64,000 bases of DNA from Minisyncoccota bacterium (GTDB lineage Bacteria; Patescibacteriota; Minisyncoccia; Phycocordibacterales; UBA9973): positions 4,618 to 68,617 of the forward strand of contig DATKGV010000008.1 of NCBI GenBank assembly GCA_035510575.1, written 5' to 3'. How positions within the stretch are numbered: the first letter of the stretch is position 1; the number at the start of each line of letters is the position of its first letter. The position numbers and the translations under genes were made by a program. The notes beneath the pieces are model-generated. The model ran no database searches. It saw nothing but the letters and a program-made list of their open reading frames with translations, and was not told the origin of the DNA. Shown piece by piece: positions 1 to 64,000 of the stretch.

Positions 1-233
1 GACACTCCAACGTCCACGATACAATTGGCTTCTCCCGGAACACAAGCCGGATCAAGTGTTGCGCCTGGAGCATATGGCGAGCCGATAGCGAATATTCTGG
101 CATACGCTATTAATAGCAGCAAGAAAAAAGAAACCGAGATAACGCGGGGCCAGTGATTTTTAAATAGATATTTAAAAAATGAAACAGTTTTCATGTTATA
201 TCACGCTTGTTAATTATAACATAATATTGATGT

Positions 234-1616
234 TTATTGGCAATCCAATATTACCTGTTCCATGGCATCAGGAGCATGAGCATTTATGCCAAGAGTATCA
301 TGCAATCTCTGAGCCAAGAATAAAGATGATTTCGGTTCGCCCATAACAACAAAAACTTTCTTCAGGGTGCTGGCTGTGTCTTTTACGAAACTTACCAGAT
401 GATCGGAATCCTTATGTCCGGAATAGCCGTTAATCATGACGACATGGGCTCGAAGAGGTATCTGCTCGCCTTGAATGTGCAGGGTCTTCGCTCCATCTTC
501 AATGGTTCTGCCAAGAGTGCCGATGGATTGATAGCCGATAAGAAGTATCGTATTGTTTGCATCCGGCAGATAATTAATCTCATGATGGATAATGCGTCCG
601 CCGTTGGACATTCCGCTTCCGGCCATAACAATCTTGGGATTAGGGACTTGAAGGATAGCTTTTGATTCTTCGGTTTCCATTGTGCTCTTCAATCCGGGGA
701 AATCAAACAGCTTGTCTCCCGTTTTGATTATCTTCAAAGTTTTCTCATTGAAATACTTTTCATATTTCAGATAAATGACTGTCAACTTGATGGCAAGAGG
801 CGAATCAAGAAACATCGGCATGCGCGGAATGCGATTGTTTTCAACCATTCCATCTATCTCATAAAGCAATTCTTGGGCGCGTTCAAGAGAGAATATCGGT
901 ATCATTAAAGTGCCTTTCCGCCTGTAATTGTCCATTATGGTCTCTTCAAGCTTCTTTTTTCTTTCATTGCGGTCTTCATGATTTCTGTCTCCATAAACCG
1001 ATTCCATAATCAGATAATCGGCGCCGGTAATGACATCGGTATCGGGCAAAAGTGGCGATGGCGAGTTGCCAAGATCGCCAGTGAAAACTATTTTCTTGCC
1101 GTTATAGATTACTTCAACCATTCCGGACCCGAGTATATGGCCGGCATTTTTGTATGAAAATTGGAAACCGCCGTCTATATCAAGTTTCTGCCCATACTCT
1201 AGAGTATCCCACACATCAAGGGCTTTCTTAATATTTTCGGCAGTATATATTTTATCCAGCCCATGCTCGGTGTCGCGCGATAATATGTGCGCCGTATCGG
1301 CAAGCATGACTTCTGTAATCTCTTTCGTCGGTATAGTTGAAACAATTCTGCCCTTAAATCCTTCATCAATCAATTTCGGAATGCGGCCTATATGGTCTAT
1401 ATGCCCGTGAGTAATGAAAAGAATATCTATCGACGAAGCATCATACGGGAATTTATCCCAGTTTGCATCATCGGCTATTTTTTCACCTTGAATCAATCCG
1501 CAATCAATCAGGAATTTTTTGCCATTGCCTTCCAGTAAAAAATTGGCGCCGGTCACAGTGCCTGCTCCTGAACAGAAAGTGACTTTCAGTTTCTTGTCAT
1601 CCGCATTATTTTTCAT
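234..1616 (-). CDS. MBL-fold metallo-hydrolase, beta-CASP/RNase J-like RNA-processing nuclease
   Basis: 460 aa. HGHIDH (HxHxDH) metallo-beta-lactamase motif near the N-terminus and a C-terminal beta-CASP-like region with conserved His/Asp. Organisation is typical of RNA-metabolising MBL enzymes. Confidence 0.55.
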   Translation of the reverse strand: MKNNADDKKLKVTFCSGAGTVTGANFLLEGNGKKFLIDCGLIQGEKIADDANWDKFPYDASSIDILFITHGHIDHIGRIPKLIDEGFKGRIVSTIPTKEITEVMLADTAHILSRDTEHGLDKIYTAENIKKALDVWDTLEYGQKLDIDGGFQFSYKNAGHILGSGMVEVIYNGKKIVFTGDLGNSPSPLLPDTDVITGADYLIMESVYGDRNHEDRNERKKKLEETIMDNYRRKGTLMIPIFSLERAQELLYEIDGMVENNRIPRMPMFLDSPLAIKLTVIYLKYEKYFNEKTLKIIKTGDKLFDFPGLKSTMETEESKAILQVPNPKIVMAGSGMSNGGRIIHHEINYLPDANNTILLIGYQSIGTLGRTIEDGAKTLHIQGEQIPLRAHVVMINGYSGHKDSDHLVSFVKDTASTLKKVFVVMGEPKSSLFLAQRLHDTLGINAHAPDAMEQVILDCQ

Positions 1617-1912
1617 ATTGAGCCATTATACCTTATAACAAGCATTATAAAAAATAAAAAATCCTTCCAATCAAGAAGAATTCCTTATTAGGATTATCTG
1701 AGAGATATTACCATAGCATAACGCTAAGTGGGACAAAGGATGGTGCGGATTTGTTAACGTAATAAGTATACAGCCCCGCATCAAAACTCTATATCCCCTA
1801 TAAAATGTGTTCTAGGTAATACATTTCCGATAACCCTGCCTAAAGTATACTATTGGATAAAAACTCCGCAAGCATTTTTCTAAAACAGCACACATTTTGA
1901 GTTGTTTCAAGT

Positions 1913-2497
1913 TTATTCATCCACGCCGAAACGCTTGTAGTCCAAGATTTTTATTTCTCCGAACCAGTGCTTAATTTCATGTTCAGCTTCTTCGGGGGTT
2001 TCGGAGCAATGAACTATGTTCATCACAGCTCGCTTTTCCATATTGGCAAGCGCCGGACTGTCAATGGAAAAGTCCCCGCGAATCGTGCCCATATCGGCTT
2101 TATACGGCATCGTATCTCCCGCTATTTTGCGAACCACGTCCACGGCGTGAACGCCTTTGACTATCATTTTCACAAGCGGAGCCGAAGTCATGTAGTCAAT
2201 AAGCCACTTGCGTATTTCAGGACCGATCTTCGCCGGATCGGCAGTGCCAAAATCTTTCACGGCATCATAGCCATATTTTTCATAGGTAGTCATAGTTTTT
2301 TGTCCGAGTCGAGTAACCCATTCTTCATTTTTCGGATAATGGTCATTAACTTTATCAAATGACGGATTAAACATTTCAAGAGCCACAATTTTAAGATCGC
2401 GCTGCTCGAAACGCTTGATAACCTCGCCGATAAGCCCTTTGCGGACTCCGTCGGGCTTCAGCATTACGTATGTAACTTCTTCTTTTGGATGCTTCAT
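1913..2497 (-). CDS. ndk: nucleoside diphosphate kinase (with internal insertion)
   Basis: The N-terminal 'TYVMLKPDGVRKGLIGEVIKRFEQRDLKIVALE' segment matches the NDK nucleotide-binding region. A C-terminal 'HCSETPEEAEHEIKHWF' segment resembles the NDK active-site His region. Longer than canonical NDK. Confidence 0.7.
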   Translation of the reverse strand: MKHPKEEVTYVMLKPDGVRKGLIGEVIKRFEQRDLKIVALEMFNPSFDKVNDHYPKNEEWVTRLGQKTMTTYEKYGYDAVKDFGTADPAKIGPEIRKWLIDYMTSAPLVKMIVKGVHAVDVVRKIAGDTMPYKADMGTIRGDFSIDSPALANMEKRAVMNIVHCSETPEEAEHEIKHWFGEIKILDYKRFGVDE

Positions 2498-2567
2498 ATT
2501 CTATAAAAACTAAAAAATTGTAATGTATGCATACTATCAGATTTCCATTAAAATTCCAAATTAAATA

Positions 2568-5294
2568 TTACTGTCTATATTTTTCCATTATCTCCTCTTC
2601 TATCTCGGCGCGGTCGCGGCCGTATTTCAAATATGACAGCTCCTTGATCTTATCAACGATTTCCATAATGCCTTGCGCAGGCGAATATGTTTTTATATTG
2701 AACGGCTTGGTCGGCTGGCCGTTTATGAGCATTGATAAATAAGCGTTGTAGTTTTCAATTTTCATAATATCGGCTGCCGTAAAGACCGGCTTGAATTTGC
2801 TTTCAAGGAATTGCGCATCATCGGCTCCAACTCGGAAAACCGCCATTGATCCAACGTTGCCGAAGACCGCATCTTTTATATTTTCTTCGAGCTGAGCTAT
2901 GTATTGATGCGCCACAGTCAGCGACAGGCGATATTTGCGGGCTTCAGAAAGTATGGATTCAATTGAATCAGTTGTTACGTTCTGGAATTCATCTATATAA
3001 AGATAAAAGTCCTCCATTTTTTTGCCGTACATATCCACGCGCGAAAGCGCCGCCATCTGTATTTTGCCGACAATCAGAAGCCCGATCAGATTGGCGTTAA
3101 TATCACCCAGGCGCCCTTTTGAAAGATTAACTAAGAGGATTTTCTTGCTATCCATGATGTCTCGGAAATTAAAGACCGATTTTTCCTGAAGAACGACCGG
3201 GCGCATAATGTCATTTGAAATAAAATTATCAAATTTGGAAGTTATATACGGCACGAAGTTAGCCAAGCTTTGTTCGCCTGTTGTTTGCTCGGCATTTTTC
3301 CAGAATTGAGTAATAATAGGATTCTTGCAATGCGACAGCTTCATGTCTCGAAAGGCCTTGTCTGAAAGAACGCGCCCGATTTCAAGCAACGTTGAACCGC
3401 TCTCGGGATGTTCCATCACAAGAAAGGCCGAGTTCTTGAAATATTGCTCGAACATCGGGCCGCCGGAGGTTTTCATATCAAAAAGCTTGTTGAAAATGCT
3501 CATCAGTTCGTTCACTACGAATGTCTTCTGCTCAGGATATTTAGGATCATACTCAAGCATGTTCAAGCCCATCGGCCGCGGAGTGTATGCCGGATCAAAA
3601 TAAATAACGTCATCAATTCTTTCCTTCGGTATATAGCTTAAGATATCCTGAATATCGGTTCCATGAGGATCGATATAGCATACTCCATGCCCCATTTCTA
3701 TGTCCTGGGCAATCATATTCTTCATAATAGTTGTCTTGCCAGTACCCGTCTGTCCGATAACATATAAGTGGCGCATGCGATCTTCCGGGGCAAAATGCAC
3801 TTCCGTATCTTTGCCTCTGTAACTATTAACGCCTAGAACAACGCCCTTGTTTCCCATTTCAATCGGCGCCGGCGCAATACCGGCTCTGGCTTGTTTGAGC
3901 TGAGGCGATGACGCTATACCGTAAGGAAAATGGAAAATTGTCGCCAGTTCTTTCAAGTTTAGCGGCATTCCGTATTTATTGGAAAATGTTCTATAAGAAA
4001 AATCGTGGACCAAATCATTCAGCTCGCCTCCCTCCAAGTTATGAAAATTAAATCCGTTGCGGTCAGCTTCGGTAAACTGGTTGAACGATGATTCAATGTC
4101 GGCAAGAATCTGCTTGGCGCGCGAGCTCGTTTCAGCTGAAGCGATTATGCGGATATTCGCTCCCATAATAGTGCTCTTTAATTTCTCTGTAATATTTTCC
4201 ACCGCTTTGTCATTGACTTTTTTCTCTTTGTTTTTTGAAGGGCCGAATATCATTTCCTTGGCAATAGAGCCGAAGCCCTTGGCGAATTGGCGAGTCATGT
4301 TTCCTGCAGTCCGAACCGACATGCCTTCTTTGACATCAGAGAGAACTATGTGGAATTTTTTGATGATTTCATCATCTTCCGGGCATATTATGAATTGAAT
4401 AGAAGCTCCTTCGCCTGATTTTTTCAGCTTGGTAAAAACATTCAATATAATATTAAGCGGATCATGATCAAGCGCATCATAGAGCTTTATCGGATAAACT
4501 TCATGATGAGCAAGCGTAGCATATGAGCCGGCCACAGCCCCGCCTTCAGTAAAAATATTATAGTCATCCGGAACTTCCACGACTTTAGCGTTCGGATGCA
4601 CGCCAAGAAGCTGTTTCTCGAACAAGTCGGCTTTGTGCGCCGGCACTGCGGCATAGAATATGAATTCGTCGCTATTTTCAGATAAAGCTATCTCAAGAGC
4701 AAAATGATTGCGGCTGTAATTTTCCCGCCCTTCGCCCACGGAATGCATGCCGGCATAGAATTGCTCCATCGCTCCCAATAATTCTTTCAACCCTTTTTTG
4801 TTATTTTCATCAGTTGTCGGATCAGGAAGCGTAATTTCAAATAATTTCATATCAAGGGACTTGAAAAGAGGCGTACCTTCCTTAAGCCCCGGAATCTTAT
4901 GAGTGCTTGATAAATATTGGACCAAGAAACGATGGAAATCGTCGTCCAAATGCGGATTATTCATTTTTCTGACTATTGATAAAGTGCTTGAGATTCCTTT
5001 ATCAAGCAGAAGTCCTAGCATTTCTTCCATTTTCCTGTCATGAGCTTCAGGATGAAGGCGCAAAATCAGCTTCTCGGCTTCATCTATCGGTATGAGATTT
5101 TTATCATACATTACCTCTTCGGGTTCATACTCCTTGTATTCTTGAATTACATTACTCGCCAGCTCTTCGTGACTTACTTCCTGCCCTTCTTGCTTAAGAG
5201 CTTCCTCTCGTTCTCTTATATGTGCGCGCAAAAACTCCAGCTCTTCCTGCGGGCTTTTGAATTTCGGCGCATTGTTTAAACTAAAATTCTCCAT
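2568..5294 (-). CDS. large P-loop ATPase of the TraG/TraD/VirD4 (T4SS coupling protein-like, FtsK/HerA superfamily) type with an unknown roughly 450-aa N-terminal region
   Basis: 908 aa. Walker A 'GQTGTGKTT', Walker B-like 'LYIDEFQN', and a following 'TVAHQ' motif typical of T4SS DNA-transfer ATPases. N-terminal half has no recognisable motif. Confidence 0.45.
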   Translation of the reverse strand: MENFSLNNAPKFKSPQEELEFLRAHIREREEALKQEGQEVSHEELASNVIQEYKEYEPEEVMYDKNLIPIDEAEKLILRLHPEAHDRKMEEMLGLLLDKGISSTLSIVRKMNNPHLDDDFHRFLVQYLSSTHKIPGLKEGTPLFKSLDMKLFEITLPDPTTDENNKKGLKELLGAMEQFYAGMHSVGEGRENYSRNHFALEIALSENSDEFIFYAAVPAHKADLFEKQLLGVHPNAKVVEVPDDYNIFTEGGAVAGSYATLAHHEVYPIKLYDALDHDPLNIILNVFTKLKKSGEGASIQFIICPEDDEIIKKFHIVLSDVKEGMSVRTAGNMTRQFAKGFGSIAKEMIFGPSKNKEKKVNDKAVENITEKLKSTIMGANIRIIASAETSSRAKQILADIESSFNQFTEADRNGFNFHNLEGGELNDLVHDFSYRTFSNKYGMPLNLKELATIFHFPYGIASSPQLKQARAGIAPAPIEMGNKGVVLGVNSYRGKDTEVHFAPEDRMRHLYVIGQTGTGKTTIMKNMIAQDIEMGHGVCYIDPHGTDIQDILSYIPKERIDDVIYFDPAYTPRPMGLNMLEYDPKYPEQKTFVVNELMSIFNKLFDMKTSGGPMFEQYFKNSAFLVMEHPESGSTLLEIGRVLSDKAFRDMKLSHCKNPIITQFWKNAEQTTGEQSLANFVPYITSKFDNFISNDIMRPVVLQEKSVFNFRDIMDSKKILLVNLSKGRLGDINANLIGLLIVGKIQMAALSRVDMYGKKMEDFYLYIDEFQNVTTDSIESILSEARKYRLSLTVAHQYIAQLEENIKDAVFGNVGSMAVFRVGADDAQFLESKFKPVFTAADIMKIENYNAYLSMLINGQPTKPFNIKTYSPAQGIMEIVDKIKELSYLKYGRDRAEIEEEIMEKYRQ

Positions 5295-5472
5295 TGAGAA
5301 TATTATATCACATAATAAAAAGCAAAATATCTAAAAAAGAGGCTTGCGAGCGCGTCGGTGAGAATAAAAGCAATATAATTAAAAATGGGCTTATGAGCTC
5401 GACGGAGCGAATAGTGAGCAAATTTTCAGCAGAAAATTTGTGTGCCATTTTTAAGTATATTGCTTTTTGAAT

Positions 5473-6240
5473 TTATATTTCAGTCAAAATTTCCGCTTCA
5501 CCTTCTGTTATAAGTATCGTATGTTCAAAATGCGCGGAGCGCGAGCCATCGGCTGTCTTAACCGTATAGCCGTCATCCGAGCTTATGATATCCGCCTTGC
5601 CGATATTTATCATCGGTTCAATGGCTATGACCATTCCAGGAATTAATTTCTGCCCATGCCCAGCTTTGCCATAATTTGGAACATAAGGATCTTCATGAAT
5701 TTTTATGCCAACTCCATGTCCGGCAAGTTCGCGAACTATGCCATATCTTTTATTTATAAATTGTTCAATGGCATGGCCAACATCTCCAACAGTATTTCCA
5801 CCACGCGCCATATCTATACCAACCATTAATGCTTCTTTAGTGTCATACATAAGCTTCTCTGATTTTTTATCAGTTTTTCCGACCGGCACAGTCACGGCAT
5901 GATCAGTAAATAGTCCTTTATGCTTGATCCCAAGATCAAGCGAAACAATATCGCCAGCTTTCAAAATTTTATTTCTGCTTGGAATTCCATGAACAACTTC
6001 GTTATTTACCGAAATACAAATTGAAGCAGGAAATGCGCGTGATACGCCGTCCGGCTTATAATTCAAAAATGCCGGTTCATCTTCAAGTTCTTTTATTAAA
6101 TCATAAGCATACTTATCAAGTTCAAATGTTGAAATCCCCGGCGCAACTTTTTTTGCAACCTTCGCCAAAACAGCCGCCAAGCGCTTTCCACCTTCTCTTA
6201 TAATATTTATTTGTTCTTTTGTTTTTATAATAACTGACAT
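5473..6240 (-). CDS. map: methionine aminopeptidase type I
   Basis: 255 aa with the conserved metal-ligand pattern (D..D, H, E, E) and 'VHGIP' / 'GHGVG' motifs of MetAP-I. Confidence 0.85.
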   Translation of the reverse strand: MSVIIKTKEQINIIREGGKRLAAVLAKVAKKVAPGISTFELDKYAYDLIKELEDEPAFLNYKPDGVSRAFPASICISVNNEVVHGIPSRNKILKAGDIVSLDLGIKHKGLFTDHAVTVPVGKTDKKSEKLMYDTKEALMVGIDMARGGNTVGDVGHAIEQFINKRYGIVRELAGHGVGIKIHEDPYVPNYGKAGHGQKLIPGMVIAIEPMINIGKADIISSDDGYTVKTADGSRSAHFEHTILITEGEAEILTEI

Positions 6241-6277
6241 ATTTTTATACTAACCAAATAAGCCCCACTTTGCAAAC

Positions 6278-7963
6278 CTAATAAACTTCTTGTTGATAAC
6301 ATTTTTCACAGTAAACAATTTCGGGTCTATCTGGTGCATAGCTTGTCTCAAATTCAACTTGGCATTTTCCTTCATGATTAGGATGCTTTTTATCGCACAT
6401 ACATTGCCTTTGCCAAAGTTTAGATGGTCCACGAAGTTTGAATCTATTTTCTAAACGACAAAAGAAACAATGCCTTGGTATTGGAATTTTCCATTTTTTA
6501 TAAAAATTTAATTCTTCATTTACTATTTTGTAATTTCTTTTGCAAATTAAACATTCAAGAATTTCATCTGTAATTGAATCTGATATATCGTTAATATTAT
6601 CTGAGACTTCAAAAAGAGTAGTTTTTCCTCTTGTTTGTTGAATATTATTCTGCCAACGAAACCCTTTTCTTAAAACATTTTCTTTTGAAAGTGGAAAGTA
6701 AAGCATCGCCATTGATTCATTATAAGCAAAAGAAGACATAGACATTGGGAAAAATTCTCCCCATTCCCCTGTTTTTTTCATATACTCTATAATTTTATTT
6801 TTAAGTTCAAAATATTCATCTTTTGTATATTCTTTATTAAAGATAGAATATTTACAATGCTTTAATCCCACACAACCAAAACATTCCTGACATGACATAC
6901 AAAAGTCAGAATAAAGAACATCCAAACTTTTCCAAACATAATTAACAAATAATGCTCGGGTTGAATGATCTGGAGTTATTCCTTCATAGCATTGTTCGAG
7001 TTCCCCGCCAACCGATAAATCATAGCTGTCTTTTTGGGTATCTCCATTTTCAATATATCTGCTATTTTCAAGTCTTCTAGTGTGAAAAGCATCTTTAGAA
7101 TTTTTACTATTTGCCAAATTATTTCCAGTGCAATTTAAACAATTATTGAAATTGGCATATTTTCTAGGCTGTTTTATAATAAATTCATTAAATTGTTTTT
7201 TAGCTTTTTCTACACCAGTCCAACTATCAAGCGAATAGTTAGCTATTATTTTTTCATATTCTTCTTTTACATATTGTTTATTTAAAATATTAAATTTTTT
7301 ATTTCGAAGTCCTACACACATAAAACAGTTACTGCATCCTCGGCAATCGTAACAAAAAATACAATTCACCAGTGTATTTGAATCTTGAATATATTTTGAA
7401 CCAAAACAATCCTGACTATACAGAGCTTCATAAAGACCTTCGCTTTTACTCATAATTCCCATACTATCCACAATATCTTTCGCATCAACTCCATATGCAA
7501 AATACATGCAATTTTCAATTTTCCAAGAAACTATTGTCATATAACAATCTTTACTGTAAACAACATCTTGAGTATATTCACAATTAGTACTGCCAATAGT
7601 ATTATCATTTACTAATGCCAAAGTAGGAATTTTCATGCGAAATTCATTAAATTGTTCAAAGAATGGTTTAGAAAAATCAAAACTCTGAGCGTATTTCTTT
7701 GGATCCCATATATCACCCCACCAACATTTATTGCAATAAATTATTTGTGGATTATCTGGAGAATAAATTGAAATTATATTTCTTTTGCATAAATCGCAAG
7801 TACGATTATAAAAAATAAATTCATTTCGCCATGAAAGTCTTCTTTGGCTTCTGCATTCTGGGCACCAAGTAGGTGCTGGAACCTTTATTTTCTCATAAAA
7901 AGAAAAGTCGTCTGGCTCAATTATAAAGTCTTTTTTGCAATTCTGGCAATTCCTAGTTTCCAT
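6278..7963 (-). CDS. cysteine-rich multi-zinc-ribbon protein of unknown function
   Basis: 561 aa with more than 40 Cys arranged as repeated CxxC pairs. N- and C-termini carry similar CxxC...FYxKxKxPxPxxCxxCR modules. The centre carries repeated C..C..C..C.GL modules. Confidence 0.5.
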   Translation of the reverse strand: METRNCQNCKKDFIIEPDDFSFYEKIKVPAPTWCPECRSQRRLSWRNEFIFYNRTCDLCKRNIISIYSPDNPQIIYCNKCWWGDIWDPKKYAQSFDFSKPFFEQFNEFRMKIPTLALVNDNTIGSTNCEYTQDVVYSKDCYMTIVSWKIENCMYFAYGVDAKDIVDSMGIMSKSEGLYEALYSQDCFGSKYIQDSNTLVNCIFCYDCRGCSNCFMCVGLRNKKFNILNKQYVKEEYEKIIANYSLDSWTGVEKAKKQFNEFIIKQPRKYANFNNCLNCTGNNLANSKNSKDAFHTRRLENSRYIENGDTQKDSYDLSVGGELEQCYEGITPDHSTRALFVNYVWKSLDVLYSDFCMSCQECFGCVGLKHCKYSIFNKEYTKDEYFELKNKIIEYMKKTGEWGEFFPMSMSSFAYNESMAMLYFPLSKENVLRKGFRWQNNIQQTRGKTTLFEVSDNINDISDSITDEILECLICKRNYKIVNEELNFYKKWKIPIPRHCFFCRLENRFKLRGPSKLWQRQCMCDKKHPNHEGKCQVEFETSYAPDRPEIVYCEKCYQQEVY

Positions 7964-8042
7964 AACACCATTATATCAAAGTATAAATAAAATACCTTAT
8001 AATCACTTTGAACGATCGTCTAATTAGGTTATAATAAGAAAT

Positions 8043-8525
8043 ATGAATATTATACAAGAAACACTGCATACTATTAGTAATTATCCTGGCGGATACAGGA
8101 TGATTTATGACTTAATATATAAAGAAAGGAATAAACCAAAGAATAATGGGCAAGTACTTAGAAATACATTATCAAAAATGAAAAAACGTGGATTACTTTC
8201 TAATGAAAAAGGTGTTTGGAAAATCACACCAGAAGGAAAGATTTTCTTAAAAAATGAGAATGTATCATTGATTAAATTTTCAGATTCAAAAAATAAAAAC
8301 AATAAACTTCCCAAAACAACGATGGTAGTTTTTGATATTCCTGAAAAGAAAAGGCTTTACCGTAACTGGCTTCGCAATGAACTTGTTGGCTTTGGATTTA
8401 CACTTATTCAAAAAAGTGTATGGTTTGGTCCAGCACTTCCAAAAGAATTTATATCTTATCTATCGGATCGTAAAATATTGGAATATGTAAGATTCTTTAA
8501 AGTTACAGAGAATGATCTAATTTAA
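8043..8525 (+). CDS. small putative DNA-binding protein, paralog A (wHTH-like N-terminus with a conserved 'DIPE..KR...R..L...F..IQKSVWFGP' C-terminal module)
   Basis: 160 aa. A clear paralog of the ORF at 33894-34394 shares 'V/LFDIPEKK', 'IQKSVW(F/V)GP' and 'LPKEFI(S/D)Y'. The C-terminal module is loosely reminiscent of Cas2/PaaX-type folds (tentative). Confidence 0.5.
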   Translation: MNIIQETLHTISNYPGGYRMIYDLIYKERNKPKNNGQVLRNTLSKMKKRGLLSNEKGVWKITPEGKIFLKNENVSLIKFSDSKNKNNKLPKTTMVVFDIPEKKRLYRNWLRNELVGFGFTLIQKSVWFGPALPKEFISYLSDRKILEYVRFFKVTENDLI

Positions 8526-8618
8526 ATTTATTAAATATGTTTATAACTTGTATAGACGATCGTCTGATTTGGTTATAAGTTATAATTATGATTTATATAA
8601 AGTATATTAAGAAAAATT

Positions 8619-9305
8619 TTATTTTATCACAGTCCCTATAAATTCCTTATTGTCAATATAGTTCTTGAGATTTTCCATGTTTCTGCCGTTTACAATGACA
8701 ACTTCAAGAGAAAGCGACTCGGCTTTCTCGGCTGCAATCGGGTCAAAAGGCGAACTTAATCCCGGATTCCATTCTTTGGGCAGCAGAGCGCGGAAATCTT
8801 TCCACGAACTTTCTTTTATCATTTTCGCGTCTGGATATATTTTGGGATCCTTGTCATAAGCATGATCAATGTTTGAAAGATTTATTATTCTTTTGACATT
8901 AAGCTGTTCGGCAATGACAACAGCGTCATAATCGCTGCTCCATCCCGGCTTCCATCCGGCGCCGATCATAATCGGCCTATCGGTCTCAGGAACTATGTTT
9001 GGGTCTATAATAATATCTGAATGCGCAAGAGAACCGAATATCAGGCGCATAAATTCCGCATTCAGGCGAGTCGCATAAATGCCGAGCCAATCAAGGGAAC
9101 TGGAAGAAGATTCTGAAACGTCGCTGAGCGCTTTTTGATAGCGCCTGCAGGTCTTGCCGCCGCCGGTAATAATAACAAAGTGATACCCTTTATTCACATA
9201 TTCTTTAATAGTCGAAACAAAAGATTTTAAAAAATCAGCATCTATCTGGTCTGGAACTATGAGCGAACCGCCGAGAGATATGACAATGTGTTCTTTTTTG
9301 TCCAT
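8619..9305 (-). CDS. pyrH: UMP kinase, archaeal-type amino-acid-kinase family
   Basis: 228 aa with 'VISLGGSLI' and 'VIITGGG' motifs of the carbamate/UMP kinase fold. Located next to adk. Confidence 0.6.
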   Translation of the reverse strand: MDKKEHIVISLGGSLIVPDQIDADFLKSFVSTIKEYVNKGYHFVIITGGGKTCRRYQKALSDVSESSSSSLDWLGIYATRLNAEFMRLIFGSLAHSDIIIDPNIVPETDRPIMIGAGWKPGWSSDYDAVVIAEQLNVKRIINLSNIDHAYDKDPKIYPDAKMIKESSWKDFRALLPKEWNPGLSSPFDPIAAEKAESLSLEVVIVNGRNMENLKNYIDNKEFIGTVIK

Positions 9306-9306
9306 A

Positions 9307-9897
9307 TTATATCCCGAGCTTTGAAATTAATTCTTTATAGACATCCGGAATAGATTGTTCGCCGTTGATTGTGTAAATTGTGTAGCCATCTTTTCCTTTG
9401 AAATAATTCATAGATGGAATCACATTTTTTACATATTCGTCAAAGCGATTAGCGATGCCTTCATCTGTGTCATCAGTTCTGCCGCGCAATTTCATGCGCC
9501 TGACAGCTTCTTCTTTGCTTAATTCTATGTATATGACTTTTACATCTCCGCGATTATAAAATTTCATCGCTTTTTCAAAAGCTTCTGATTGCGGAATCGT
9601 ACGGGGAAAACCGTCGGCAATAAGCGAGGTATTTTCTTTAAGATTCGTGGTTAGAATATTTGTAAACAAGCTTATAGTAAGGAAGTCCGGCTGCAAATAT
9701 CCTTTTTCAAGAATATCTTTGATAATCGTGGAAGTGTAGCTTCCGCTTTCAATAATTTTCCTATATTCCGCCCCTACTGAGGTGCATAAGACATCATCTG
9801 AAAGATTTTTCTCTTTCAAATATTTTTGCAAAAGCTCCGCTTGCGTTCCCTTGCCGGAACCGACAATGCCAAAAAATATAAATGTGTATGGCTTCAT
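9307..9897 (-). CDS. adk: adenylate kinase
   Basis: P-loop 'GIVGSGKGTQAELL' near the N-terminus. Canonical position immediately downstream of secY. Confidence 0.7.
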   Translation of the reverse strand: MKPYTFIFFGIVGSGKGTQAELLQKYLKEKNLSDDVLCTSVGAEYRKIIESGSYTSTIIKDILEKGYLQPDFLTISLFTNILTTNLKENTSLIADGFPRTIPQSEAFEKAMKFYNRGDVKVIYIELSKEEAVRRMKLRGRTDDTDEGIANRFDEYVKNVIPSMNYFKGKDGYTIYTINGEQSIPDVYKELISKLGI

Positions 9898-9954
9898 GTT
9901 TTTATTATATCCTGTAGTGAAATTTTTAATAAAATTCTACTACAGGATTATATG

Positions 9955-11226
9955 CTAATATTCTCGCATTGAAAGCTGGGCTTCAACTTTTTTGATCAAA
10001 TCAAGCACGACTGAAACGACAATCAAAAGCGCCGTACCGCCGATAGCGAAAGACGTTATGCCGGTAATCGAGCGCATTAAGAGAGGAAATACGGCAATCA
10101 ATCCCAAAAATACCGCGCCCATCATGGTAATGCGATTGAGAATTTTTAAAATATATTCCTTTGTGGCAGGACCGGGCCTGATGCCGGGAATGAATGCGCC
10201 ATTTTTCTGAAGATTTGTGGAAATCTGTTCTGGATCAAAGGTTACCGCCGTATAGAAATATGTGAACAGGAATACGAAGATGAAATAAGCCAAAGAATAA
10301 AGCCACGTATTGGCGACAAACCAAAGGAGTCCGTGCGAGATGCTCTGCAATGCATGATTGCTCATGCCTGCCAGAAAGTTGCCGGCAAGCTGGGGGAAAA
10401 GCAATATTGAAAGAGCGAAAATTATAGGTATGACTCCGGCTTGATTCACGCGCAACGGCAAATATGTCTGGGTGCCCCCTGCGACGTGATCACCTCTGAC
10501 TTGTTTCGCATAGGTAACCGGTATCGGCCGCTCGGCCTCGGTAACTATCACTACCGCCGCAACAATAAGAAATCCAATGGCTAGGAACAAGATATACAAA
10601 GGCAAGCTGGCAGTGTTATAAGTGAAGATGAACTGGGAAACTTCAGTCGGAATATTCGCGACGATGCCGGCAAATATTATCAGGGAGACGCCGTTACCGA
10701 TGCCGAATTCGGAAATCAATTCGCCTATCCACATAAGAAGCATTGAACCGGCAACAACGACAGACAAGCTGGAAACCATGTTAAAGAGAGAAAGATTGCC
10801 GACAATGCCTTGACGTTTCAAGAGAATAATAAGTCCTAATCCCTGAATTATGGCAAGAGGAACAGTGATGATACGGCTGTAATTATTGAATTTCTTGCGC
10901 CCGATTTCTCCGTCTTCCTGATACATCGCTTTCAACTTGGGCGACATGATGGTCAGAAGCTGCATTATTATCGAAGAAGTTATATATGGGCCGACGCCAA
11001 GCATCAGAATGGAGAGATGCGATAATCCGCCGCCGGAAAACATATTTAACACTCCGAGAAACTGGTTATTGTTTATGAAGGTCTCTAGCTTTGCCGAATC
11101 AATGCCTGGAATAGGTATTATCGCAAGCAGCCTAAAAACGATGAGCGCTCCAAGAACGAACAAAATGCGGGATCTTATCGCCTTGTCGGTAAATATCATT
11201 TTTATTTTGTCTAAGACAGTTTCCAT
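9955..11226 (-). CDS. secY: preprotein translocase subunit SecY
   Basis: Ten predicted TM helices with typical SecY segments. Position after rplO. The ORF track start at 11292 overlaps rplO, so the start is probably the internal Met (METVLDK). Confidence 0.9.
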   Translation of the reverse strand: METVLDKIKMIFTDKAIRSRILFVLGALIVFRLLAIIPIPGIDSAKLETFINNNQFLGVLNMFSGGGLSHLSILMLGVGPYITSSIIMQLLTIMSPKLKAMYQEDGEIGRKKFNNYSRIITVPLAIIQGLGLIILLKRQGIVGNLSLFNMVSSLSVVVAGSMLLMWIGELISEFGIGNGVSLIIFAGIVANIPTEVSQFIFTYNTASLPLYILFLAIGFLIVAAVVIVTEAERPIPVTYAKQVRGDHVAGGTQTYLPLRVNQAGVIPIIFALSILLFPQLAGNFLAGMSNHALQSISHGLLWFVANTWLYSLAYFIFVFLFTYFYTAVTFDPEQISTNLQKNGAFIPGIRPGPATKEYILKILNRITMMGAVFLGLIAVFPLLMRSITGITSFAIGGTALLIVVSVVLDLIKKVEAQLSMREY

Positions 11227-11231
11227 ATGAA

Positions 11232-11660
11232 TTATTTGATGCTGCCGCCGGCTTTTTCTATTTTTGCGCGGGCGGATTTTGAAACGGCGCAATCAACAAC
11301 CGAAACTTTGACCTTTAATTCGCCATCGCCTAAAATTTTAACTTTCGGAATGGCTCCGTTTATTTTTCTGATAAGATTTTTTTCAAAAAGTGCCGCTCCA
11401 TTTATTATTGATCCGGCTGGAAATGCGTTAAGAGCTTCCACGTTAACCGGCGAAAATTTATCAGTTATCGATTTAAACTTATAACCGCGAAGCTTCGGGA
11501 TCTTCTTTATTATATCGCGAATCTGCGGGCGGCGCTTGTTGCCGGCGCGGGCTGTCTGGCCTTTGCCTCCGCGACCCGAGGTCTTGCCGCGCTTGCCGCC
11601 GCGGCCGACGAGGCGCGATTTCTTATTCGGATGTTCTCTTTTTAATGTATGTAATTGCAT
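11232..11660 (-). CDS. rplO: 50S ribosomal protein L15
   Basis: Gly/Arg-rich 'GRGGKRGKTSGRGGKGQ' N-terminal region and operon position. Confidence 0.9.
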   Translation of the reverse strand: MQLHTLKREHPNKKSRLVGRGGKRGKTSGRGGKGQTARAGNKRRPQIRDIIKKIPKLRGYKFKSITDKFSPVNVEALNAFPAGSIINGAALFEKNLIRKINGAIPKVKILGDGELKVKVSVVDCAVSKSARAKIEKAGGSIK

Positions 11661-11673
11661 ATGATTATTTGTT

Positions 11674-12291
11674 TTAAATTTCTTCCGCTTCCGTCACTAT
11701 TGGAATATCTTCAACTATGACCGGCTCGATTATTTTGGGAACGGCTGACTTGGCGCGAATTTCCAAAAGAGCCTTATATGTGACGCGGGCATTATTCAAC
11801 TTATTCTTGCTGCCGGAATGAAGCTTGGCCGTCACATTTTTGAGCCCGGCGAGAGCAAGCATATCTCGCACAGTGCTTCCCGCAACCAATCCTTTGCCTC
11901 GATTAGGCATCATTGCCAGCTTGGAACTTGAGAACTTTGCAGAAACTTCATGAGGAATGGACATTTCTTTAGTTGTTTTGATTTTAAACATATTCTTTTT
12001 TGCCTGGCGAAGCGCTTTGGCTATGGCTATGGCCGTATCACCTCCCTTGCCCGTGCCCAAACCGACTGAACCTTTCTTGTCGCCTATCGCGATAGCAACT
12101 GCAAACGTCATGCGCCTGCCTCCGGCAACCACGCGGGTAACTCGGCGGATGGAAATCATTTTCTGGTCAAACTCCGGCTTTGGGCGCTCAAACATCGCTC
12201 TCGGCTTGCGATCACTGCCACTTTTGCCGCCATGAGCAGATCTGGCATTCTTAATATTATTCGTATGTTGTTTTTGTTTTGATGTGTCCAT
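11674..12291 (-). CDS. rpsE: 30S ribosomal protein S5 (with N-terminal extension)
   Basis: S5 dsRBD and C-terminal domain ('RVTRVVAGGRRMTF', 'GLVAGSTVRDMLALAGL'). Operon position. Confidence 0.9.
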   Translation of the reverse strand: MDTSKQKQHTNNIKNARSAHGGKSGSDRKPRAMFERPKPEFDQKMISIRRVTRVVAGGRRMTFAVAIAIGDKKGSVGLGTGKGGDTAIAIAKALRQAKKNMFKIKTTKEMSIPHEVSAKFSSSKLAMMPNRGKGLVAGSTVRDMLALAGLKNVTAKLHSGSKNKLNNARVTYKALLEIRAKSAVPKIIEPVIVEDIPIVTEAEEI

Positions 12292-12300
12292 ATTTTTATA

Positions 12301-12642
12301 TTAAAATTCTAAACCTGAAGCGCGCGCGGAATCGGCCAGCGCTTTGATCCGGCCGGTATATTTGAATCCATTGCGGTCAAAAACTACCGATTTTATTCCT
12401 TTATCTTTTGCCGACTTTGCGACAAGAGCGCCGACAGATACTGAGCGTTCCGTTTTTGTGCCTTTTTTTATGCTCATATCGGAAGCTGAAACAATTGTCT
12501 TGCCTGTCTCATCATTTATAATTTGGACATAGATAAATTTATTGGAACGAAAAACTGAAAGGCGAGGACGGCTTTCATTTCCGAATATCTTTGTTCGAAT
12601 CTTTTTCTTCAAGCGTATTCTTTTTTCTGATTTCTTATTCAT
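12301..12642 (-). CDS. rplR: 50S ribosomal protein L18
   Basis: Conserved L18 motifs 'RLSVFRSNKFIYVQII' and 'FDRNGFKYTGRIKALADSAR'. Confidence 0.9.
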   Translation of the reverse strand: MNKKSEKRIRLKKKIRTKIFGNESRPRLSVFRSNKFIYVQIINDETGKTIVSASDMSIKKGTKTERSVSVGALVAKSAKDKGIKSVVFDRNGFKYTGRIKALADSARASGLEF

Positions 12643-12683
12643 AATATTTTGTATTTTCTAGTCACTAGAAACTATAACCTAAT

Positions 12684-13220
12684 TTATGCAGCTTTCTTGC
12701 CCTGCTTGCGGCGTACAATTTCGTTATTGTAATGGAATCCTTTACCCTTGTACGGCTCCGGCTTCTTCATAGATCTTAGCGAGGCGGTAAACTGGCCGAC
12801 TAATTCTTTATCAATGCCGGTGACTGTTATATTATTCTTGTCAGCTGTTATTTTAATCCCTTCCGGAATTTTAACCTTAACCGGATGAGAAAATCCCAAG
12901 GCAAGATTTAAAAATTGCCCGGCAACTTCCGATTTAAAGCCGATGCCTTCAAGAACAAGCCCTTTAGTGTAACCTTTGTTTACGCCATCTATCATATTCT
13001 TGACATGGGAAGCATAAGCGCCCCAGAGCGCATTAACTGTGCGATCACCTGTTCTATTCGGAGTAAAAGTAATTTCATTGCCATTGATATGAATAGTGAC
13101 ATCACCTGGGAAATCGCGAGTGAGCGCGCCTTTAGGTCCTTTCACTGTGAAAACAGTTCCAGAGAGTTTAACTTCGGTGCCGTTTGGAATTATTATTTTT
13201 TGTTTACCTATGCGTGACAT
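12684..13220 (-). CDS. rplF: 50S ribosomal protein L6
   Basis: Begins 'MSRIGKQKIIIPNGTEV', the canonical L6 start. The longer ORF to 13265 is an upstream read-through into rpsH. Confidence 0.9.
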   Translation of the reverse strand: MSRIGKQKIIIPNGTEVKLSGTVFTVKGPKGALTRDFPGDVTIHINGNEITFTPNRTGDRTVNALWGAYASHVKNMIDGVNKGYTKGLVLEGIGFKSEVAGQFLNLALGFSHPVKVKIPEGIKITADKNNITVTGIDKELVGQFTASLRSMKKPEPYKGKGFHYNNEIVRRKQGKKAA

Positions 13221-13224
13221 ATAA

Positions 13225-13611
13225 TTACCAAACTTTAAATAATACTTCTCCTCCGACCATTTCACGGCGTGCTTCCCTGTCAGTCAAAATTCCTTTCGGT
13301 GTAGTCAGAACCATTAAGCCGAATCCGTTGCGGGTTGATTTTATATCCTTGACTCCCTTGTAAATACGCCGAGATGATTTTGAAACGCGCTCTACTCCGC
13401 TTACTTTCGGCTGGCCATCAACATACATCAACTCAAGTTCAATAACAGGCAAGCCCTTTCTTATTTTCTTAACAACGGATTTTAGAAAACCTTCTTTAAC
13501 GAGGCATTCGGCAATAGAATATTTAATTTTTGAAAATGGCACAATAACGGACTCTCGTTCTGCGAGATTGCCATTTTTTATCATATTCATCATGTTTGCG
13601 ATTTGATCCAT
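13225..13611 (-). CDS. rpsH: 30S ribosomal protein S8
   Basis: Starts with the 'DQIANMMNMIKNG' S8 signature. Operon position. Confidence 0.9.
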   Translation of the reverse strand: MDQIANMMNMIKNGNLAERESVIVPFSKIKYSIAECLVKEGFLKSVVKKIRKGLPVIELELMYVDGQPKVSGVERVSKSSRRIYKGVKDIKSTRNGFGLMVLTTPKGILTDREARREMVGGEVLFKVW

Positions 13612-13620
13612 ATAAATATT

Positions 13621-13806
13621 TTACCAACTTGATTTTCTAACACCGGGAAGCATTCCTTCATTTGCCATTTCACGAAAGCATATTCGGCAAAGACCGAAAT
13701 CCCTCATGTAAGCATGGGCGCGTCCGCAGCGAAAACACCGATTTGTTTCTCGCGTGCTAAATTTGCTTTTCTTTAAATGTCTGACTATAACTGATTTTTT
13801 GGCCAT
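13621..13806 (-). CDS. rpsZ: 30S ribosomal protein S14 type Z (zinc-binding)
   Basis: 61 aa with a CxxC...CxxC zinc ribbon ('[20 protein letters not shown]'). Confidence 0.9.
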
Positions 13807-13921
13807 AGATAAAATGCTTTTATTGATAAGGCGATATCATGTGTTATTTCTTCTTGGCCTTCCCTAAAACGATTACGTTCGGGCAAAGAAGGAGAAACAC
13901 AGATCAGCTCAATATCAAACT

Positions 13922-13958
13922 CCCCCTATACTAGCAGAAGAGGTATTTAATGTCAATA
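13922..13958 (-). promoter_or_regulatory. internal sigma70-like promoter upstream of rpsZ (TTGACA-N17-tgcTAGTATA)
   Basis: Minus-strand 'TTGACATTAAATACCTCTTCTGCTAGTATAGG' in the unusually long (159 nt) rplE-rpsZ spacer. Confidence 0.5.
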
Positions 13959-13965
13959 AAAAGCC

Positions 13966-14505
13966 TTATTTTTTAAACGGCAGGCCGATGAGTTCAAAGA
14001 AATCTGTGGCTTCTTTTTTGGTTTTGGCTGTTGTGACTATGGTAACAGCCAGGCCGAAAACGTCTTTCAATTCTTCATCGCCCGTTTCAGGGAAAATAGT
14101 ATGCTCTTTGATGCTTAAAGTCAGATTGCCGATATTATCCACAACTTTGCGGTCAATGCCGCGGAAGTCCTTTGTGCGGGGAATTGCCACATTTATAAGC
14201 TTGTCCAAAAATCCGTACATGCGCGCTCCGCGAAGAGTAACAAGCACGCCGATAGGATCGCCGATGCGGGTCTTGAATCCGGCAATAGATTTCTTGGCGC
14301 TGCGAGTAGCCGGTTTTTGTCCGGTAATTTTAGCCAAGCGGTCCATAACCAAATCATTGCGATTTTTATCGCGCTTGATGCCGCTGCCCGTGCCTGATGC
14401 CGCCACTATTTTTACAAGGTGAGGCGCAGCCATGGCATTTTTATATCCATGTTCGGCCTTAAGCTTGCTGAATGCTTTCTTTTCTTTTTGTTTGACTGTT
14501 TCCAT
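13966..14505 (-). CDS. rplE: 50S ribosomal protein L5
   Basis: L5 signature segments and operon position. Confidence 0.9.
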   Translation of the reverse strand: METVKQKEKKAFSKLKAEHGYKNAMAAPHLVKIVAASGTGSGIKRDKNRNDLVMDRLAKITGQKPATRSAKKSIAGFKTRIGDPIGVLVTLRGARMYGFLDKLINVAIPRTKDFRGIDRKVVDNIGNLTLSIKEHTIFPETGDEELKDVFGLAVTIVTTAKTKKEATDFFELIGLPFKK

Positions 14506-14520
14506 AATATTTAAAATAAA

Positions 14521-14754
14521 TTATTCATGTTTTGCCACATTTGATGCGTCAATAGGCATTGCTATATCCAATATCTGGCTTCTGTCCCCTTTTTTATTGG
14601 ACTTATGCGTTTTCTTTTTAAGATTAACGCCTTCAACGACGACTTGGTTGGAAGCAGGAATAGCCCTCAAGATCTTGCCCTTCTTGCCTTTGTTGCTTCC
14701 GGTGATAACTATTACATTGTCTCCTTTTTTGATTTTCATAATTTTTTGTGCCAT
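14521..14754 (-). CDS. rplX: 50S ribosomal protein L24
   Basis: KOW motif 'IKKGDNVIVITGSNKGKKGKI'. Confidence 0.85.
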   Translation of the reverse strand: MAQKIMKIKKGDNVIVITGSNKGKKGKILRAIPASNQVVVEGVNLKKKTHKSNKKGDRSQILDIAMPIDASNVAKHE

Positions 14755-14815
14755 AGGTCAGACCTAGGGACTTTCTTTTTTAAAATTTTGCCCCTAGGTC
14801 TGACCTATGGACCCT

Positions 14816-15187
14816 TTATATAACTTCCTGCGCAAGCGAAATAATCTTCTGATAACCCTTCTCCCCGATTTCTCGAGGAATAGGCCCGAACACGCGGCCG
14901 CCTTTCGGATCAAGCTTATCTTTTTCCAAAATCACGACAGCATTATCGTCAAAGCGTATGTATGATCCGTCTTTTCTTCTGTACGCTTTGACTGTGCGCA
15001 CCACGACGGCTTCTTGCACATCTTTTTTCTTCACCATCTTTCTGGGTTCGGCGATTTTAACGGAAATTATAACCTTGTCGCCGATTGCGGCATAGCGCTT
15101 TTTTGACGAACCAAGCACTTTGAAAACTCTTCCAATCTTGCCCCCGGTATTATCAGCTATATTTACTATTGTTGCATCTTGAATCAT
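14816..15187 (-). CDS. rplN: 50S ribosomal protein L14
   Basis: Starts 'MIQDATIVNIADNTGGK', typical L14. Confidence 0.9.
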   Translation of the reverse strand: MIQDATIVNIADNTGGKIGRVFKVLGSSKKRYAAIGDKVIISVKIAEPRKMVKKKDVQEAVVVRTVKAYRRKDGSYIRFDDNAVVILEKDKLDPKGGRVFGPIPREIGEKGYQKIISLAQEVI

Positions 15188-15196
15188 ATTATTATT

Positions 15197-15457
15197 CTAC
15201 TTGTCCGCCTCTGGCGTGACTATTTTAAATTTTTTATCTTTTGAAATGGGGCGGGTCTCAACTATTTCCACAAGATCGCCTATTTTCTTGCTGTTATTTT
15301 CATCATGAGCTTTATAGTTCTTTGATTTCTTGATGCGCTTGCCGTATTTGGCATGCTCAACAAAGCGAGTAACTTTCACAACGATTGTCTTATCCATCTT
15401 GTCGGAAACGACTATTCCTTTCAAAACTTTATTTAATTTTTTATTTTTTGTTTCCAT
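15197..15457 (-). CDS. rpsQ: 30S ribosomal protein S17
   Basis: OB-fold S17 pattern '[18 protein letters not shown]'. Directly abuts rplP with no room for rpmC (L29). Confidence 0.85.
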
Positions 15458-15468
15458 GATTTTTATTT

Positions 15469-15885
15469 TTATCTGGCTACTACGCGCGTATTAACCGGCA
15501 ATTTAGTGCCTGCTTTGCGAAGAGATTCTTTCGCCAGCGCTTCTGGCACTCCGTCGACTTCAAATATAATTCGTCCGGGCCGCACATCCAAACAGTAGCC
15601 CTGAGGATCGCCTTTGCCTTTTCCCATTCCCACTTCTGCCGGCTTGGCAGTAAACGGCCGATCTGGAAATACGCGAATCCACATGCGGCCGGTCTTGCCG
15701 AGAGTTCTTGACGTGACTTTGCGGGCTGATTCCAGCTGATTCGAGCGAATGCGTCCGCCCGTGACGGCTTTGAGTCCGAAAGAGCCGAAAGCGACAGTTA
15801 TGCCACGAGTGTCGGGAGTGACTTTGGTCATATCAGTTCGGCCTGTCTGCCACTTTCTATATTTTACTTTTTTGGGTAATAGCAT
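15469..15885 (-). CDS. rplP: 50S ribosomal protein L16
   Basis: Starts '[11 protein letters not shown]', typical L16 conserved core. Confidence 0.9.
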
Positions 15886-15893
15886 AAAAATAA

Positions 15894-16556
15894 TTATTTC
15901 TTAATATCGTTAAAAACTTCTCCGCGATAAATCCAGACCTTGATGCCGATATCTCCATAGCTCATATGAGCTTTCTCGCGGGCAAAATCAACATCGGCTC
16001 TGAATGTCTGAAGAGGAATGGAACCGCGCTTAATTTGCTCGCTGCGGGCGATTTCAGCTCCGCCAAGGCGTCCGCCAAGATAAATGCGCGCGCCTTTCAC
16101 TCCGCGGGCCGCCATAATTTTCTCGATGGCTTGCTTGATAACTCGGCGATACGGCAAGCGCTTCTCAAGGCCTTCGGCAATCAGGCACCCCATTATTGAA
16201 GCATCGGCATCCGGATTTGGAACTTCAACAATATCAAGCTTGAAATCTTCAGGGATGGCGATATTATTTCTGTTCATGACAGAAATCAAATCGCTTTTGA
16301 GCTTAGTTGCGCCTTCGCCGGAACGACCGATAATCATGCCCGGGCGCGATGTGTGCACAATTACTTTTGTAACTTTGACATTGCGCTCTATTTCAATGCG
16401 GGAAACATAAAAGCCCCTGAGTTTCTTGGCTAAGAACTCGCGAATAATAACGTCGCTCTTTAACAAGTCCTTATATTTTTTGTCGGCAAACCAGCGCGAT
16501 TTCCAGTCGCGGAGAGTCACTAACCTATGTGAATATGGATGGACAACTTTTGACAT
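15894..16556 (-). CDS. rpsC: 30S ribosomal protein S3
   Basis: KH domain and S3 C-terminal domain ('GIKVWIYRGEVF'). Confidence 0.9.
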   Translation of the reverse strand: MSKVVHPYSHRLVTLRDWKSRWFADKKYKDLLKSDVIIREFLAKKLRGFYVSRIEIERNVKVTKVIVHTSRPGMIIGRSGEGATKLKSDLISVMNRNNIAIPEDFKLDIVEVPNPDADASIMGCLIAEGLEKRLPYRRVIKQAIEKIMAARGVKGARIYLGGRLGGAEIARSEQIKRGSIPLQTFRADVDFAREKAHMSYGDIGIKVWIYRGEVFNDIKK

Positions 16557-16558
16557 AA

Positions 16559-16933
16559 TTATTTCTTTGATTTATTTATCTTTTTAACTTGCCTTGCCTT
16601 ATTATCAGCAGGTTTTTCGGAAAGCGTCAGAAGAACATGACTTGTGCGCCTGTTGATGCGGGACGCACTGCCTCGTGCGCGTGGCATGCTGCGCTTCATG
16701 ACAATGCCGTTATTAACCGTAATATTTGAAATTACAAGATTTTTATCTTCTATTCCGGCTTGCTTGGCATTGGAAATAGCGGAGGCAAGCAAGTTCTTTA
16801 TGGGAAGCGAGGCTCTTTTAGGAAGATTATCCAGCAAAACAAAAGCGTCGGCAACCCTTTTGCCTTTTATTAAGCTCGCTACAAGATTAACCTTGCGGGG
16901 AGACTGTCTGTAGTTTTTCAACGATGCCTTCAT
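16559..16933 (-). CDS. rplV: 50S ribosomal protein L22
   Basis: L22 conserved segments and operon position. Confidence 0.85.
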   Translation of the reverse strand: MKASLKNYRQSPRKVNLVASLIKGKRVADAFVLLDNLPKRASLPIKNLLASAISNAKQAGIEDKNLVISNITVNNGIVMKRSMPRARGSASRINRRTSHVLLTLSEKPADNKARQVKKINKSKK

Positions 16934-16941
16934 AATTAAAT

Positions 16942-17286
16942 TTATTTCTTTGCGGTTTCAACGGCTTCCTTGGCTGATTTTGATGCTGATATTTCCGCTT
17001 CTTTTTTCTTTTCTTCAAGTTCTTTCTGCATTTTTCCGCCGTGTCTGACGAATTTGCGCGTCAGAGAGAATTCGCCAAGCCGATGCCCTACCATATCTTC
17101 GCTTATCAAGACCTCTATGTGCTGTTTGCCATTATGAATGCCGAACATAAAACCAACCATTTCCGGAGAAATGACGCATGCTCGCGACCATGTCTTGATC
17201 ACGCCTGTTTCAATCGGCTTCTTGCCGGCAATCTTTTTCAACAGCCGTTCATCAACGTATGGGCCTTTTTTGAGCGATCTTGTCAT
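16942..17286 (-). CDS. rpsS: 30S ribosomal protein S19 (with Lys/Glu-rich C-terminal tail)
   Basis: Starts '[18 protein letters not shown]' with a later 'HNGKQHIEV' S19 signature. Confidence 0.9.
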
Positions 17287-17319
17287 AATATAATATAAAT
17301 AAGCTCACAAAGAGCTCGC

Positions 17320-17356
17320 AGGATCATACTAGCAAATCTGAAAATAAAGTCAATCT
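17320..17356 (-). promoter_or_regulatory. internal sigma70-like promoter upstream of rpsS (same motif as the tuf promoter)
   Basis: Minus-strand 'TTGACTTTATTTTCAGATTTGCTAGTATG', about 30 nt upstream of the rpsS start. Confidence 0.55.
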
Positions 17357-17553
17357 TTTGGGTTTATATGAGAAATGCCCTGCTCTCACTGGAACACAGG
17401 GCATTAAAATTGCTCGAATCTTTAGCATTATGGGCAATTGAAAACTATTCTCTTCTAACTTAAGTGTTACAGGACTCACCTTTTAACACCGTCGGAATGT
17501 GCAATCTCAACGACTATCTTATATTAAAATAATAATTTGTCAACAACTAAAAT

Positions 17554-17964
17554 TCAATTCATCAGCGCCAAAATTTTCGGCAAGAAGATAATTAATCCAA
17601 CAATTATGGATATAAAAACTGTTAAAAGAACTGCGCCGGCAGCGACATCTTTCGTGTCGCGGGCATACGGATGATATGTTGGACTTGTCAGGTCTATGTC
17701 TATTTCAATGGCAGAGTTTATAGTTTCAGCCAGAATCACAAGACCTATTGTCAGTATAATCAATATCCATTCAATGCTTGAGATGCGCAAAATAAAACCT
17801 AAATATACGGCAAGACCTGCAAAAAACAAATGCCCCCAAGCATTATGACTGCTTTTTAGGAAAATACCAATGCCTCTGACGGCATTATTCGAGCTTCTGA
17901 TGCGGGATATTATTGAGAATTTCTTTTTTTCTGAAAGCCTTTGATACATGGTTGTATTATACAC
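17554..17964 (-). CDS. diacylglycerol kinase (DgkA)/undecaprenol kinase family small membrane protein
   Basis: 136 aa with three TM helices and an 'AETINSAIE' motif resembling the DgkA catalytic region. Unusual position between rplB and rpsS. Confidence 0.5.
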   Translation of the reverse strand: MYNTTMYQRLSEKKKFSIISRIRSSNNAVRGIGIFLKSSHNAWGHLFFAGLAVYLGFILRISSIEWILIILTIGLVILAETINSAIEIDIDLTSPTYHPYARDTKDVAAGAVLLTVFISIIVGLIIFLPKILALMN

Positions 17965-18015
17965 CTAAAAAATAAATTTCCTGACATAATGGCCAGGAAA
18001 TTTCATAAATTATTA

Positions 18016-18228
18016 TTATGCCCATCCGTATGGTGCTCCACGTTTTCTGGCACTAAGCATCGCTAGACGTTCATCTTCTTTTTGTTTTCTTTCTCTGGCA
18101 AAAATCGGATTTTGAGCTCTATTATAAGCATATGCTACTTTTTTGGTTTTGGATCTTTTTATGACCTCTTGAGTTTGATTACATTTGAAACGACCTCTTG
18201 AAAGAGGTTTAAAAGTTGATGGTTTCAT
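18016..18228 (-). CDS. small highly basic protein (70 aa), unknown; possibly an r-protein-like or nucleic-acid-binding protein
   Basis: Lys/Arg-rich ORF inside the r-protein cluster with no recognisable family motif. Confidence 0.3.
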   Translation of the reverse strand: MKPSTFKPLSRGRFKCNQTQEVIKRSKTKKVAYAYNRAQNPIFARERKQKEDERLAMLSARKRGAPYGWA

Positions 18229-18315
18229 ATTTTAATGTATTAAGAATTTTAATTGATATTACATTTATGAGAATCAAAAGTCAATTAAAAATACCCCGAA
18301 GGGTATTTTTGAAAA

Positions 18316-19167
18316 TTATTTTAGATTTTTCGATTTGCCAACTTTGCGTCTTGAGACAACCCACATATTTGAATATTTCTTAGGCGTGCGGGTCTTCTGC
18401 CCTTTGCCGGATGGCTTGCCCCAGATGGTTTTGGCTCGGCGCAATCCTCGCCCTTGCCTGCCTTCGCCGCCGCCATACGGATGATCAACAGGGTTCATGA
18501 CTGAACCGCGAACACGGGGACGAATTCCTTTCCAGCGCGATCTTCCCGCCTTTCCGAAATTTTGAAGCTTAAATTCTTCGTTTGAAACCTCGCCGATGCA
18601 AGCATAGCAATTCTCCGAAACCTTGCGGATTTCCGTTGATGGCATTTTAATATTTGTGTAGCCCAAGTCATTCGCGACTACTTGGCCGAAAGTGCCGGCA
18701 GAACGCGCAAGCTTGCCTCCATTGCCCGGCTTTATTTCTACGTTATAGACGAAAGTTCCGACAGGTATAAGTTTAAGCGGCAAGCGATTAGCAGTCGTCA
18801 AAGGAGCTTTTTCTCCCACAATGAAAGTATCGCCGACTTTTACTGATTTAGGAATGATGACATAACGCTTCTCACCGTCGGCATAGATAGCTAGTCCGAT
18901 GAAAGCATTGCGGTTCGGATCATATTCAATGGAAGAAATTTTGGCGAGAATATCGCGCTTGTCATACATGAAGTCGATATCGCGATATAGGCGCTTGTGT
19001 CCGCCTCCGCGATGCCGCATGGTTATGCGCCCTTGGTTATTCCTTCCGTAAGACCGCTTGAAACCGCCAGTCAAAGATTTCGTAGGTTTACTTTTAGAAA
19101 GTACGTTACGATAATTAACTGTTGTTTGATTGCGTCTTGAAGGCGATGTTGGCTTATATGTTTTCAT
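18316..19167 (-). CDS. rplB: 50S ribosomal protein L2
   Basis: 283 aa with conserved L2 C-terminal 'GGGEGRQGRG' and His region. Confidence 0.9.
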   Translation of the reverse strand: MKTYKPTSPSRRNQTTVNYRNVLSKSKPTKSLTGGFKRSYGRNNQGRITMRHRGGGHKRLYRDIDFMYDKRDILAKISSIEYDPNRNAFIGLAIYADGEKRYVIIPKSVKVGDTFIVGEKAPLTTANRLPLKLIPVGTFVYNVEIKPGNGGKLARSAGTFGQVVANDLGYTNIKMPSTEIRKVSENCYACIGEVSNEEFKLQNFGKAGRSRWKGIRPRVRGSVMNPVDHPYGGGEGRQGRGLRRAKTIWGKPSGKGQKTRTPKKYSNMWVVSRRKVGKSKNLK

Positions 19168-19172
19168 AATTA

Positions 19173-19496
19173 TTATACAAATGCTATCTTGTCTCCCTTT
19201 TTCAAATATACGACCGCTTTTTTGCCTCCTTGTTTTACGCCAATAACTCCGCGGCGGACAACAACTTTTTCTTTAACTTGCATGATTCTCACTTTTATCG
19301 GAGACACGTTATAAACCATTTTGACAGCTTTCTTGATCTCATTTTTGGTCGCATTATTCACGACATTGAAAGTGTACGCTCCTTTGTCGGCAAAAATCGC
19401 CGACTTTTCCGTAATTCGCGGACCAATGATAAGCGGATGGGTTTTAACTTTCTTATCTTCCTCTTTATTATTCTTTTTTACTTTTGTTGTTGCCAT
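19173..19496 (-). CDS. rplW: 50S ribosomal protein L23
   Basis: L23 fold motifs and operon position between rplD and rplB. Confidence 0.85.
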   Translation of the reverse strand: MATTKVKKNNKEEDKKVKTHPLIIGPRITEKSAIFADKGAYTFNVVNNATKNEIKKAVKMVYNVSPIKVRIMQVKEKVVVRRGVIGVKQGGKKAVVYLKKGDKIAFV

Positions 19497-19497
19497 A

Positions 19498-20163
19498 TTA
19501 CTTTTCTATTTTACCGAGAAGATATGAAATACTTTCTTTCGGGTGTGAAATAATAATGTATCGGTGATTCATTAAATCAACTGGGTTAAGGTTGCGAACT
19601 TCATTAATTTCCACAGTCGGGATGTTGGCAAAACTTTTCTTAAGATTTTCGGTCTTTGCCGGCACTGTAATATACGTGTTGGCTTTTCTGCCGCCGGAAA
19701 TTTTTTCAAAACCTTTTACTTTGCTTAAATCATTAATGACCGCTGCTGCGTCTTTGGTTTTTATATTCTTAAGAGAAAGCTCCTCAACAAAAAGTATCTG
19801 TCCGCGTCTGAATTTTTCAGAAAGGACCATGCACAGAGCTTTGGCGCTCGCTTTTTTGTTAATTTTCTGCTTATAGCTTTTTTCATTGCGCGGACCGTGA
19901 GTTATGCCGCCGCCTCTCCATATCGGCGAACGCGTCGAGCCGTGGCGGGCTTGTCCGGTACCTTTCTGCCTCCAGGGCTTTCTGCCTCCTCCGCTGACAT
20001 CTCCGCGAATTTTAGTATGGGCAATAGGCGTGCGGGCATTGGCCTGCATGGCAGTTACAACTTGATGAACAAGATCTCCGTTCCACGGCAAGCCGAAAAC
20101 CGATTCCGGAACTTCAAGTTTTCCGACGGATTTTCCTTTTTGATTGTATATTTGCGTTTCCAT
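19498..20163 (-). CDS. rplD: 50S ribosomal protein L4
   Basis: L4 core with operon position. The ORF track start (20199) translates the intergenic palindrome. The true start is probably the internal Met ('METQIYNQKG'). Confidence 0.85.
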   Translation of the reverse strand: METQIYNQKGKSVGKLEVPESVFGLPWNGDLVHQVVTAMQANARTPIAHTKIRGDVSGGGRKPWRQKGTGQARHGSTRSPIWRGGGITHGPRNEKSYKQKINKKASAKALCMVLSEKFRRGQILFVEELSLKNIKTKDAAAVINDLSKVKGFEKISGGRKANTYITVPAKTENLKKSFANIPTVEINEVRNLNPVDLMNHRYIIISHPKESISYLLGKIEK

Positions 20164-20217
20164 ATATTTGTTCCATAGGTCGGACTTGTGGCTAGCCACA
20201 AGTCCGACCTATGGCCT

Positions 20218-20844
20218 TTATCCTATTATCTCCACCAAAGTTCCGCGCCTGCCAGGAACAGCGCCTTTGACGAGAAGCTGATTATTCTCCTTGTCAACGC
20301 CGATAATTTCCAAATTCTTCACGGTAATGCGATCACCTCCCATCCGGCCGCCCATGCGCATGGCTTTTGGAACTTTATTTCGCAATCCTCCGCCGATGGA
20401 ACCGTGCTCGCGTTCGGAATGTTTCTGTCCATGGCTTCGCGGACCTCCGTGGAAGCCATGGCGCTTGACAACGCCTTGAAAGCCCTTGCCTTTTGAAATT
20501 CCTGAAACAGTTACCATGTCTCCTTTTGAAAAAGCATCAACAGTAATCCTGTCTCCTACCGCAATTTCTTCAATATCGCGGAATTCACGAAGATGTTTGT
20601 AAGCGCCTGTGGCTTTTTCATCAGTAAGACCAGCCTTCTTCACGTGTCCAAGATGCGCCTTCGTTGCCCGGCTGGCTTTCTGTTCTTCAAATGCCACTTG
20701 CACTGCGGTATAGCCATCAACATCGGGATTTTTTACCTGAGTCACTATAAGCGGACCGGCTGAAATAACAGTGGTCGGAATTACCGCGCCATTATCATCA
20801 AAGCACTGCATCATATGCTGTTTTTTTCCAAGGATAAATTTCAT
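20218..20844 (-). CDS. rplC: 50S ribosomal protein L3
   Basis: L3 conserved core 'FDDNGAVIPTTVI' and Gly-rich C-terminal region. Confidence 0.9.
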   Translation of the reverse strand: MKFILGKKQHMMQCFDDNGAVIPTTVISAGPLIVTQVKNPDVDGYTAVQVAFEEQKASRATKAHLGHVKKAGLTDEKATGAYKHLREFRDIEEIAVGDRITVDAFSKGDMVTVSGISKGKGFQGVVKRHGFHGGPRSHGQKHSEREHGSIGGGLRNKVPKAMRMGGRMGGDRITVKNLEIIGVDKENNQLLVKGAVPGRRGTLVEIIG

Positions 20845-20852
20845 AAATTAAA

Positions 20853-21215
20853 TTACATCATCTTCACGTCTATATCAACGCCGGAAGGCAGCGACAAGCT
20901 GGTGAGGGCCTCAATCGTTTTCGGATTGGGATTTAAAATATCAATCACGCGCTTATGAATTCTGATTTCAAACTGTTCGCGGGCATTTTTAAAGATGAAC
21001 GGCGCCCGGTTCACAGTATATTTTTTGATTTCGGTCGGAAGAGGAATCGGTCCGACTATCTTTGCGTCATAGCGCGAAGCCGTATCGATAATCTGCTTGA
21101 CTGACGCATCAAGAATCTTGTTCTCGTATGCCCGCACGCGGATGCGAAGCTGGACGACTGCGTCTTCTTTCTTTTTAACTGTCGTTTTCTTTTTGGTTTT
21201 TAATTCTGTTGCCAT
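20853..21215 (-). CDS. rpsJ: 30S ribosomal protein S10
   Basis: Contains 'RIRVRAYENKILD' and 'GPIPLPT', typical of S10. First gene of the S10 operon. Confidence 0.9.
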   Translation of the reverse strand: MATELKTKKKTTVKKKEDAVVQLRIRVRAYENKILDASVKQIIDTASRYDAKIVGPIPLPTEIKKYTVNRAPFIFKNAREQFEIRIHKRVIDILNPNPKTIEALTSLSLPSGVDIDVKMM

Positions 21216-21294
21216 AAGTATAGGTTCTAGTTTCTAGGTTTTAGATTTTAGTATTTCTATTACTAGAACCTAGGCACTAGCTACTAACAACTGA

Positions 21295-22497
21295 TTATTT
21301 TATGATCTTTGTGACAACGCCTGCGCCTACCGTCTTGCCTCCTTCCCGGATGGCGAAGTGCATCTGCGCTTCAAGAGCGACCGGGGTTACTAATTTGATC
21401 GTGAGCTTGACCGTATCGCCAGGCATAACCATTTCTGTTCCGGAAGGCAAAGTCGCCTCGCCTGTAACGTCAGTCGTGCGGATATAGAATTGGGGCTTGT
21501 AGCCGGTAAAGAACGGGGTATGCCGTCCGCCTTCTTCTTTCTTCAAGACATAGACCTCGCATTCGAATTCCGAATGAGGAGTAACAGTACCCGGCTTGGC
21601 AAGAACTTGTCCGCGAGTAATGTCTTCTTTCTTGATTCCGCGGATAAGGACGCCGGCATTATCGCCAGCCATGCCTTCTTTCAAATTCTTGTTGAACATT
21701 TCAATGCCTGTAACCGTTGTTTTGGCGGTGGGCTTGATGCCGACAATTTCAACATCTTCGCCGAGCTTTACTATTCCGCGTTCAATCTTACCGGTCACAA
21801 CTGTACCGCGCCCTTCAATGGAGAAAATATCTTCAATCGGCATTAAGAACGGCTTTGTAATATCGCGCTCAGGAATCGGAATGTAAGTGTCAAGAGCATT
21901 TACAAGATCAAGAACTTTCTTTGCGTATTCATCATTATTATCTTTAGATTCAAGAGCTTTAAGCGCTGAACCGCGGATAACTGGAGCATTGGCGCCGTCA
22001 TATCCTTGTTTGGTTAGGAGTTCGCGAACTTCTTCTTCAACAAGATCAAGCATATCGGGATCGTCAACCATGTCGCATTTATTGAGAAATACTATAATTT
22101 TAGGAACGTTAACTTGTTTTGCAAGGAGAACGTGCTCGCGGGTCTGAGGCATCACGCCGTCAGTCGCAGCAACGACGATAATAGCGCCATCCATCTGAGC
22201 GGCGCCCGTAATCATATTCTTAATATAGTCGGCATGGCCCGGAGCGTCTATGTGAGCATAGTGGCGGGTCGGAGTCCAGTATTCATTGTGAGAAAGGGCG
22301 ATCGTAATGCCGCGCGCCTTTTCTTCAGGAGCTGAGTCGATTTGATCTACGCCTTTAATCTTAGCGCCGTATCCAGCGCCTTGTCGAGCCAGAATCGCCA
22401 AAATAGCCGCTGTTAATGTTGTTTTCCCATGGTCGACGTGGCCGATGGTTCCCACATTTACATGTGGCTTATCCCTGTTAAATTCTTCTGTTGCCAT
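21295..22497 (-). CDS. tuf: elongation factor Tu
   Basis: 400 aa with G1 'GHVDHGKTT', G3 'DAPGH' and G4 'NKCD' motifs. Near-universal EF-Tu sequence throughout. Confidence 0.95.
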
Positions 22498-22557
22498 ATT
22501 GTTTATTGGTCCCGCCGTTTACGTCGGGACATAAATTAATTAATAAAATTAAACGAT

Positions 22558-22598
22558 TGACTTCCATACTAGCAAATCTAAAAATAAAGTCAACCTAC
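22558..22598 (-). promoter_or_regulatory. sigma70-like promoter for tuf (minus strand): TTGACT-N16-tgcTAGTAT
   Basis: Minus-strand reading 'TTGACTTTATTTTTAGATTTGCTAGTATG'. A nearly identical copy lies upstream of rpsS and a third variant upstream of rpsZ. Confidence 0.6.
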
Positions 22599-22604
22599 CA
22601 TTAA

Positions 22605-22865
22605 TTATTTATAAATATCATGGTCGCCAACTCCCAATATAGCTGCTTTATTTTTATTTTCATATTGAAAAATAATTCGATAGGCATAATTAACTGAAAA
22701 ACCATAACAATTCTTATATTGGCCATTCAATTTATGAACTTTTAAAAGCTTATGATTCGAAATATTTTTAAACAGTTCAATTTTTTCTAAAACTTCTTCT
22801 TTCAAGTTATCATCTAATTTTCTAAAATTTCTAACAAAAATTGGAGCATAGATAATTTCAATCAT
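22605..22865 (-). CDS. type II toxin, RelE/ParE superfamily
   Basis: 86 aa. The C-terminal 'YRIIFQYENKNKAAILGVGDHDIYK' matches the RelE/ParE consensus (YRIIY...I..IGHRKDIY). Overlaps an upstream RHH gene by 1-2 nt. Confidence 0.6.
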   Translation of the reverse strand: MIEIIYAPIFVRNFRKLDDNLKEEVLEKIELFKNISNHKLLKVHKLNGQYKNCYGFSVNYAYRIIFQYENKNKAAILGVGDHDIYK

Positions 22866-22866
22866 A

Positions 22867-23088
22867 CTATTTGAATTTTTTAGCTAATTCCCTTAAATCT
22901 CCTGATAATCCCTTTCCCAGAGATATTTCTTTTTGAGCTATTAAAATCGCATTTACAGCTTCTTCTTCCGCAAGGCGGGTTATGGCGCGGCGAACGACAT
23001 CGGCTTTGTTCGAGCCATAGCCGGATTTTACCAGATTATTTAATTCCTTTTCTAATTGATAAGGCAATGGAACAGATATGGTAGTCAT
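22867..23088 (-). CDS. ribbon-helix-helix (CopG/ParD-like) antitoxin
   Basis: An 'MTTISVPLPYQLEKELNNLVKSGYGSNKADVVRRAI' RHH N-terminus. The ORF track start at 23121 runs into the operator palindrome, so the internal Met is the probable start. Confidence 0.55.
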   Translation of the reverse strand: MTTISVPLPYQLEKELNNLVKSGYGSNKADVVRRAITRLAEEEAVNAILIAQKEISLGKGLSGDLRELAKKFK

Positions 23089-23118
23089 AATATTTCTCAA
23101 TTTATTAAACTTATAATA

Positions 23119-23150
23119 CATATGATAATATCATATGATATTATCATATG
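23119..23150. promoter_or_regulatory. perfect 32-bp palindrome CATATGATAATATCATATGATATTATCATATG; candidate operator for the RHH antitoxin
   Basis: The sequence equals its own reverse complement and sits 30 bp upstream of the antitoxin start. Confidence 0.6.
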
Positions 23151-23210
23151 CAATAGCCCGGCAGTCCTAACCCATTCCGCATTTCTTGGTAATAAATATC
23201 AGCTTTCTAA

Positions 23211-23250
23211 CCACTAGCAAGAACCACTAGCAAGAACGGTTCTAGCTAGT
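23211..23250. repeat. REP-like palindromic repeat at the 3' side of the RAYT gene (one full 26-bp unit, 23225-23250, plus an upstream half unit)
   Basis: 'CCACTAGCAAGAAC|CACTAGCAAGAACGGTTCTAGCTAGT'. The unit forms a roughly 12-bp hairpin (ACTAGCAAGAAC / GTTCTAGCTAGT). Confidence 0.7.
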
Positions 23251-23928
23251 GGGTTCTATTATAAAATAATTCTCTATAAAATCTTTAAAAGATTGCTGTG
23301 ATTGGAAATAATCGGGAAATGCTTTTTTATTTAAAATATTACTTTCTATTCTGTCTGTGCCTATATAATCTTGATAACTGGAATATCTGTATGTTTCTAG
23401 AAAATCTTTCATTTCTTTATTATTTTTGTCTTTGTCTTTATCTTGTTTTTCCCAACCTGAAAACTTAATATCAAGTACATTTAGATGAATATATGCAAAA
23501 AGCTGCCGCATATAGTTATCATCTGCTTTTATACATTTTGATTTAAAGAGTCCGCCAAACAAAGCTCCTTGTCTTTGGTATTTTTTGTTAAAAAACATTG
23601 AATATCCTACACCTATCTTCCTCATGAACTTTGTTATTCCTCCATCTACTTCCTGCTTAACTAATATATGAAAATGATTATTCATAAGGCACCATGCGCC
23701 AATAGAAACTAGCGGCTCGCTTTTATTTAAGATCATTATTTCTTCATATCCCTTATGAAGAATATTTATTAAATTATCTAGTTTAATTGCTTCCTTATTA
23801 TTTGCAATATATAAAAGCATTTTAAATCTCTCGAAATCTCTTTCAAGCTTAAAAATGACTCTTTTATCTATACCCCTATTATAGATATGATAATATTCAC
23901 CGGTTATGAATGAATCTTTGCGAAGCAT
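23242..23928 (-). CDS. IS200/IS605-family Y1 (HUH) transposase, REP-associated tyrosine transposase (RAYT)-like
   Basis: 228 aa with 'YYHIYNRGIDKRVIF', HUH motif 'NHFHILV' and the catalytic-Tyr region 'AYIHLNV' (YIHxNP-type). Flanked on both sides by the same palindromic repeat. Confidence 0.65.
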   Translation of the reverse strand: MLRKDSFITGEYYHIYNRGIDKRVIFKLERDFERFKMLLYIANNKEAIKLDNLINILHKGYEEIMILNKSEPLVSIGAWCLMNNHFHILVKQEVDGGITKFMRKIGVGYSMFFNKKYQRQGALFGGLFKSKCIKADDNYMRQLFAYIHLNVLDIKFSGWEKQDKDKDKNNKEMKDFLETYRYSSYQDYIGTDRIESNILNKKAFPDYFQSQQSFKDFIENYFIIEPTS

Positions 23929-23954
23929 GTTTACAGTATAACAAACACCTTAGC

Positions 23955-24116
23955 CACTAGCAAGAACGGTTCTAGCTAGTCCCCAAGGCGGTTTTTATCT
24001 TATACACTAGCAAGAACGGTTCTAGCTAGTCTCGGCAATTCCAGCTACCCACTAGCAAGAACGGTTCTAGCTAGTCCTCACTATATATTACCTATAGCAA
24101 GAAAGGTCTAGCTAGT
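23955..24116. repeat. array of four REP-like 26-bp palindromic units (CACTAGCAAGAACGGTTCTAGCTAGT; the last is degenerate) separated by 19-24 nt unique spacers, at the 5' side of the RAYT gene
   Basis: Exact copies at 23955-23980, 24005-24030 and 24050-24075. Degenerate copy at 24095-24116. Confidence 0.7.
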
Positions 24117-24123
24117 CTCATCA

Positions 24124-24156
24124 AAAACCGCCCCATCAAACATAGGGGCGGTTTTT
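24124..24156. terminator. bidirectional Rho-independent terminator (AAAAACCGCCCC...GGGGCGGTTTTT)
   Basis: GC-rich 7-bp stem flanked by A-run and T-run. Followed by a second palindrome TAGCAAGGACCGTCCTTGCTA (24161-24181) related to the REP core. Confidence 0.6.
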
Positions 24157-24200
24157 GATTTAGCAAGGACCGTCCTTGCTAATCTGTAGCTTTAGCTTTT

Positions 24201-25403
24201 TTAATAGCAAAGTGTTTTGACTTCAAGAGCAGGGCCTGAACCTTTTACTGTTATAGTAGGATCTTCACTATTACGAAAAGTGATATACGACGAACCAGCA
24301 TCTATAATTGTTCTTATAGGACTTGATTCACTTATATACAAACTATGATCATAATCATCTGGTGCATTAATGAAGAGTGTATATTCTCCTTCAATGTGAG
24401 TAGCATTATTTGAAACATAACCATTAACAAAAACTTTACAAATACTGCCAAAGAAATTACTTGTAGTAGGGTGAGGCAAAAAATAATGGGCAGTATTATC
24501 ATATATACGTGTAACATAAGCGAATCGATCGGTAATATTCGCATTATTAATACAATTAGCTCCATTTATGTCACAGTATGCATTTGCACCAACATTTTCG
24601 CTAGATGTGGTGGGTTTAACGTATGTTCCCGTATCTGTCCAGGGACCACTTCCGGGTGTTCCCCAACTAGCAAGACCAGTAGCGTCTGAAGTAAGAACTT
24701 TGCCTACGCCGGGAGTTCCGCCAGAGATTTTAATGGTTCCTCCGATAGTAACTGCACCGCCGTCTGGCTGAAGTATAAGCGTCCTTGGGCCTGATCCAGA
24801 AGATGGATAATAATTGCCGGCATTTATAAACGCATTATCAGCAGCAGTGTTATATCCCAATTCCAATCTTGCGCCAGCTCCATTCGACGAATTGCCGATA
24901 ATAAGCTGACCTCCGGTATAATGCGAAGCGTCTGGTTTCGTATATGTTCCAGTATCTTTGATTTCCAAGTCCGCGCCAGGAGCAGTTGTGCCAATGCCAG
25001 TATTGCCAGTAATAAAGACATTTTGCATAAACTGCGCATTTTTCCTGGCAATAAGAGCATATGTGTCTATTCCTGTGTTTTTAAGCAAGTTCGTGTACGA
25101 TGTGATATAACCATTTGTATCTTTAATTCCCGCACCTGTTGATAATGTTGTAGGTGTAATTGAAGTAGTATAAGTATATCCATTATAAGCCGAAATAGCG
25201 CCTAAATTCAACGTCCCAATTTTATTCTGAACAGCAGCGCCAATATTTATAGGGGTATCTGTATTATTTGTAGGAGGCGTACCTGTAGCAGGAGTCCAAC
25301 CTTTAATAGTAGAATCACCTGCAAATACATATCTAACCCCCGAAACAATCATTATAGCCAAAACCAAAGCGAGCGCTATTTGTGTGAACTTTTTTGTATT
25401 CAT
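24201..25403 (-). CDS. secreted/membrane-anchored Gly/Thr-rich protein with phage-tail-fibre-like motifs
   Basis: N-terminal TM/signal segment and a 'TGNTGIGTTAPGADLEIKDTG' motif of the kind common in tail-fibre and surface proteins. Several Cys near the C-terminus. Confidence 0.45.
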   Translation of the reverse strand: MNTKKFTQIALALVLAIMIVSGVRYVFAGDSTIKGWTPATGTPPTNNTDTPINIGAAVQNKIGTLNLGAISAYNGYTYTTSITPTTLSTGAGIKDTNGYITSYTNLLKNTGIDTYALIARKNAQFMQNVFITGNTGIGTTAPGADLEIKDTGTYTKPDASHYTGGQLIIGNSSNGAGARLELGYNTAADNAFINAGNYYPSSGSGPRTLILQPDGGAVTIGGTIKISGGTPGVGKVLTSDATGLASWGTPGSGPWTDTGTYVKPTTSSENVGANAYCDINGANCINNANITDRFAYVTRIYDNTAHYFLPHPTTSNFFGSICKVFVNGYVSNNATHIEGEYTLFINAPDDYDHSLYISESSPIRTIIDAGSSYITFRNSEDPTITVKGSGPALEVKTLCY

Positions 25404-25620
25404 AATTTATATAGTTATTAATATTTAGTGCCTGTATTATATCACATATAATGATTTATTTATACAAATGCGAATTATGGAAAGGTGTGGAAAAGTAAAA
25501 TTGATAGCTAATTATCAAACTAAAACAACAAAAAAGTAAGCGTAAATCGCTTACTTTTTTTTATTAAAAATCCCAATCAAAGCTTACCATAAAGATATAC
25601 TCTTTCAGCACTAGCCGATT

Positions 25621-25821
25621 CTATCTCAATAGAACTATTTTTGACATTTTGCTTTTCCGTAATTTTTCATTGACATCCATTCTTTTATAAAGATTAAAAG
25701 AATTTGAGCCAATAGACGCTGTTCTCATTACAAAATATTCATAACCTTCTTTCTTTGCCCATTCTAAACGTTTTTGAACCAACTTTGATCCTATGCCTAG
25801 ATGTCGATATTTATAATCCAC
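25621..25821 (-). pseudogene. GNAT acetyltransferase C-terminal fragment (truncated remnant)
   Basis: 66 aa containing GNAT motif A 'RHLGIGSKLVQKRLEWAKKEGY' but lacking the N-terminal ~80 aa of the fold. Confidence 0.45.
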
Positions 25822-25905
25822 TGCAGGAAGGACAAGATACTGGTTGGAAAAAATTCTGGAAAGAACGATTTAATTTCTTGAAAATCTGGTTAAAAGATAA
25901 AAATT

Positions 25906-25936
25906 AAACCCGCTTCATAATTAAATGAAACGGGTT
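25906..25936 (-). terminator. Rho-independent terminator for the 25966-26472 gene
   Basis: Hairpin AACCCG(N17)CGGGTT followed by a T-run on the minus strand. Confidence 0.4.
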
Positions 25937-25965
25937 AGATTTTAGTTCTTTAAAACGCAGAAACA

Positions 25966-26472
25966 TTATGGAAGCATTGTATGTTTTTGTGTAGCACGAT
26001 AGCATCCGTTATTGTCACAATAAGACCATACAAATTCATCCATTGTTAACGTCCAAATTTTAAGAGGGGCACCCAAAGATTGATTTATTTGTTTACCATC
26101 TGTACTCATAGTATAAGATGCTTGAAAATAAACTGATCCATTAGCATGATAACTCCAAGTACTATCAGCAGAATATAAATCATAATCAGTGTGAGCAAAT
26201 GGTATTGGATATTCAGTCCAATCATTAGCTCCGGGACCACTGCTTTTTTCTGCTTTGAAAGGATACCATTTCCCTGACATCAGGCACTTTTTCAAGCTAT
26301 CTAATGGCGATGCAATTTCATGCATAACTATATCTGCAACTGGCTTTTCTGCCATTGGGATATAGATTGTATCCTTAACCGTAATTATTCTCATACACGA
26401 CACTTTCTGTGCCATTAAGTTTGTGGCTCCTATTGCTATAATAGTAGCCAAAAAAAATAAAATCTTTTTCAT
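25966..26472 (-). CDS. secreted hypothetical protein
   Basis: N-terminal signal peptide 'MKKILFFLATIIAIGATNLMA'. No recognisable domain. Confidence 0.45.
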   Translation of the reverse strand: MKKILFFLATIIAIGATNLMAQKVSCMRIITVKDTIYIPMAEKPVADIVMHEIASPLDSLKKCLMSGKWYPFKAEKSSGPGANDWTEYPIPFAHTDYDLYSADSTWSYHANGSVYFQASYTMSTDGKQINQSLGAPLKIWTLTMDEFVWSYCDNNGCYRATQKHTMLP

Positions 26473-26484
26473 GGCTTAGAGTTT

Positions 26485-27009
26485 TTAATTTTTTATTATT
26501 TTTTTTGTTATTATAGCACCGTCATTCGTTTTTAAACGAAGAATATAGGCGCCTACTTTTAGATTCTGACCATTGATTATAAAGTCTTCAGTTGACTGAC
26601 TTGTCAATTGAGTACTTACAATCTGACCAGTAAGAGAGAATACATCAATACTTTTCACTTCTAAATTAGTCCTAAGTGAGAAATTACTTGATGAAGGGTT
26701 GGGATACACACTGACTTGATCAGTATTAGTTACAGTTTTAACATCGGTTGCCGATGTGTCATAAATGAAACTAAATCCAATAATATCAATGTCTTTTCCT
26801 GCATTGGTGTGGATAACAAAATTAAATTCACCACTAGAAGCTATTGGCAATGAAATATCCTTAAGGAGAAATTTCTGGTAGCTACCATCTGCAAGTACAG
26901 CACTAACTGTATTGACGTCATCTTGAGCGCTTATCCTTGATAAGCCAAATGACAAAAGTATCGTAACGAGTACGAACACTCTTTTCAGAAAGAGAATTTT
27001 TGCTTTCAT
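26485..27009 (-). CDS. secreted protein with a C-terminal beta-sandwich sorting-domain-like tail (T9SS type-A-like 'YPNP...' segment)
   Basis: Signal peptide. The C-terminus 'VYPNPSSSNFSLRT...GAYILRLKTNDGAIITKKIIKN' resembles Por/T9SS C-terminal sorting domains. Confidence 0.4.
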   Translation of the reverse strand: MKAKILFLKRVFVLVTILLSFGLSRISAQDDVNTVSAVLADGSYQKFLLKDISLPIASSGEFNFVIHTNAGKDIDIIGFSFIYDTSATDVKTVTNTDQVSVYPNPSSSNFSLRTNLEVKSIDVFSLTGQIVSTQLTSQSTEDFIINGQNLKVGAYILRLKTNDGAIITKKIIKN

Positions 27010-27234
27010 ATTTTCAGTTTTATTTATTTTTCAAAAATCAAATTTATATTAGAATTAGAACACGGAATACTCTTATTGACAAGTATAGGGCATTTTTAGG
27101 CATTTGTCAAGCTCAAAGGCCTTTGGCTGTGGAAAGAGTGGATAAAGGTTAGAAGGGGTTTCCAAACAAAAAGCCATATATTATATGGACTTTATGGTTT
27201 AAATCGTCCAAATTGCGATTATTATAGCTAACTA

Positions 27235-27519
27235 TTATCTTTGTAATTTGCGCTCTATTCGCCCAAAACGAATAAGCAGATTATCAAATTCGTGCCTAGG
27301 GACGAATCGGTCACCAAGATCCAATACGTCGCGGCGAGTGGCCTTCAAGTTTTCTTTTACCTCATTAAGATCTATTTTAATATCGGCAATATCCTTATCA
27401 ACGCTTTCAAATCTTTTATCAACGCCGTCAAATCTTTTATCAACACTTTCAAACCCCTTGGCAACCATAATCGCCAAATTGTCTATTGTCATGTTCTTTT
27501 TATTTGTAACCTTTTTCAT
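27235..27519 (-). CDS. small hypothetical protein with internal 'VDKRF(D/E)(G/S)VDK' repeats
   Basis: 94 aa with probable coiled coil and internal tandem repeats. Confidence 0.35.
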   Translation of the reverse strand: MKKVTNKKNMTIDNLAIMVAKGFESVDKRFDGVDKRFESVDKDIADIKIDLNEVKENLKATRRDVLDLGDRFVPRHEFDNLLIRFGRIERKLQR

Positions 27520-27545
27520 ATATTAAAACAGTTATTGATTATTTA

Positions 27546-27845
27546 CTATTTTGACAAGCTTTCAAGCTCTTTCAGACGGTCAGCGTCGCTTATCTTGGCG
27601 GCAGTTGAGGATTTGTTCAATTTACTCAGGTCCGAAAGGCGTTCTTGCTCGGTTGCCGTTACTGGCTTTGACTCTTCAGCAAGCTTCTGTAATTCTTGTT
27701 CTCTGATCAAGTCGGTATTGGCCATTTGGGACTTTCTATAAAAAACAAAGTACCAGATAGCGACAATAATGAGCAAAAACAATATGATGGCCGTGATGAC
27801 AATATTCTTGCTAGATTTGACGTTATTCATTTGATTTGGTTCCAT
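27546..27845 (-). CDS. small membrane-anchored coiled-coil protein
   Basis: Single TM helix 'IVITAIILFLLIIVAIWYFVFY' followed by a charged helical region. Confidence 0.4.
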   Translation of the reverse strand: MEPNQMNNVKSSKNIVITAIILFLLIIVAIWYFVFYRKSQMANTDLIREQELQKLAEESKPVTATEQERLSDLSKLNKSSTAAKISDADRLKELESLSK

Positions 27846-27889
27846 ATGATTATTGTAAACCCACGCCTGTGGCGGGGCAAGATTAACTA

Positions 27890-29482
27890 TTAAAATTCTT
27901 TAAAGATTGGCTTGACTACTTTCTTGCAAGTGGCAGGATTTGTATGGTCATTATCGGTGTGGCAACTGTCATCTCCGCAATCAATCTTACCATCACCATT
28001 ATTATCTATGCCATGCAAGCCATTCGGACAAATTTGAGGGCCTACAGTTATAGTTACTGTATCCGAACCGCTTCCGTATGTGTTTGAACACGTCATTGTA
28101 TAGCTGTTTGTATAACCAATTGAATCGGTTGCAGGAGGTAATGATACTTGAGCATTACTATTAGGTGCTGTATTAGATGTCCATGTTGGTGCTGAACAAG
28201 AAGTAGCATTTGGACTAAGCCATGAAAGAGTTGATGTTCCTCCAGCTGAATTAAATGATGGCGGAGTTGCCGTAAGCGTAACAGTCGGAGGTTGAGGAGT
28301 GATTACGCTGACAACAACTGAATTAGAAACTATCGTTGTACCGCCTTTTGTGCATTGAATTGTGAAAGTTGTATTTTCAGTTATAGGTTTTGTGTTTTCA
28401 CCTGGAGGATAAGCTAAATTAGCGGGTTCTGACTTAGTAGGATTCTGCCATAAACCGCTTCCAGGAACACATGAATATGAGGAGTCCAAGTTTGATGTCC
28501 ATGTAAGATTAGAAGTTCCATTTTTAGGCACGTTCGTAGGGTTGGCAAACAAAGAAACATATGGATATGATGATGCGCAAATGGTTCCATTCCAAGTAGA
28601 ACCGGACTGGCAAGTAGCATTGGCAGTAGAAGTAGCGACATCAATGGAATCTATGCCGTTTATATTCTGTGAAAGATGGAATGTTTCAGATCCGAAGGAA
28701 ATAGTAAATGCCTGTAAACCAGAACTGCCATCTGGTTTATAATAAGAACTGCTATCTGCTTTATGATAATTGGAAGTTAAAGAGTAAGCGCCAACAGGAT
28801 CTGTAGTGTTCCATGTTACAGTTGTGGAACATGAAGAAGCGCCCGCAGGAATAGTGCAATCCGGCGTAGTTAGCGTGCTAATAGCTGGCATTATACTAAC
28901 ATGATAATCATTAGCTCCAGAACAATCACTGGTGCTGCAACTTGATGCTGAAATCCAGCCGACTACATTACCGCCCCAAGCGTATCCAGTCACAATACCG
29001 GTAGCCAGATTGGCATTAAAACCCCAAGAGTTGCTATCTCCATCGCTATCAGAACTTAAAGCAATAAGACCGTTCCACCCACTAGATCCATCGCTGCCAG
29101 AAATGGTCTTTGCCCATCCTGAAAATTTTCCAGTTGACGACATATTAGGTTGGCATTTTGTTCCGCAAACAGCTAAATCATTGCTGGTAAATTCACCGAT
29201 ATTAAACGAAATCCAGCCGACATTGGAAGACCAAGCATATCCTGAAAGATTGCCACTCGTTGGATTAATACTTACGCCATAGCTAGTACCGGGACACGTA
29301 GTAACGTCTGTACAATTATTAAATGAAATCCAGCCGATATTGGAGGACCAAGCGAAACCGTACATCTGCCTATCGCTGTCATGACCTGCCATAGCATTAT
29401 TAGCCTGGACAATCGTCTTGCCAAAAACAAAGATGGCACAGATGGAAAGAATGGCTATTGTAAAAATATATTTAGCGCGCAT
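27890..29482 (-). CDS. secreted repeat protein (4-5 copies of a ~45-aa 'GYAWSSN(V/I)GWISFN' module) with Cys-rich C-terminal domain
   Basis: Signal peptide 'MRAKYIFTIAILSICAIFVFG'. Repeated 'AWSSNIGWISFN' modules. C-terminal 'CPNGLHGIDNNGDGKIDCGDDSCHTD'. Confidence 0.5.
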   Translation of the reverse strand: MRAKYIFTIAILSICAIFVFGKTIVQANNAMAGHDSDRQMYGFAWSSNIGWISFNNCTDVTTCPGTSYGVSINPTSGNLSGYAWSSNVGWISFNIGEFTSNDLAVCGTKCQPNMSSTGKFSGWAKTISGSDGSSGWNGLIALSSDSDGDSNSWGFNANLATGIVTGYAWGGNVVGWISASSCSTSDCSGANDYHVSIMPAISTLTTPDCTIPAGASSCSTTVTWNTTDPVGAYSLTSNYHKADSSSYYKPDGSSGLQAFTISFGSETFHLSQNINGIDSIDVATSTANATCQSGSTWNGTICASSYPYVSLFANPTNVPKNGTSNLTWTSNLDSSYSCVPGSGLWQNPTKSEPANLAYPPGENTKPITENTTFTIQCTKGGTTIVSNSVVVSVITPQPPTVTLTATPPSFNSAGGTSTLSWLSPNATSCSAPTWTSNTAPNSNAQVSLPPATDSIGYTNSYTMTCSNTYGSGSDTVTITVGPQICPNGLHGIDNNGDGKIDCGDDSCHTDNDHTNPATCKKVVKPIFKEF

Positions 29483-29570
29483 ACTGCCATTATTGTACCA
29501 TATATAATAATTTATAAACACAAATCAAAGTTATTTTGCGGTGTGGAAAACTATTTTTCTTTGTATTAAT

Positions 29571-29625
29571 CTCCCCCTGCCAAGGGGGAGATGCCGGAGG
29601 CAGAGGGGGTTGTATTAATTAATTT
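29571..29625. repeat. GC-rich repeat element, partial copy A (first hairpin only)
   Basis: CTCCCCCTGCCAAGGGGGAGATGCCGGAGGCAGAGGGGGTTGTATTAATTAATT in the divergent promoter region between the 27890-29482 gene and nusA. Confidence 0.7.
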
Positions 29626-29761
29626 CTTGACCATAAGAATCACTTATAGTAGTATTCAATGTGTAAGTCCGTTCTCGAAACCGGACTTTTTTTATAAACA
29701 ATTTAATAAAAGGTATTTATATTTTAGCCAGCAACTAAAACCTAAAACCTAGAAACTAACA

Positions 29762-30934
29762 ATGTTAGACCTAAAAACAATGAGGTCGGCTCTGGAACAG
29801 CTTGAAACGGAGCGCAAGATACCTCGCGAGAAGATTATAGACGCGATTGAGCAAGCCCTGGCCGCCGCCTACAAGAAGGACTACGGCAAAAAAGGCCAGA
29901 TAATCCGCGCAAAAATAGATATTGAAACGGGTAAGACGGAGTTTTATCAAGTTAAAATCGTTGTCGACGAATCGCTTGTGCGAATGACGAAAGAAAACGA
30001 GGAAGAGGAAGAGATTGCCGAAGACGACGATCGCGTCCGCTACAATGAAGAGCATCATATCCTCCTTTCCGATGCCAAGAAAATAAAAAACGGCGCCAAA
30101 CTTGAAGAAGAAATAATTTTCCCGCTTGAAACCAAGGAGGACTACGGGCGCATTGCCGCTCAGACGGCCAAGCAGGTTATCATACAGAAGATTCGCGAAG
30201 CGGAGCGCGGCGCTGTCATTGAAGAATACGGGAGCAAGGAAGGCGAAATTATCAACGGAATTATTTCAAAAGTTGAAAGAGGCATCGTTTATATTGACTT
30301 CAATCGCGCAACTGGAATAATCCTGCCCGAAGAGCAGATTCCCGGCGAATTTTATAAGCGCGGAGAGCGAATTCGCGCCTATTTGTATTCCGTTGAAGAG
30401 ACGCCTCACGGCGTAAATCTCAAGCTTTCCCGCACTCATCCTCAATTCATTGAAGGATTATTCGCCATGGAAGCTCCCGAAATAGCATCAGGTGTCGTAG
30501 AAATAAAAGCGATTGCTCGCGAAGCAGGTTCACGTTCTAAGATTGCCGTATATTCAAATGACGAGCATGTTGATCCGGTCGGATCATGCGTCGGACAGAG
30601 AGGAGTTCGCGTAACGACAGTCATGAGCGAATTGAACGGCGAGAAAATAGATATTATCCCATGGTCGCCCGATATCGCCCAGTATGTTTCAAATTCAATC
30701 TCGCCGGCTCGAGTCCTTGATATAAATATAATTGACGAAGAGCATAAAGCCATAGTTGAAGTGGCGCCCGATCAATTGTCGCTTGCCATCGGCAAAGGCG
30801 GGCAGAATGTGCGCCTGGCCGCAAAATTAACCGGCTGGAGAATAGATATCAAAGCCGGCAATTCCGAAGAAATTATTTCAAGCGAAAATGATATACTGGA
30901 TGATGGCATCGTGGATGATGGCACAGATGCGTAA
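29762..30934 (+). CDS. nusA: transcription termination/antitermination factor NusA
   Basis: 390 aa with N-terminal NusA domain, S1-like and tandem KH regions ('LAIGKGGQNVRLAAKLTGWRIDI'). Confidence 0.85.
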   Translation: MLDLKTMRSALEQLETERKIPREKIIDAIEQALAAAYKKDYGKKGQIIRAKIDIETGKTEFYQVKIVVDESLVRMTKENEEEEEIAEDDDRVRYNEEHHILLSDAKKIKNGAKLEEEIIFPLETKEDYGRIAAQTAKQVIIQKIREAERGAVIEEYGSKEGEIINGIISKVERGIVYIDFNRATGIILPEEQIPGEFYKRGERIRAYLYSVEETPHGVNLKLSRTHPQFIEGLFAMEAPEIASGVVEIKAIAREAGSRSKIAVYSNDEHVDPVGSCVGQRGVRVTTVMSELNGEKIDIIPWSPDIAQYVSNSISPARVLDINIIDEEHKAIVEVAPDQLSLAIGKGGQNVRLAAKLTGWRIDIKAGNSEEIISSENDILDDGIVDDGTDA

Positions 30935-30962
30935 AAATTATTAATAATTAATAAAAATTTAT

Positions 30963-33029
30963 ATGAATCCTTTCATTATTTTTGCTCTTGTTTCCTCAAT
31001 TGTCGCAATATTATACGGCCTGTTTCTGATAAAAATCGTGATGAAAGAAGGCGCGGGCGACAAGAAAATGCAGGATATCGCTTCGGCCATACAGCAAGGC
31101 GCAAAAGCATATTTAAATCGCCAATATAAGACAATCGGTATTATCGCTCTTATTTTATTTTTAATAATCGGCTTTATCCCGATGCTCGGGTGGATGATGG
31201 CTATCGGTTTCTTGACTGGAGCCGTATTATCAGCATTGGCTGGATATATAGGCATGAACGTTTCAGTTCGCGCCAATGTCCGCACGGCCGAAGCCGCAAA
31301 GAAAGGTCTTAAGGAAGCGCTTGGTCTTGCGTTCAAAGGAGGCACAGTTACAGGACTTCTTGTAGTTGGACTCGCCCTTTTAGGTGTAACTTTATTTTAT
31401 ATAATTGCGGAAAAATTTGTCGGTGGCGGAGCTGTCCGCTCTCTTGTCGGATTATCTTTCGGAGCAAGCTTAATTTCTGTCTTTGCTCGTCTTGGCGGCG
31501 GCATATTTACCAAAGCAGCCGACGTCGGCGCCGATTTAGTCGGCAAGGTTGAAGTCGGTATTCCTGAAGATGATCCTCGCAATCCCGCCGTTATTGCCGA
31601 CAATGTCGGAGATAATGTCGGCGATTGCGCAGGCATGGCAGCGGACTTATTTGAGACCTACGCCGTGACATCCGTTGCCACGATGCTGCTCGGGTCGCTC
31701 ATTTTCTCAAACTGGAGCAATGCCGTAATTTTTCCTCTGGCTATCGGAGGCATGGCGATACTCTGTTCCATTATAGGCACATGGTTTGTTCGCTTAGGTA
31801 AACCTGCCCGCCCTCACGATGTTTCGGGAGCAGGCGGGAATAATAATATCATGGGAGCTTTGTATAAGGGCCTCATAGTTTCCGGCATACTATCAGCGAT
31901 TGGATTTTATCCTATAACAAAGTGGCTCATGTCTGGGCAATCAATTTATTCTGTCGGCGCTCTTTACGTTTGCGCATTAGTTGGAATATTTGTCACAGCT
32001 ATGATTATAGTTGTAACTGAATATTATACTTCCACAAAATACAATCCTGTTAAATCAATCGCCTATGCATCGCAATCAGGTCACGGCACAAATGTCATTC
32101 AAGGTTTGGCTATTTCAATGAAATCCACAGCTTTGCCTCTTATCGCCATTGTTGTTGGAATATTAGTTTCATATCATTTCGGCCAACTTTACGGAGTTGC
32201 GGTTGCCGCCATGTCCATGCTTTCTTTAACTGGAATAATAGTTGCAATTGATTCATTCGGTCCTATTACTGACAACGCCGGCGGAATCGCTGAAATGGCA
32301 AACTTGCCGGAAAGCGTCCGTGATGTGACTGATCCGCTTGATGCCGTCGGCAATACCACGAAAGCTGTTACGAAAGGTTACGCTATCGGTTCAGCCGGAC
32401 TTGCCGCTCTTGTTCTCTTCTCTTCATATACTCAAGAATTTTCTGATCTCGGGCATAAATTAAATTTTGATCTTGGTAATCCGCTTGTTATCGTCGGACT
32501 TTTAATCGGCGGACTTCTACCGTTTTATTTCAGCGCATTATGCATGGAAGCAGTCGGTAAAGCCGCCGGAAAAGTCGTTGATGAAGTTCGCCGACAATTC
32601 CGCGAGATTAAAGGAATCATGGACGGTTCTGGAAAACCGGATTATGCCAAATGTGTAGACATCGTTACCACTGGCGCAATCAAGCAAATGATTGTCCCAG
32701 CGCTTATTCCGGTTCTGACTCCGATTTTAGTCGGTTTCATACTTGGACCACAAGCTCTCGGTGGACTCCTCGTTGGATCTATTGTTACAGGAATCTTTCT
32801 TGCAATCTCAATGACATCCGGTGGTGGTGCATGGGATAATGCCAAGAAATATATTGAACTTGGAAATCACGGAGGCAAAGGAAGTGATGCTCACAAAGCA
32901 GCCGTTACAGGCGACACAGTTGGTGATCCTTATAAAGACACCGCTGGTCCTGCAATCAATCCGATGATTAAGATTCTAAACATCATCGCATTGCTATTGG
33001 TTCCAATATTAATAGCAATTTGGTTTTAA
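30963..33029 (+). CDS. hppA: membrane-bound H+/Na+-translocating pyrophosphatase
   Basis: 688 aa with about 16 TM helices. Conserved '[20 protein letters not shown]' and '[19 protein letters not shown]' PPase motifs. Confidence 0.9.
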
Positions 33030-33041
33030 TGCTCATTAGGA

Positions 33042-33082
33042 CAAGGACGGTTCTTAAGAGAGTTTCCCCAAGAACCGTCCTT
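33042..33082. repeat. 13-bp perfect inverted repeat AAGGACGGTTCTT...AAGAACCGTCCTT downstream of hppA
   Basis: Shares the GAACGGTTCT core with the REP units at 23955-24116 and the palindrome at 24161-24181. Confidence 0.55.
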
Positions 33083-33094
33083 AATTACACATTA

Positions 33095-33122
33095 AAAAAT
33101 CCCTCAGTTGAGGGATTTTTTA
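33095..33122. terminator. bidirectional Rho-independent terminator AAAAAATCCCTC-AGTT-GAGGGATTTTTT
   Basis: Perfect 6-bp GC-containing stem flanked by A6/T6 runs, between convergent hppA and the 33138-33770 gene. Confidence 0.65.
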
Positions 33123-33137
33123 ATGCAAAGTTACAAA

Positions 33138-33770
33138 TTAAATCTTTTCATAACCAAGAAGACCATGAGTAGACTCACTAGTGTCTTTATTTATTATTTT
33201 ATTTTTTGCCCACTTCAACTCTTTTATATCAGAACCTACATTATTGGGATTAAAATCCCAATCACTCTCTTGATCATCAGAAACATTTTTATTTAAAAGT
33301 TCTTCAACTTTTTTAATTAATAACTTATCACTTATAGGTATTGTTTGTAATTTCATTAAAAGTTCATCATAAGCCATATTATTATCAAACTTTAAATCTT
33401 TTTTACCAATTTTTTCAGCATATCCAACAATATAATCAACTAATTGTTTGTCTTTCTTTAAATACCCTAATCTATGTTGAATATTATCAACCATTACACA
33501 AAAAGCGTTAAAAGAAAACATCTCAACATTAAATTTTTTATTAAGTTCATTTCGATATGATTTATCTTCTTGATCAAAACTCTTTCTTTCTTTTCCTGTT
33601 TCAAAAAATTTATCTGGGTCAACTTCTTTTAAAAATTCAAGTATTTTTTTCTTAGATCCTTCTTTTTGTAATCTAATTTCTTCTGGAGAAATACATTCAC
33701 TTATAATTTCTTTACTTAATTTATCAGAATCTTCAATTACTTCTTCCTTTTTATTTAATCCTTCATTCAT
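33138..33770 (-). CDS. acidic hypothetical protein
   Basis: 210 aa. No recognisable motif. Confidence 0.4.
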   Translation of the reverse strand: MNEGLNKKEEVIEDSDKLSKEIISECISPEEIRLQKEGSKKKILEFLKEVDPDKFFETGKERKSFDQEDKSYRNELNKKFNVEMFSFNAFCVMVDNIQHRLGYLKKDKQLVDYIVGYAEKIGKKDLKFDNNMAYDELLMKLQTIPISDKLLIKKVEELLNKNVSDDQESDWDFNPNNVGSDIKELKWAKNKIINKDTSESTHGLLGYEKI

Positions 33771-33893
33771 AAAATTTAGTTAATATTACTAATATGCCCA
33801 CATTCTACCCCCCCCCCAACGCATCTTGTCAATAAACTAGGTAACAATAATCTATTTCCACTGCCTTGCGCGATAGCGTAAAGTAATGGAAAG

Positions 33894-34394
33894 ATGTATA
33901 ATATAATTATGTCTTTAAAAAATGAAATTTTAGAAATATTGAATACTCCTAAATTTTACTATAAAGGAATTCCAATGAATGCCCTATTTTTACCTGCCCT
34001 AGACAGTTATAAACATAAAACAATTCAAAATAATTTTTATAATCTTAAAAAAGAAGGGTATATAGAAAAATCAAATGGAAAATTCATAATAAATAAAAAC
34101 GGTAAAAATTTTTTAGAAAAATCTAAAAAACCGCAATTAAAAATTTTCAAAAGTATGAAAAATAATAATCCTAAAAATCTGCTTCTACTTTATGATATTC
34201 CGGAAGATAAGAAAAAAGAGCGCGATTGGTTCCGCCGCACATTGATAAAATTTAGTTTTGTGATGATTCAAAAAAGTGTCTGGGTTGGGCCGTCTCCTTT
34301 ACCAAAAGAATTTATTGATTATACAAAATCAATAGGATTAAAAGATTCTATAAAAAGTTTCAAGTTGGAAAAAGGATATAATATACAAAAATAA
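33894..34394 (+). CDS. small putative DNA-binding protein, paralog B (same family as 8043-8525)
   Basis: Shares 'LLLYDIPEDKKKER..FRRTL..F.FVMIQKSVWVGPSPLPKEFIDY' with paralog A. Flanked by its own direct repeats. Confidence 0.5.
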   Translation: MYNIIMSLKNEILEILNTPKFYYKGIPMNALFLPALDSYKHKTIQNNFYNLKKEGYIEKSNGKFIINKNGKNFLEKSKKPQLKIFKSMKNNNPKNLLLLYDIPEDKKKERDWFRRTLIKFSFVMIQKSVWVGPSPLPKEFIDYTKSIGLKDSIKSFKLEKGYNIQK

Positions 34395-34493
34395 TTTCCA
34401 TTGTTGTACGCGATAGCGTAAGATAGTGGAAATTAAATAATTAATAATAATTAGTTTGAAAATAGTTTAATTTTAGTATAAGATGTAAAAATT

Positions 34494-35585
34494 ATGAAAA
34501 TAACAATAAAAAAGCTTGAAAAAAGCGAAGTGGAAATATTGGGCGTATTACCTGTGGCAGATTTTGAAAAGTATGAGGAGAAGGCTCTTAATATCATAAG
34601 TGAAAGAGTTGAATTGCCGGGCTTCAGAAAAGGTAAAGCTCCTATCGCAATGATAAAAGAAAATGTAAAAGAAATGGAATTATTGGAAGAAATGGCAGAA
34701 CAGGCGCTTTATGATAATTATCCAAAAATATTACAAGAGAATAAAATAGACGCTATCGGCCGACCACAAATCGCAATTACTAAAATTGCCAAGGGTTCCG
34801 ATTTGGAATTCAAAATATTAACGGCAGTATTGCCGGAGATAAAGCTTCCTGACTATAAAAAAATAGCTAAAGAAAAAAATAGTAGCAATGATTTCAAAAA
34901 AGAAATTGTAGTCGATGAAGCAATGGTTGAGAAAACAATTCTTGATTTACGCAAAATGCGAGCTGAGCAAGCACAACATAAGGATCATGAACATGTACCT
35001 GCCCGCCCTCACGATGTTTCGGGAGCAGGCGGGAAAGGAGAAACTCACGTTGAAATTCCTGAAAGCGAATATCCGGCGTTTGATGATGCTTTCGCCAAAA
35101 CATTCGGCGACTTTGCCAGCGCTGAGGCATTAAAAGAAAAAATTCGCGCCAATCTAAAAATTGAAAAAGAAACCGAGCAGAAAGACAAGCTTCGTCTTGC
35201 TATTGTTGAGGAACTTTTGAAACAATCAGAATGCGAAATTCCAGAAATTCTTATAGACAGCGAAGTTGAAAAGATTTTCTATCGTTTGGAAGCAGATATT
35301 ACAAATATGGGTTTCAAATTTGATGAATATTTAATTCAAATTAAGAAAACTGAAGAAGATTTGCGAAAAGAATGGCGACCTGAAGCAGAAAAGCGCGCCA
35401 AGCTTCAAATGATAATCCAGACAATTTCCGAAAAAGAAAATCTCAAAGCAACTGAAGAAGAAATTGAAAAGGAAGTGAATAACATCGTAACCATCTATAA
35501 GGATGCTGATCCAGCCCGCGCCCGCGCTTATGTGGAACAAATGCTTGAAAATGAAAAGGTCTTTGCATTTCTTGAGAAACAATAA
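34494..35585 (+). CDS. tig: trigger factor (short form)
   Basis: N-terminal ribosome-binding domain '[14 protein letters not shown]' and C-terminal chaperone arm. Immediately upstream of clpP as in many bacteria. Confidence 0.7.
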
Positions 35586-35602
35586 TCTGCTATAATAAAC
35601 TT

Positions 35603-36193
35603 ATGTTAATTCCTACAGTTATAGAAAAAACAATGAATGGCGAACGGGCATATGATATCTACTCTCGCCTTTTGAACGAGCGTATTATTTTCCTCGGTGG
35701 TCCGATAGATGACAATGTCGCCAATCTTGTTATCGCTCAGCTTCTTTATTTGGATCATACAGATTCAAAGAAAGACATTCACCTTTATATAAACTCCCCC
35801 GGCGGTTCAGTTACTGCAGGGCTCGCAATCTTAGATACTATGGGTTTTGTGAAAGCCGATGTCTCTACTATATGTGTCGGTATCGCCGCATCAATGGGCG
35901 CAGTTCTACTTTCAGCTGGTACAAAAGGTAAAAGATTTGCGCTTCCCAATTCTGAAGTTATGATTCATCAAGTTATGGGTGGCGCTGAAGGCCAGGCCTC
36001 AGATATTGCTATCAATGCCAAACATATTCTTCGTACGAAAGATACATTAAATAAAATTTTGGCAAAAAATACTGGCCAGACAGTTACACAAGTAGAGAAA
36101 GATTCCGACCGCGACAATTACATGACCGCCGATGAAGCCAAAAAATACGGAATCATAGACGATACGGTTACTAAAGCGAAAAATAATAAATAA
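35603..36193 (+). CDS. clpP: ATP-dependent Clp protease proteolytic subunit
   Basis: Ser-His-Asp catalytic context '[11 protein letters not shown]' and 'MIHQVMGG'. Confidence 0.9.
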
Positions 36194-36200
36194 CCAATTC

Positions 36201-36230
36201 AAAAAAATCTCCGTAATGGAGATTTTTTTG
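36201..36230 (+). terminator. Rho-independent terminator after clpP
   Basis: Hairpin ATCTCCGTAATGGAGAT followed by T7. Confidence 0.6.
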
Positions 36231-36437
36231 AAACTCGACAAAATTTATCTTTTGCTGTATTATGAAGTTATCGAATTTTAACAGATTAGTTACAGTGCTT
36301 TACTTTTAAATACATTACCAAGGTATGAATATCAACCAATACGAAACGAGCGTTATGTGTCCGAAGAAATATAATATAGAACGCATAGAATATCTGCCAA
36401 TGATATAGTGTTTTTAAGGGTAGTCCACTGCCCATTT

Positions 36438-37964
36438 ATGAGTTTAATAGCAATAATAATTTCCATTGCGGCCCTAGTAATAGGCGCCGGTGTCGGGTAT
36501 TATTTGCGGCTTGTTATTTCGCTTGGCAAGAAAGGTTCGATGGAACTTGAAATCAAGCAGATAATGCTCGGCGCAAAAGAAGAAGCCCAGAAAGTAATTG
36601 ACGAAGCCAAGAAAAAGGCCGAAGAAAGATTAATTGAATCTCAGAAAGAGACCAAATTAAAAGAAGAGGAATGGAAGCAGACAGAACACCGCTTGATTAA
36701 AAAAGAGGAGCTTCTTGACGCCCGCCAGACAGAAATTGACAAAGAAGTCGAGAATATAAAAATAAAAGTTGAAGAAGTAAAAAAGATTAAAGAGCGCGTG
36801 GATAATATGCAAGCCGAGAAAGAAAAAGAGGTTGAGAAAATAGCTCTTTTGTCCGCCGATGAAGCCAAAGAAATGCTATTTAAAAACATTGAAGATAAAT
36901 ACGAGGAGGACTTGCTCGTCAGAATGCAAAAAATGGAAACCTCTAATACCGAGAAACTTGATCGCCGAGCCAAAGACATACTTGCCGCTTCCATAAATCG
37001 CCTCGCCTCTTCAACGGCCTCTGAAATGATGACTACGTCGGTCAATATTCCGAACGACGATATAAAAGGGAAAATTATCGGCAAGGAAGGGCGCAATATA
37101 CGCGCGTTTGAACGAACAGCGGGAGTTGAGCTTATTATCGATGAGACGCCTGGAGCTATTGTCATATCTTCATTTGATCCGGTTCGCCGGCAAGTGGCTC
37201 GGCTGGCGCTTGAAAGTTTGATTCTTGACGGCCGCATTCAGCCCGCCAAAATAGAAGAAGTCGTGGCGAAATCGGAAGCAGATATAAATAAAATTATCAA
37301 AGACAAAGGAGATCAGGCAGTATATGAATGCGGGATATTCAATCTTGATCCGCGCATTACGGCCATCATCGGCCGGTTATATTTCCGCACCAGCTACGGG
37401 CAAAATGTTCTGCAACATTCTATTGAAATGGCCCACATTGCCGGAATGCTGGCAGAAGAACTTGGCGCAGATATTCAAATAGCCAAGGCCGGAGCTCTAG
37501 TTCATGATATCGGCAAAGCGCTGGATCATGAAGTTCAAGGCACTCACATAGATATAGGCATCAGAATATTGCAGAAATTCAATGCCGATCCTCGAATTAT
37601 CACAGCCATGAAGAGCCATCACGATGATACTCCGCATGAATCAATTGAAGCGGTTATCGTTCAAACAGCCGATATGATTTCAGGAGGTAGGCCTGGCGCT
37701 CGCCGTGACAGCGTTGAGAATTATATCAAGCGCTTGCAAGACCTTGAGGCCTTGGCAAAGAGCTTTGAGGGCGTGGAAAAGTCCTATGCCTTATCCGCTG
37801 GCCGTGAAATACGCATATTTGTCACACCGGAGAAGCTTGGGGATATTGAAGCCAAGAATATGGCTCGCGATATAGCCAAGAAAATAGAGCAAGAACTTAC
37901 ATATCCAGGCGAAATAAAGGTTACAGTCATTCGCGAAAATCGAATTATCGAATACGCGAGGTAA
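36438..37964 (+). CDS. rny: ribonuclease Y
   Basis: N-terminal TM helix, coiled coil, KH domain 'GKIIGKEGRNIRAFE', and HD domain 'HSIEMAHIAGMLAEELGADIQIAKAGALVHDIGK'. Confidence 0.8.
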   Translation: MSLIAIIISIAALVIGAGVGYYLRLVISLGKKGSMELEIKQIMLGAKEEAQKVIDEAKKKAEERLIESQKETKLKEEEWKQTEHRLIKKEELLDARQTEIDKEVENIKIKVEEVKKIKERVDNMQAEKEKEVEKIALLSADEAKEMLFKNIEDKYEEDLLVRMQKMETSNTEKLDRRAKDILAASINRLASSTASEMMTTSVNIPNDDIKGKIIGKEGRNIRAFERTAGVELIIDETPGAIVISSFDPVRRQVARLALESLILDGRIQPAKIEEVVAKSEADINKIIKDKGDQAVYECGIFNLDPRITAIIGRLYFRTSYGQNVLQHSIEMAHIAGMLAEELGADIQIAKAGALVHDIGKALDHEVQGTHIDIGIRILQKFNADPRIITAMKSHHDDTPHESIEAVIVQTADMISGGRPGARRDSVENYIKRLQDLEALAKSFEGVEKSYALSAGREIRIFVTPEKLGDIEAKNMARDIAKKIEQELTYPGEIKVTVIRENRIIEYAR

Positions 37965-37982
37965 ACTGTCAATCTTCTTAAT

Positions 37983-38130
37983 CCCTTGCCCGCACACTCA
38001 TTTTGCTGTAGCTTTTTTGTTCTGCCGATAGAAGATTTGCCTATTTGGGTATTTATTGCTTAATATATAAGGTATTATTATTCTTTATATTGAAAAAGCA
38101 GAATAACAGCAAAATGAGTGTGCGGGCTTG
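37983..38130. repeat. 22-bp perfect inverted repeat (GCCCGCACACTCATTTTGCTGT) flanking a 96-nt AT-rich core; MITE-like or large RNA hairpin between rny and hup
   Basis: Left arm 37988-38009 and right arm 38106-38127 are exact reverse complements. Confidence 0.6.
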
Positions 38131-38254
38131 TATTAAAATAAGCTTGGTATATAATAACATCATACCTATTTATTAGGGATCGTTTGCAAACGGTCGAATA
38201 TTATTCAGATAGTGTTCTCATTTTTTGAAAGAAAATTTTGAGAAAGCAAAATAA

Positions 38255-38527
38255 ATGAATAAACAAGCATTAGTAGAACTCGTTCATGAAAAAATCGGCG
38301 GTACGAAAGTGCAGGCTGAAGAGGTTGTGAACGTAATATTTGATTCAATCGTCAGCACTTTGAAGAAAGGCGACGAGGTATCAATTGCAGGTCTTGGCAT
38401 TTTCTCAGTCAAAGCGCGCGCGGCTCGCATGGCTCGCAATCCAAAGACCGGGGAACAAGTCAAGGTTGCTGCAACAAAAGTTCCAAAGTTTAGAGCAGCG
38501 AAAGCTCTCAAAGACGCTGTAAAATAA
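38255..38527 (+). CDS. hup: DNA-binding protein HU
   Basis: 90 aa with the HU arm motif 'GLGIFSVKARAARMARNPKTGEQVKV'. Confidence 0.85.
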   Translation: MNKQALVELVHEKIGGTKVQAEEVVNVIFDSIVSTLKKGDEVSIAGLGIFSVKARAARMARNPKTGEQVKVAATKVPKFRAAKALKDAVK

Positions 38528-38543
38528 TTTAATATTACAGATT

Positions 38544-38579
38544 AAAAAACCGCTCTATTCTATCTATGAGTGGTTTTTT
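38544..38579 (+). terminator. Rho-independent terminator after hup
   Basis: AAAAAACCGCTC...GAGTGGTTTTTT. Confidence 0.5.
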
Positions 38580-38610
38580 AATGCGTGAACATCGCCAGCT
38601 GACGGATTAT

Positions 38611-39333
38611 TTAAAATAATCTAGTAATAAGAAAAATAAACAAAACACCAAGCACAGTCATGCCGACAGTTTTCAATGATGAGTTCTTGCTGTGAGCTTC
38701 AGGTAAAATATCAGAAACGCCTATATAGAGCAAAAATCCGGCAAAAAATCCAAGATACATTAATAGGGTCTTTTCAGATAAGGCGAAAAAAAGCGTTGAG
38801 AGGCCGCCAAATACCGGCGCAATTGCATCTATGAAAAGAAATTGCAGAGCTTTTTTGTCGGTATTTTTATGGCGGATCATTAATGAAACAGTATTCAGGC
38901 CATCGCAGAAATCGTGCGATATGACGGCAATAGCTATAAGAATGCCAGTCGGTCCGGATATTTGGAATCCAAGGCCAATGCCAACTCCATCAATAAATGA
39001 ATGTCCCGCAAGAGCAAGCGCTTGGAACTTCCCTATCGTCGGATGAGTGTGAGGACCATATTCATCTTCATGCGCATGGTGAACAAGCAAGAATTTTTCT
39101 GCGACATGAAAAATAATAAATCCGGAAACAAGTGCAATCATCGGATACGTCGAATTGACTGAAAGCATTCCGGTTAATTTTATGATCTCCGGGAAAATAT
39201 CAAAAGCAATAACGCCGAGTATCACTCCAGCAGTAAGACCCAAGATAAGATGCATTTTGTCCTTATATTTCAAGCCAAAAAGGCCTCCGAGAAAGGTAGA
39301 AACAAATGTAAAAAATATAAATATAAATTGCAT
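38611..39333 (-). CDS. ZIP-family zinc/metal transporter (ZupT-like)
   Basis: 240 aa with eight TM helices and the 'HSFIDGVGIGLGF' and 'HDFCDGLN' ZIP signatures. Confidence 0.75.
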   Translation of the reverse strand: MQFIFIFFTFVSTFLGGLFGLKYKDKMHLILGLTAGVILGVIAFDIFPEIIKLTGMLSVNSTYPMIALVSGFIIFHVAEKFLLVHHAHEDEYGPHTHPTIGKFQALALAGHSFIDGVGIGLGFQISGPTGILIAIAVISHDFCDGLNTVSLMIRHKNTDKKALQFLFIDAIAPVFGGLSTLFFALSEKTLLMYLGFFAGFLLYIGVSDILPEAHSKNSSLKTVGMTVLGVLFIFLITRLF

Positions 39334-39334
39334 G

Positions 39335-39405
39335 TGCGGGACGGGAGAATCGGACTCCCGCCAACAGTTTGGAAAACTGTAGTTCTACCACTAAACTAGT
39401 CCCGC
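39335..39405 (-). tRNA. tRNA-Gly (anticodon UCC)
   Basis: Cloverleaf: acceptor GCGGGAC/GTCCCGC, D-arm with GG, anticodon arm ACAGT-TTTCCAA-ACTGT. Shares D and T arms with the tRNA-Gly(GCC) at 40644-40717. Confidence 0.6.
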
Positions 39406-39467
39406 CTTCGTTTTGCGCAGGCTTGCAGGCCCGCTTTGCAAAGTAATAAAACAATTTCCAGATATTG

Positions 39468-39541
39468 TCGGGGTGCCGGGATTCGAACCCGGAGTCGCCT
39501 GTTCCCAAAACAGGAATGTTAGCCGTTACACCACACCCCGA
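39468..39541 (-). tRNA. tRNA-Pro (anticodon UGG)
   Basis: Acceptor CGGGGTG/CACCCCG with the C1:G72 pair characteristic of bacterial tRNA-Pro. Anticodon loop TTTGGGA. Confidence 0.65.
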
Positions 39542-39550
39542 AAAACTAAT

Positions 39551-39621
39551 TCGGAGTGCCGGGAATCGAACCCGGTTCTCACGAACCCGAATCGCGTATA
39601 CTACCGGTGTACTACACTCCG
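39551..39621 (-). tRNA. tRNA-Pro (anticodon CGG), tentative
   Basis: Acceptor CGGAGTG/CACTCCG (C1:G72), T-arm CCGGG-TTCGATT-CCCGG, anticodon arm CGCGA-TTCGGGT-TCGTG. Confidence 0.5.
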
Positions 39622-39667
39622 ATTGGACTCAATAATATTAGCATATTTTTAATTAAAAACAATTAAA

Positions 39668-40093
39668 TTATAAAATAATATTATCTATTGTTTTCACGCG
39701 GGCTTTTTTTTGTTTGAGATCAAGATACACAAGTAATAGATCAAATTGCCAAGGAGTGTTCCCTATTCTTTTATGAATTAAATATGTTTGAATTGTCCGT
39801 GAAAGCCGTTTCATTTTCCAAGGATGCATATTTTCTTCAGGCCTTGATATGAACGGATTGGTTTCTCGTGTAACATCGCATGCCTGCCCGCCAACATTTA
39901 CTAATGGGCGGGAAACGGACTTAACTTCTATAAAATATATTTTACCCTCTTTCTCCGAAATAATATCAATCTCACCCCATTTTTTAGTATAATTTCTTTC
40001 TAACACAGAAAAACCTTTACTAATAAGATGTTTACAAGCTATATCTTCTCCCAATTGCCCTATTTTTTGAGAATTTGAAGTAAATTTTTTCAT
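39668..40093 (-). CDS. yraN: YraN-family (UPF0102) endonuclease
   Basis: 'GEDIACKHLISKGFSVLERNY...GEIDIISEKEGKIYFIEVKSVSRP' matches the YraN/Holliday-junction-resolvase-like fold. Confidence 0.6.
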   Translation of the reverse strand: MKKFTSNSQKIGQLGEDIACKHLISKGFSVLERNYTKKWGEIDIISEKEGKIYFIEVKSVSRPLVNVGGQACDVTRETNPFISRPEENMHPWKMKRLSRTIQTYLIHKRIGNTPWQFDLLLVYLDLKQKKARVKTIDNIIL

Positions 40094-40396
40094 ATATGTT
40101 TCACATGAAACGTTATATATATATATAAAAGACAATGGATTGTCCTTTATATATAATATCCTTATTATATCAACTTATTTCTGTAAAATAGCAATTTTAA
40201 CTTTCAAAAATCTTTTAATTATTGGTGTCTTTTATAAACAATGCACACATAGTTATCCACATAAATCTTAATTTTAAAGGTTTTTTAATGTGTATAAAGG
40301 ACTAATAAAGGTCAAAAAGAAATTTGTGTGGTCACAAGTATTTTTCTACTAAAAAATCTCGCGACCCCGCCTCGGTTCGTCAACCTCCGGCTTGCA

Positions 40397-40440
40397 CAAA
40401 TTATTAAATTAAATACTTTTAATTTAATAATTTGTGCACC
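40397..40440. repeat. perfect AT-rich 20-bp-stem palindrome GCACAAATTATTAAATTAAA...TTTAATTTAATAATTTGTGC directly 3' of tRNA-Arg
   Basis: Generates the mirrored spurious ORFs 40312-40497(-) and 40328-40510(+). Probable terminator or processing hairpin. Confidence 0.55.
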
Positions 40441-40506
40441 TACCAGGACTCGAACCTGGAACATCTGCTTCGAAGGCAGGTATGATATCCATTTCACTAT
40501 AGGTGC
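40434..40506 (-). tRNA. tRNA-Arg (anticodon UCG), tentative
   Basis: Acceptor GCACCTA/TAGGTGC, T-arm CCAGG-TTCGAGT-CCTGG, anticodon loop CTTCGAA with U33. Confidence 0.5.
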
Positions 40507-40643
40507 ATAAAACTATAAATCATTATACATAAATAATCATTATTTACAAAATATGTTTACAGATTAAGGTTAAAAATAAATTGCATTTAATCATTAAAAA
40601 TATTATAATCCAACTCAGGTTGTAATTTTATTAATAAAAATAT

Positions 40644-40717
40644 GCGGAATTGGTTTAGTGGTAGAACACGTCCTTGCCAAGGATGAGACAGGAGTCCGAT
40701 TCTCCTATTCCGCACCA
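40644..40717 (+). tRNA. tRNA-Gly (anticodon GCC) with encoded CCA
   Basis: Acceptor GCGGAAT/ATTCCGC, anticodon arm CGTCC-TTGCCAA-GGATG, 3' CCA present. Confidence 0.65.
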
Positions 40718-40724
40718 AATTTTT

Positions 40725-42446
40725 ATGGCTGATAAGCCAATCATAAACAATTCAAAAATACCATCTTATGTTACACATGTAACAGAAACACTCAAAAATG
40801 CTGGTTTTGAGAGTTTTCTTGTGGGTGGCTGCGTTCGTGATCTTATACTTAATAAGGAACCAAAGGACTGGGATATTACAACAAATGCTAAACCTGAAGA
40901 AATAATAGCTTTATTTGAGAAAACCGTATATGAAAATACTTTTGGAACAGTGGGGGTGTTTATTCTTGATGTTTCGCATGAAACAAAGGAAGATGTTACA
41001 CGTGTAACTAATAATGATGTTAATCCCGCCGACGGATTACCTGTGGCGGGCAGGCATGAAACAGATAGGGATGTTACACGGGAAACACCTCAATATAATA
41101 TAGTTGAAGTTACACCATATAGGATTGAAGCAAAATATAGCGATTTTAGGCACCCAGATAAAGTTAAATTCAGTGAAAACGTTGAAGATGACTTAAAAAG
41201 ACGTGATTTTACTATAAATGCTATGGCATATGATTCTGATAAAGGACATTTAATGGACTTATTTGATGGGATAAAGGACATAAAGGACAAAGTGATAAGA
41301 GCGGTAGGGAAGCCGAGCGATAGATTTAATGAAGATGCATTGCGAATGCTTCGAGCTATCAGGTTTTCCACACAATTAAATTTTGTAATTGAATATGACA
41401 CGATGCAAGCAATTGTGGATAACTCTCATTTGTTAAAAAATATTTCTGAAGAAAGAATTCGTGATGAATTTATAAAAATTATTGAATCAAAAAATTCTGC
41501 AATGGGAATTGGAATGTTATCAAAATTAGGATTACTAAAATATATTATTCCAGAACTTGAAGAGGGAATTGGCTGTGTTCAAGGAGGAGCTCATACTCTT
41601 GATGTGTTTGAACATTTATTAAAAGCGCTTGAATATGCTTCAGATAAAAATTTCTCAATTGAAATTAGATTGGCTGCATTATTTCATGATATTGGAAAGC
41701 CAAGATCAAGGAGAAATAATGCAGGATTTATAGAACCAGAAACCAATTTATCAGGTCCTCGGATCTCCTCGCTTATAGCTCGGCCAGACCATGCTAAATT
41801 AGTTTCTGGTTCAAAAAATTTAAAGAAAAAATACACATTCTATGGCCATGAAGTTGTTGGTGCAAAAATGACACAAAAAATTTTGGATCGATTAAAATTT
41901 CCAAAAAAGATTTCTGATTTAGTTGTGTCGATGATTCGCAATCACATGTTCTTCTCTGATACAGAACAGATTACACTTTCTGCAGTGCGTCGTATTGTGC
42001 AAAAAGTTGGACCCTCCGACGCTAAAGCTTTGGCGGGCAGGAAAGAAAATTATCCAATTTGGGATTTAATGAAAGTTAGAGAGTGTGATAGAGCTGGAAT
42101 GAAGAAAAGTGAATCACCTTATCGCTTGCGAAAATATTACGCCATGATTGAAGAAGTACTACACGATCCGATTTCTGTCGGCCAACTTGCTATTGATGGG
42201 GAAGTATTAATAGGTGAGTTACACATGAAACCATCGCCTCGTATGGGCTGGATTTTACATGCCTTACTTGAAGAAGTCCTTGATGATCCAACAAAAAATG
42301 ATAAAGGACATCTAATGGACATTGCTAAATCATTAGATTTATTGGGGGATAATGAATTAAAAGCATTAGGTGAAAGAGGGAAGGAAGAAAAAGAAAAGTT
42401 AGAACAAGAAGAAATTAAAAGGTTACATGAGAAACATGGAGTATAA
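40725..42446 (+). CDS. cca: CCA-adding tRNA nucleotidyltransferase (poly(A) polymerase family head with HD domain)
   Basis: Pol-beta nucleotidyltransferase motif 'GGCVRDLILNKEPKDWDITT' and HD motif 'HDIGKP'. The ORF track start inside the tRNA is spurious, so the start is taken at 'MADKPII'. Contains a tandemly duplicated insertion (see findings). Confidence 0.75.
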   Translation: MADKPIINNSKIPSYVTHVTETLKNAGFESFLVGGCVRDLILNKEPKDWDITTNAKPEEIIALFEKTVYENTFGTVGVFILDVSHETKEDVTRVTNNDVNPADGLPVAGRHETDRDVTRETPQYNIVEVTPYRIEAKYSDFRHPDKVKFSENVEDDLKRRDFTINAMAYDSDKGHLMDLFDGIKDIKDKVIRAVGKPSDRFNEDALRMLRAIRFSTQLNFVIEYDTMQAIVDNSHLLKNISEERIRDEFIKIIESKNSAMGIGMLSKLGLLKYIIPELEEGIGCVQGGAHTLDVFEHLLKALEYASDKNFSIEIRLAALFHDIGKPRSRRNNAGFIEPETNLSGPRISSLIARPDHAKLVSGSKNLKKKYTFYGHEVVGAKMTQKILDRLKFPKKISDLVVSMIRNHMFFSDTEQITLSAVRRIVQKVGPSDAKALAGRKENYPIWDLMKVRECDRAGMKKSESPYRLRKYYAMIEEVLHDPISVGQLAIDGEVLIGELHMKPSPRMGWILHALLEEVLDDPTKNDKGHLMDIAKSLDLLGDNELKALGERGKEEKEKLEQEEIKRLHEKHGV

Positions 42447-42450
42447 GAAA

Positions 42451-42477
42451 AATAACCGACATAATCGGTTATTTTTT
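42451..42477. terminator. bidirectional Rho-independent terminator AATAACCGACATAATCGGTTATTTTTT
   Basis: 8-bp stem flanked by A/T runs between convergent cca and the 42476-43420 gene. Confidence 0.55.
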
Positions 42478-43420
42478 ATTTTTCAGGATTATTATAGTCC
42501 CAACCATGATGTTTATAATTTTCTTTTTTATCTTTATTTTTTGGTGTCTTAGGATTATGAAAAATGCCTCTTTCCATTGATTTTGTTATAGGATTATACG
42601 TAAATGACTTTAACCCTTCTATGTTTGGTAAAGATGCTTCTGATGTAGGAGTTATAGTTATTCCCCCATTTTCAACATTTCCTTTTTCTATTACATCTCC
42701 TATTAGTTCACTGTGTTGGTCTAATGGCTTTCCTATTGAAGCTTCTAGTGCGGACTGTTTTGCAAATAAATGCCTACCTTCTGGTTGATCAAGCAATGAA
42801 CGCTTTACCATTCCCTTGTAAGGTTCTCCTTTTTGCCACCATGTGCTATCCTTGCCAGATTTATCATTCTTTCTTATTTTTCCCATATCATTATGAATAA
42901 TCCAATTATCTAAATTATCTTCAGTTTCATTAAATTTATAAAATTGATCATTATTTATTGGCGTACTAGCATCTGAAACATTATATTTTTTTTGATATTT
43001 TAATTTTCTTTTAGAAGGATAAAGTTCATCAGGACGGGGCATAAAATCATAAGTGCTGTCTACAAGATCAAAACCCCCTTTAAATTTTCTAATATGATAC
43101 ATTCGGCCATCTTTTTGTAGATATTGTGAACCATAAACGTCAATTATCTTGGCTCCTTCAGGTAAAGAAGGAGTAAATCCTGAATAAGATTCATTAGGTG
43201 CAATTAGTTCTTCTTCTAATATACGATTAGCAGATAGATTATCTGCTAAAGTTTTATCCATTTTACTATTATCTAGTAATTTAGATAATAGTGTGGCTTT
43301 AAAATTAGGTGTATTTTTTATTAGTGTTCTAATTTTAGCCAAATTTGAAACTTTAGATTCCTTATCTAAAATAGATTCTTTTTTGGGGTCTTCCTTTTTT
43401 ATTAGATTAAAATTTTCCAT
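42476..43420 (-). CDS. Lys-rich hypothetical protein
   Basis: 314 aa. No recognisable motif. Confidence 0.4.
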   Translation of the reverse strand: MENFNLIKKEDPKKESILDKESKVSNLAKIRTLIKNTPNFKATLLSKLLDNSKMDKTLADNLSANRILEEELIAPNESYSGFTPSLPEGAKIIDVYGSQYLQKDGRMYHIRKFKGGFDLVDSTYDFMPRPDELYPSKRKLKYQKKYNVSDASTPINNDQFYKFNETEDNLDNWIIHNDMGKIRKNDKSGKDSTWWQKGEPYKGMVKRSLLDQPEGRHLFAKQSALEASIGKPLDQHSELIGDVIEKGNVENGGITITPTSEASLPNIEGLKSFTYNPITKSMERGIFHNPKTPKNKDKKENYKHHGWDYNNPEK

Positions 43421-43443
43421 AGATTAATTTTACTACAAAAAAA

Positions 43444-44211
43444 CTAAAACTCAATCATTATTGGACAGTGATCGGAACCATAGTAATCAGATAGAGTTTT
43501 AAAATCTTTTATTTTTTTCATGAAATTTTTATCTACAAAAAAGTAATCTATGCGCCAGCCGACATTTCGGTCGCGTGCGCGAGTTATCTGATCCCAATAA
43601 GTATAAACATCTTTTTTATTTGGGTTAAGAGTACGGAAAGTATCCACAAATCCATTGTCTATAACTTTATCTATCCATTCTCGTTCCATCGGTAAGAACC
43701 CAGTTGAATCCTCATTATCTTTTGGACGAGCAAGATCAATAGCGGTGTGTGCTGTATTTACATCTCCAGTGAAAATCACATTATATCCGGCCTTCTTTTT
43801 CCTATTTATAAATTTTAAAAATGCATCATAAAACTCCATTTTATATTTTAATCGTACAGGTCCACCACCACCATTAGGGAAGTAGCAATTGATTAAAATA
43901 AAATTTTTATAATAAGAAATAACCGTGCGACCTTCATCATCAAATTCTTCTATGCCAATTCCATATTCAACTTTCTCTGGTTTTACTTTTGAATAGATAG
44001 CTACTCCACTGTAACCTTTTCTTTTTTTAGAAAATGAGAAATAAGAATTGTAACCAAAATAATTTCGGATTTCATTTGGCAATTGCTCTGGCTCACATTT
44101 TGTTTCTTGAAAGCAAACAATATCGGGTTTGTATTTCGAAAATAGGGGATAAAAATGGCCTTGATTGGCTGTAGCTCTTAACCCATTTGTGTTCCATGAA
44201 ATTATTTTCAT
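43444..44211 (-). CDS. xth: exodeoxyribonuclease III (EEP family AP endonuclease)
   Basis: Starts 'MKIISWNTNGLR' with 'FQETK' and a C-terminal 'GSDHCP' catalytic His. The ORF track N-terminal extension to 44277 is translation of a GC-rich repeat element. Confidence 0.8.
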   Translation of the reverse strand: MKIISWNTNGLRATANQGHFYPLFSKYKPDIVCFQETKCEPEQLPNEIRNYFGYNSYFSFSKKRKGYSGVAIYSKVKPEKVEYGIGIEEFDDEGRTVISYYKNFILINCYFPNGGGGPVRLKYKMEFYDAFLKFINRKKKAGYNVIFTGDVNTAHTAIDLARPKDNEDSTGFLPMEREWIDKVIDNGFVDTFRTLNPNKKDVYTYWDQITRARDRNVGWRIDYFFVDKNFMKKIKDFKTLSDYYGSDHCPIMIEF

Positions 44212-44230
44212 GATAGAAGTATAGCATTTG

Positions 44231-44324
44231 CCTCGCCCCCTGCTAAGGGGGAGATGCCGGAGGCAGAGGGGGTGCATTAATTAATTCACCCCTCCTCAAT
44301 CCTCCCCTTGTTAAGGGGAGGAGG
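44231..44324. repeat. GC-rich two-hairpin dispersed repeat element, copy B
   Basis: CCTCGCCCCCTGCTAAGGGGGAGATGCCGGAGGCAGAGGGGGTGCATTAATTAATTCACCCCTCCTCAATCCTCCCCTTGTTAAGGGGAGGAGG. Near-identical to 61463-61549. Confidence 0.8.
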
Positions 44325-44334
44325 AACTCAAAAA

Positions 44335-45384
44335 CTATTTACTGTGAAATTTCTTATGAACATCGCGAAGCTGTTTGTCTGTTATATGAGTATATATCTG
44401 AGTCGTGGCAATATTCGCATGGCCTAACATCATTTGAACTGAACGAATATCTGCTCCATTTGAAAGCAAGTCAGTGGCAAATGAGTGGCGAATAATGTGA
44501 GGAGTAACTTTCTTTGAAATTCCGGCCTTTATCGCATAAAACTTTACGATACGCTCTATAGAACGAGGTGCGAGCCTGTTTCCCACCGAAGCAAGGCTTA
44601 GGTTTTTACCTAAGCCTTGCTTCGGTGAATTATGCGAATACTGAACAAAAAGTGGCTGATCCATATCTTTTCTAGATTTTAAGTAATTACGAATGGCATC
44701 TTTGGCACTATCAGACAGGAATACAACGCGAACTTTCTCTCCTTTACCGCGAATAGAAAATTCATCTTTTGATAAATCAATATCTCGATCAAGAGAACAT
44801 AATTCAGACAGACGCAATCCAGTTGAGAAAAATAATTCAAGAATGGCTTTATCACGCAGAATTCTTATTGTTTTGCTGGCAATGGAATTTTGAAGTCCTC
44901 GGATCTCCTCGCTATTACTTTCTTTGTTTTTTGAAATAGCTCGGCCAGACTTCAAAATTCCATTGCCAGCTTCACTCATATTGGGAGCATTAAGAAGTCT
45001 TGTTAATTCTTCAGCAGAGATTAAATCAAGCGAGCGCTCTTTTATCTTTGCCAGTTCTATCCTATCCGGCGAGAGGGAAGTTATGCCGCGCTTCATCAGA
45101 TATTTAAGAAACGAACGAAGCGCAATAAGATGATAATTTTGAGTGTTTTTCTTCAAAGTGCCGGCATGTTGCCCGCGAATTTTAACTCCGGGTTGGCGAT
45201 TCAAATATAATCTAAACTCCCGTATTTTGTCGTCAGTTATTCCATTTGGTTCGGAAATCTTGGCAAAGGCAAAAAATCTGGAAAGATAATAGTCATAATT
45301 ATTTACTGTCTTTAAGCTGTTGCCTTTCTCGATTTCCACATGTTCGAGAAATTCTCTTTTTAATTGTTCAATACGTGCTGCCAT
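44335..45384 (-). CDS. tyrosine site-specific recombinase XerC/XerD-like (with two in-frame palindromic insertions)
   Basis: C-terminal catalytic region 'HIIRHSFATDLLSNGADIRSVQMMLGHANIATTQIYTH'. The start is taken at the internal 'MAARIEQLKREF', typical of Xer N-termini. Confidence 0.7.
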   Translation of the reverse strand: MAARIEQLKREFLEHVEIEKGNSLKTVNNYDYYLSRFFAFAKISEPNGITDDKIREFRLYLNRQPGVKIRGQHAGTLKKNTQNYHLIALRSFLKYLMKRGITSLSPDRIELAKIKERSLDLISAEELTRLLNAPNMSEAGNGILKSGRAISKNKESNSEEIRGLQNSIASKTIRILRDKAILELFFSTGLRLSELCSLDRDIDLSKDEFSIRGKGEKVRVVFLSDSAKDAIRNYLKSRKDMDQPLFVQYSHNSPKQGLGKNLSLASVGNRLAPRSIERIVKFYAIKAGISKKVTPHIIRHSFATDLLSNGADIRSVQMMLGHANIATTQIYTHITDKQLRDVHKKFHSK

Positions 45385-45492
45385 GATAGAAAAACATGTA
45401 ATGCCTGCCCGACCTTTGGAGGGTCGTAAAACAATTATAGCATAAAATAAAACATTGCATTTTCTACTAAAATGTGCTAACATTGAGGTGTA

Positions 45493-45753
45493 ATGTTAAC
45501 AACAAAGAAAAAGCAGAATATCATAAAAAAGAGCCGACTTCATGATAAAGACACGGGCAGTCCTGAGGTGCAGATTGCGATTCTTAGCAAAAGAATTGAC
45601 GAATTGGCTGAACATTTGAAAGGACACAAGAAGGACAACAGCTCCCGCAGAGGATTGATCAAAATGGTTGCTGACAGAAGGGGCCATTTGAAGAATCTTG
45701 AAAAGACCGACAAAGCAAGGCACGCAAATCAAATTAAGAAATTAAAAGAATAA
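45493..45753 (+). CDS. rpsO: 30S ribosomal protein S15
   Basis: 'DTGSPEVQIAILSKRIDELAEHLKGHKKDNSSRRGL' is the S15 signature. Confidence 0.85.
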   Translation: MLTTKKKQNIIKKSRLHDKDTGSPEVQIAILSKRIDELAEHLKGHKKDNSSRRGLIKMVADRRGHLKNLEKTDKARHANQIKKLKE

Positions 45754-45804
45754 ATAAGATGTCTCGGCCTTGGTCGGGGCATTTTATTTTGATATAATGC
45801 AAGC

Positions 45805-46302
45805 ATGATCATAAAACATAAAGAACAAAGGGTAGGAGTTTTCATAGACACTTCCAATATATATCACAGCGCAAAAAATTTATATAAAAGGAAAGTCAAT
45901 TTCGGGGCGGTTTTGAAAGACGCTCTTGCCGGAAGAAAGCTGGTGCGAGCGATAGCCTATGTCATAACCAGCGAGGGGGGCGAAGAAAAAAAATTCTTTG
46001 AGGCGCTGGTCAAGCTCGGCATTGAAACAAAAACAAAAGATCTTCAAGTTTTTGCCGGCGGAGCAAAAAAGGGCGATTGGGATGTGGGCATTACCGTCGA
46101 TGCCATTACTATGTCGTCCCGAATTGACGCGGCAATTCTTATAACCGGCGACGGCGATTTCGTCCCTCTTGTCGAATATTTGAAAAATACAACGCAAGTA
46201 GAGGTGATTTCATTCGGAAAATCAACTTCAATGAGATTAAAGGAGGCAGCCGATGATTTCCTTGATCTGTCAGAAAATCCCAGAAAATATTTGATATATT
46301 AA
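45805..46302 (+). CDS. NYN-domain (LabA/DUF88-like) putative RNase
   Basis: 165 aa. 'VGVFIDTSNIY' N-terminal PIN-like strand, a conserved 'ITGDGDF' motif and acidic residues consistent with NYN nucleases. Confidence 0.5.
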   Translation: MIIKHKEQRVGVFIDTSNIYHSAKNLYKRKVNFGAVLKDALAGRKLVRAIAYVITSEGGEEKKFFEALVKLGIETKTKDLQVFAGGAKKGDWDVGITVDAITMSSRIDAAILITGDGDFVPLVEYLKNTTQVEVISFGKSTSMRLKEAADDFLDLSENPRKYLIY

Positions 46303-46367
46303 ATTATTAATATCAATAAAAAAATAAGCCATCCTAAATAGGTGGCTCATTCATTGTTTCTTATTAA

Positions 46368-47081
46368 TCAATCTTCATCGTCATATTGATTAATTTGGTT
46401 TTTAACACCAATAGTAGAAACTTCTATTAGGTATTGAAGATGATTAATGTATAAAGTTATTCTGTTGCCGGGATTTAACTCAACAATTTTGTAGAAATTA
46501 TCACTGTTATTATAAACCACTGATCTAAAGTTTTTATATTCAACATTAGATTTATTCGTTTTGACAATTTCACCTTCTATTCTAAGAAAGTTGTGCTTTC
46601 CCTTATACAACATATTACAAGAATATCCAACACATTCTTGCAATAGTGTTCTCATATCTATGAGAGATCTCAAATAATTTGAGTAACATGATGATATTAT
46701 AAAAGGATTAATGCAATCCAATTCTGGATGCATCGGTATTATTCCTAATATATTATCAAATCTTACAACCAAATCTATTGGTTCTTCATAAATAGAAGAG
46801 GATAGGTCTTGGCAAGTGTAAAAATGAAAACTATTTTCTCCCATAGAACCTACTATTCCCGTGATATGTTTCCAGGAAAATAAACCGTCCTCTTTTATAC
46901 GAGTCACAGGCAATTTTATTTGTCTGCCTTTATTCCTATTTATATAATCTTTGAGCAAGATTAGATTATTCAAATAATCTTTGCTAAAAGATATAAGTTG
47001 TTCCGGTTCCAGATTAGTATAACCATCAAACTTAATAGTTTTTGGCGTTATTCTTTGGGGTGTTAATAATAAATCTTTCAT
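46368..47081 (-). CDS. hypothetical protein
   Basis: 237 aa. No recognisable motif. Confidence 0.4.
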   Translation of the reverse strand: MKDLLLTPQRITPKTIKFDGYTNLEPEQLISFSKDYLNNLILLKDYINRNKGRQIKLPVTRIKEDGLFSWKHITGIVGSMGENSFHFYTCQDLSSSIYEEPIDLVVRFDNILGIIPMHPELDCINPFIISSCYSNYLRSLIDMRTLLQECVGYSCNMLYKGKHNFLRIEGEIVKTNKSNVEYKNFRSVVYNNSDNFYKIVELNPGNRITLYINHLQYLIEVSTIGVKNQINQYDDED

Positions 47082-47195
47082 AGTACAATTTTTTAAGTTT
47101 TCTTTACTTTATAGAAAATAAAAACTATTGTCAATAAACTTGACAATATATAATTTTTATGATAATATGTCAAAAAACATTTAAAAAATACGGTT

Positions 47196-47504
47196 ATGAA
47201 AAAACACTTGGTATTTCTAATAACGGGAATTCTTGCTATTAAAATTTCTGCGGGAATTTGTTTATTTATGTTTTTAAAATTAAAAACTATAAATAATTAT
47301 TCTGGGATTTTCATATCTTTTATATTTTTTGTACTCGGATTAATCTTGTTTGGATATTACGTAAAATTCAGGAACGAGTATAAAATTTTAAAGAATATTG
47401 AAGAAAAAGAAATTTATCCTTTTTTAAAAGAAAAAGAAATAGGAGAGTTTAGGAATAGTGTGAAAAAAGTTGGCGAAGAATTTAAAAAGAGAAAAAAGGA
47501 ATGA
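47196..47504 (+). CDS. small two-TM membrane protein
   Basis: 102 aa with two hydrophobic helices and a Lys/Glu-rich tail. Confidence 0.4.
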   Translation: MKKHLVFLITGILAIKISAGICLFMFLKLKTINNYSGIFISFIFFVLGLILFGYYVKFRNEYKILKNIEEKEIYPFLKEKEIGEFRNSVKKVGEEFKKRKKE

Positions 47505-47508
47505 ATGA

Positions 47509-47546
47509 AATCCTGCTTGTATGCAAAGTACAAGCAGGATTTTTGT
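47509..47546 (+). terminator. Rho-independent terminator
   Basis: AAATCCTGCTTGTA...TACAAGCAGGATTTTTG. Perfect 12-bp stem plus T-run. Confidence 0.65.
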
Positions 47547-47711
47547 TTGCAAAAAACCTGCCAATATCGCCTCTTTATAAAAGTAAATATTTCTGCTATG
47601 CTTTGGCTATTAGCAGCCAATAACTAGCTACCCTTCAGACGGATAGAGTTGAAGCCGGAAAATTATCAGGTTTCAAAACTAGGGTCTGAAAAGTAGCTTA
47701 TAAAATACAAT

Positions 47712-49835
47712 ATGAACAGCAAAGAATATGAATTAGAAGTAGGCGGAAAGAAAATTACCGCAATTTTCAGCGATTTGGCGGATCAAGCCAATGGATCGGT
47801 AATGCTCAAATCGGAAGGAACAGTCGTTATGGCGACAGCCGTCATATCGAAAGACGGGGATTCAAATCCGGGATTTTTCAATCTGACAGTCGAGTATCTG
47901 GAGAAATTCTACGCGGCCGGAAAAATCCTCGGCAGCCAGTTTAATCACCGTGAAGGCAGGCCGAGCGATCAAGCGATACTGGCTGCCCGCATGACAGACA
48001 GAACTATACGACCGCTTTTTGATCATCATATAAAGAATGCGGTTCAAGTCATCATAACGGTCCTTGCCATAGGCAAAGCCGACCCGAAAACTCTCGGAGT
48101 TAATGCCGCATCAATAGCGCTTTATGTTTCGGACATACCATGGAATGGTCCAGTCGGAGCTGTTCATGTAAGCAAAACAAAAGCAGATGAAACTATTAAA
48201 ATAAATGATTACATACCGATCGCCGATGAGCCGGTGTATACGCTTGATCTGCTTGTGTGCGGAAAAGACCAAACAATCAATATGATAGAAGCCATGGCTT
48301 TTGAGCTGTCTGAAGAGGAAATGGGTAAGTGTTTTGAAGTCGCCGTTGCCGAGATAACAAAATGGGAAGATTTCCAGAAAAAACTTCGAGCTGAATTCGG
48401 CAAAGAAAAATTATTATTCCCTAAAGTTGAAACACCCGCTGAAATGCTTTCAATCTTCGATGAAAAAGTCAAACCGATGTTAGAGAGTGGATTATTCAGC
48501 AAAGACAGCAAAAAGATAACAAGTGAGGCCGAGGAACTTTGGAAAAATATTATTGACGGGAAATATGATCCTGATGATGACAAGGGCAGGTATGCCGCAG
48601 AAGATCACATGCGCCATTATTTAGATAAAGCATTTCATGATGCTGCGCTTATTAAAGGCATCCGCGCTGACGGACGCGCGCCTGATGAAATTCGGAAATT
48701 ATACGCCAAAGCCGGAGGTATCTCAGACACGTTGCATGGTTCCGGGATATTTTATCGCGGAGAGACGCATGTGCTTTCGGTTTTGACTCTTGCCGGCCCT
48801 GAAGCAATGCACACGATTGAAGGAATGGAATCATCTTGCAAGAAACGCTTCATGCATCATTATAACTTTCCTCCATATTCCAGCGGCGAGACCGGGCGGT
48901 TCGGCGGAATCAATCGCCGAGAAATGGGCCACGGCTTTCTGGCTGAAAAAGCGCTTACTCCAGTCATACCTGACAAAATTTTATTCCCTTATACTATCCG
49001 CGTCGTCTCGGAATCAGTCGCTTCTAATGGATCAACTTCTCAGGCATCAATCTGCGCATCAACTATCGCTCTTATGGATGGAGGAGTGCCTATTAAAAAT
49101 CCGGTAGCCGGAATATCAATCGGGCTTATGATTGATAAGGATGACAAGAATAAATACGTTCTTTTTTCAGATATTCAAGGGCCTGAAGATCATTATGGCG
49201 ATATGGATTTTAAAGTTGCCGGCACAAGAAACGGCATTACCGCCATACAGTTGGATATAAAAGTTGACGGCGTTTCCGTCATGATACTGAAAGACGCGCT
49301 AGAAAGAGCAAAGAGCGCCCGTCTTCAAATTCTCGAAGCTATCGCCAAAGAAATAGCAGGGCCGCGCGCAAATATTTCTTCAAATGCTCCGATGATTCTG
49401 ACAGTAAAAATCAAGAAAGACCAGATAGGAATGATTATCGGTCCCGGCGGCAAGAACATAAATGCTATACGGGAAGAAACCGGAACTGAAATCACAATAG
49501 AAGAAGACGGCACGGTATTTGTCACTGGCAAGAATGGAGGAGCGGAAAAAGCGGTAAAAATAATAGGAGAAATAACGCATGAATATAAAGTTGGCGACAC
49601 TGCGCAAGGGGAGGTTGTAAAACTTATGGATTTCGGCGCTTTCGTCCGCATCGGCCATGATACCGAGGGACTTGTGCATATTTCAGAAATTGCGCCGTTC
49701 CGAGTTGAGAAAGTTTCTGATATTCTTAAAGAAGGAGATAAAGTTCCAATTAAGATAATCAAGGTTGATGAGAAAGGCCGATTGAGTTTGTCAATAAAGG
49801 AAGCCGATATTAATTTCTTCAAGCCAAAAGCATAA
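47712..49835 (+). CDS. pnp: polynucleotide phosphorylase
   Basis: 707 aa with two RNase PH domains, a KH domain ('IGMIIGPGGKNINAIREETG') and a C-terminal S1 domain. Confidence 0.9.
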   Translation: MNSKEYELEVGGKKITAIFSDLADQANGSVMLKSEGTVVMATAVISKDGDSNPGFFNLTVEYLEKFYAAGKILGSQFNHREGRPSDQAILAARMTDRTIRPLFDHHIKNAVQVIITVLAIGKADPKTLGVNAASIALYVSDIPWNGPVGAVHVSKTKADETIKINDYIPIADEPVYTLDLLVCGKDQTINMIEAMAFELSEEEMGKCFEVAVAEITKWEDFQKKLRAEFGKEKLLFPKVETPAEMLSIFDEKVKPMLESGLFSKDSKKITSEAEELWKNIIDGKYDPDDDKGRYAAEDHMRHYLDKAFHDAALIKGIRADGRAPDEIRKLYAKAGGISDTLHGSGIFYRGETHVLSVLTLAGPEAMHTIEGMESSCKKRFMHHYNFPPYSSGETGRFGGINRREMGHGFLAEKALTPVIPDKILFPYTIRVVSESVASNGSTSQASICASTIALMDGGVPIKNPVAGISIGLMIDKDDKNKYVLFSDIQGPEDHYGDMDFKVAGTRNGITAIQLDIKVDGVSVMILKDALERAKSARLQILEAIAKEIAGPRANISSNAPMILTVKIKKDQIGMIIGPGGKNINAIREETGTEITIEEDGTVFVTGKNGGAEKAVKIIGEITHEYKVGDTAQGEVVKLMDFGAFVRIGHDTEGLVHISEIAPFRVEKVSDILKEGDKVPIKIIKVDEKGRLSLSIKEADINFFKPKA

Positions 49836-49858
49836 GGCATAAATTTGCTTGGACAAAT

Positions 49859-50752
49859 ATGGAAGAAAATAAGCCACAACCAAATAGCGCGGAAGGCCTG
49901 CAGGTTTTAAGGACATATTCATCGGATATGGCTGATGCTGTCCGCAATAATGAAATGTCTGTGATAAAAATAGCAATGGCCGAGCAAAAAAGGCATGAGA
50001 TGGAAAAAGTATATGAGGAAGAAAAAAAGATTAGTACTTCAAAAATACTTATGATAATTGGCGGGCTTATTTTGATTGTATCATCGATTGCCGGCTTGTA
50101 TTTCATATTTCAGAAAAAAAATGCCGATAATGCGGTGCAACAGGCAATTATAAAGCCAAATGCTCTTATTTCTTACGATGACCAGTCATATATTGACGTA
50201 ACAAACGTATCAAGCGGCGCAAATCTGGTAAACTTGATAAAATCTGAAGCGGCTAAACCGGAAAAGCAGGGCGCTATAAAATCGTTATTCTTGACGGCAA
50301 ATGCAAATGGGAGTACGGCATTGATCAAGTTAAGAGATTTTCTGTCTCTCATGGGAGTGACAGCGTCATCATCTCTTATTGATTCTTTCTCCGATAGATA
50401 TATGATAGGCACTTATACGCCGGCTGATAAGCCGCATTTGTTCCTGCTGTTCGAAATAAAAGATTATAATCAAGCCTATGCCGGAATGCTCGCTTGGGAA
50501 AGATCATTATTGAGCGATATGTTCCTGTTATTTCAAATCGACATCTCAGGTAGTAATAGCGGACTCTTAAATGCTTCGTGGAAAGATATTATCATAAATA
50601 ATAAGGACGCTCGCGTTTTATATGACCAGAATAATAATCCCTTGCTTTACTATATATTCATAGACAAAAATAACTTCGTCATTGCCGACAGCCAGGATAC
50701 TATAAAAGAAATAATTTCAAGATTATTGACTCAAAATACCAAGCCGTTATAA
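49859..50752 (+). CDS. membrane-anchored hypothetical protein
   Basis: Single TM 'ILMIIGGLILIVSSIAGLYFIF' after a roughly 60-aa cytoplasmic N-terminal region. Confidence 0.45.
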   Translation: MEENKPQPNSAEGLQVLRTYSSDMADAVRNNEMSVIKIAMAEQKRHEMEKVYEEEKKISTSKILMIIGGLILIVSSIAGLYFIFQKKNADNAVQQAIIKPNALISYDDQSYIDVTNVSSGANLVNLIKSEAAKPEKQGAIKSLFLTANANGSTALIKLRDFLSLMGVTASSSLIDSFSDRYMIGTYTPADKPHLFLLFEIKDYNQAYAGMLAWERSLLSDMFLLFQIDISGSNSGLLNASWKDIIINNKDARVLYDQNNNPLLYYIFIDKNNFVIADSQDTIKEIISRLLTQNTKPL

Positions 50753-50788
50753 TTTGTTATTTATTATAACAATGCTAATATATAAATT

Positions 50789-51148
50789 ATGAAAATAAAT
50801 ATAAATAAAACAAAGCTTGAAGAAGAAAAGCAATTATTGGAAAACGAACTTGGCGGATTGGGCCGCGTTGATAAGGATACCGATGAATGGGAAGCAGTTC
50901 CAGAAGAGCAGACAGCGCCTGAAGCCGATGAGAACGATCTGGCTGACAGATCGGAAGATTTCGAGGAACGATCAAGCACAATGACAGCTCTAGAAACTCG
51001 GCTGGAAGACATTAATCATGCTCTAGGTTCAATTGAGGATGGAACTTACGGCATCTGCGAAATTTGCGGAAAAAAAATAGAGGAAGATAGATTAGAAGTA
51101 AATCCTGCGGCGCGCACATGCAAGGAATGCATGGTAAAAGCAATTTAA
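50789..51148 (+). CDS. DksA/TraR-family C4 zinc-finger protein
   Basis: C-terminal 'CEICGKKIEEDRLEVNPAARTCKEC' four-Cys finger preceded by an acidic coiled coil. Confidence 0.65.
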   Translation: MKININKTKLEEEKQLLENELGGLGRVDKDTDEWEAVPEEQTAPEADENDLADRSEDFEERSSTMTALETRLEDINHALGSIEDGTYGICEICGKKIEEDRLEVNPAARTCKECMVKAI

Positions 51149-51155
51149 ATAAATT

Positions 51156-52724
51156 ATGTCATTTGCAAGAGTTTATTCTGCGCAGACACATTTAATAAAA
51201 GGAAAAATTGTCACGGTGGAAGTTGATATTACTAAGAACACCCTGCATGCTTTTACTCTTGTCGGGCTTCCTGATAAAGCCGTGGATGAGTCAAAAGACA
51301 GGATGAGCTCGGCGCTGAAAAATTCCGGATTTGCTTCTCCCAAGAATCAAAATCAAAAAATAGTCATATCTCTTTCGCCGGCTGATCTTAAAAAAGAAGG
51401 CCCCTATTTTGATTTAGCGATTGCTCTTGCATATCTGCTGTCGGCTGAGGAAATTGATTTTGATCCTAAAGACAGGGTATTTCTCGGAGAACTTTCGCTT
51501 AATGGCGAACTGCAGCCGATCAAAGGCGCCCTTCCTCTTGCAGAAGCGGCTAAAAAACTTGGATTTAAGGAAATTTATCTGCCGATCATGAACGCCAAAG
51601 AAGCGGCGCTGGTGGACGGCATAACTATTTACGGAGCAAAGACATTAAAAGAAGTCATTGATCATATTTATAAGATAAAATACGACAAAAAAGGAAATCC
51701 TTTAGAACAGGAAAAGCCGAAATTAAAACCTCAGCCAAAAACAATAATAGAATACGCCAAGAAAAATCCTGAAATAGATTTCTCCGATATCCGCGGACAG
51801 GAAGCTGCCAAGCGCGGTTTGGAAATCGCGGCATCGGGAGGGCACAACATAGCGATGTCAGGACCGCCCGGTACCGGCAAGACAATGCTTGCCCGCGTTT
51901 TTTCAAATATACTTCCAGAGCTGAAAAAAGACGATGTGCTGGAAATTACCGGCATTCATTCTGTGGTCGGGCAACTGGACGGCGAACTTGTCACAGAACC
52001 GCCGTTTCGAGCGCCGCATCATACCGCAAGCTATGTCTCTATGATTGGCGGAGGATCCATTCCCAAGCCCGGAGAAGTGACTTTGGCTCACAAAGGAGTA
52101 TTGTTCCTGGATGAATTTCCCGAATTTGAAAAGAGAGTTCTTGAATCGCTGCGTCAGCCGCTTGAAGATAATTTCGTGTCAATTTCCCGAGCCAAAGAAT
52201 CCGCAATATTTCCATCAAATTTCATATTAGTAGCCGCTATGAATCCGTGTCCCTGCGGAAATCGCGGCAACAAGCAGAAAACTTGCATCTGCAAGCCGAG
52301 CGATTTGGACAAATATCAAAGAAAATTATCAGGCCCGATAATGGACCGCATCGACATTTGGGTGACAGTCGGCGCTGTTGATTATGATAAGCTTTCAAAT
52401 ATGGAACAAGTTGGGGATAAGACATTTAATATAAAAGATAGAGTAAAAATGGCTCGTGATATACAGGCAAAAAGATTCAAGAATGCAGCCAGAAAAATAA
52501 GCTCAAATAGCGAAATGAACGTCAAGGAACTGGGCATATATGCCCCGCTAACGCCTGAAATAAAACAATTATTGAATCAAAGCGCGGAGAAGCTTCAATT
52601 ATCAGCCCGCGCCTATCACAGAGTTATAAAATTGGCGCGCACGATTGCTGATCTTGAAGGAAGCGAAAATATAAATCAACCTCATATTCTTGAGGCCTTG
52701 CAATACAGGCCTAGGGTAAATTAA
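51156..52724 (+). CDS. comM: YifB/ComM-family Mg-chelatase-like AAA+ ATPase
   Basis: N-terminal Lon-like domain, Walker A 'GPPGTGKTM', Walker B 'VLFLDEFPEF' and a C-terminal chelatase subunit ChlI-like region. Confidence 0.75.
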   Translation: MSFARVYSAQTHLIKGKIVTVEVDITKNTLHAFTLVGLPDKAVDESKDRMSSALKNSGFASPKNQNQKIVISLSPADLKKEGPYFDLAIALAYLLSAEEIDFDPKDRVFLGELSLNGELQPIKGALPLAEAAKKLGFKEIYLPIMNAKEAALVDGITIYGAKTLKEVIDHIYKIKYDKKGNPLEQEKPKLKPQPKTIIEYAKKNPEIDFSDIRGQEAAKRGLEIAASGGHNIAMSGPPGTGKTMLARVFSNILPELKKDDVLEITGIHSVVGQLDGELVTEPPFRAPHHTASYVSMIGGGSIPKPGEVTLAHKGVLFLDEFPEFEKRVLESLRQPLEDNFVSISRAKESAIFPSNFILVAAMNPCPCGNRGNKQKTCICKPSDLDKYQRKLSGPIMDRIDIWVTVGAVDYDKLSNMEQVGDKTFNIKDRVKMARDIQAKRFKNAARKISSNSEMNVKELGIYAPLTPEIKQLLNQSAEKLQLSARAYHRVIKLARTIADLEGSENINQPHILEALQYRPRVN

Positions 52725-52762
52725 CATAATAAAAAATATCGAACCATATGGTTCGATATTTT

Positions 52763-53038
52763 TTATGCTTTCTTCTTTATTACAGTTTTCTTTTTTGCGG
52801 TTACTTTTTTGGCTGAGTGGGGAGCATTGTCAAGAGTGATAAGCGGGGGATTGATGATGAGTTTCTCAGCAACTTTTTTCTTTTTTACAGTTTTCTTTTT
52901 TTTAACTGCTACTTTTTTAGTTACCGATTTTACGGCTGAAACAGCCGTACTGGATGAACTTGTTGCGGCAAAACTGCTTATTGGATAACCAACAAATAAA
53001 GATATAATTATTAATACTGGAATAATTTTTTTAATCAT
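52763..53038 (-). CDS. small secreted Lys-rich protein
   Basis: Signal peptide followed by a KKKxxVKKKK low-complexity region. Confidence 0.35.
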   Translation of the reverse strand: MIKKIIPVLIIISLFVGYPISSFAATSSSSTAVSAVKSVTKKVAVKKKKTVKKKKVAEKLIINPPLITLDNAPHSAKKVTAKKKTVIKKKA

Positions 53039-54173
53039 TGATCATTAAATCAGTGCTGTTAATTTTCAGTCCCACATAAGGGTTGCCAAGAGTGCCATGG
53101 AATCCGATATGAACATGAGGCCCGGTAGAATGACCAGTAGAACCAACATAGCCTATTATATCGCCTTGCTTGACGATATCGCCGGCCTTTGCTGCAACTT
53201 TACTCATATGGCCGAAAATGGCTTGGCGCCCGTCATTAAAGTTTATAACCACATATAATCCGTAACCGCCGTTATATCCGGTTGAATGAGCAATTAAGAC
53301 GATACCGCTTTGGACCGCGTATATGGGCGTGCCCTTTGGAGCAGCGAAGTCATATGCCTGGTCGGCATGCAATCCTTGAGAAATTCGTCCAACTCCTTCC
53401 GGGAATGGCCATATATACCCGCCTACTACTGTGCCTGTCGGTTGACCGGTTGGTGTTGCAGGTTCTGCTGCAGGTGTAACATTTGTTGTCGTATCAACAG
53501 TAGGTGCTGGTGCTGGCACTGGTGCTGGTGCTGGTGCTTGCAATTGATCAACTTCATCGGCAGGTTTGTTTGTATTTGTCTGGATTTGTTCTGAAGAAGA
53601 AACATCTGTTTTTTCGTCTTCTTTTTTAATAACCGGCTTTGGCATGTCGTCTTTGACAGGCAAGATAACAAGAGTTTGACCTATTTTGAGAGTATCTTTA
53701 TCCTCTAAGTCAGCGTTAGAGTAAAAGATAGTGTCTTTTGATATTTTAAATTTCTTGGCTATGCTTTCAAGAGTGTCGCCTTCTTTGACGATATAAACGT
53801 TAATTTTTGCAGATGAAGCGTATTTTTCCAAATCGTTGGCTGGTCCGAGAGACCCATTATTGGAAAGAAGCGTTCCATCTTCAACTACTGCCGTATTATC
53901 TTGCGTATTATTGATATTTTTCATGTCTGGATCAATAGACGATTCAGGAAGAGGTATGGTTTGGGAATTATAGACGACATTGTCATTGGCAGAAGTTGCT
54001 GCAGCCGGCTGATCTGCTTGAGCAGTTTGGCTTTTTCCAAGAATCCCCGATACTAAATCAGAAAAAAATCCGGCATTTGCCTGTGTTGGAATGCCAATTA
54101 TTGGTATTAAAACCAGCAACAGAAAAAAGACCTTGACAATATGAGCCTTGATAAATAAGGATATTTTCATCAA
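53031..54173 (-). CDS. LysM-domain M23-family metallopeptidase
   Basis: LysM 'YIVKEGDTLESIAKKF', (PA)n linker, and M23 catalytic 'HSTGYNGGYGLYV...GSTGHSTGPHVHIGF'. Confidence 0.75.
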   Translation of the reverse strand: MMKISLFIKAHIVKVFFLLLVLIPIIGIPTQANAGFFSDLVSGILGKSQTAQADQPAAATSANDNVVYNSQTIPLPESSIDPDMKNINNTQDNTAVVEDGTLLSNNGSLGPANDLEKYASSAKINVYIVKEGDTLESIAKKFKISKDTIFYSNADLEDKDTLKIGQTLVILPVKDDMPKPVIKKEDEKTDVSSSEQIQTNTNKPADEVDQLQAPAPAPVPAPAPTVDTTTNVTPAAEPATPTGQPTGTVVGGYIWPFPEGVGRISQGLHADQAYDFAAPKGTPIYAVQSGIVLIAHSTGYNGGYGLYVVINFNDGRQAIFGHMSKVAAKAGDIVKQGDIIGYVGSTGHSTGPHVHIGFHGTLGNPYVGLKINSTDLMIND

Positions 54174-54618
54174 ACGACCATTTTGATCATCAAAATTGTC
54201 GTTTGAATCTTTTATTTTGAGTAAAATAAGCCTAAATTAAATAATCACACCACATTGCCCCCAAACAGGAACTACAGTACGACCGCAAAAGCGAGGGCTG
54301 TAATCATATAAGCAACGCGAGTGATTGTTACAATCATCTCAGAAATGCTGTAAAATAAAGGTTTTTTCTGATAAATCAGTACAAGAGGGCCCTATACCAT
54401 TGAACCCTGCCTATAAGGGTAGCCCATGTGAAAGCATTAGTCAATAAAGTAATCCACAGTTTAGATTCCCCTCTTCTAGGGTGGATTTTGTAATCAAAAG
54501 ACGGGGTGGAATAAATTAAATGCATCCACCTCCCCCGCATTAGCGGGTACTCCTCAAGAGGAGAATAAACCAGAACATAAAATTAAATTTTTGACAAGAA
54601 GAGGGGTATTGTTGTATA
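54174..54618 (+). ncRNA. 445-nt non-coding, hairpin-rich region (candidate structured RNA or long 5' leader of the giant ORF). Identity unknown.
   Basis: No ORF in a compact genome. Three consecutive stem-loops at 54503-54570 (GGTGGA..TCCACC, CCCGC-ATTA-GCGGG, CTCCTC-AA-GAGGAG) immediately before the 54619 start codon. Confidence 0.3.
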
Positions 54619-57600
54619 ATGGCAGGTATGACAAATGAAGTTCCCCCAAAAACTAAAAATAAAGAAATTGCACACGCAGATAAAGTTAATGCCCGCATAG
54701 AAGAAGTCAAAAAAAGACAAGTAGAACTTGCTGAATTAATTAAATCGCCAAACAACAAGATGGCTATAGAAGAAAATAATGAGCTTGTAAAAGAGGCGTT
54801 ATCGCTTGATAAAGAATCAAATATAATAAAAACAGAATCTCTAGAAAAAACAAATAAAAAAGCATATGAAATATATGAGAAGAGAAAAAGAGAGGGAAGA
54901 GAGGGCAATGAAAAGACAGATTGGGAACAAGCTGAAAAAGAATTAAATGCAGATAACGAAAAAAAGACGGGGAAAATTAAAGAAAACATAAATTTTGACC
55001 TCAATAAAAAAGATGAAGAGAAAAATAAGAAAATTCTTGATAACAAATTAGTACAGGCAGGATTAAGTAAAGATGATTTTAAAAATATTCCAGAGTGGAA
55101 TGATCTTTCGGCTGGACAAAAAATGCTCGTGGTTGAACAGGCCTCTCAAGATACTCTTTCGCGTGTGAGAGAAATAGGAGAAAAGAATTTTCAAGAGAAA
55201 AATAAGCTTTCAATAAAAGATCCAAAAACATTGCCCAAAAAGATTCTTCATCGTTTATTTAAAAAAGTTTGGATTAGCAAGGAAGAAAAAAGCGTTATTG
55301 AGGATGTGCGAAACGGCAAAATAAAACCAGATGAAGAAAAATTAAAACAGTTGGCGGAAAGAACTGCTGATATGGATTTAAATGCCACTATCAAAGATGG
55401 CAAGGCAAGTGTTGAATTCATACCAATCGATAAAAGTTTATCAAAAGAACAGCAGGAAGTTGTTGAAAATTACAATAAACTTGCAAATGAATTCTCTAAA
55501 ATGCCTGACTCTTGGAAGAATGAGAAAGCTGCAGCAAGCAAGAAAAGTAATTTATTTAATAAAAATAAGTCAGAACATTACGACAAATATAAAAATATAG
55601 AATTACAATATAATGAAGCGCTTAAAACATTACTTGAATTGAAGGCAAAGAACTACGATCCAAACACTATGATTCAAACTTCAAATGGCGTATATGAAGA
55701 ATCACAAAAAGTTGCAAAAGAAAAAGCCATGCTTGAAATGAAAGATAGCGATTTTAATGTAGCCATGCTTCAATTCACAAATACTAATCCAGATGCCATA
55801 GAAGAATTAAATAAAATACGAAATGAAAGTTCATGGGGAAGATTGGTAAATAATGAAACCATCTGGCGAGGATTATATATGGGTATCGGCTATGGCGCAC
55901 GCAAGGGATTAACATATTCTTTTGGATTGCTTGCAGCGCCAATTGTCGCTGGAACTATTGGAGGAATTCGCGCTCGTGAGAAAGCCAAGCAAAAAATAAA
56001 TACGGCGTTCATGGAAGGACGCAATGAAGAAACATTTTTAGAAAGAAAAGAAGCGGGCAAAAAAGGAGCAGTTGATGATAAAAATAAAAATACTGGAATT
56101 ATTTCAAAAGTGTTTAGCGGTCAAAAAATAAATACCAAAGAAGTTGCCGCTTTTGTGGATGCTGACAGTCAGATGCAAAGATTGAATAATATAAAGCAAA
56201 AATTAGAAAAAGTTAGTTCGAAAGAAGAAAGATTTAGATTAAATTCTGAACTTTACCATCGCTTGAGTTTTGTTGAAGAAAAACTTCAAAAGGGTCTGAT
56301 AAATTATGGAACAAAGAATGCTATTGGCAAGAATTATGAGCTGTTAAAAATTTTAGGTGAAACGTCAATACAAATCGCAGAACCTTCTCCAGATTTAATA
56401 AAAGAAGATAATAGGCGCCATGAATTGCTCCAAAAAATAATGAAAGATAATGAAGCTAAGCTGGGAAGCAAGCAAGCTATCATTAAGAATCAAGAAATGC
56501 TGCGAGGCATGGCAGTCAGCGCAGGATTTGCAACTCTTGGATTTTATATTCGTGAATTTATGCATCATGGCGCACCGACTATAGGCGCTCATGCTGGTGC
56601 AATTAACGCGCATATTGAAAACGGCCACTTGATAAAAAATATTGATGCAACGCAGGCGGATAAGCCATTGAATGAAGCAATGATGAAAAACTATTTCCCG
56701 AATACGAAGCTCGATAATGAGTTGCATGAAAATATTTTAAATCCTGATGCAGTTGTCCATAAAGGCGAAGGAATAGAAAGCACATTCATCAGGCAGATTC
56801 AAAATAATCATGAATTGGCAAAATCTCTCGGATTCAAGGGAGATGCAAATGATGCAAATGCATTACATGAATTTGCCGGACGCGAAGCGCATATTTTGGC
56901 GATAAAAGAAGGATATGTAGGAAGTGATGGACAAGAAATAAGAGTTGCAGATGCAGACAAAGTGGCTTATGAAATAAAAATGGAAAATGGGCATGCGGTC
57001 ATTAATGAGAAAACCGTCGATGGGAAAATAGTTGAAACGCATCATGAAGGAGATAAATTTGAAGCGACAAAAGCAAATAAATATGAGAGAGTTCATACAA
57101 ATGAAATAAAAAAAGTTGAAGTAGAAAATGAAAATAATGAAAATATAGATAGTACGAAAACAGAAGAGGTAACGGAACCTAAGCCAATATCAAAAAATAT
57201 AAGCGGCTACGATTTCAGCAATAAGGAAAAAGCAATTGCCGACTTTGATGATGTGAGCGAGGAAACAAAAGGCACTTACGCGGAGGATTTGATGAAAGTT
57301 AACGATGATCCGACGGAGCAGAATGATGTGGGCAAGGCCCTGATTGCTTTGCGTGAGACAGTTAAAGCAAACACTGGCAAATTGATTAATCCAAATCCTG
57401 ATGAAAGCTTGCATGATTACGTCCATAGATTGATGAACGCCGATTCAAATGCGCCGACAGAAAAAATAGGCAGGCCGAATTTTGAAAAGATGGAATCAAT
57501 ACCTGCAAAAAATGTCGGGGTAGAACATGCGCAGACAGCACAGCCAAAAATTAGGCAAGTTGAAGATAATTATATTAAAAATGATTCAAGCATAAATAAG

Positions 57601-58455
57601 ACGCCCACTAATATTGATGGAAAAACGACACTTTCGGCATCAGAAGCAAATAGATTTTCTGATTTGGCTAGAGAAAATAAAATTCTTGATGCACATATAA
57701 AAGAAGATAATCCGTTCAAAGGAGAAACTTTTGCGTCTGATTCTACACATTATAGGCAAGTCGGCTTTGGTGAAAGCAAGGATCTTGAAATTGCAAGAAA
57801 AATTGCCAATACTGATTACAGAGCAAAGATTGCCATGGAAAGCGGCGTAATTAAATTAGGAGCATCAAATGATATGGAATTGCATGACCTTAAAGAAGTA
57901 GTCATGCAAGACAAAACAACTGGTTTGTATCATGTTTATCATGCAGTTGAAGTTGATAAACCTGCATCGTCAGTTAGTGGTACTGAACATATCGCCGTTG
58001 TTGAGAATAAAGCTAATATACATGAAAATAATTATGAAAAATTTCATAAAGCATTTCCGAATAGCGAGCAGGTGCATGGCATGCCTCGCGCAGAATATGA
58101 CAGCAAGGTTGAAAATTATCTAAAGAGTAAAGGAATAACATGGGCAGATGATGCTAAACGAGATACAGATTTATGGCTATGGGAAAAATTTGGAAAAGTG
58201 GATCCAATGCAGAGTCCGGATGAGAATCCGCTCTGGCAATTGGCAAAAAACAGCAGAGACCCTTCTGCTCTGGACTTAATGGAAGTTGGAAAAGATGAAG
58301 GAAATAAATACAGAGTTGGACAGGAACTTGTAAAGCTCTTTAATCTTGTTAAAGTTCAGACAGGAGAAGAAATATATCCGAATATAAGCCCGGTTGAAAC
58401 TCCTAATGAATACGTTTATCGTTTGATAGAAGCGCTTGAAAGAAAAAACTCTTAA
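54619..58455 (+). CDS. giant (1278 aa) Lys/Glu-rich coiled-coil protein with two central hydrophobic helices. Unknown function.
   Basis: Long uninterrupted ORF with strong AT-rich codon usage consistent with the genome. Predicted TM segments around residues 420-450 and 640-660. Confidence 0.55.
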   Translation: MAGMTNEVPPKTKNKEIAHADKVNARIEEVKKRQVELAELIKSPNNKMAIEENNELVKEALSLDKESNIIKTESLEKTNKKAYEIYEKRKREGREGNEKTDWEQAEKELNADNEKKTGKIKENINFDLNKKDEEKNKKILDNKLVQAGLSKDDFKNIPEWNDLSAGQKMLVVEQASQDTLSRVREIGEKNFQEKNKLSIKDPKTLPKKILHRLFKKVWISKEEKSVIEDVRNGKIKPDEEKLKQLAERTADMDLNATIKDGKASVEFIPIDKSLSKEQQEVVENYNKLANEFSKMPDSWKNEKAAASKKSNLFNKNKSEHYDKYKNIELQYNEALKTLLELKAKNYDPNTMIQTSNGVYEESQKVAKEKAMLEMKDSDFNVAMLQFTNTNPDAIEELNKIRNESSWGRLVNNETIWRGLYMGIGYGARKGLTYSFGLLAAPIVAGTIGGIRAREKAKQKINTAFMEGRNEETFLERKEAGKKGAVDDKNKNTGIISKVFSGQKINTKEVAAFVDADSQMQRLNNIKQKLEKVSSKEERFRLNSELYHRLSFVEEKLQKGLINYGTKNAIGKNYELLKILGETSIQIAEPSPDLIKEDNRRHELLQKIMKDNEAKLGSKQAIIKNQEMLRGMAVSAGFATLGFYIREFMHHGAPTIGAHAGAINAHIENGHLIKNIDATQADKPLNEAMMKNYFPNTKLDNELHENILNPDAVVHKGEGIESTFIRQIQNNHELAKSLGFKGDANDANALHEFAGREAHILAIKEGYVGSDGQEIRVADADKVAYEIKMENGHAVINEKTVDGKIVETHHEGDKFEATKANKYERVHTNEIKKVEVENENNENIDSTKTEEVTEPKPISKNISGYDFSNKEKAIADFDDVSEETKGTYAEDLMKVNDDPTEQNDVGKALIALRETVKANTGKLINPNPDESLHDYVHRLMNADSNAPTEKIGRPNFEKMESIPAKNVGVEHAQTAQPKIRQVEDNYIKNDSSINKTPTNIDGKTTLSASEANRFSDLARENKILDAHIKEDNPFKGETFASDSTHYRQVGFGESKDLEIARKIANTDYRAKIAMESGVIKLGASNDMELHDLKEVVMQDKTTGLYHVYHAVEVDKPASSVSGTEHIAVVENKANIHENNYEKFHKAFPNSEQVHGMPRAEYDSKVENYLKSKGITWADDAKRDTDLWLWEKFGKVDPMQSPDENPLWQLAKNSRDPSALDLMEVGKDEGNKYRVGQELVKLFNLVKVQTGEEIYPNISPVETPNEYVYRLIEALERKNS

Positions 58456-58476
58456 ATTTTGAATTGGATAATAATA

Positions 58477-58511
58477 AAACCCCTCTCAATTTAGTATTGA
58501 AAGGGGTTTTT
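58477..58511. terminator. bidirectional terminator AAAACCCCT...AGGGGTTTTT
   Basis: 7-bp GC stem flanked by A/T runs between convergent genes. Confidence 0.5.
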
Positions 58512-58520
58512 ATTTAAATT

Positions 58521-59363
58521 TTAGTATCCTGCTAGACGATCCCATGGATCATTTACACGAAACAACTTATTGTCTTTATTGCCTGTATTTCCGGGAATAG
58601 GGCTAAAGTTGGTTACCACGTTGATTGGTATGGCATTTTTCTTCGGCTCAATGTCTATGCAACCGTTTTGGGTTGTATATAGCACATATGTGTTCAAGAA
58701 AAAGCTATTTTCCATACTTTGGGTGATGAGTTTTTTTCTGTTATCCTTTGTATCAGGAACATATAAAACTTCATTCTTAAAAATTCTTTGCCCATTATCC
58801 ACTTCCAAAACTTTTGTTGCTTCAATTTGGAAAAAGTATTTCTTGGTTCCCCAAAATCCATGCTTAAACCAAACCTTTCTTGGAACTAAGTAATCCAGTC
58901 GTGAATAGAAATATTTTTGCATATCCCTTACAGTAACTTTGCATTTCCTATCAAATTTAACTGGTTCACCCATAGCATAGACAAGATTGTCGCCGTCATC
59001 GCCCTTGCCTACCGGCAGGTAATTACCAGCTCGCAAGGAAACTTTTTCATACAAAATCCAAAATGGCTTAAACTCGGACTGCAAAGCTCTCAAGGCCTTG
59101 TAGTTTTCGTCAGTATATTCAAGTTTGACGATAACATTCTTTGTTGTGTCATCTTCTGGGTCGTCGAGCTTTCCATATTTTTCAACATTTAATATCATGA
59201 ACGGTTTTGGTCCATCCGGGGTATTCATGACATACTGGATGTCGATAATTCCTGAGAGCATAACAAATGCATATTCCCTGTTGTTGTTCTGCCCGAAGGC
59301 GACTTTTGGTGCAACTGCCATAATTAATAGGCAAAATACACTACATAAAACAATTTTTCTCAT
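58521..59363 (-). CDS. secreted hypothetical protein
   Basis: Signal peptide 'MRKIVLCSVFCLLIMAVAPKVAFG'. No recognisable domain. Confidence 0.45.
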   Translation of the reverse strand: MRKIVLCSVFCLLIMAVAPKVAFGQNNNREYAFVMLSGIIDIQYVMNTPDGPKPFMILNVEKYGKLDDPEDDTTKNVIVKLEYTDENYKALRALQSEFKPFWILYEKVSLRAGNYLPVGKGDDGDNLVYAMGEPVKFDRKCKVTVRDMQKYFYSRLDYLVPRKVWFKHGFWGTKKYFFQIEATKVLEVDNGQRIFKNEVLYVPDTKDNRKKLITQSMENSFFLNTYVLYTTQNGCIDIEPKKNAIPINVVTNFSPIPGNTGNKDNKLFRVNDPWDRLAGY

Positions 59364-59478
59364 TTTTCTACGTATTAGTTACTATTTAAAATTTTCAATT
59401 TATTTTCGCCCATTATATACTATATTTTACAAGTTGTCAATAATATGTTTTATGTAAAAACTGCTATCATAGACAGGC

Positions 59479-61455
59479 ATGAATTACCTCGAAAATCTCA
59501 ATGACAAACAGAAAGAAGCGGTTCTTTATACAGAAGGACCCCTTTTAATCGTGGCTGGAGCCGGAGCTGGCAAGACAAAGACCATTACGCATAGAATTAT
59601 CCATCTTATTCATCAGGGAATTGCGCCAAGTTCCATACTTGCCCTGACTTTTACTAATAAAGCCGCCAAAGAAATGAAGGACAGAGTAAGCGTGTTGCTC
59701 GGAGATCCTATACACGGCAATATGCCGGAGTTTGGAAGGACGGCTCGCCCCGCCCAAAGGCGGGACGAGCCGTTTATTTCTACTTTTCATTCTCTTGGAG
59801 TTCACATTATAAAAGAAAATGCTAGTTTGCTCGGTCTGACCAAGCATTTCACTATCATTGATGAACATGACGCTCTGGTTATTATTAAAGATGCGATGAA
59901 GGCGCGCGACATAGATGGGAAACAGCATGAACCGCAAAAAATAAAAAGCATCATATCAAAAGCAAAAGGCGATTTCATAACTGCTGATGCTTATAACAAT
60001 AGCGCGGCAAGCGCGTTGCAAAGCATTGTCGGAGTGATCTGGCGCGATTATGAAAGGACTCTTAAAAAAGAGAAGGCCTTGGATTTCGATGATTTATTGC
60101 TTGAGACGGTCTTGCTTTTGAAAAAATATCCCGAAATCAAAAAAAATTATCAGGACAGATGGCAATATATCCACATTGACGAATATCAGGATACTAATGA
60201 AGTCCAATATGAGCTCGTTAAATTGCTTGTGAATAAAAAAGAAAATATCTGCGTCGTCGGCGATACCGACCAGAATATTTACAGCTGGCGCGGAGCAAAC
60301 ATAAAAAACATGCTTCTATTTGAAAAGGATTATCCTAATGCCAAAATTGTCATGCTTGAGCAGAATTATCGCTCAACCAAGAATATTATTGAGGCGGCAA
60401 ACAGCGTCATCAAGAAAAACCAATACCGCATAGACAAAAATCTTTTTACTAAAAATATTGAAGGCGAATCAATCAGCGTGCACGAGGCCTACGATGAGGG
60501 AAGCGAAGCGGAATTCGTCGCAGACACTATAAGCGAACTGCTGCGAAAAAATGATCCAGAAGATATCGCCGTTCTTTACCGAGCCAACTTTCAATCGCGC
60601 GCGATCGAAGAAGCATTGCTCGGAAAGCAGATTCCGTACCAAGTGCTCGGAGTAAAATTTTTTGAGAGAAGAGAAGTCAAGGACTTGCTCTCATATATCC
60701 GCGCAAGTTACAACAGAGAGAGTTTATCAGACATAAAAAGAATTATTAATAATCCGGCGCGCGGCATCGGCAAAGTCACGCTTGTAAAACTTTTTGCGAA
60801 TCAATTCGCCATGCTGCCTGCCGCTATGCAAGAAAAAATAAATAAATTTTATTCATTGCTCGATGACATACACGCATATTCTGAATCTCACGCGCCGTCA
60901 GAATCCATAAAATATGTCTTGGAGAAAAGCGAAATTGAAAAAGAACTTTCGCATGGCACAAGCGACGAGCAAGAACGCTTGGAAAATATGAAAGAATTGG
61001 TAACCTTGGCAACCAAATATGATGCGATGCCGCAGGGAATTGGCATGGAAAAATTGCTTGAAGATGCCGCGCTTTCAAGCGATCAAGATACCTTGATGCA
61101 TAATATGGGTAAAGGCGCTCGCCCCGCCAACGGCGGGGTAAAATTAATGACAGTTCATGCATCAAAAGGGCTTGAATTCAAATATGTTTTCATAACCGGC
61201 ATGGAGCAAGATTTATTCCCTCATGCAATGAGCGGCACGAAAACAAAAGAAGACGGCGAGGAAGAACGGCGGCTTTTTTATGTGGCGCTGACGCGGGCAA
61301 AGCATAAATTATATTTATCATATGCAGAGCTCCGCACGATATTCGGCTCAAAACAAGTGAACATGCCGAGCGAATTTATTTATGACATTCCGGAACATCT
61401 GACAAGTTTTGAGCAGGGTAAGCCAAGTAATAAGGAGAAAATAGTTTATTTATGA
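59479..61455 (+). CDS. UvrD/PcrA/Rep-family SF1 DNA helicase (compact)
   Basis: Walker A 'AGAGAGKTKTITHR', motif II 'HIDEYQDTN', motif III 'VVGDTDQNIYSWRGA' and C-terminal 'VHASKGLEF...FYVALTRAK'. Contains two in-frame GC-hairpin insertions. Confidence 0.8.
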   Translation: MNYLENLNDKQKEAVLYTEGPLLIVAGAGAGKTKTITHRIIHLIHQGIAPSSILALTFTNKAAKEMKDRVSVLLGDPIHGNMPEFGRTARPAQRRDEPFISTFHSLGVHIIKENASLLGLTKHFTIIDEHDALVIIKDAMKARDIDGKQHEPQKIKSIISKAKGDFITADAYNNSAASALQSIVGVIWRDYERTLKKEKALDFDDLLLETVLLLKKYPEIKKNYQDRWQYIHIDEYQDTNEVQYELVKLLVNKKENICVVGDTDQNIYSWRGANIKNMLLFEKDYPNAKIVMLEQNYRSTKNIIEAANSVIKKNQYRIDKNLFTKNIEGESISVHEAYDEGSEAEFVADTISELLRKNDPEDIAVLYRANFQSRAIEEALLGKQIPYQVLGVKFFERREVKDLLSYIRASYNRESLSDIKRIINNPARGIGKVTLVKLFANQFAMLPAAMQEKINKFYSLLDDIHAYSESHAPSESIKYVLEKSEIEKELSHGTSDEQERLENMKELVTLATKYDAMPQGIGMEKLLEDAALSSDQDTLMHNMGKGARPANGGVKLMTVHASKGLEFKYVFITGMEQDLFPHAMSGTKTKEDGEEERRLFYVALTRAKHKLYLSYAELRTIFGSKQVNMPSEFIYDIPEHLTSFEQGKPSNKEKIVYL

Positions 61456-61462
61456 GATAATT

Positions 61463-61549
61463 CCTCGCCCCCTGCTAAGGGGGAGATGCCGGAGGCAGAG
61501 GGGGTGCATTAATTCACCCCTCCTCAATCCTCCCCTTGGCAGGGGAGGA
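61463..61549. repeat. GC-rich two-hairpin dispersed repeat element, copy C
   Basis: Greater than 90% identical to copy B. Located in the uvrD-rsmA spacer. Confidence 0.8.
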
Positions 61550-61585
61550 AAAACTCAATTTTTGAATAAATGCTAATATACAAAT

Positions 61586-62464
61586 ATGATTTATCATGCG
61601 AAAAAATCTCTCAGCCAAAATTTTCTAAAATCAAAACCGGCGCTTGAAATGATGATCAAAGCGGGCGAGGTTGATGACAATGATATTATTTTGGAAATCG
61701 GTCCCGGCAAAGGCGCCTTAACAAGCAAGCTTCTGGAAAAAGCGAAAAAAGTAATCGCCGTTGAGAAAGATAGCAGCTTGATCAGAATGCTTGAAGAAAA
61801 ATTCAAGAATGAAATAAAAAATAAAAAACTTATTTTAATAAATGAGGATATCTTAAAGTTTAAATTCCCCCTCCCCTTTACAAGGGGAGGGCTGGGGAGG
61901 GGTGAATTGATAGACCCCCTCTGCCCTTCGGGCATCTCCCCCTTATCAAGGGGGAGAGGGATTAATGAGTACAAAATAATAGCCAATATTCCTTACAATA
62001 TTACCGGCGCAATCATAAAAAAATTTCTCTCCGGAGAAAATCAGCCGTCGGTTATGATCCTGCTTGTGCAAAAAGAAGTGGCAGACAGAATTACTGCTAG
62101 AAGTAACAAAGAAAGCATTTTATCGCTCAGCGTCAAAGCTTATGGAACGCCGAAATATGTGATGAAAGTTGGAAAAAGATTCTTCTCGCCCAGCCCTAAA
62201 GTGGATTCAGCCATTATATCGATAAAAGATATCTCCAGAAAAAATTTCAAGACGCCGAGTGAAGAAGAGCAATTCTTCAAAATAATCAAGAGCGCTTTCG
62301 CGCACAAGCGAAAAGTTCTCCGCAAGAACTTGGAAGAGGTGGCATCGCTTGAAACTATTGATTTTATGTTTGCAAAATTAGGAATAAATCAAAAAATCAG
62401 AGCTGAAGATGTGCCATTTACGCAGTGGCTCTCGATAAGCAGATATTTATCAGAAAATGCCTAG
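61586..62464 (+). CDS. rsmA: 16S rRNA (adenine1518/1519-N6)-dimethyltransferase RsmA/KsgA, carrying an in-frame ~108-bp repeat-element insertion
   Basis: 'GQNFLKSKPALEMMIKAG...EIGPGKGALT' SAM-binding region and C-terminal RsmA domain. The segment 'LPFTRGGLGRGELIDPLCPSGISPLSRGRGINE' is encoded by an inverted copy of the GC-rich element seen at 44231 and 61463. Confidence 0.75.
   Translation: MIYHAKKSLSQNFLKSKPALEMMIKAGEVDDNDIILEIGPGKGALTSKLLEKAKKVIAVEKDSSLIRMLEEKFKNEIKNKKLILINEDILKFKFPLPFTRGGLGRGELIDPLCPSGISPLSRGRGINEYKIIANIPYNITGAIIKKFLSGENQPSVMILLVQKEVADRITARSNKESILSLSVKAYGTPKYVMKVGKRFFSPSPKVDSAIISIKDISRKNFKTPSEEEQFFKIIKSAFAHKRKVLRKNLEEVASLETIDFMFAKLGINQKIRAEDVPFTQWLSISRYLSENA
61865..61972. 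repeat. GC-rich repeat element, inverted copy D inserted in-frame inside rsmA
   Basis: The reverse complement aligns to copies B and C along its whole length with a few substitutions and a 4-nt indel. Confidence 0.75.
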
Positions 62465-62508
62465 GAAAATTCTCTCATAAATAGTATAATTCGCAGATAA
62501 GAAACATA

Positions 62509-63387
62509 ATGAATAAGAATTATCTGCCAAGCAAACAATTCATAATTCGCATAGCAATTATCGCGGCAGTTGTCGCCGTCGTTTGGGGCACCTATGAGAT
62601 AACAAGCTATTTCATGAACAGGCCTAAAAAAGAAGGAGTACCGACCAAACTGCTGGTTAAAGACATTGTGCAGAAGGACAGCAATAATAACGGCATACCC
62701 GACTGGGAAGAAATATTATGGGGTCTTGATCCGAGCAAGAATGGGCCGTCGAACAAGGAATTCATCACTGCAAAGCAGGAAGCTTTGTCCAAAGAAAACG
62801 GCGCTTCCGTTTCTTCTACAAATAAAACAGATAATGAATTACTCTCGCAGGAATTCTTTGCCACTATCATGTCGCTGGAGCAGACAGGAAATCTCGATGA
62901 TGCATCAATGCAATCGATATCCGATGCCATTGGGCAAAAAATCATAGCCGACCCTATCGCTGATGTTTACACGAAAGATATGCTGATTGTAAAGACAACG
63001 ACAACATCATCGGCTGTTAAATATTATCAGGATTTAAAAAACCTATTAACCAAATATAAAGACAAGGACATAGGCAATGAATTGACCTTTATCGCTCAAG
63101 GCGTGCAAAATAACGATCCTCAAGCCCTATATCTAGCTGGAACAATAGCTGACCAATACAAATCGTTCGCCAATGAATTAATTAAGATTCCCGTGCCGGA
63201 AGCGTTTGCGCCCAAAGATCTCAGCTTGGCAAATGATTATGACAAGGTTTCCCAGTCCATAACAGGGTTAACGCAGATAATTTCGGATCCGATTACCGGA
63301 ATGAAGGCCTTGATTAATTACAAGAAATACAGCGACGCGCTGGTGGCCGATATCACATATTTTTCAGACAATTTTAATCAGAAATGA
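62509..63387 (+). CDS. membrane-anchored hypothetical protein
   Basis: N-terminal TM 'IIRIAIIAAVVAVVWG'. No recognisable domain. Confidence 0.45.
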   Translation: MNKNYLPSKQFIIRIAIIAAVVAVVWGTYEITSYFMNRPKKEGVPTKLLVKDIVQKDSNNNGIPDWEEILWGLDPSKNGPSNKEFITAKQEALSKENGASVSSTNKTDNELLSQEFFATIMSLEQTGNLDDASMQSISDAIGQKIIADPIADVYTKDMLIVKTTTTSSAVKYYQDLKNLLTKYKDKDIGNELTFIAQGVQNNDPQALYLAGTIADQYKSFANELIKIPVPEAFAPKDLSLANDYDKVSQSITGLTQIISDPITGMKALINYKKYSDALVADITYFSDNFNQK

Positions 63388-63407
63388 TATACTAAACATA
63401 AGAAAAT

Positions 63408-64000
63408 ATGAAGAAATTTGCCGCAAAAATAATAATATTCGCAATAATGGTTTTCTCTCTGCTTTCTGCGCAGGTTTTTTCGCCTTTGCCAGTTTCTGCA
63501 GCTGTACTTAATTATGACCACCCTAATGGCAGCAGCCCTTATAAGCTAAAGGCCTCGGATATAGCAAACCCTGAAGTATTTATGTCTGTTGTGGCATGCA
63601 CGGGAATTATAAACACTGTTGCGGGAGCAATTCAAGGACTTTTGACTAATCTTATTACCGTCAAAGCTCCAGAAGTTGCAAAAGAAGCAGATATAAGGGC
63701 AGGAGAAGTAACTTCAGTAACTGCTGGCGCGGCAGCAAGCACGGAAGTAGAAGGTACAGGAAACACTTCTCTTGAACAACTAGCGGCTGAGACAGACAAA
63801 CTTCTTGATGAAGCAACAATAGCGCAAAAATTTCAAGATGACCAAGCTCAACGAGATGCGCAAAGAACAAAATGCCTAGACGGCATAGCCATTCAGCTTG
63901 CTCGAAATCAGCTTACTAAAATGACAAAAGACACTATGAACTGGATCACGACCGGGTTTAACGGCAATCCATTTTTTGTGGGCGTGGCGGACTCTTTCAT
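63408..64000 (+). CDS. secreted/membrane hypothetical protein (3'-truncated by window end)
   Basis: ATG at 63408 with signal peptide 'MKKFAAKIIIFAIMVFSLLSAQVFSPLPVSAA'. Open frame runs to the window end. Not in the supplied ORF track because it is incomplete. Confidence 0.4.
   Translation, partial: MKKFAAKIIIFAIMVFSLLSAQVFSPLPVSAAVLNYDHPNGSSPYKLKASDIANPEVFMSVVACTGIINTVAGAIQGLLTNLITVKAPEVAKEADIRAGEVTSVTAGAAASTEVEGTGNTSLEQLAAETDKLLDEATIAQKFQDDQAQRDAQRTKCLDGIAIQLARNQLTKMTKDTMNWITTGFNGNPFFVGVADSF

Follow-up and report, generated by a model that had tools for sequence, protein, structure and literature searches.

A conserved structured RNA of Paceibacterota located at the predicted 5' leader position of a LysM-M23 peptidase gene

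The analysed stretch of DNA (64,000 nucleotides, termed the window in the following) contains a gap of 445 nt between two genes, whose position at 54174–54618 was confirmed. Since the left gene is encoded on the minus strand, this gap is a divergent intergenic region and not by default a leader of the giant gene on its right, as an earlier note on this DNA had taken it to be. The description of the gap as non-coding and free of ORFs was correct insofar as six-frame fragments gave no Pfam match at E ≤ 1, but mechanical ORFs with lengths of 40 and 54 aa are present. Searches of the gap for Rfam families, tmRNA and tRNA gave nothing, in agreement with the earlier inspection by eye, which had found no match to tmRNA. 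The gap contains three separate things, namely the probable leader of the peptidase gene, the promoter region of the giant gene and three palindromes (Table 1).

Table 1. Positions of the features in the gap and of the two adjoining genes.
Feature	Position	Strand	Basis
Gene for LysM + Peptidase_M23 protein, NlpD/MepM-like, 379 aa	53031–54170	-	Pfam, NCBIfam, sequence reading
Hairpin P8, irregular stem of ~16 bp	54170–54206	-	inverted repeat I1, folds, register counts
A-rich single-stranded linker between junction module and P8	54207–54241	-	alignment A3
Three-way-junction module, 85 nt	54242–54326	-	RNAalifold, covariation, covariance model
Segment of small hairpin P3	54338–54383	-	alignment A3
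Hairpin P1, predicted transcript 5' end	54384–54411	-	per-sequence folds
Promoter-like box of peptidase gene	54416–54444	-	near-invariant across loci
Conserved upstream box CTGTGNATWAC	54449–54459	-	alignments A2/A3
Three back-to-back perfect GC-rich palindromes	54505–54563	none	folding vs shuffles
Giant gene promoter, sigma-70	54591–54620	+	promoter scan
Giant gene, 1275 aa from ATG 54628	54628–58455	+	promoter position, homologues

The product of the left gene showed matches to the Pfam families LysM (4e-11) and Peptidase_M23 (8e-25) and partial NCBIfam matches of the MepM/ShyC/NlpD type. From the sequence, a signal peptide was read at the N-terminus and the HVH motif was seen to be intact, and the gene is accordingly annotated as encoding a predicted secreted, NlpD-like LysM + M23 peptidase.

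On the right, the ORF 54619–58455 (1278 codons) is the longest of the window, as stated earlier. Its first ATG (54619) is located inside a -10 hexamer, and therefore the start is likely ATG 54628, as in the public protein P0001; the protein then comprises 1275 aa instead of the 1278 aa given before. The promoter (TTGACA, 54591–54596; 18-nt spacer; TATAAT, 54615–54620) matches the consensus in 12 of 12 positions, and its -10 hexamer ends 7 nt ahead of the ATG. TTGACA-18-TATAAT likewise precedes the ATG of the giant gene homologues by 5–6 nt in two related loci (L002 and L004), and TATAAT is found 6–8 nt ahead of it in three more (L007, L008 and L014). At least 11 long ORFs of the window also possess TATAAT 6–8 nt ahead of their ATG. 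The mRNA of the giant gene is thus probably leaderless, like that of many genes in the window. The position of the consensus -10 resembles that in leaderless bacterial mRNAs, a likeness seen at the sequence level alone; among the papers searched, none dealt with leaderless genes of Parcubacteria.

The giant protein is rich in Lys (12.1%) and Glu (11.1%), devoid of Cys and possesses hydrophobic segments at residues ~413–447 (in a helical hairpin, ~409–447) and ~623–645 (a second helix). This corresponds to the Lys/Glu-rich composition and the two mid-protein hydrophobic helices reported before. No recognisable domain had been seen in it, and searches against Pfam, NCBIfam, PHROG and PDB sequences were also empty; DUF2934 reached 18.1 bits, under the cut-off of 22. 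The protein had also been called a coiled coil; an AlphaFold model of residues 130–705 is all-helical, and no structural neighbour was found (best Foldseek hit in the PDB, E 3.3). The protein is nevertheless no orphan, as 26 close homologues were detected and a search with a threshold of E ≤ 1e-3 gave 1,110 cluster representatives. All named relatives are from CPR. The helical N-terminal half is conserved and the C-terminal half variable. The identity amounts to ~40% where the flanking ComM and UvrD share 70–86%, and the protein therefore evolves fast. Judged from these comparisons, it is a member of a large and fast-evolving family, restricted to CPR and uncharacterised, whose proteins are helical and predicted to be anchored in the membrane. 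It resembles the large membrane or surface proteins of CPR/Patescibacteria (~1,000–1,700 aa, CPR-restricted, with hydrophobic anchor helices and a C-terminal half that varies), but falls into no named family and lacks both a Pfam domain and a structural neighbour.

Beside the peptidase gene, ~270 nt (54170–54459) were found again in ~38 non-redundant contigs of Paceibacterota, which are ultra-small bacteria of the CPR. The segment 54191–54460 matched in related loci at E-values from 1e-15 to 1e-29 (nhmmer), and the invariant pattern TTGACTA-N10-AT-N4-TACNCTT, used as query, led to 40 more metagenome loci. In all loci with enough flanking sequence, residue 1 of an NlpD-like homologue adjoins the element on the opposite strand and at a fixed distance. 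The neighbour on the other side changes by locus and is the giant gene, an unrelated gene or directly uvrD. Conservation is unbroken, with fixed spacing, from the promoter-like box to the peptidase start codon and ends across loci at the upstream box. The conserved leader consequently belongs to the peptidase gene and not to the giant gene, to which it had been assigned. A covariance model (R1) gave 29 matches over 46 sources, never more than one in a locus and always on the strand of the peptidase gene; in the window it has a single match (54224–54337, 112 bits, E 4e-17). No Rfam family matched the element of the window or that of 11 related loci, even at E ≤ 5–10; Rfam 15 includes the lysM-TM7, lysM-Actino, lysM-Prevotella and M23 motifs. 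The conserved structured RNA thus appears to be new, and it is located where a regulatory 5' leader would be expected.

In the conserved block, the promoter-like box is followed by ~240 nt of structured RNA in the order P1, P3, junction, linker and P8. The box (CTGTGGATTAC), which is unique in the window, consists of the -35 hexamer TTGACT (54439–54444), a 17-nt spacer and TACCCT at the -10 position (54416–54421). TACCCT is atypical, as other promoters of the genome read TATAAT, and GGG/CCC in the spacer shows no covariation in alignment A3. Just 5' of the -35 hexamer lies the upstream box; extra copies of a GTGGAT core, direct or inverted, occur in the window (54481–54487 and 54505–54510/54525–54530) and in some loci. 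The sequence of P1 differs between loci, but the hairpin is present in all and is more stable in the minus sense in 21 of 24 (mean z -3.1). P3 has the form AAGCUU-loop-AAGCUU in relatives and is degenerate in this window; its segment (helix 1) is 82% paired, with compensatory variants in three loci (L049, AUGCUU/AAGCAU; L046, UGCUUUU/AAAAGCA; L047, AGCC/GGCU). In the junction module, a long closing stem (P4 and P4b) surrounds the small hairpin P7 and the hairpin P5/P6, which bears an invariant asymmetric internal loop (GGUCGUAC). The linker (consensus UUAAUUAGGCUUAUWAAAC..CAAAAGAUUC) showed no covarying pairing partner on inspection. P8 includes the A of the start codon and the preceding G in its basal pairs, U(-36)-A(+1) and C(-35)-G(-1), each formed in 25 of 27 loci in the fixed-register count. 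In this register P8 is 61% paired, compared to 33–54% in other registers (27 loci). It is further supported by MFE folds of 24 loci and by changes on both sides in 12 of its 16 pairs (helix 5). The peptidase start codon is non-AUG in 4 of 29 loci, and in 2 P8 is absent together with the AUG. A short form without the three-way junction, in which P1, P3, the linker and P8 are kept, occurs in 11 loci; the junction is therefore dispensable for expression of the peptidase gene.

The fold of the RNA is supported by several observations. RNAalifold detected compensatory changes in 10 of 19 pairs. Among 40 named pairs 81.8% of the cells are paired (32–49% if the partners are slid), and 23 of these pairs change on both sides. 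The covariation of 0.264 (shuffles 0.175) was reached by none of 500 shuffles. P4 is 95.8% paired with compensatory changes in 6 of 8 pairs, and P5 and P6 are paired to 99% and 98%, respectively. When the 26 full-length cores were each folded independently, the MFE structure was in every case the closing stem with the P5/P6 arm; the two-branch junction is complete with P7 in 22 of them. A diverged copy (L016) retains P4 with a wholly different sequence. In the helices P4–P6, 80 G·U cells stand against one A·C cell. Together with the compensatory changes, this places the junction RNA on the minus strand, opposite to the strand implied earlier, and the core is more stable in the minus sense in 22 of 24 loci. 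For P3 and P8, the plus-strand RNA is the slightly more stable one (21 and 19 of 24 loci), and in the fixed register of P8 A·C cells outnumber G·U cells.

Altogether, the gap is probably a divergent region with the peptidase leader on the minus strand, a leaderless giant gene and strain-specific palindromes. We infer that the ~240-nt structured RNA, including its start and extent, is the cis-acting 5' untranslated leader of the peptidase mRNA. Of the three readings offered in the earlier note, the novel structured RNA and the regulatory leader were right in kind; the third, a degraded protein-coding gene, for which the 40- and 54-aa ORFs might speak, can practically be dismissed, as none of the six-frame fragments resembles a Pfam family, the conservation consists of paired columns with compensatory changes, and size and position of the element are constant across ~38 genomes. 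It is also very improbable that the whole gap, the three hairpins included, is transcribed on the plus strand as a structured 5' leader that serves the giant gene as an attenuator or protein-binding site. The hairpins do exist and have an unusually high stability, a weak -10-like TGTAAT (54488–54493) could start a transcript containing them, and poor -35 boxes are frequent in the genome. However, the perfect promoter of the giant gene is located downstream of the hairpins, its homologues share the leaderless arrangement, no terminator-like site was found, and the conserved part of the gap is a minus-sense RNA that tracks the peptidase gene. This RNA occupies 54170–54459, whereas the hairpins that had prompted the earlier note are conserved in none of the related loci.

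A free-standing sRNA gene on the minus strand, trans-acting or processed from the 5' UTR, which is merely syntenic with a peptidase gene transcribed from a nearer promoter, is unlikely, though less so than the readings above. The junction module is self-contained and cleanly missing in one locus (L037) and in the short forms, and the conserved linker GGCTTATWAAAC faintly resembles a -10 box in alignment A3, but position 6 of the linker hexamers is not the T that is found in the -10 boxes of this genome. Furthermore, neither a terminator nor a U-tract is present on the minus strand between junction and ATG, the conservation is continuous up to the start codon, and the element occurs at most once per locus and nowhere else. 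Conservation at the DNA level only would mean a shared divergent promoter and operator region to which transcription factors bind, the RNA having no functional structure. This would explain the invariance of the promoter box and of the CTGTGNATWAC box, neither of which shows covariation, and the direct or inverted copies of GTGGAT-like half-sites upstream in several loci, including the first palindrome of the window. It leaves unexplained the compensatory changes, the 95–99% pairing in P4–P6, the G·U excess of 80:1 and the same fold from dissimilar sequences. For 54242–54326 it is contradicted, and as an explanation of the whole block it is highly doubtful; it may apply to the palindromes and to the boxes that precede the predicted start of transcription (about 54409).

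The palindromes (GGTGGA-N14-TCCACC, 54505–54530; CCCGC-ATTA-GCGGG, 54534–54547; CTCCTC-AA-GAGGAG, 54550–54563) are as perfect as described before, and the stretch folds better than shuffles (z -3.9 on the plus and -3.6 on the minus strand; 0 of 200 shuffles), ranking first among the three 80-nt stretches of the window that hold three such hairpins. They are not directly 5' of the start codon, but end 55–65 nt upstream of the giant gene start, with the consensus promoter in between. They are located between the two divergent promoters, in a spacer that is probably untranscribed. These palindromes are strain-specific and without assigned function: three further assemblies of this strain carry them unchanged, and all related loci lack them. 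A recent insertion (a palindromic or mobile remnant, or assembly-prone DNA) without regulatory role is quite conceivable, with chances slightly short of even. The promoter-to-promoter spacer comprises ~130 nt in the window and only ~30–70 nt in relatives, and three assemblies made independently from the strain break off at 54287, 54481 and 54531. The palindromes have no further copy in the window, which underlines their uniqueness but also means that a second copy as a sign of mobility was not found there; moreover, the GTGGA core of the upstream box recurs in palindrome 1, a hint of a role as operator.

With regard to the putative peptidase leader, essentially no Shine-Dalgarno sites were found in the 58 window ORFs inspected, and in the mechanism considered most likely, initiation would therefore require a start region that is open and A-rich. 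P8 would set the accessibility of the peptidase AUG, and the three-way junction would sense a small molecule or a protein and thereby change either this accessibility or the stability of the mRNA, which would result in a tuned output of the secreted peptidoglycan hydrolase. A scan found no terminator and there is no alternative pairing with covariation, so that no switch is demonstrated. The link to one single gene gives no clue to the ligand.

P8 resembles ROSE and fourU thermometers and translational riboswitch platforms in that the start region (the first base of the AUG and the G before it) is at the base of a helix; unlike in ROSE and fourU elements, there is no Shine-Dalgarno sequence to sequester, and sequence similarity to either family is absent. 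The lysM-TM7, lysM-Actino, lysM-Prevotella and M23 motifs are conserved structured RNAs identified by comparative genomics in presumed 5' UTRs of genes for lysM-domain proteins or M23 peptidases, with unknown function and ligand (Weinberg et al. 2017, PMC5737381). Like the element of the window, lysM-TM7 originates from a CPR lineage (PMC5737381). The window element differs from these motifs in its lineage, Paceibacterota, and in its architecture, a long composite leader in which the 85-nt three-way junction is optional and a hairpin forms at the start codon. No Rfam model scored in the searches described above; homology is neither shown nor excluded. The ydaO (c-di-AMP) riboswitch is a cis-regulatory RNA that, in other phyla, controls genes for cell-wall hydrolases and LysM proteins (PMC5737381). 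The window element shares neither an Rfam match nor the pseudo-two-fold architecture nor a terminator with it, but ydaO provides a precedent for metabolite control of this class of genes.

The 445 nt between the giant gene and its left neighbour (54174-54618) had been regarded in an earlier note as the non-coding leader of the giant gene. No long ORF is indeed present; the left gene, however, is encoded on the minus strand, so that the gap is a divergent intergenic region, which need not be a leader of the giant gene. The protein encoded by the left gene possesses a LysM domain (43 bits) and a Peptidase_M23 domain (87 bits; Pfam cut-offs 20.9 and 28.7, respectively), and the metal-binding HxH motif is kept (read as PHVH). 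Based on these domains and this motif, the product is predicted to be an M23 peptidoglycan endopeptidase of the NlpD-like type.

Sixteen genomic loci encoding homologues of the giant protein served as the first comparison set. The region from about 54191 to 54460 recurs in these loci with about 73% nucleotide identity (nhmmer, E 1e-15 to 1e-29), and in two of the 16 it does not adjoin the giant gene. An invariant plus-strand search pattern from this block (AAGNGTA-N4-AT-N10-TAGTCAA-N5-TNNTNCAC) retrieved 40 further metagenome loci. Residue 1 of an NlpD-like homologue abuts the conserved block, here termed the element, on the strand opposite to the pattern in all loci with enough flank, and the spacing is fixed (about 210-250 nt; about 130-155 nt in a short form of the element). 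The neighbour on the far side is variable and is the giant gene, an unrelated ORF or uvrD, the latter directly beyond the element in eight loci (L021, L026, L027, L030, L046, L049, L050, L056); on the contig of the closest giant homologue, three genes lie between the peptidase gene and the giant gene. The conserved order is comM, a small ORF, the nlpD-like gene (minus strand), the element, a variable insert and uvrD. Because of the fixed link to the NlpD-like gene and the variable other neighbour, the element is assigned by gene order to the peptidase gene and not to the giant gene. It is placed in the presumed 5' UTR of a LysM and M23 peptidase gene in the window and in the related loci with enough flank.

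Features of the intergenic region, its surroundings and other parts of the window
Feature	Position	Strand	Remarks
Five tRNA genes	39334-40717	- and +	Gly-TCC, Pro-TGG, Pro-CGG, Arg-TCG (-); Gly-GCC (+)
Double hairpin	52691-52770		Strong, 21 bp in total; end of comM, converging with the minus-strand small ORF
LysM and Peptidase_M23 gene	53031-54170	-	NlpD/MepM type, signal peptide; Pfam/NCBIfam matches and sequence reading
Hairpin P8	54170-54206	-	Adjoins the peptidase start codon
Linker	between junction and P8	-	Conserved, A-rich, single-stranded
Three-way junction	54242-54326	-	85-nt module
Hairpin P3 (AAGCUU-loop-AAGCUU)	region 54338-54383	-	Compensatory variants in L046, L047, L049; degenerate in the window
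Hairpin P1	54384-54411	-	Present in every locus, sequence variable (per-sequence folds)
Promoter-like box TTGACTA-N10-AT-N4-TACNCTT	-35 TTGACT 54439-54444; 17-nt spacer; hexamer TACCCT 54416-54421	-	From the alignment
Upstream box CTGTGNATWAC	54449-54459	-	Conservation starts sharply here (alignment)
Three perfect inverted repeats	54505-54530, 54534-54547, 54550-54563		Between two divergent promoters
Giant gene	54628-58455	+	1275 aa

A conserved structured RNA is encoded on the minus strand of this region, between the promoter-like box and the start codon of the peptidase gene. The suggestion of a novel structured RNA or regulatory leader in the earlier note was right in kind, but referred to the wrong strand, gene and position. 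The upstream boxes are invariant and show no covariation (GGG, for instance, varies against a constant CCC), which fits a DNA signal, and the start of the leader transcript is predicted near 54409. The hexamer at the -10 position is atypical, and the promoter box occurs as a single copy in the window. A reading as an RpoH-type promoter was rejected, as the spacing is 19 nt versus 13-15 nt in the E. coli RpoH consensus, and a second promoter in the linker was rejected since the hexamers there lack the T at position 6.

In the three-way junction, a closing stem (P4 and P4b) surrounds the hairpin P5/P6, with the invariant asymmetric loop GGUCGUAC, and the short hairpin P7. RNAalifold predicted P4, P5 and P6 with compensatory changes in 10 of 19 pairs. 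Over 40 named pairs, 81.8% of the cells are paired, in comparison to 32-49% with slid partners, and changes on both sides occur in 23 of these pairs. The covariation score of 0.264 (shuffles 0.175) was reached by none of 500 shuffles, a control that ignores phylogeny. P4 is paired in 95.8% of the cells and compensatory in 6 of 8 pairs, and P4b covaries as AUUAC/GUAAU, CUUAC/GUAAG, UUUAC/GUAAA and AUCAC/GUGAU. When the full-length cores were folded singly, the closing stem and the P5/P6 arm formed in 26 of 26 and both branches in 22 of 26. A covariance model built on the module (R1) gave 29 hits over 46 sources (484 kb), with at most one copy per locus and always on the strand of the peptidase gene; the hit in the window covers 54224-54337 (112 bits, E 4e-17). 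The model also found a diverged copy (L016), in which the P4 sequence is entirely different and still complementary (UAUCGCGA/UCGCGGUA). A conserved structured domain in the putative leader is thus supported by covariation.

For the local blocks of P1, P3 and P8, RNAalifold gave no structure because MAFFT had placed the stems out of register, and fixed-register counts and per-sequence folds were used instead. A further helix flanking P3 ('P2', CUGAAA/UUUCAG) was rejected due to complementarity that is inconsistent across loci. Eleven loci (L001, L012, L019, L021, L025, L028, L030, L036, L037, L043, L047) carry the short form of the leader, in which the 85-nt junction is missing and the promoter box, P1, P3, linker and P8 are retained. 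The short form of L037 looks like a clean excision (..GAUUGUAACAAUUAUGCC joined directly to UAUAAAAC..), and the remaining ones show GUCCCACYUAAUUAUGCAAU where the junction would sit.

That the RNA is formed in the sense of the peptidase gene is indicated by the excess of G·U (80) over A·C (1) among the P4-P6 cells and by the higher stability of the minus sense for P1 (21 of 24 loci) and for the core (22 of 24). P3 and P8 are slightly more stable as plus-sense RNA (P3 in 21 of 24 loci, z -3.1 vs -2.5; P8 in 19 of 24 loci, z -3.2 vs -2.7), and the G+U-rich composition of the plus strand is the only explanation which we can offer for this bias.

P8 was counted in a fixed register over 27 loci. 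Its basal pairs U(-36)-A(+1) and C(-35)-G(-1) are each formed in 25 of them, the third pair covaries, and the inner pairs alternate between AU, GC and GU; 61% of the P8 cells are paired, compared to 33-54% in other registers. As the genome apparently has no Shine-Dalgarno sites, initiation should depend mainly on whether the AUG region is open, and P8, as a helix containing the A of this AUG, is a plausible control point. The structured RNA is probably a cis-acting 5' leader of the peptidase gene in which P8 would govern the access to the start codon, and the three-way junction might sense a ligand or a protein and thereby tune this access or the stability of the mRNA. At the position of the peptidase AUG (54168-54170 in the window), four loci (L046, L026, L030 and L001) show ACG, AUA, AAU or GUU, and in L040 and L047 the whole P8 hairpin is precisely absent together with the AUG. 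Non-AUG initiation, pseudogenes or an assembly collapse at the inverted repeat could account for these cases.

Other modes of action were also considered. A transcription attenuator or an intrinsic-terminator leader would show a GC-rich stem followed by a U-tract before the start codon; such an arrangement is missing, and a terminator scan of 53800-54900 found no terminator-like site on either strand. For a switch between alternative structures, pairings of GAUUGUAAC with the 5' strand of P5 and of AGGCUU in the linker with P3 were considered. No covariation was found for either, and both were dropped because they are invariant or not kept where the sequences vary. It is conceivable, though in our estimation rather unlikely, that the junction is the aptamer of a new riboswitch specific for Paceibacterota (CPR), which senses a cell-wall-derived, host-derived or second-messenger molecule and controls the translation of the LysM-M23 hydrolase via the start-codon hairpin without a Shine-Dalgarno sequence; the association of the element with a single gene points to no candidate ligand. 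A degraded gene, which the earlier note had also considered, found no support in Pfam, where none of nine six-frame fragments of at least 25 amino acids gave a hit at E<=1. The earlier observation, partly confirmed, resolves into three items: a new candidate cis-regulatory RNA, linked to the gene of a peptidoglycan hydrolase in CPR bacteria; a giant gene, predicted to be leaderless, from a large and uncharacterised CPR family; and an unexplained cluster of palindromes.

The element matches no RNA family in Rfam. The earlier note had seen no tmRNA, RNase P, SRP RNA or 6S RNA in the gap, in agreement with the lack of any Rfam or ARAGORN match; ARAGORN found only tRNAs, elsewhere in the window. 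The Rfam scan proposed there as a check yielded no relevant family (window at gathering score; 53900-54900 at E<=10; 11 related loci at E<=5). The nearest precedents are the lysM-TM7, lysM-Actino, lysM-Prevotella and M23 motifs, a set of orphan structured RNAs located before lysM or M23 genes; they were reported as candidates related to c-di-AMP regulation which did not bind c-di-AMP (PMC5737381). They share their genomic role with the element, but show no Rfam match to it, and the composite architecture of the element differs. Hence, it is filed as working like these motifs and as a member of none of them. The ydaO c-di-AMP riboswitch is a more distant precedent, and its Rfam model matched the element neither in the window nor in the 11 loci. 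A literature search, which also covered CPR RNA motifs, revealed nothing on the element and nothing on riboswitches or leaderless genes as means of regulation in Parcubacteria.

CPR bacteria (Patescibacteria) are ultra-small, mostly uncultivated and thought to live mostly as episymbionts, and to our knowledge almost nothing is known about their gene regulation. A covariation-supported putative leader before a gene for a secreted hydrolase is a concrete and testable regulatory element of this group. A secreted peptidoglycan hydrolase is relevant to the division of the cell itself or to an attack on the wall of a host. Structured RNAs occur repeatedly, and for unexplained reasons, before lysM and M23 genes of distant phyla, and the leader would be an independent further case. 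Should the junction bind a ligand, it would indicate the signal that controls wall remodelling in this group, and it could be used in CPR genetics as a native switch for expression.

On the other side of the gap, the giant gene possesses a sigma-70 promoter matching the consensus in 12 of 12 positions (54591-54620; TTGACA, 18 nt, TATAAT at 54615-54620). The ATG at 54619 lies inside the -10 hexamer and the ATG at 54628 begins 7 nt after it; from this position of the promoter, transcription should start at or beside the A of ATG 54628. The longest-ORF start is thus 9 nt too early (54619 vs 54628), and an identical public protein (Candidatus Paceibacterota) starts at this second in-frame ATG. The contigs of this public protein belong to the strain of the window and added nothing to the comparison between loci. 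TTGACA-18-TATAAT is also found 5-6 nt before the ATG of the giant homologues in L002 and L004, and TATAAT 6-8 nt before that in L007, L008 and L014. Judged by the placement of the -10 hexamer, the mRNA of the giant gene is predicted to be leaderless. The motif GAGGGG upstream of the gene sits in the promoter spacer and is coincidental. At least 11 long ORFs of the window (examples of starts: 1616-, 5294-, 7963-, 8043+, 9897-, 35603+, 45805+, 54628+) show a perfect TATAAT 6-8 nt ahead of their ATG, and essentially no Shine-Dalgarno-like sequence was found among 58 window ORFs. Leaderless initiation and initiation independent of Shine-Dalgarno sites thus seem to be widespread in this genome. The longest-ORF starts at 17964 and 33894, each followed by TATAAT, are probably wrong too. 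For the calling of gene starts in CPR genomes, the apparent lack of Shine-Dalgarno sites and the high frequency of leaderless promoters are of importance.

The three perfect hairpins which had been placed immediately 5' of the start codon are real repeats, but they end 28 nt upstream of the -35 box and thus lie outside the predicted transcript. They fold far better than shuffled sequences (z -3.9 and -3.6; 0 of 200 shuffles), and their stretch ranks first among three 80-nt stretches of the window that hold three such hairpins. On the plus strand, no U-tract follows any of the three, and no further copies of the two short palindromes were found in the window. The palindromes are absent from all relatives, whose spacers measure about 30-70 nt compared to about 130 nt in the window, and recur unchanged in three independent assemblies of the strain of the window (L057, L058 and L059; two Logan, one ENA). 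These three end in the intergenic region, at 54531, 54287 and 54481, which suggests that the palindromes or strain variation break assemblies there. The GTGGA core found in the conserved upstream box is used again in the first palindrome (GGTGGA/TCCACC, 54505-54510/54525-54530) and, in inverted orientation, at 54481-54487. Several loci (L011, L048, L036, L032, L055) show additional copies of GTGGAT/ATCCAC, direct or inverted, just upstream, and the frequency of GTGGATT in the window equals the chance rate. The recurring core hints at a putative operator and may be bound by a transcription factor, while the palindromes themselves are regarded as an unexplained strain-specific insertion.

The ORF of the giant gene (54619-58455, 1278 codons) is the longest found in the window, as described before. 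Its product is rich in Lys (12.1%) and Glu (11.1%), contains no Cys and carries two hydrophobic segments in its middle part (about 413-447 and 623-645 in the numbering of the 1275-aa protein). The absence of a recognisable domain was borne out by Pfam, NCBIfam, PHROG and PDB sequences, none of which gave a significant match; DUF2934 scored 18.1 bits, below its cut-off of 22, and PDB sequence searches with the single sequence and with a profile found no match. The protein had, however, been called an orphan, and this is incorrect: 26 homologues were found at E<=1e-98, and 16 genomic loci encode homologues. Besides the identical protein, 25 homologues from CPR metagenomes show 35-53% identity over 40-76% of the query, and of 1.84 billion cluster representatives searched with a profile, 1,110 were related at E<=1e-3, among them 372 with E<=1e-30. 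All named family members belong to the CPR, and the N-terminal and C-terminal modules are also found separately. The conserved core (residues 130-705) was modelled with AlphaFold and is helical throughout (mean pLDDT 73.5, pTM 0.69). In this model, a helical hairpin spans the first hydrophobic stretch, and the second forms the end of a helix of 59 residues; Foldseek found nothing in the PDB below E = 3.3.

Between the same genomes, the giant protein shows about 40% identity, compared to 26-52% for NlpD, 75-86% for ComM and 56-78% (mostly 70-78%) for UvrD. The distance to the 70-86% of the flanking ComM and UvrD indicates that the giant protein evolves fast, and NlpD likewise evolves much faster than these two. 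One may guess that the giant protein is anchored in the membrane and exposes a variable C-terminal half. As one of a fast-evolving family of over 1,100 clusters, restricted to the CPR as far as named, and with its presumed membrane anchor, the protein is a candidate surface or host-interaction factor and not an oddity. One homologue (P0019) carries an FtsK gamma domain (winged-helix, DNA-binding; Pfam 1.3e-10) near its N-terminus, which argues for a cytoplasmic location of the N-terminal part of the family. The slot between the nlpD-like gene and uvrD (53031-61455 in the window; loci L001-L056) holds the giant gene, other ORFs (354 and about 800-935 aa) or, in eight loci, nothing.

Elsewhere in the window, the double hairpin at the end of comM is likely a bidirectional terminator. 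The G+C content is low (0.30-0.36) at 6001-8000, 22001-28000 and 40001-44000, compared to about 0.41 in the rest of the window.

Follow-up and report, generated by a model that had tools for sequence, protein, structure and literature searches.

A dispersed mosaic of GC-rich hairpins in a CPR genome, with one copy in frame inside rsmA, and its likeness to the palindromic elements of Rickettsia

Protein-coding palindromes have until now been treated as a peculiarity of Rickettsia, REP families are species- or genus-specific, and quasi-palindrome correction or template switching is known for point mutations and short tracts, not for the spread of a repeat family. The RPEs of Rickettsia (Ogata et al. 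2000, 2002) are multi-copy palindromes of ~100–150 bp that lie both between genes and in frame in housekeeping genes, where they add an extra surface segment compatible with the fold, and no associated transposase is known (PMC10969869, PMC3733652). Intragenic REPs are known as well (PMC3733652).

The window, i.e., the whole stretch of 64,000 nucleotides of DNA that was analysed, holds a repeat family that resembles each of these systems in part. As with RPEs, it is a multi-copy palindrome of ~100 bp, both intergenic and in frame in unrelated housekeeping genes of a small AT-rich genome, adding a fold-compatible surface segment and having no known associated transposase. Unlike RPEs, its host belongs to the Patescibacteria/Paceibacterota, it is GC-rich (64% vs 39% for the genome), it consists of four short hairpins and not of one long palindrome, its core is common to distant phyla, and one protein loop has been struck repeatedly. 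CGTC and GACG are absent from all copies, which sets the family apart from RPEs by their terminal tag CGTC and not by an alignment to the RPE consensus. REP, BIME and REPIN sequences are likewise short GC-rich imperfect palindromes, of 20–40 bp, in mosaics, often as inverted pairs and mostly intergenic. However, the GTAG/CGTC head of REPs is missing from both strands of all four copies, the RayT-like gene that is present in the window has a different palindrome, ACTAGCTAGAACCGTTCTTGCTAGT, at its flanks, and the element core is near-identical across phyla, unlike REP families. The gene-fusing MITEs (ERIC, BOX, Correia, Coxiella QMITE; PMC10969869) share with the element a small size, non-autonomy, multiple copies, ends that may be loosely inverted, and the possibility of in-frame fusions and false ORF extensions, whereas the element has no demonstrable TIR-plus-TSD signature and no known parent IS, and its modules (H2, core) occur independently. 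We consider it about 75% probable that the family consists of selfish palindromic repeats, mosaic and non-autonomous, REP/BIME-like in architecture and RPE-like in behaviour, which are tolerated in permissive loops. Such behaviour is thereby seen in an ultra-small CPR genome; literature searches found no paper connecting CPR with palindromic elements, and those made with strings of the element sequence returned just unrelated eukaryotic or viral primers.

There are three full copies of ~95–105 nt and one partial copy of 40 nt in the window, at the following sites and beside the following genes.

29570 to 29609, plus strand: core module alone, upstream of nusA in a divergent region
44231 to 44332, plus strand: full intergenic copy between the stop of a xerC/D-like gene (44335, minus strand) and the true start of xth (44211, minus strand)
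59479 to 61455, plus strand: uvrD/pcrA, upstream neighbour of rsmA
61463 to 61556, plus strand: full copy with H1-H2-H3-H4, in the uvrD-rsmA intergenic region (uvrD stop at 61455, rsmA start at 61586)
61586 to 62464, plus strand: rsmA/ksgA, 16S rRNA A1518/A1519 dimethyltransferase of 292 aa, which carries the in-frame copy
61860 to 61968, plus strand: intragenic copy, inverted relative to the other copies, with its GC-rich core at 61867–61960

The sequence-only reading had proposed a dispersed palindromic family with copies at these four sites; all were found, and the family is borne out further by an exact 26-mer, GGGGAGATGCCGGAGGCAGAGGGGGT, at 29585, 44248 and 61480, for which 100 shuffles gave an expectation of 0. 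Copies 44231 and 61463, described there as near-identical, agree at 95% over 80 nt; on the opposite strand the rsmA copy is 86% identical to copy 61463 over 65 nt, and the core module at 29570 matches the full copies at 97% over 38 nt. Every paired G5/C5 run in the window falls at the four copy sites; of the perfect GC-rich hairpins of 7 bp or longer in the window, only one, of 7 bp in uvrD, lies elsewhere, and the core has a GC content of 64% vs 39% for the window. The intergenic copies do follow the uvrD stop and precede the xth start, copy 61463 beginning 8 nt past the former and copy 44231 lying ahead of the MKIISWN start of the latter. Relative to transcription, the copies lie either way round (61463 vs 44231, and also the rsmA copy).

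The element had first been taken for a two-hairpin structure, but folding gives four GC-rich hairpins, H1–H4, for each full copy (z −3 to −4). The RNA of the rsmA copy folds into four hairpins at −59.8 kcal/mol (z −3.55), and the DNA fold of the element has a z of −4.2. The consensus stems are CTCCCCC/GGGGGAG for H1, GCC-GNA-GGC for H2, GAGGGGGTG/CACCCCTC for H3 and CCTCCCC/GGGGAGG for H4, and in the rsmA copy the hairpins are placed as follows.

61869 to 61891, plus strand: H4, CCCTCCCCT-ttaca-AGGGGAGGG
61894 to 61921, plus strand: H3, GGGGAGGGGTG ... GACCCCCTC, with an AT-rich loop
61922 to 61934, plus strand: H2, TGCCC-ttc-GGGCA, with the loop GAA on the opposite strand
61935 to 61957, plus strand: H1, TCTCCCCC-ttatcaa-GGGGGAGA

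What had been called a partial copy at 29571 is indeed present, yet what lies there is the whole core module, H1-H2-G-tail, which stands alone in many other genomes. This 40-nt module (CTCCCCC-loop-GGGGGAG-AT-GCC-GNA-GGC-AGAGGGGG) is an independent unit, and at 29570 it reads TCTCCCCC-tgcca-AGGGGGAGA-TGCC-gga-GGCA-GAGGGGG. Across the family H2 is optional. The full unit is bounded by AT-rich, TTAAT-like ends; it ends in TTRARTTCC...GGAAYTYAA with terminal hairpins that are alike, while the flanks differ among copies. The rsmA copy (GGGGAGAG) fits GGGGWSAS, a motif of the inverted repeats of TIRYT (PMC3733652), and the core module agrees with it at only 7 of 8 positions; this is a lead and no more. 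One direct repeat brackets a copy.

29561 to 29570 (left) and 29610 to 29619 (right), plus strand: 10-bp direct repeat TTGTATTAAT, bracketing the core module at 29570

This repeat may reflect either duplication of the target or an ATTAAT motif belonging to the element itself; an ATTAAT-like motif follows the G-tail in every copy, and the other copies in the window show no such direct repeat.

The host of the in-frame copy is an RsmA by Pfam RrnaAD (E 8.9e-58), the only Pfam family found on it, and by TIGR00755 (210 bits, with the cutoff at 171). That a copy lies in frame inside this gene was upheld, the ORF being open throughout the copy with no stop in the frame used; the GC-rich core corresponds to codons from about F94 to G125, and the peptides predicted from it include GGLGRGELIDPLCPSGISPLSR. 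The insert sits between methyltransferase motif III (DILKF) and motif IV (NIPY), and the alignment to KsgA structures breaks there, at query residues 93–125. In the AF2 model of the protein (pLDDT 87, pTM 0.83), which superposes on KsgA structures with a Foldseek TM of 0.72–0.88, residues 99–125 have a pLDDT <50 and no secondary structure, and they lie between strands 82–85 and 129–134. As modelled, the rsmA copy is a disordered loop of ~32 residues that leaves the Rossmann fold and the catalytic motifs intact, and the mapping on KsgA, suggested at the outset to see whether the insert falls in a permissive loop, places it in a variable and predicted-disordered loop between motifs III and IV. 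All motifs invariant among orthologues are kept, and RsmA with the insert is predicted still to function. Of the ~36 extra residues claimed at first the insertion itself stands, but its size is reduced to ~32 element-encoded residues and a net gain of ~24–26 over the usual loop of 9–11. Loops of this kind, once identified as permissive, could serve for engineering.

Misassembly had been named as what could undo this picture, and it fails: the identical RsmA protein is present on 6 contigs, of which the 3 that were retrieved come from different, independently assembled samples and carry identical element DNA, so the insert is not an assembly artefact. It is scarcely credible, then, that the segment is an assembly chimera, or that it is removed before the mature protein in the manner of an intron or intein. 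The insert is structured and foreign in composition, and nothing more speaks for this; there is no intron or ribozyme family match, ~32 residues or 94 nt are far below intein size, and the reading frame is open in every insert-bearing orthologue seen, although disrupted genes would escape retrieval.

In the 120 closest RsmA orthologues the loop is short (9–11 residues) in 92 and enlarged in 28, and the enlarged loops comprise 11 with the element type of the window (type A), 11 with a different palindromic element (type B) and 6 others; at least two unrelated palindromic elements thus occupy the same loop. The insert carriers are dispersed over the tree, and the nearest relatives of the window (P0002, P0003) have no insert. 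The lineage-specific insertion that had been predicted therefore holds in so far as the nearest orthologues lack it, but not in so far as the loop is filled in 28 scattered orthologues. An alternative is that the loop is an adaptive protein feature, e.g., a contact with a CPR-specific ribosomal element, which happens to be GC-rich. The enlargement at exactly this position in 28 of the 120 and the persistence of the insert in several assemblies would suit such a role, but we regard it as highly improbable, as the loop is short in the other 92 (closest included), is predicted to be disordered, holds inserts of unrelated sequence types in different frames, and is encoded by DNA that is also found between genes and in unrelated proteins.

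A further possibility, which we entertain only tentatively, is that the rsmA insert arrived by homologous recombination and not by transposition, as a short patch from the allele of another strain, converted in by way of the highly conserved coding flanks of motifs III and IV and exchanged like a cassette. The rsmA genes at loci L148 and L149 are 99% identical on either side of a cassette of equal length, 108 nt, that is wholly different in sequence and element type. Furthermore, the flanks AATGAGGATAT and TACAAAAT(C/A)AT...AACATTCC are conserved across orthologues, and type A inserts have the same position and orientation in the window, L144, L146 and L149. However, in its H2 module and its CTCCCCC-type H1 the rsmA copy is like the intergenic copies of the window and unlike the rsmA inserts in other lineages, which argues for intragenomic copying or conversion, and recombination leaves the first insertion and the copies in other genes unexplained.

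The selfish-repeat reading is consistent with the occupancy of the neighbouring uvrD-rsmA junction, which is without the element in L144, L147 and L149 (spacer 0–3 nt) and filled in the window, L146 and L163 by differing variants, the L163 copy being inverted vs that of the window. Filled and empty type A candidates for the loop itself are too diverged: L146 and L166 are 76% identical with an unalignable loop, and the same applies to the window and L147. For type B, the filled/empty pair L164/L165 shows an insert that contains, in inverted form, 22 nt of the flank upstream of it in the host, with 3-nt microhomology at the junction. This likeness to quasi-palindrome correction or template switching, i.e., inverted flank, microhomology and perfect stems, is evidence for foldback copying in type B only, not in the window-type (type A) element. 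The stems are perfect though their sequence differs between lineages. Such natural filled/empty and cassette-swap alleles provide material for studying how palindromes enter genes.

If the family is selfish as proposed, its copies would last only at harmless places, such as gene junctions and permissive surface loops, because the genome is compact and has 39% GC. Spread would proceed by a DNA-level process acting on the hairpins, whether single-strand transposition of the HUH/Y1 type or copying by foldback or template switching; cassettes would then be moved by short-patch homologous recombination between strains, and the perfect stems would be due to palindrome correction and not to selection on RNA or peptide.

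Other hosts were sought by DNA pattern scans, which replaced a peptide search in which four open-frame translations were concatenated; that search gave only 2 weak matches, probably because of composition filtering. No fewer than 119 loci, spread over many phyla, hold a 22-nt core almost exactly, where ~0.2 would be expected by chance. Hosts of the core module include Patescibacteria, Chloroflexota, Hyphomicrobiales, Bacteroidota, Acidimicrobiia and others, and it is sometimes in frame. The RPE/MITE likeness seen in the sequence-only reading is upheld as to behaviour in other CPR bacteria, where members of the family lie in frame in Tgt, a PBP, prepilin peptidase and a helicase, but the sequence tags of RPE and REP do not support it. 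In other phyla the in-frame hosts are IMPDH, MnmE, LeuRS, a tRNA methyltransferase, RecQ and MutS2. The full element matched no phage record in BLAST searches. Copies in other proteins occur in both orientations and several frames, the module is read in two frames in Aequorivita alleles, and the frame of the first hairpin in rsmA differs between L146 and L144; to judge from these variable frames and orientations, it is the nucleic acid and not the peptide that is kept. Replicons of Dehalococcoidia and Sinorhizobium are rich in copies, and those in Dehalococcoidia form inverted pairs, H1-H2 ... H2'-H1'.

The near-exactness of the core across phyla is odd for a neutral selfish repeat and hints at a functional or mechanistic constraint. 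One explanation, which we think unlikely, is a functional cis-acting structure used by the cell (a REP-like element that stabilises mRNA or directs its processing, a source of promoters, a site bound by protein, or a DNA hairpin or purine-motif triplex) of which the intragenic copies would be by-products. In its favour, the core recurs far beyond the chance expectation given above, cross-genome statistics show that the extra C-G pair of 6-nt H2 variants is compensatory and that 65% of H2 loops are GNA, the mirror repeats GGGGGAGA and AGAGGGGG read from the sequence adjoin TCTCCCCC, the intergenic copies are tightly placed between co-directional genes, and hexamers resembling promoters overlap copies 44231, 61463 and 29570 or lie directly against them. 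The promoter matches, however, are at shuffle-background level, the copies stand in both orientations relative to transcription and in several frames within coding regions, and the same junctions are empty in related genomes with nothing in their place. Rfam 15 matched only tRNAs at gathering score over the whole window, gave chance-level matches only at E up to 10, and matched none of the core modules at 18 loci from other phyla. Tentative identities as a tRNA-like structure, riboswitch or CRISPR repeat were dropped for want of an Rfam match. The terminator role suggested for the intergenic copies failed too: no copy has a T-tract, so the element is not an intrinsic terminator, and a scan of three intergenic copies found no terminator-like site.

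A broader conjecture, about which we are rather doubtful, is that the core module represents an undescribed pan-bacterial superfamily of mini hairpin elements that reach dozens of copies in a replicon and can lie in frame within essential genes. If so, it would imply recent inter-phylum transfer, possibly marking a physical association of CPR bacteria with their hosts, or alternatively a universal host process or DNA structure (a stable GNA mini-hairpin with mirror-repeat G-tracts) by which the module is produced and preserved. In CPR genomes the module and foldback/template-switch copying would then together reshape protein loops, which would behave as exchangeable cassettes. What surprises in the comparison is the cross-phylum identity of the core; should transfer or a common mechanism of origin lie behind it, it would give a tractable handle on the origins of short, REP-like repeats, a long-standing question.

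A mobilising protein was sought near the copies. When the ORFs of 150 aa or more beside 156 core modules in 140 loci were clustered all against all, there were only common families, e.g., ABC transporters, and no recurrent protein family, and no transposase with element-matching ends occurs within the 64-kb window. The RayT-like Y1 gene at 23242–23928, which scores E 7e-7 with Pfam Y1_Tnp and 31 bits with NCBIfam REP_Tyr_transpos (cutoff 80), has at its flanks a palindrome unrelated to the element, and neither the protein of this gene (tblastn) nor that palindrome (blastn) gave any match among all fetched loci.

Translated palindromes in the window extend beyond rsmA. The false N-terminus of xth, attributed to the element from the outset, was confirmed.

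44212 to 44277, minus strand: spurious N-terminal extension of the xth ORF, element-encoded; the real xth is 43444–44211

The ORF at 43444–44277 opens with 22 element residues (MHPLCLRHLPLSRGRGKCYTSI), followed by the canonical MKIISWN start at 44211, and Pfam Exo_endo_phos begins at its residue 26. The element accounts for false ORF extensions of this kind and for odd low-complexity loops (PLxRGG, GRG and ARP motifs) in CPR proteomes. Other palindrome families are translated in the H+-PPase, trigger factor and UvrD of the window, so that at least three families lie inside RsmA, UvrD, H+-PPase and trigger factor of this CPR genome, and those in uvrD are the following.

59732 to 59776 and 61122 to 61138: in-frame GC-rich hairpins of uvrD, other than the element

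The sequence-only reading had described a GC-rich palindromic repeat at four sites in the window. This finding is real, with repeat finding, alignment and an exact 26-mer (at 29585, 44248 and 61480; zero expected in shuffles) all in agreement. The window has a GC content of 39%, and all of its paired G5/C5 runs, as well as all perfect GC-rich hairpins of at least 7 bp bar one 7-bp hairpin in uvrD, lie at these sites. Folding bore out the hairpins but not the description of a two-hairpin element, as a full copy forms four (H1 to H4). The fold of the rsmA copy has an energy of −59.8 kcal/mol (z −3.55), a full copy folded with DNA parameters gives z −4.2, and the two strands fold near-equally. 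Beyond the first reading, the element proved to have a modular four-hairpin build, a hotspot with cassette swapping in RsmA and a core module conserved across phyla.

Copies of the element (repeat finding and alignment) and hairpins of a full copy, oriented as in the intergenic copies
44231: full direct copy, 95% identity to 61463 over 80 nt
61463: full direct copy, 95% identity to 44231 over 80 nt
61865-61972: inverted copy, 86% over 65 nt
29570-29609: partial copy of 40 nt, 97% over 38 nt
H1: CTCCCCC-loop-GGGGGAG
H2: GCC-GGA/GAA-GGC
H3: GAGGGGGTG-ATTAAT loop-CACCCCTC
H4: CCTCCCC-loop-GGGGAGG

The ORF at 61586-62464 is RsmA/KsgA (Pfam RrnaAD, E 8.9e-58; TIGR00755 above cutoff) and, as had been claimed, it stays open across the inverted copy, whose GC-rich core (61867-61960) would give residues F94 to G125. 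When the protein is aligned to solved KsgA structures, the match breaks in two (query 5-92 and 126-286), leaving a gap of 33 query residues versus 12 in B. subtilis KsgA. The site comes after motif III (NEDILKF) and before motif IV (NIPY). With 55 orthologues as input, AlphaFold2 gave a model (pLDDT 87.2, pTM 0.83) that is confident outside residues 99-125, the first ten residues aside; its superposition on crystal and cryo-EM structures of KsgA yields TM 0.72-0.88. Residues 99-125, between strands 82-85 and 129-134, stay below a pLDDT of 50 and lack secondary structure. The orthologue alignment and structure mapping proposed with the original claim place the insert in a variable loop without predicted secondary structure. 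Every residue invariant among RsmA orthologues is kept. Misassembly of the insert had been raised as an alternative. The exact protein was found on six contigs, of which three, each from a different sample (ERZ28653749, ERZ27254220 and JGI 3300038473), were retrieved; the element DNA is identical in all three, and misassembly is therefore excluded.

The source genome belongs to Candidatus Paceibacterota (CPR), and the insertion had been taken as specific to its lineage. This was too simple, as 28 of the best 120 RsmA orthologues have an enlarged loop and these are scattered over a neighbour-joining tree from which the loop was left out. The loop is short (9-11 residues) in 92/120, including P0002 and P0003, the nearest relatives of the window protein in that tree. 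Eleven orthologues carry an insert akin to that of the window (type A, PLPLLRGGxGRGELIKNLPSxPSLVRRGGIN), another eleven an unrelated one (type B, FSGPRMREDEEPDHSxNLK) and six carry other inserts. As DNA, the type A inserts at three loci from other genomes (L144, L146 and L149) belong to the same hairpin family, lacking H2. The first hairpin of L146 is read in a different frame from that of L144, so it is the DNA palindrome rather than the peptide that is conserved. In having H2 and the CTCCCCC-type H1, the rsmA copy of the window resembles the window's own intergenic copies and differs from the inserts that other lineages carry in rsmA, which points to copying or conversion within the genome. 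The rsmA genes of L148 and L149, from groundwater and metagenome strains, are ~99% identical save for a 108-nt segment, where one has type B and the other type A, and this difference is a recent cassette swap. The uvrD-rsmA junction behaves likewise: L144, L147 and L149 have no copy there, and the window, L146 and L163 hold different variants, the L163 copy being inverted relative to that of the window.

The intergenic copy at 61463 starts 8 nt past the uvrD/pcrA stop and ends ~30 nt ahead of the rsmA start. In the minus-strand pair formed by a XerC/D-like recombinase gene and xth, the copy at 44231 comes after the stop of the former and before the start of the latter. As listed, the xth ORF has 22 residues encoded by the element ahead of its canonical MKIISWN, confirming its N-terminal extension as spurious. 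A role for the intergenic copies as intrinsic terminators, also suggested, is ruled out: none is followed by a T-tract and a terminator scan found nothing at them. Promoter-like hexamers beside them are at background level. The element has opposite orientations in the two co-directional gene contexts, therefore a single function of the transcribed strand is unlikely.

A pattern spanning H4-H3, run against metagenome contigs, picked up in-frame members of the family in further CPR genes: a full three-hairpin unit in Tgt, in the opposite orientation, two places in a prepilin peptidase, and a class A PBP, a helicase and a membrane protein. The window itself has a 39-nt GC-rich palindrome (ACCTGCCCGCCCTCACGATGTTTCGGGAGCAGGCGGGAA) in two identical copies (31802-31840 and 34997-35035), which encode 13 residues, in the same frame, in the H+-pyrophosphatase and trigger factor genes. 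In UvrD, a 45-nt hairpin at 59732-59776 (ACGGCTCGCCCCGCC-caaa-GGCGGGACGAGCCGT) coincides with 17 residues, between LLG and ISTFHS, that are extra in comparison with PcrA (1pjr). This genome is thus like Rickettsia in that palindromes within protein-coding sequence are a general feature of it (PMC10969869, PMC3733652). A further GC-rich hairpin lies inside uvrD/pcrA at 61122-61138, and uvrD of L146 holds a copy of the 39-nt palindrome with 3 mismatches (position 9812).

The core module (the 40-nt part comprising H1, H2 and the G-tail) was searched for in one-genome-per-species contigs using 22 specified bases (GGGGGAGATGCC-N4-6-GCAGAGGGGG). At least 119 loci matched, against an estimated ~0.2 expected by chance under uniform base composition, and a further 21 viral or prophage contigs carry the pattern. 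Among the matches listed are many Dehalococcoidia chromosomes with several copies apiece, cultured Hyphomicrobiales (Jiella, Aureimonas, Mesorhizobium, Rhizobium and Ciceribacter), Flavobacteriaceae including the complete Aequorivita nionensis genome, Bacteroidaceae, Acidimicrobiia, Anaerolineae, Spirochaetota, Cyanobacteria, Saccharibacteria and one further Paceibacterota. The complementary CTCCCCC arm lies within 25 nt upstream in 140 of 156 matches (~90%). The Dehalococcoidia copies are followed by an inverted partner whose H2 differs, giving H1-H2...H2'-H1' units. Across 182 plasmid or chromid records, the Rhizobiales version was counted at 879 positions and is annotated at none; no Rfam family matched the core module, and literature searches by sequence string found no paper on it. 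On the G-rich strand, 65% of H2 loops are GNA triloops and 19% GGCA, and nearly all 6-nt H2 variants gain a compensating C-G pair.

In lower-GC genomes the module lies in frame, in both orientations and several frames, in IMPDH, MnmE, LeuRS, RecQ, MutS2 and tRNA m6A37 methyltransferase. In Aequorivita nionensis (L049:392-1132) it directly follows the NPPF of the tRNA1(Val) m6A37 methyltransferase; with its orthologues (P0123-P0242) included, the Aequorivita alleles fall into two classes, 245 aa with the insert and 236-237 aa without it, and the insert is inherited, decaying within the clade and read in two frames. A Flavobacteriaceae LeuRS (L047:217-3771) has both the in-frame module and a DUF559 (endonuclease-like) domain before its editing domain. 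In gut Dialister and Paludibacteraceae bins (L016, L106, L110, L117; L029, L052, L063, L068, L081) the module sits inside longer conserved units (~120-150 nt, flanks fixed), some of them arranged in tandem 190 nt apart; these may be a larger repeat or ncRNA, and their cross-phylum sharing may come from binning errors. In two Dehalococcoidia loci (L097, L069) the module adjoins a second widespread palindrome type (GTCATTCCTGCGCAGGCAGGAATCAC-like), which suggests mosaics built from several pan-bacterial hairpin motifs.

How the element moves is the weakest part of our analysis. No protein family was found to recur beside the core module among 140 loci. A RayT-like Y1/HUH transposase is encoded at 23242-23928 on the minus strand (Pfam Y1_Tnp, E 7e-7; HFH and YxH motifs visible), its top NCBIfam match being REP_Tyr_transpos, the REP-associated tyrosine transposase, under its cutoff. 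It is flanked within 23221-24080 by REP-like palindromes (ACTAGCTAGAACCGTTCTTGCTAGT), one downstream and three upstream, a REPtron-like arrangement in a CPR genome; these palindromes have no relation to the GC-rich element. A 10-bp TTGTATTAAT bordering the 29570 module left and right is the only candidate target duplication; since ATTAAT is also present after the G-tail within full copies, this repeat may belong to the element.

For type B, a filled and an empty locus (L164, 355-468, and L165; 91% identical) were compared; no pair as close was found for type A. The insert, 84 nt long, comprises a palindromic core, the 22 upstream nt of the host in inverted copy and 9 more nt, with a 3-nt junction microhomology (TTT), and forms a long hairpin whose outer stem pairs the host flank with its inverted duplicate. 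Across L164:355-468, L163:10392-10500 and L148:297-404 the outer stems are lineage-specific (DNA fold z −7 to −11). This anatomy is the hallmark of copying by foldback or template switching, as opposed to cut-and-paste with fixed ends. Triloops of the form d(C-GNA-G) make unusually stable DNA mini-hairpins; together with the strand-specific loop bias, this stability suggests that single-stranded DNA could be the active form.

The proposed RPE/MITE-like character stands as far as behaviour is concerned, which resembles that of Rickettsia palindromic elements (RPE), but the element does not qualify as an RPE, a REP or a classical MITE, and the GTAG/CGTC tags of REPs and RPEs are absent. We file the element under the known kind of protein-coding palindromic repeats. 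Elsewhere in the window, two small separate ORFs (8043-8525 and 33894-34394) have PaaX_M/Cas2-like domains, with no CRISPR array noticed nearby, and a C10 run at 33808-33817, between the minus-strand ORF 33138-33770 and the plus-strand ORF 33894-34394, is a possible slippage-prone tract.
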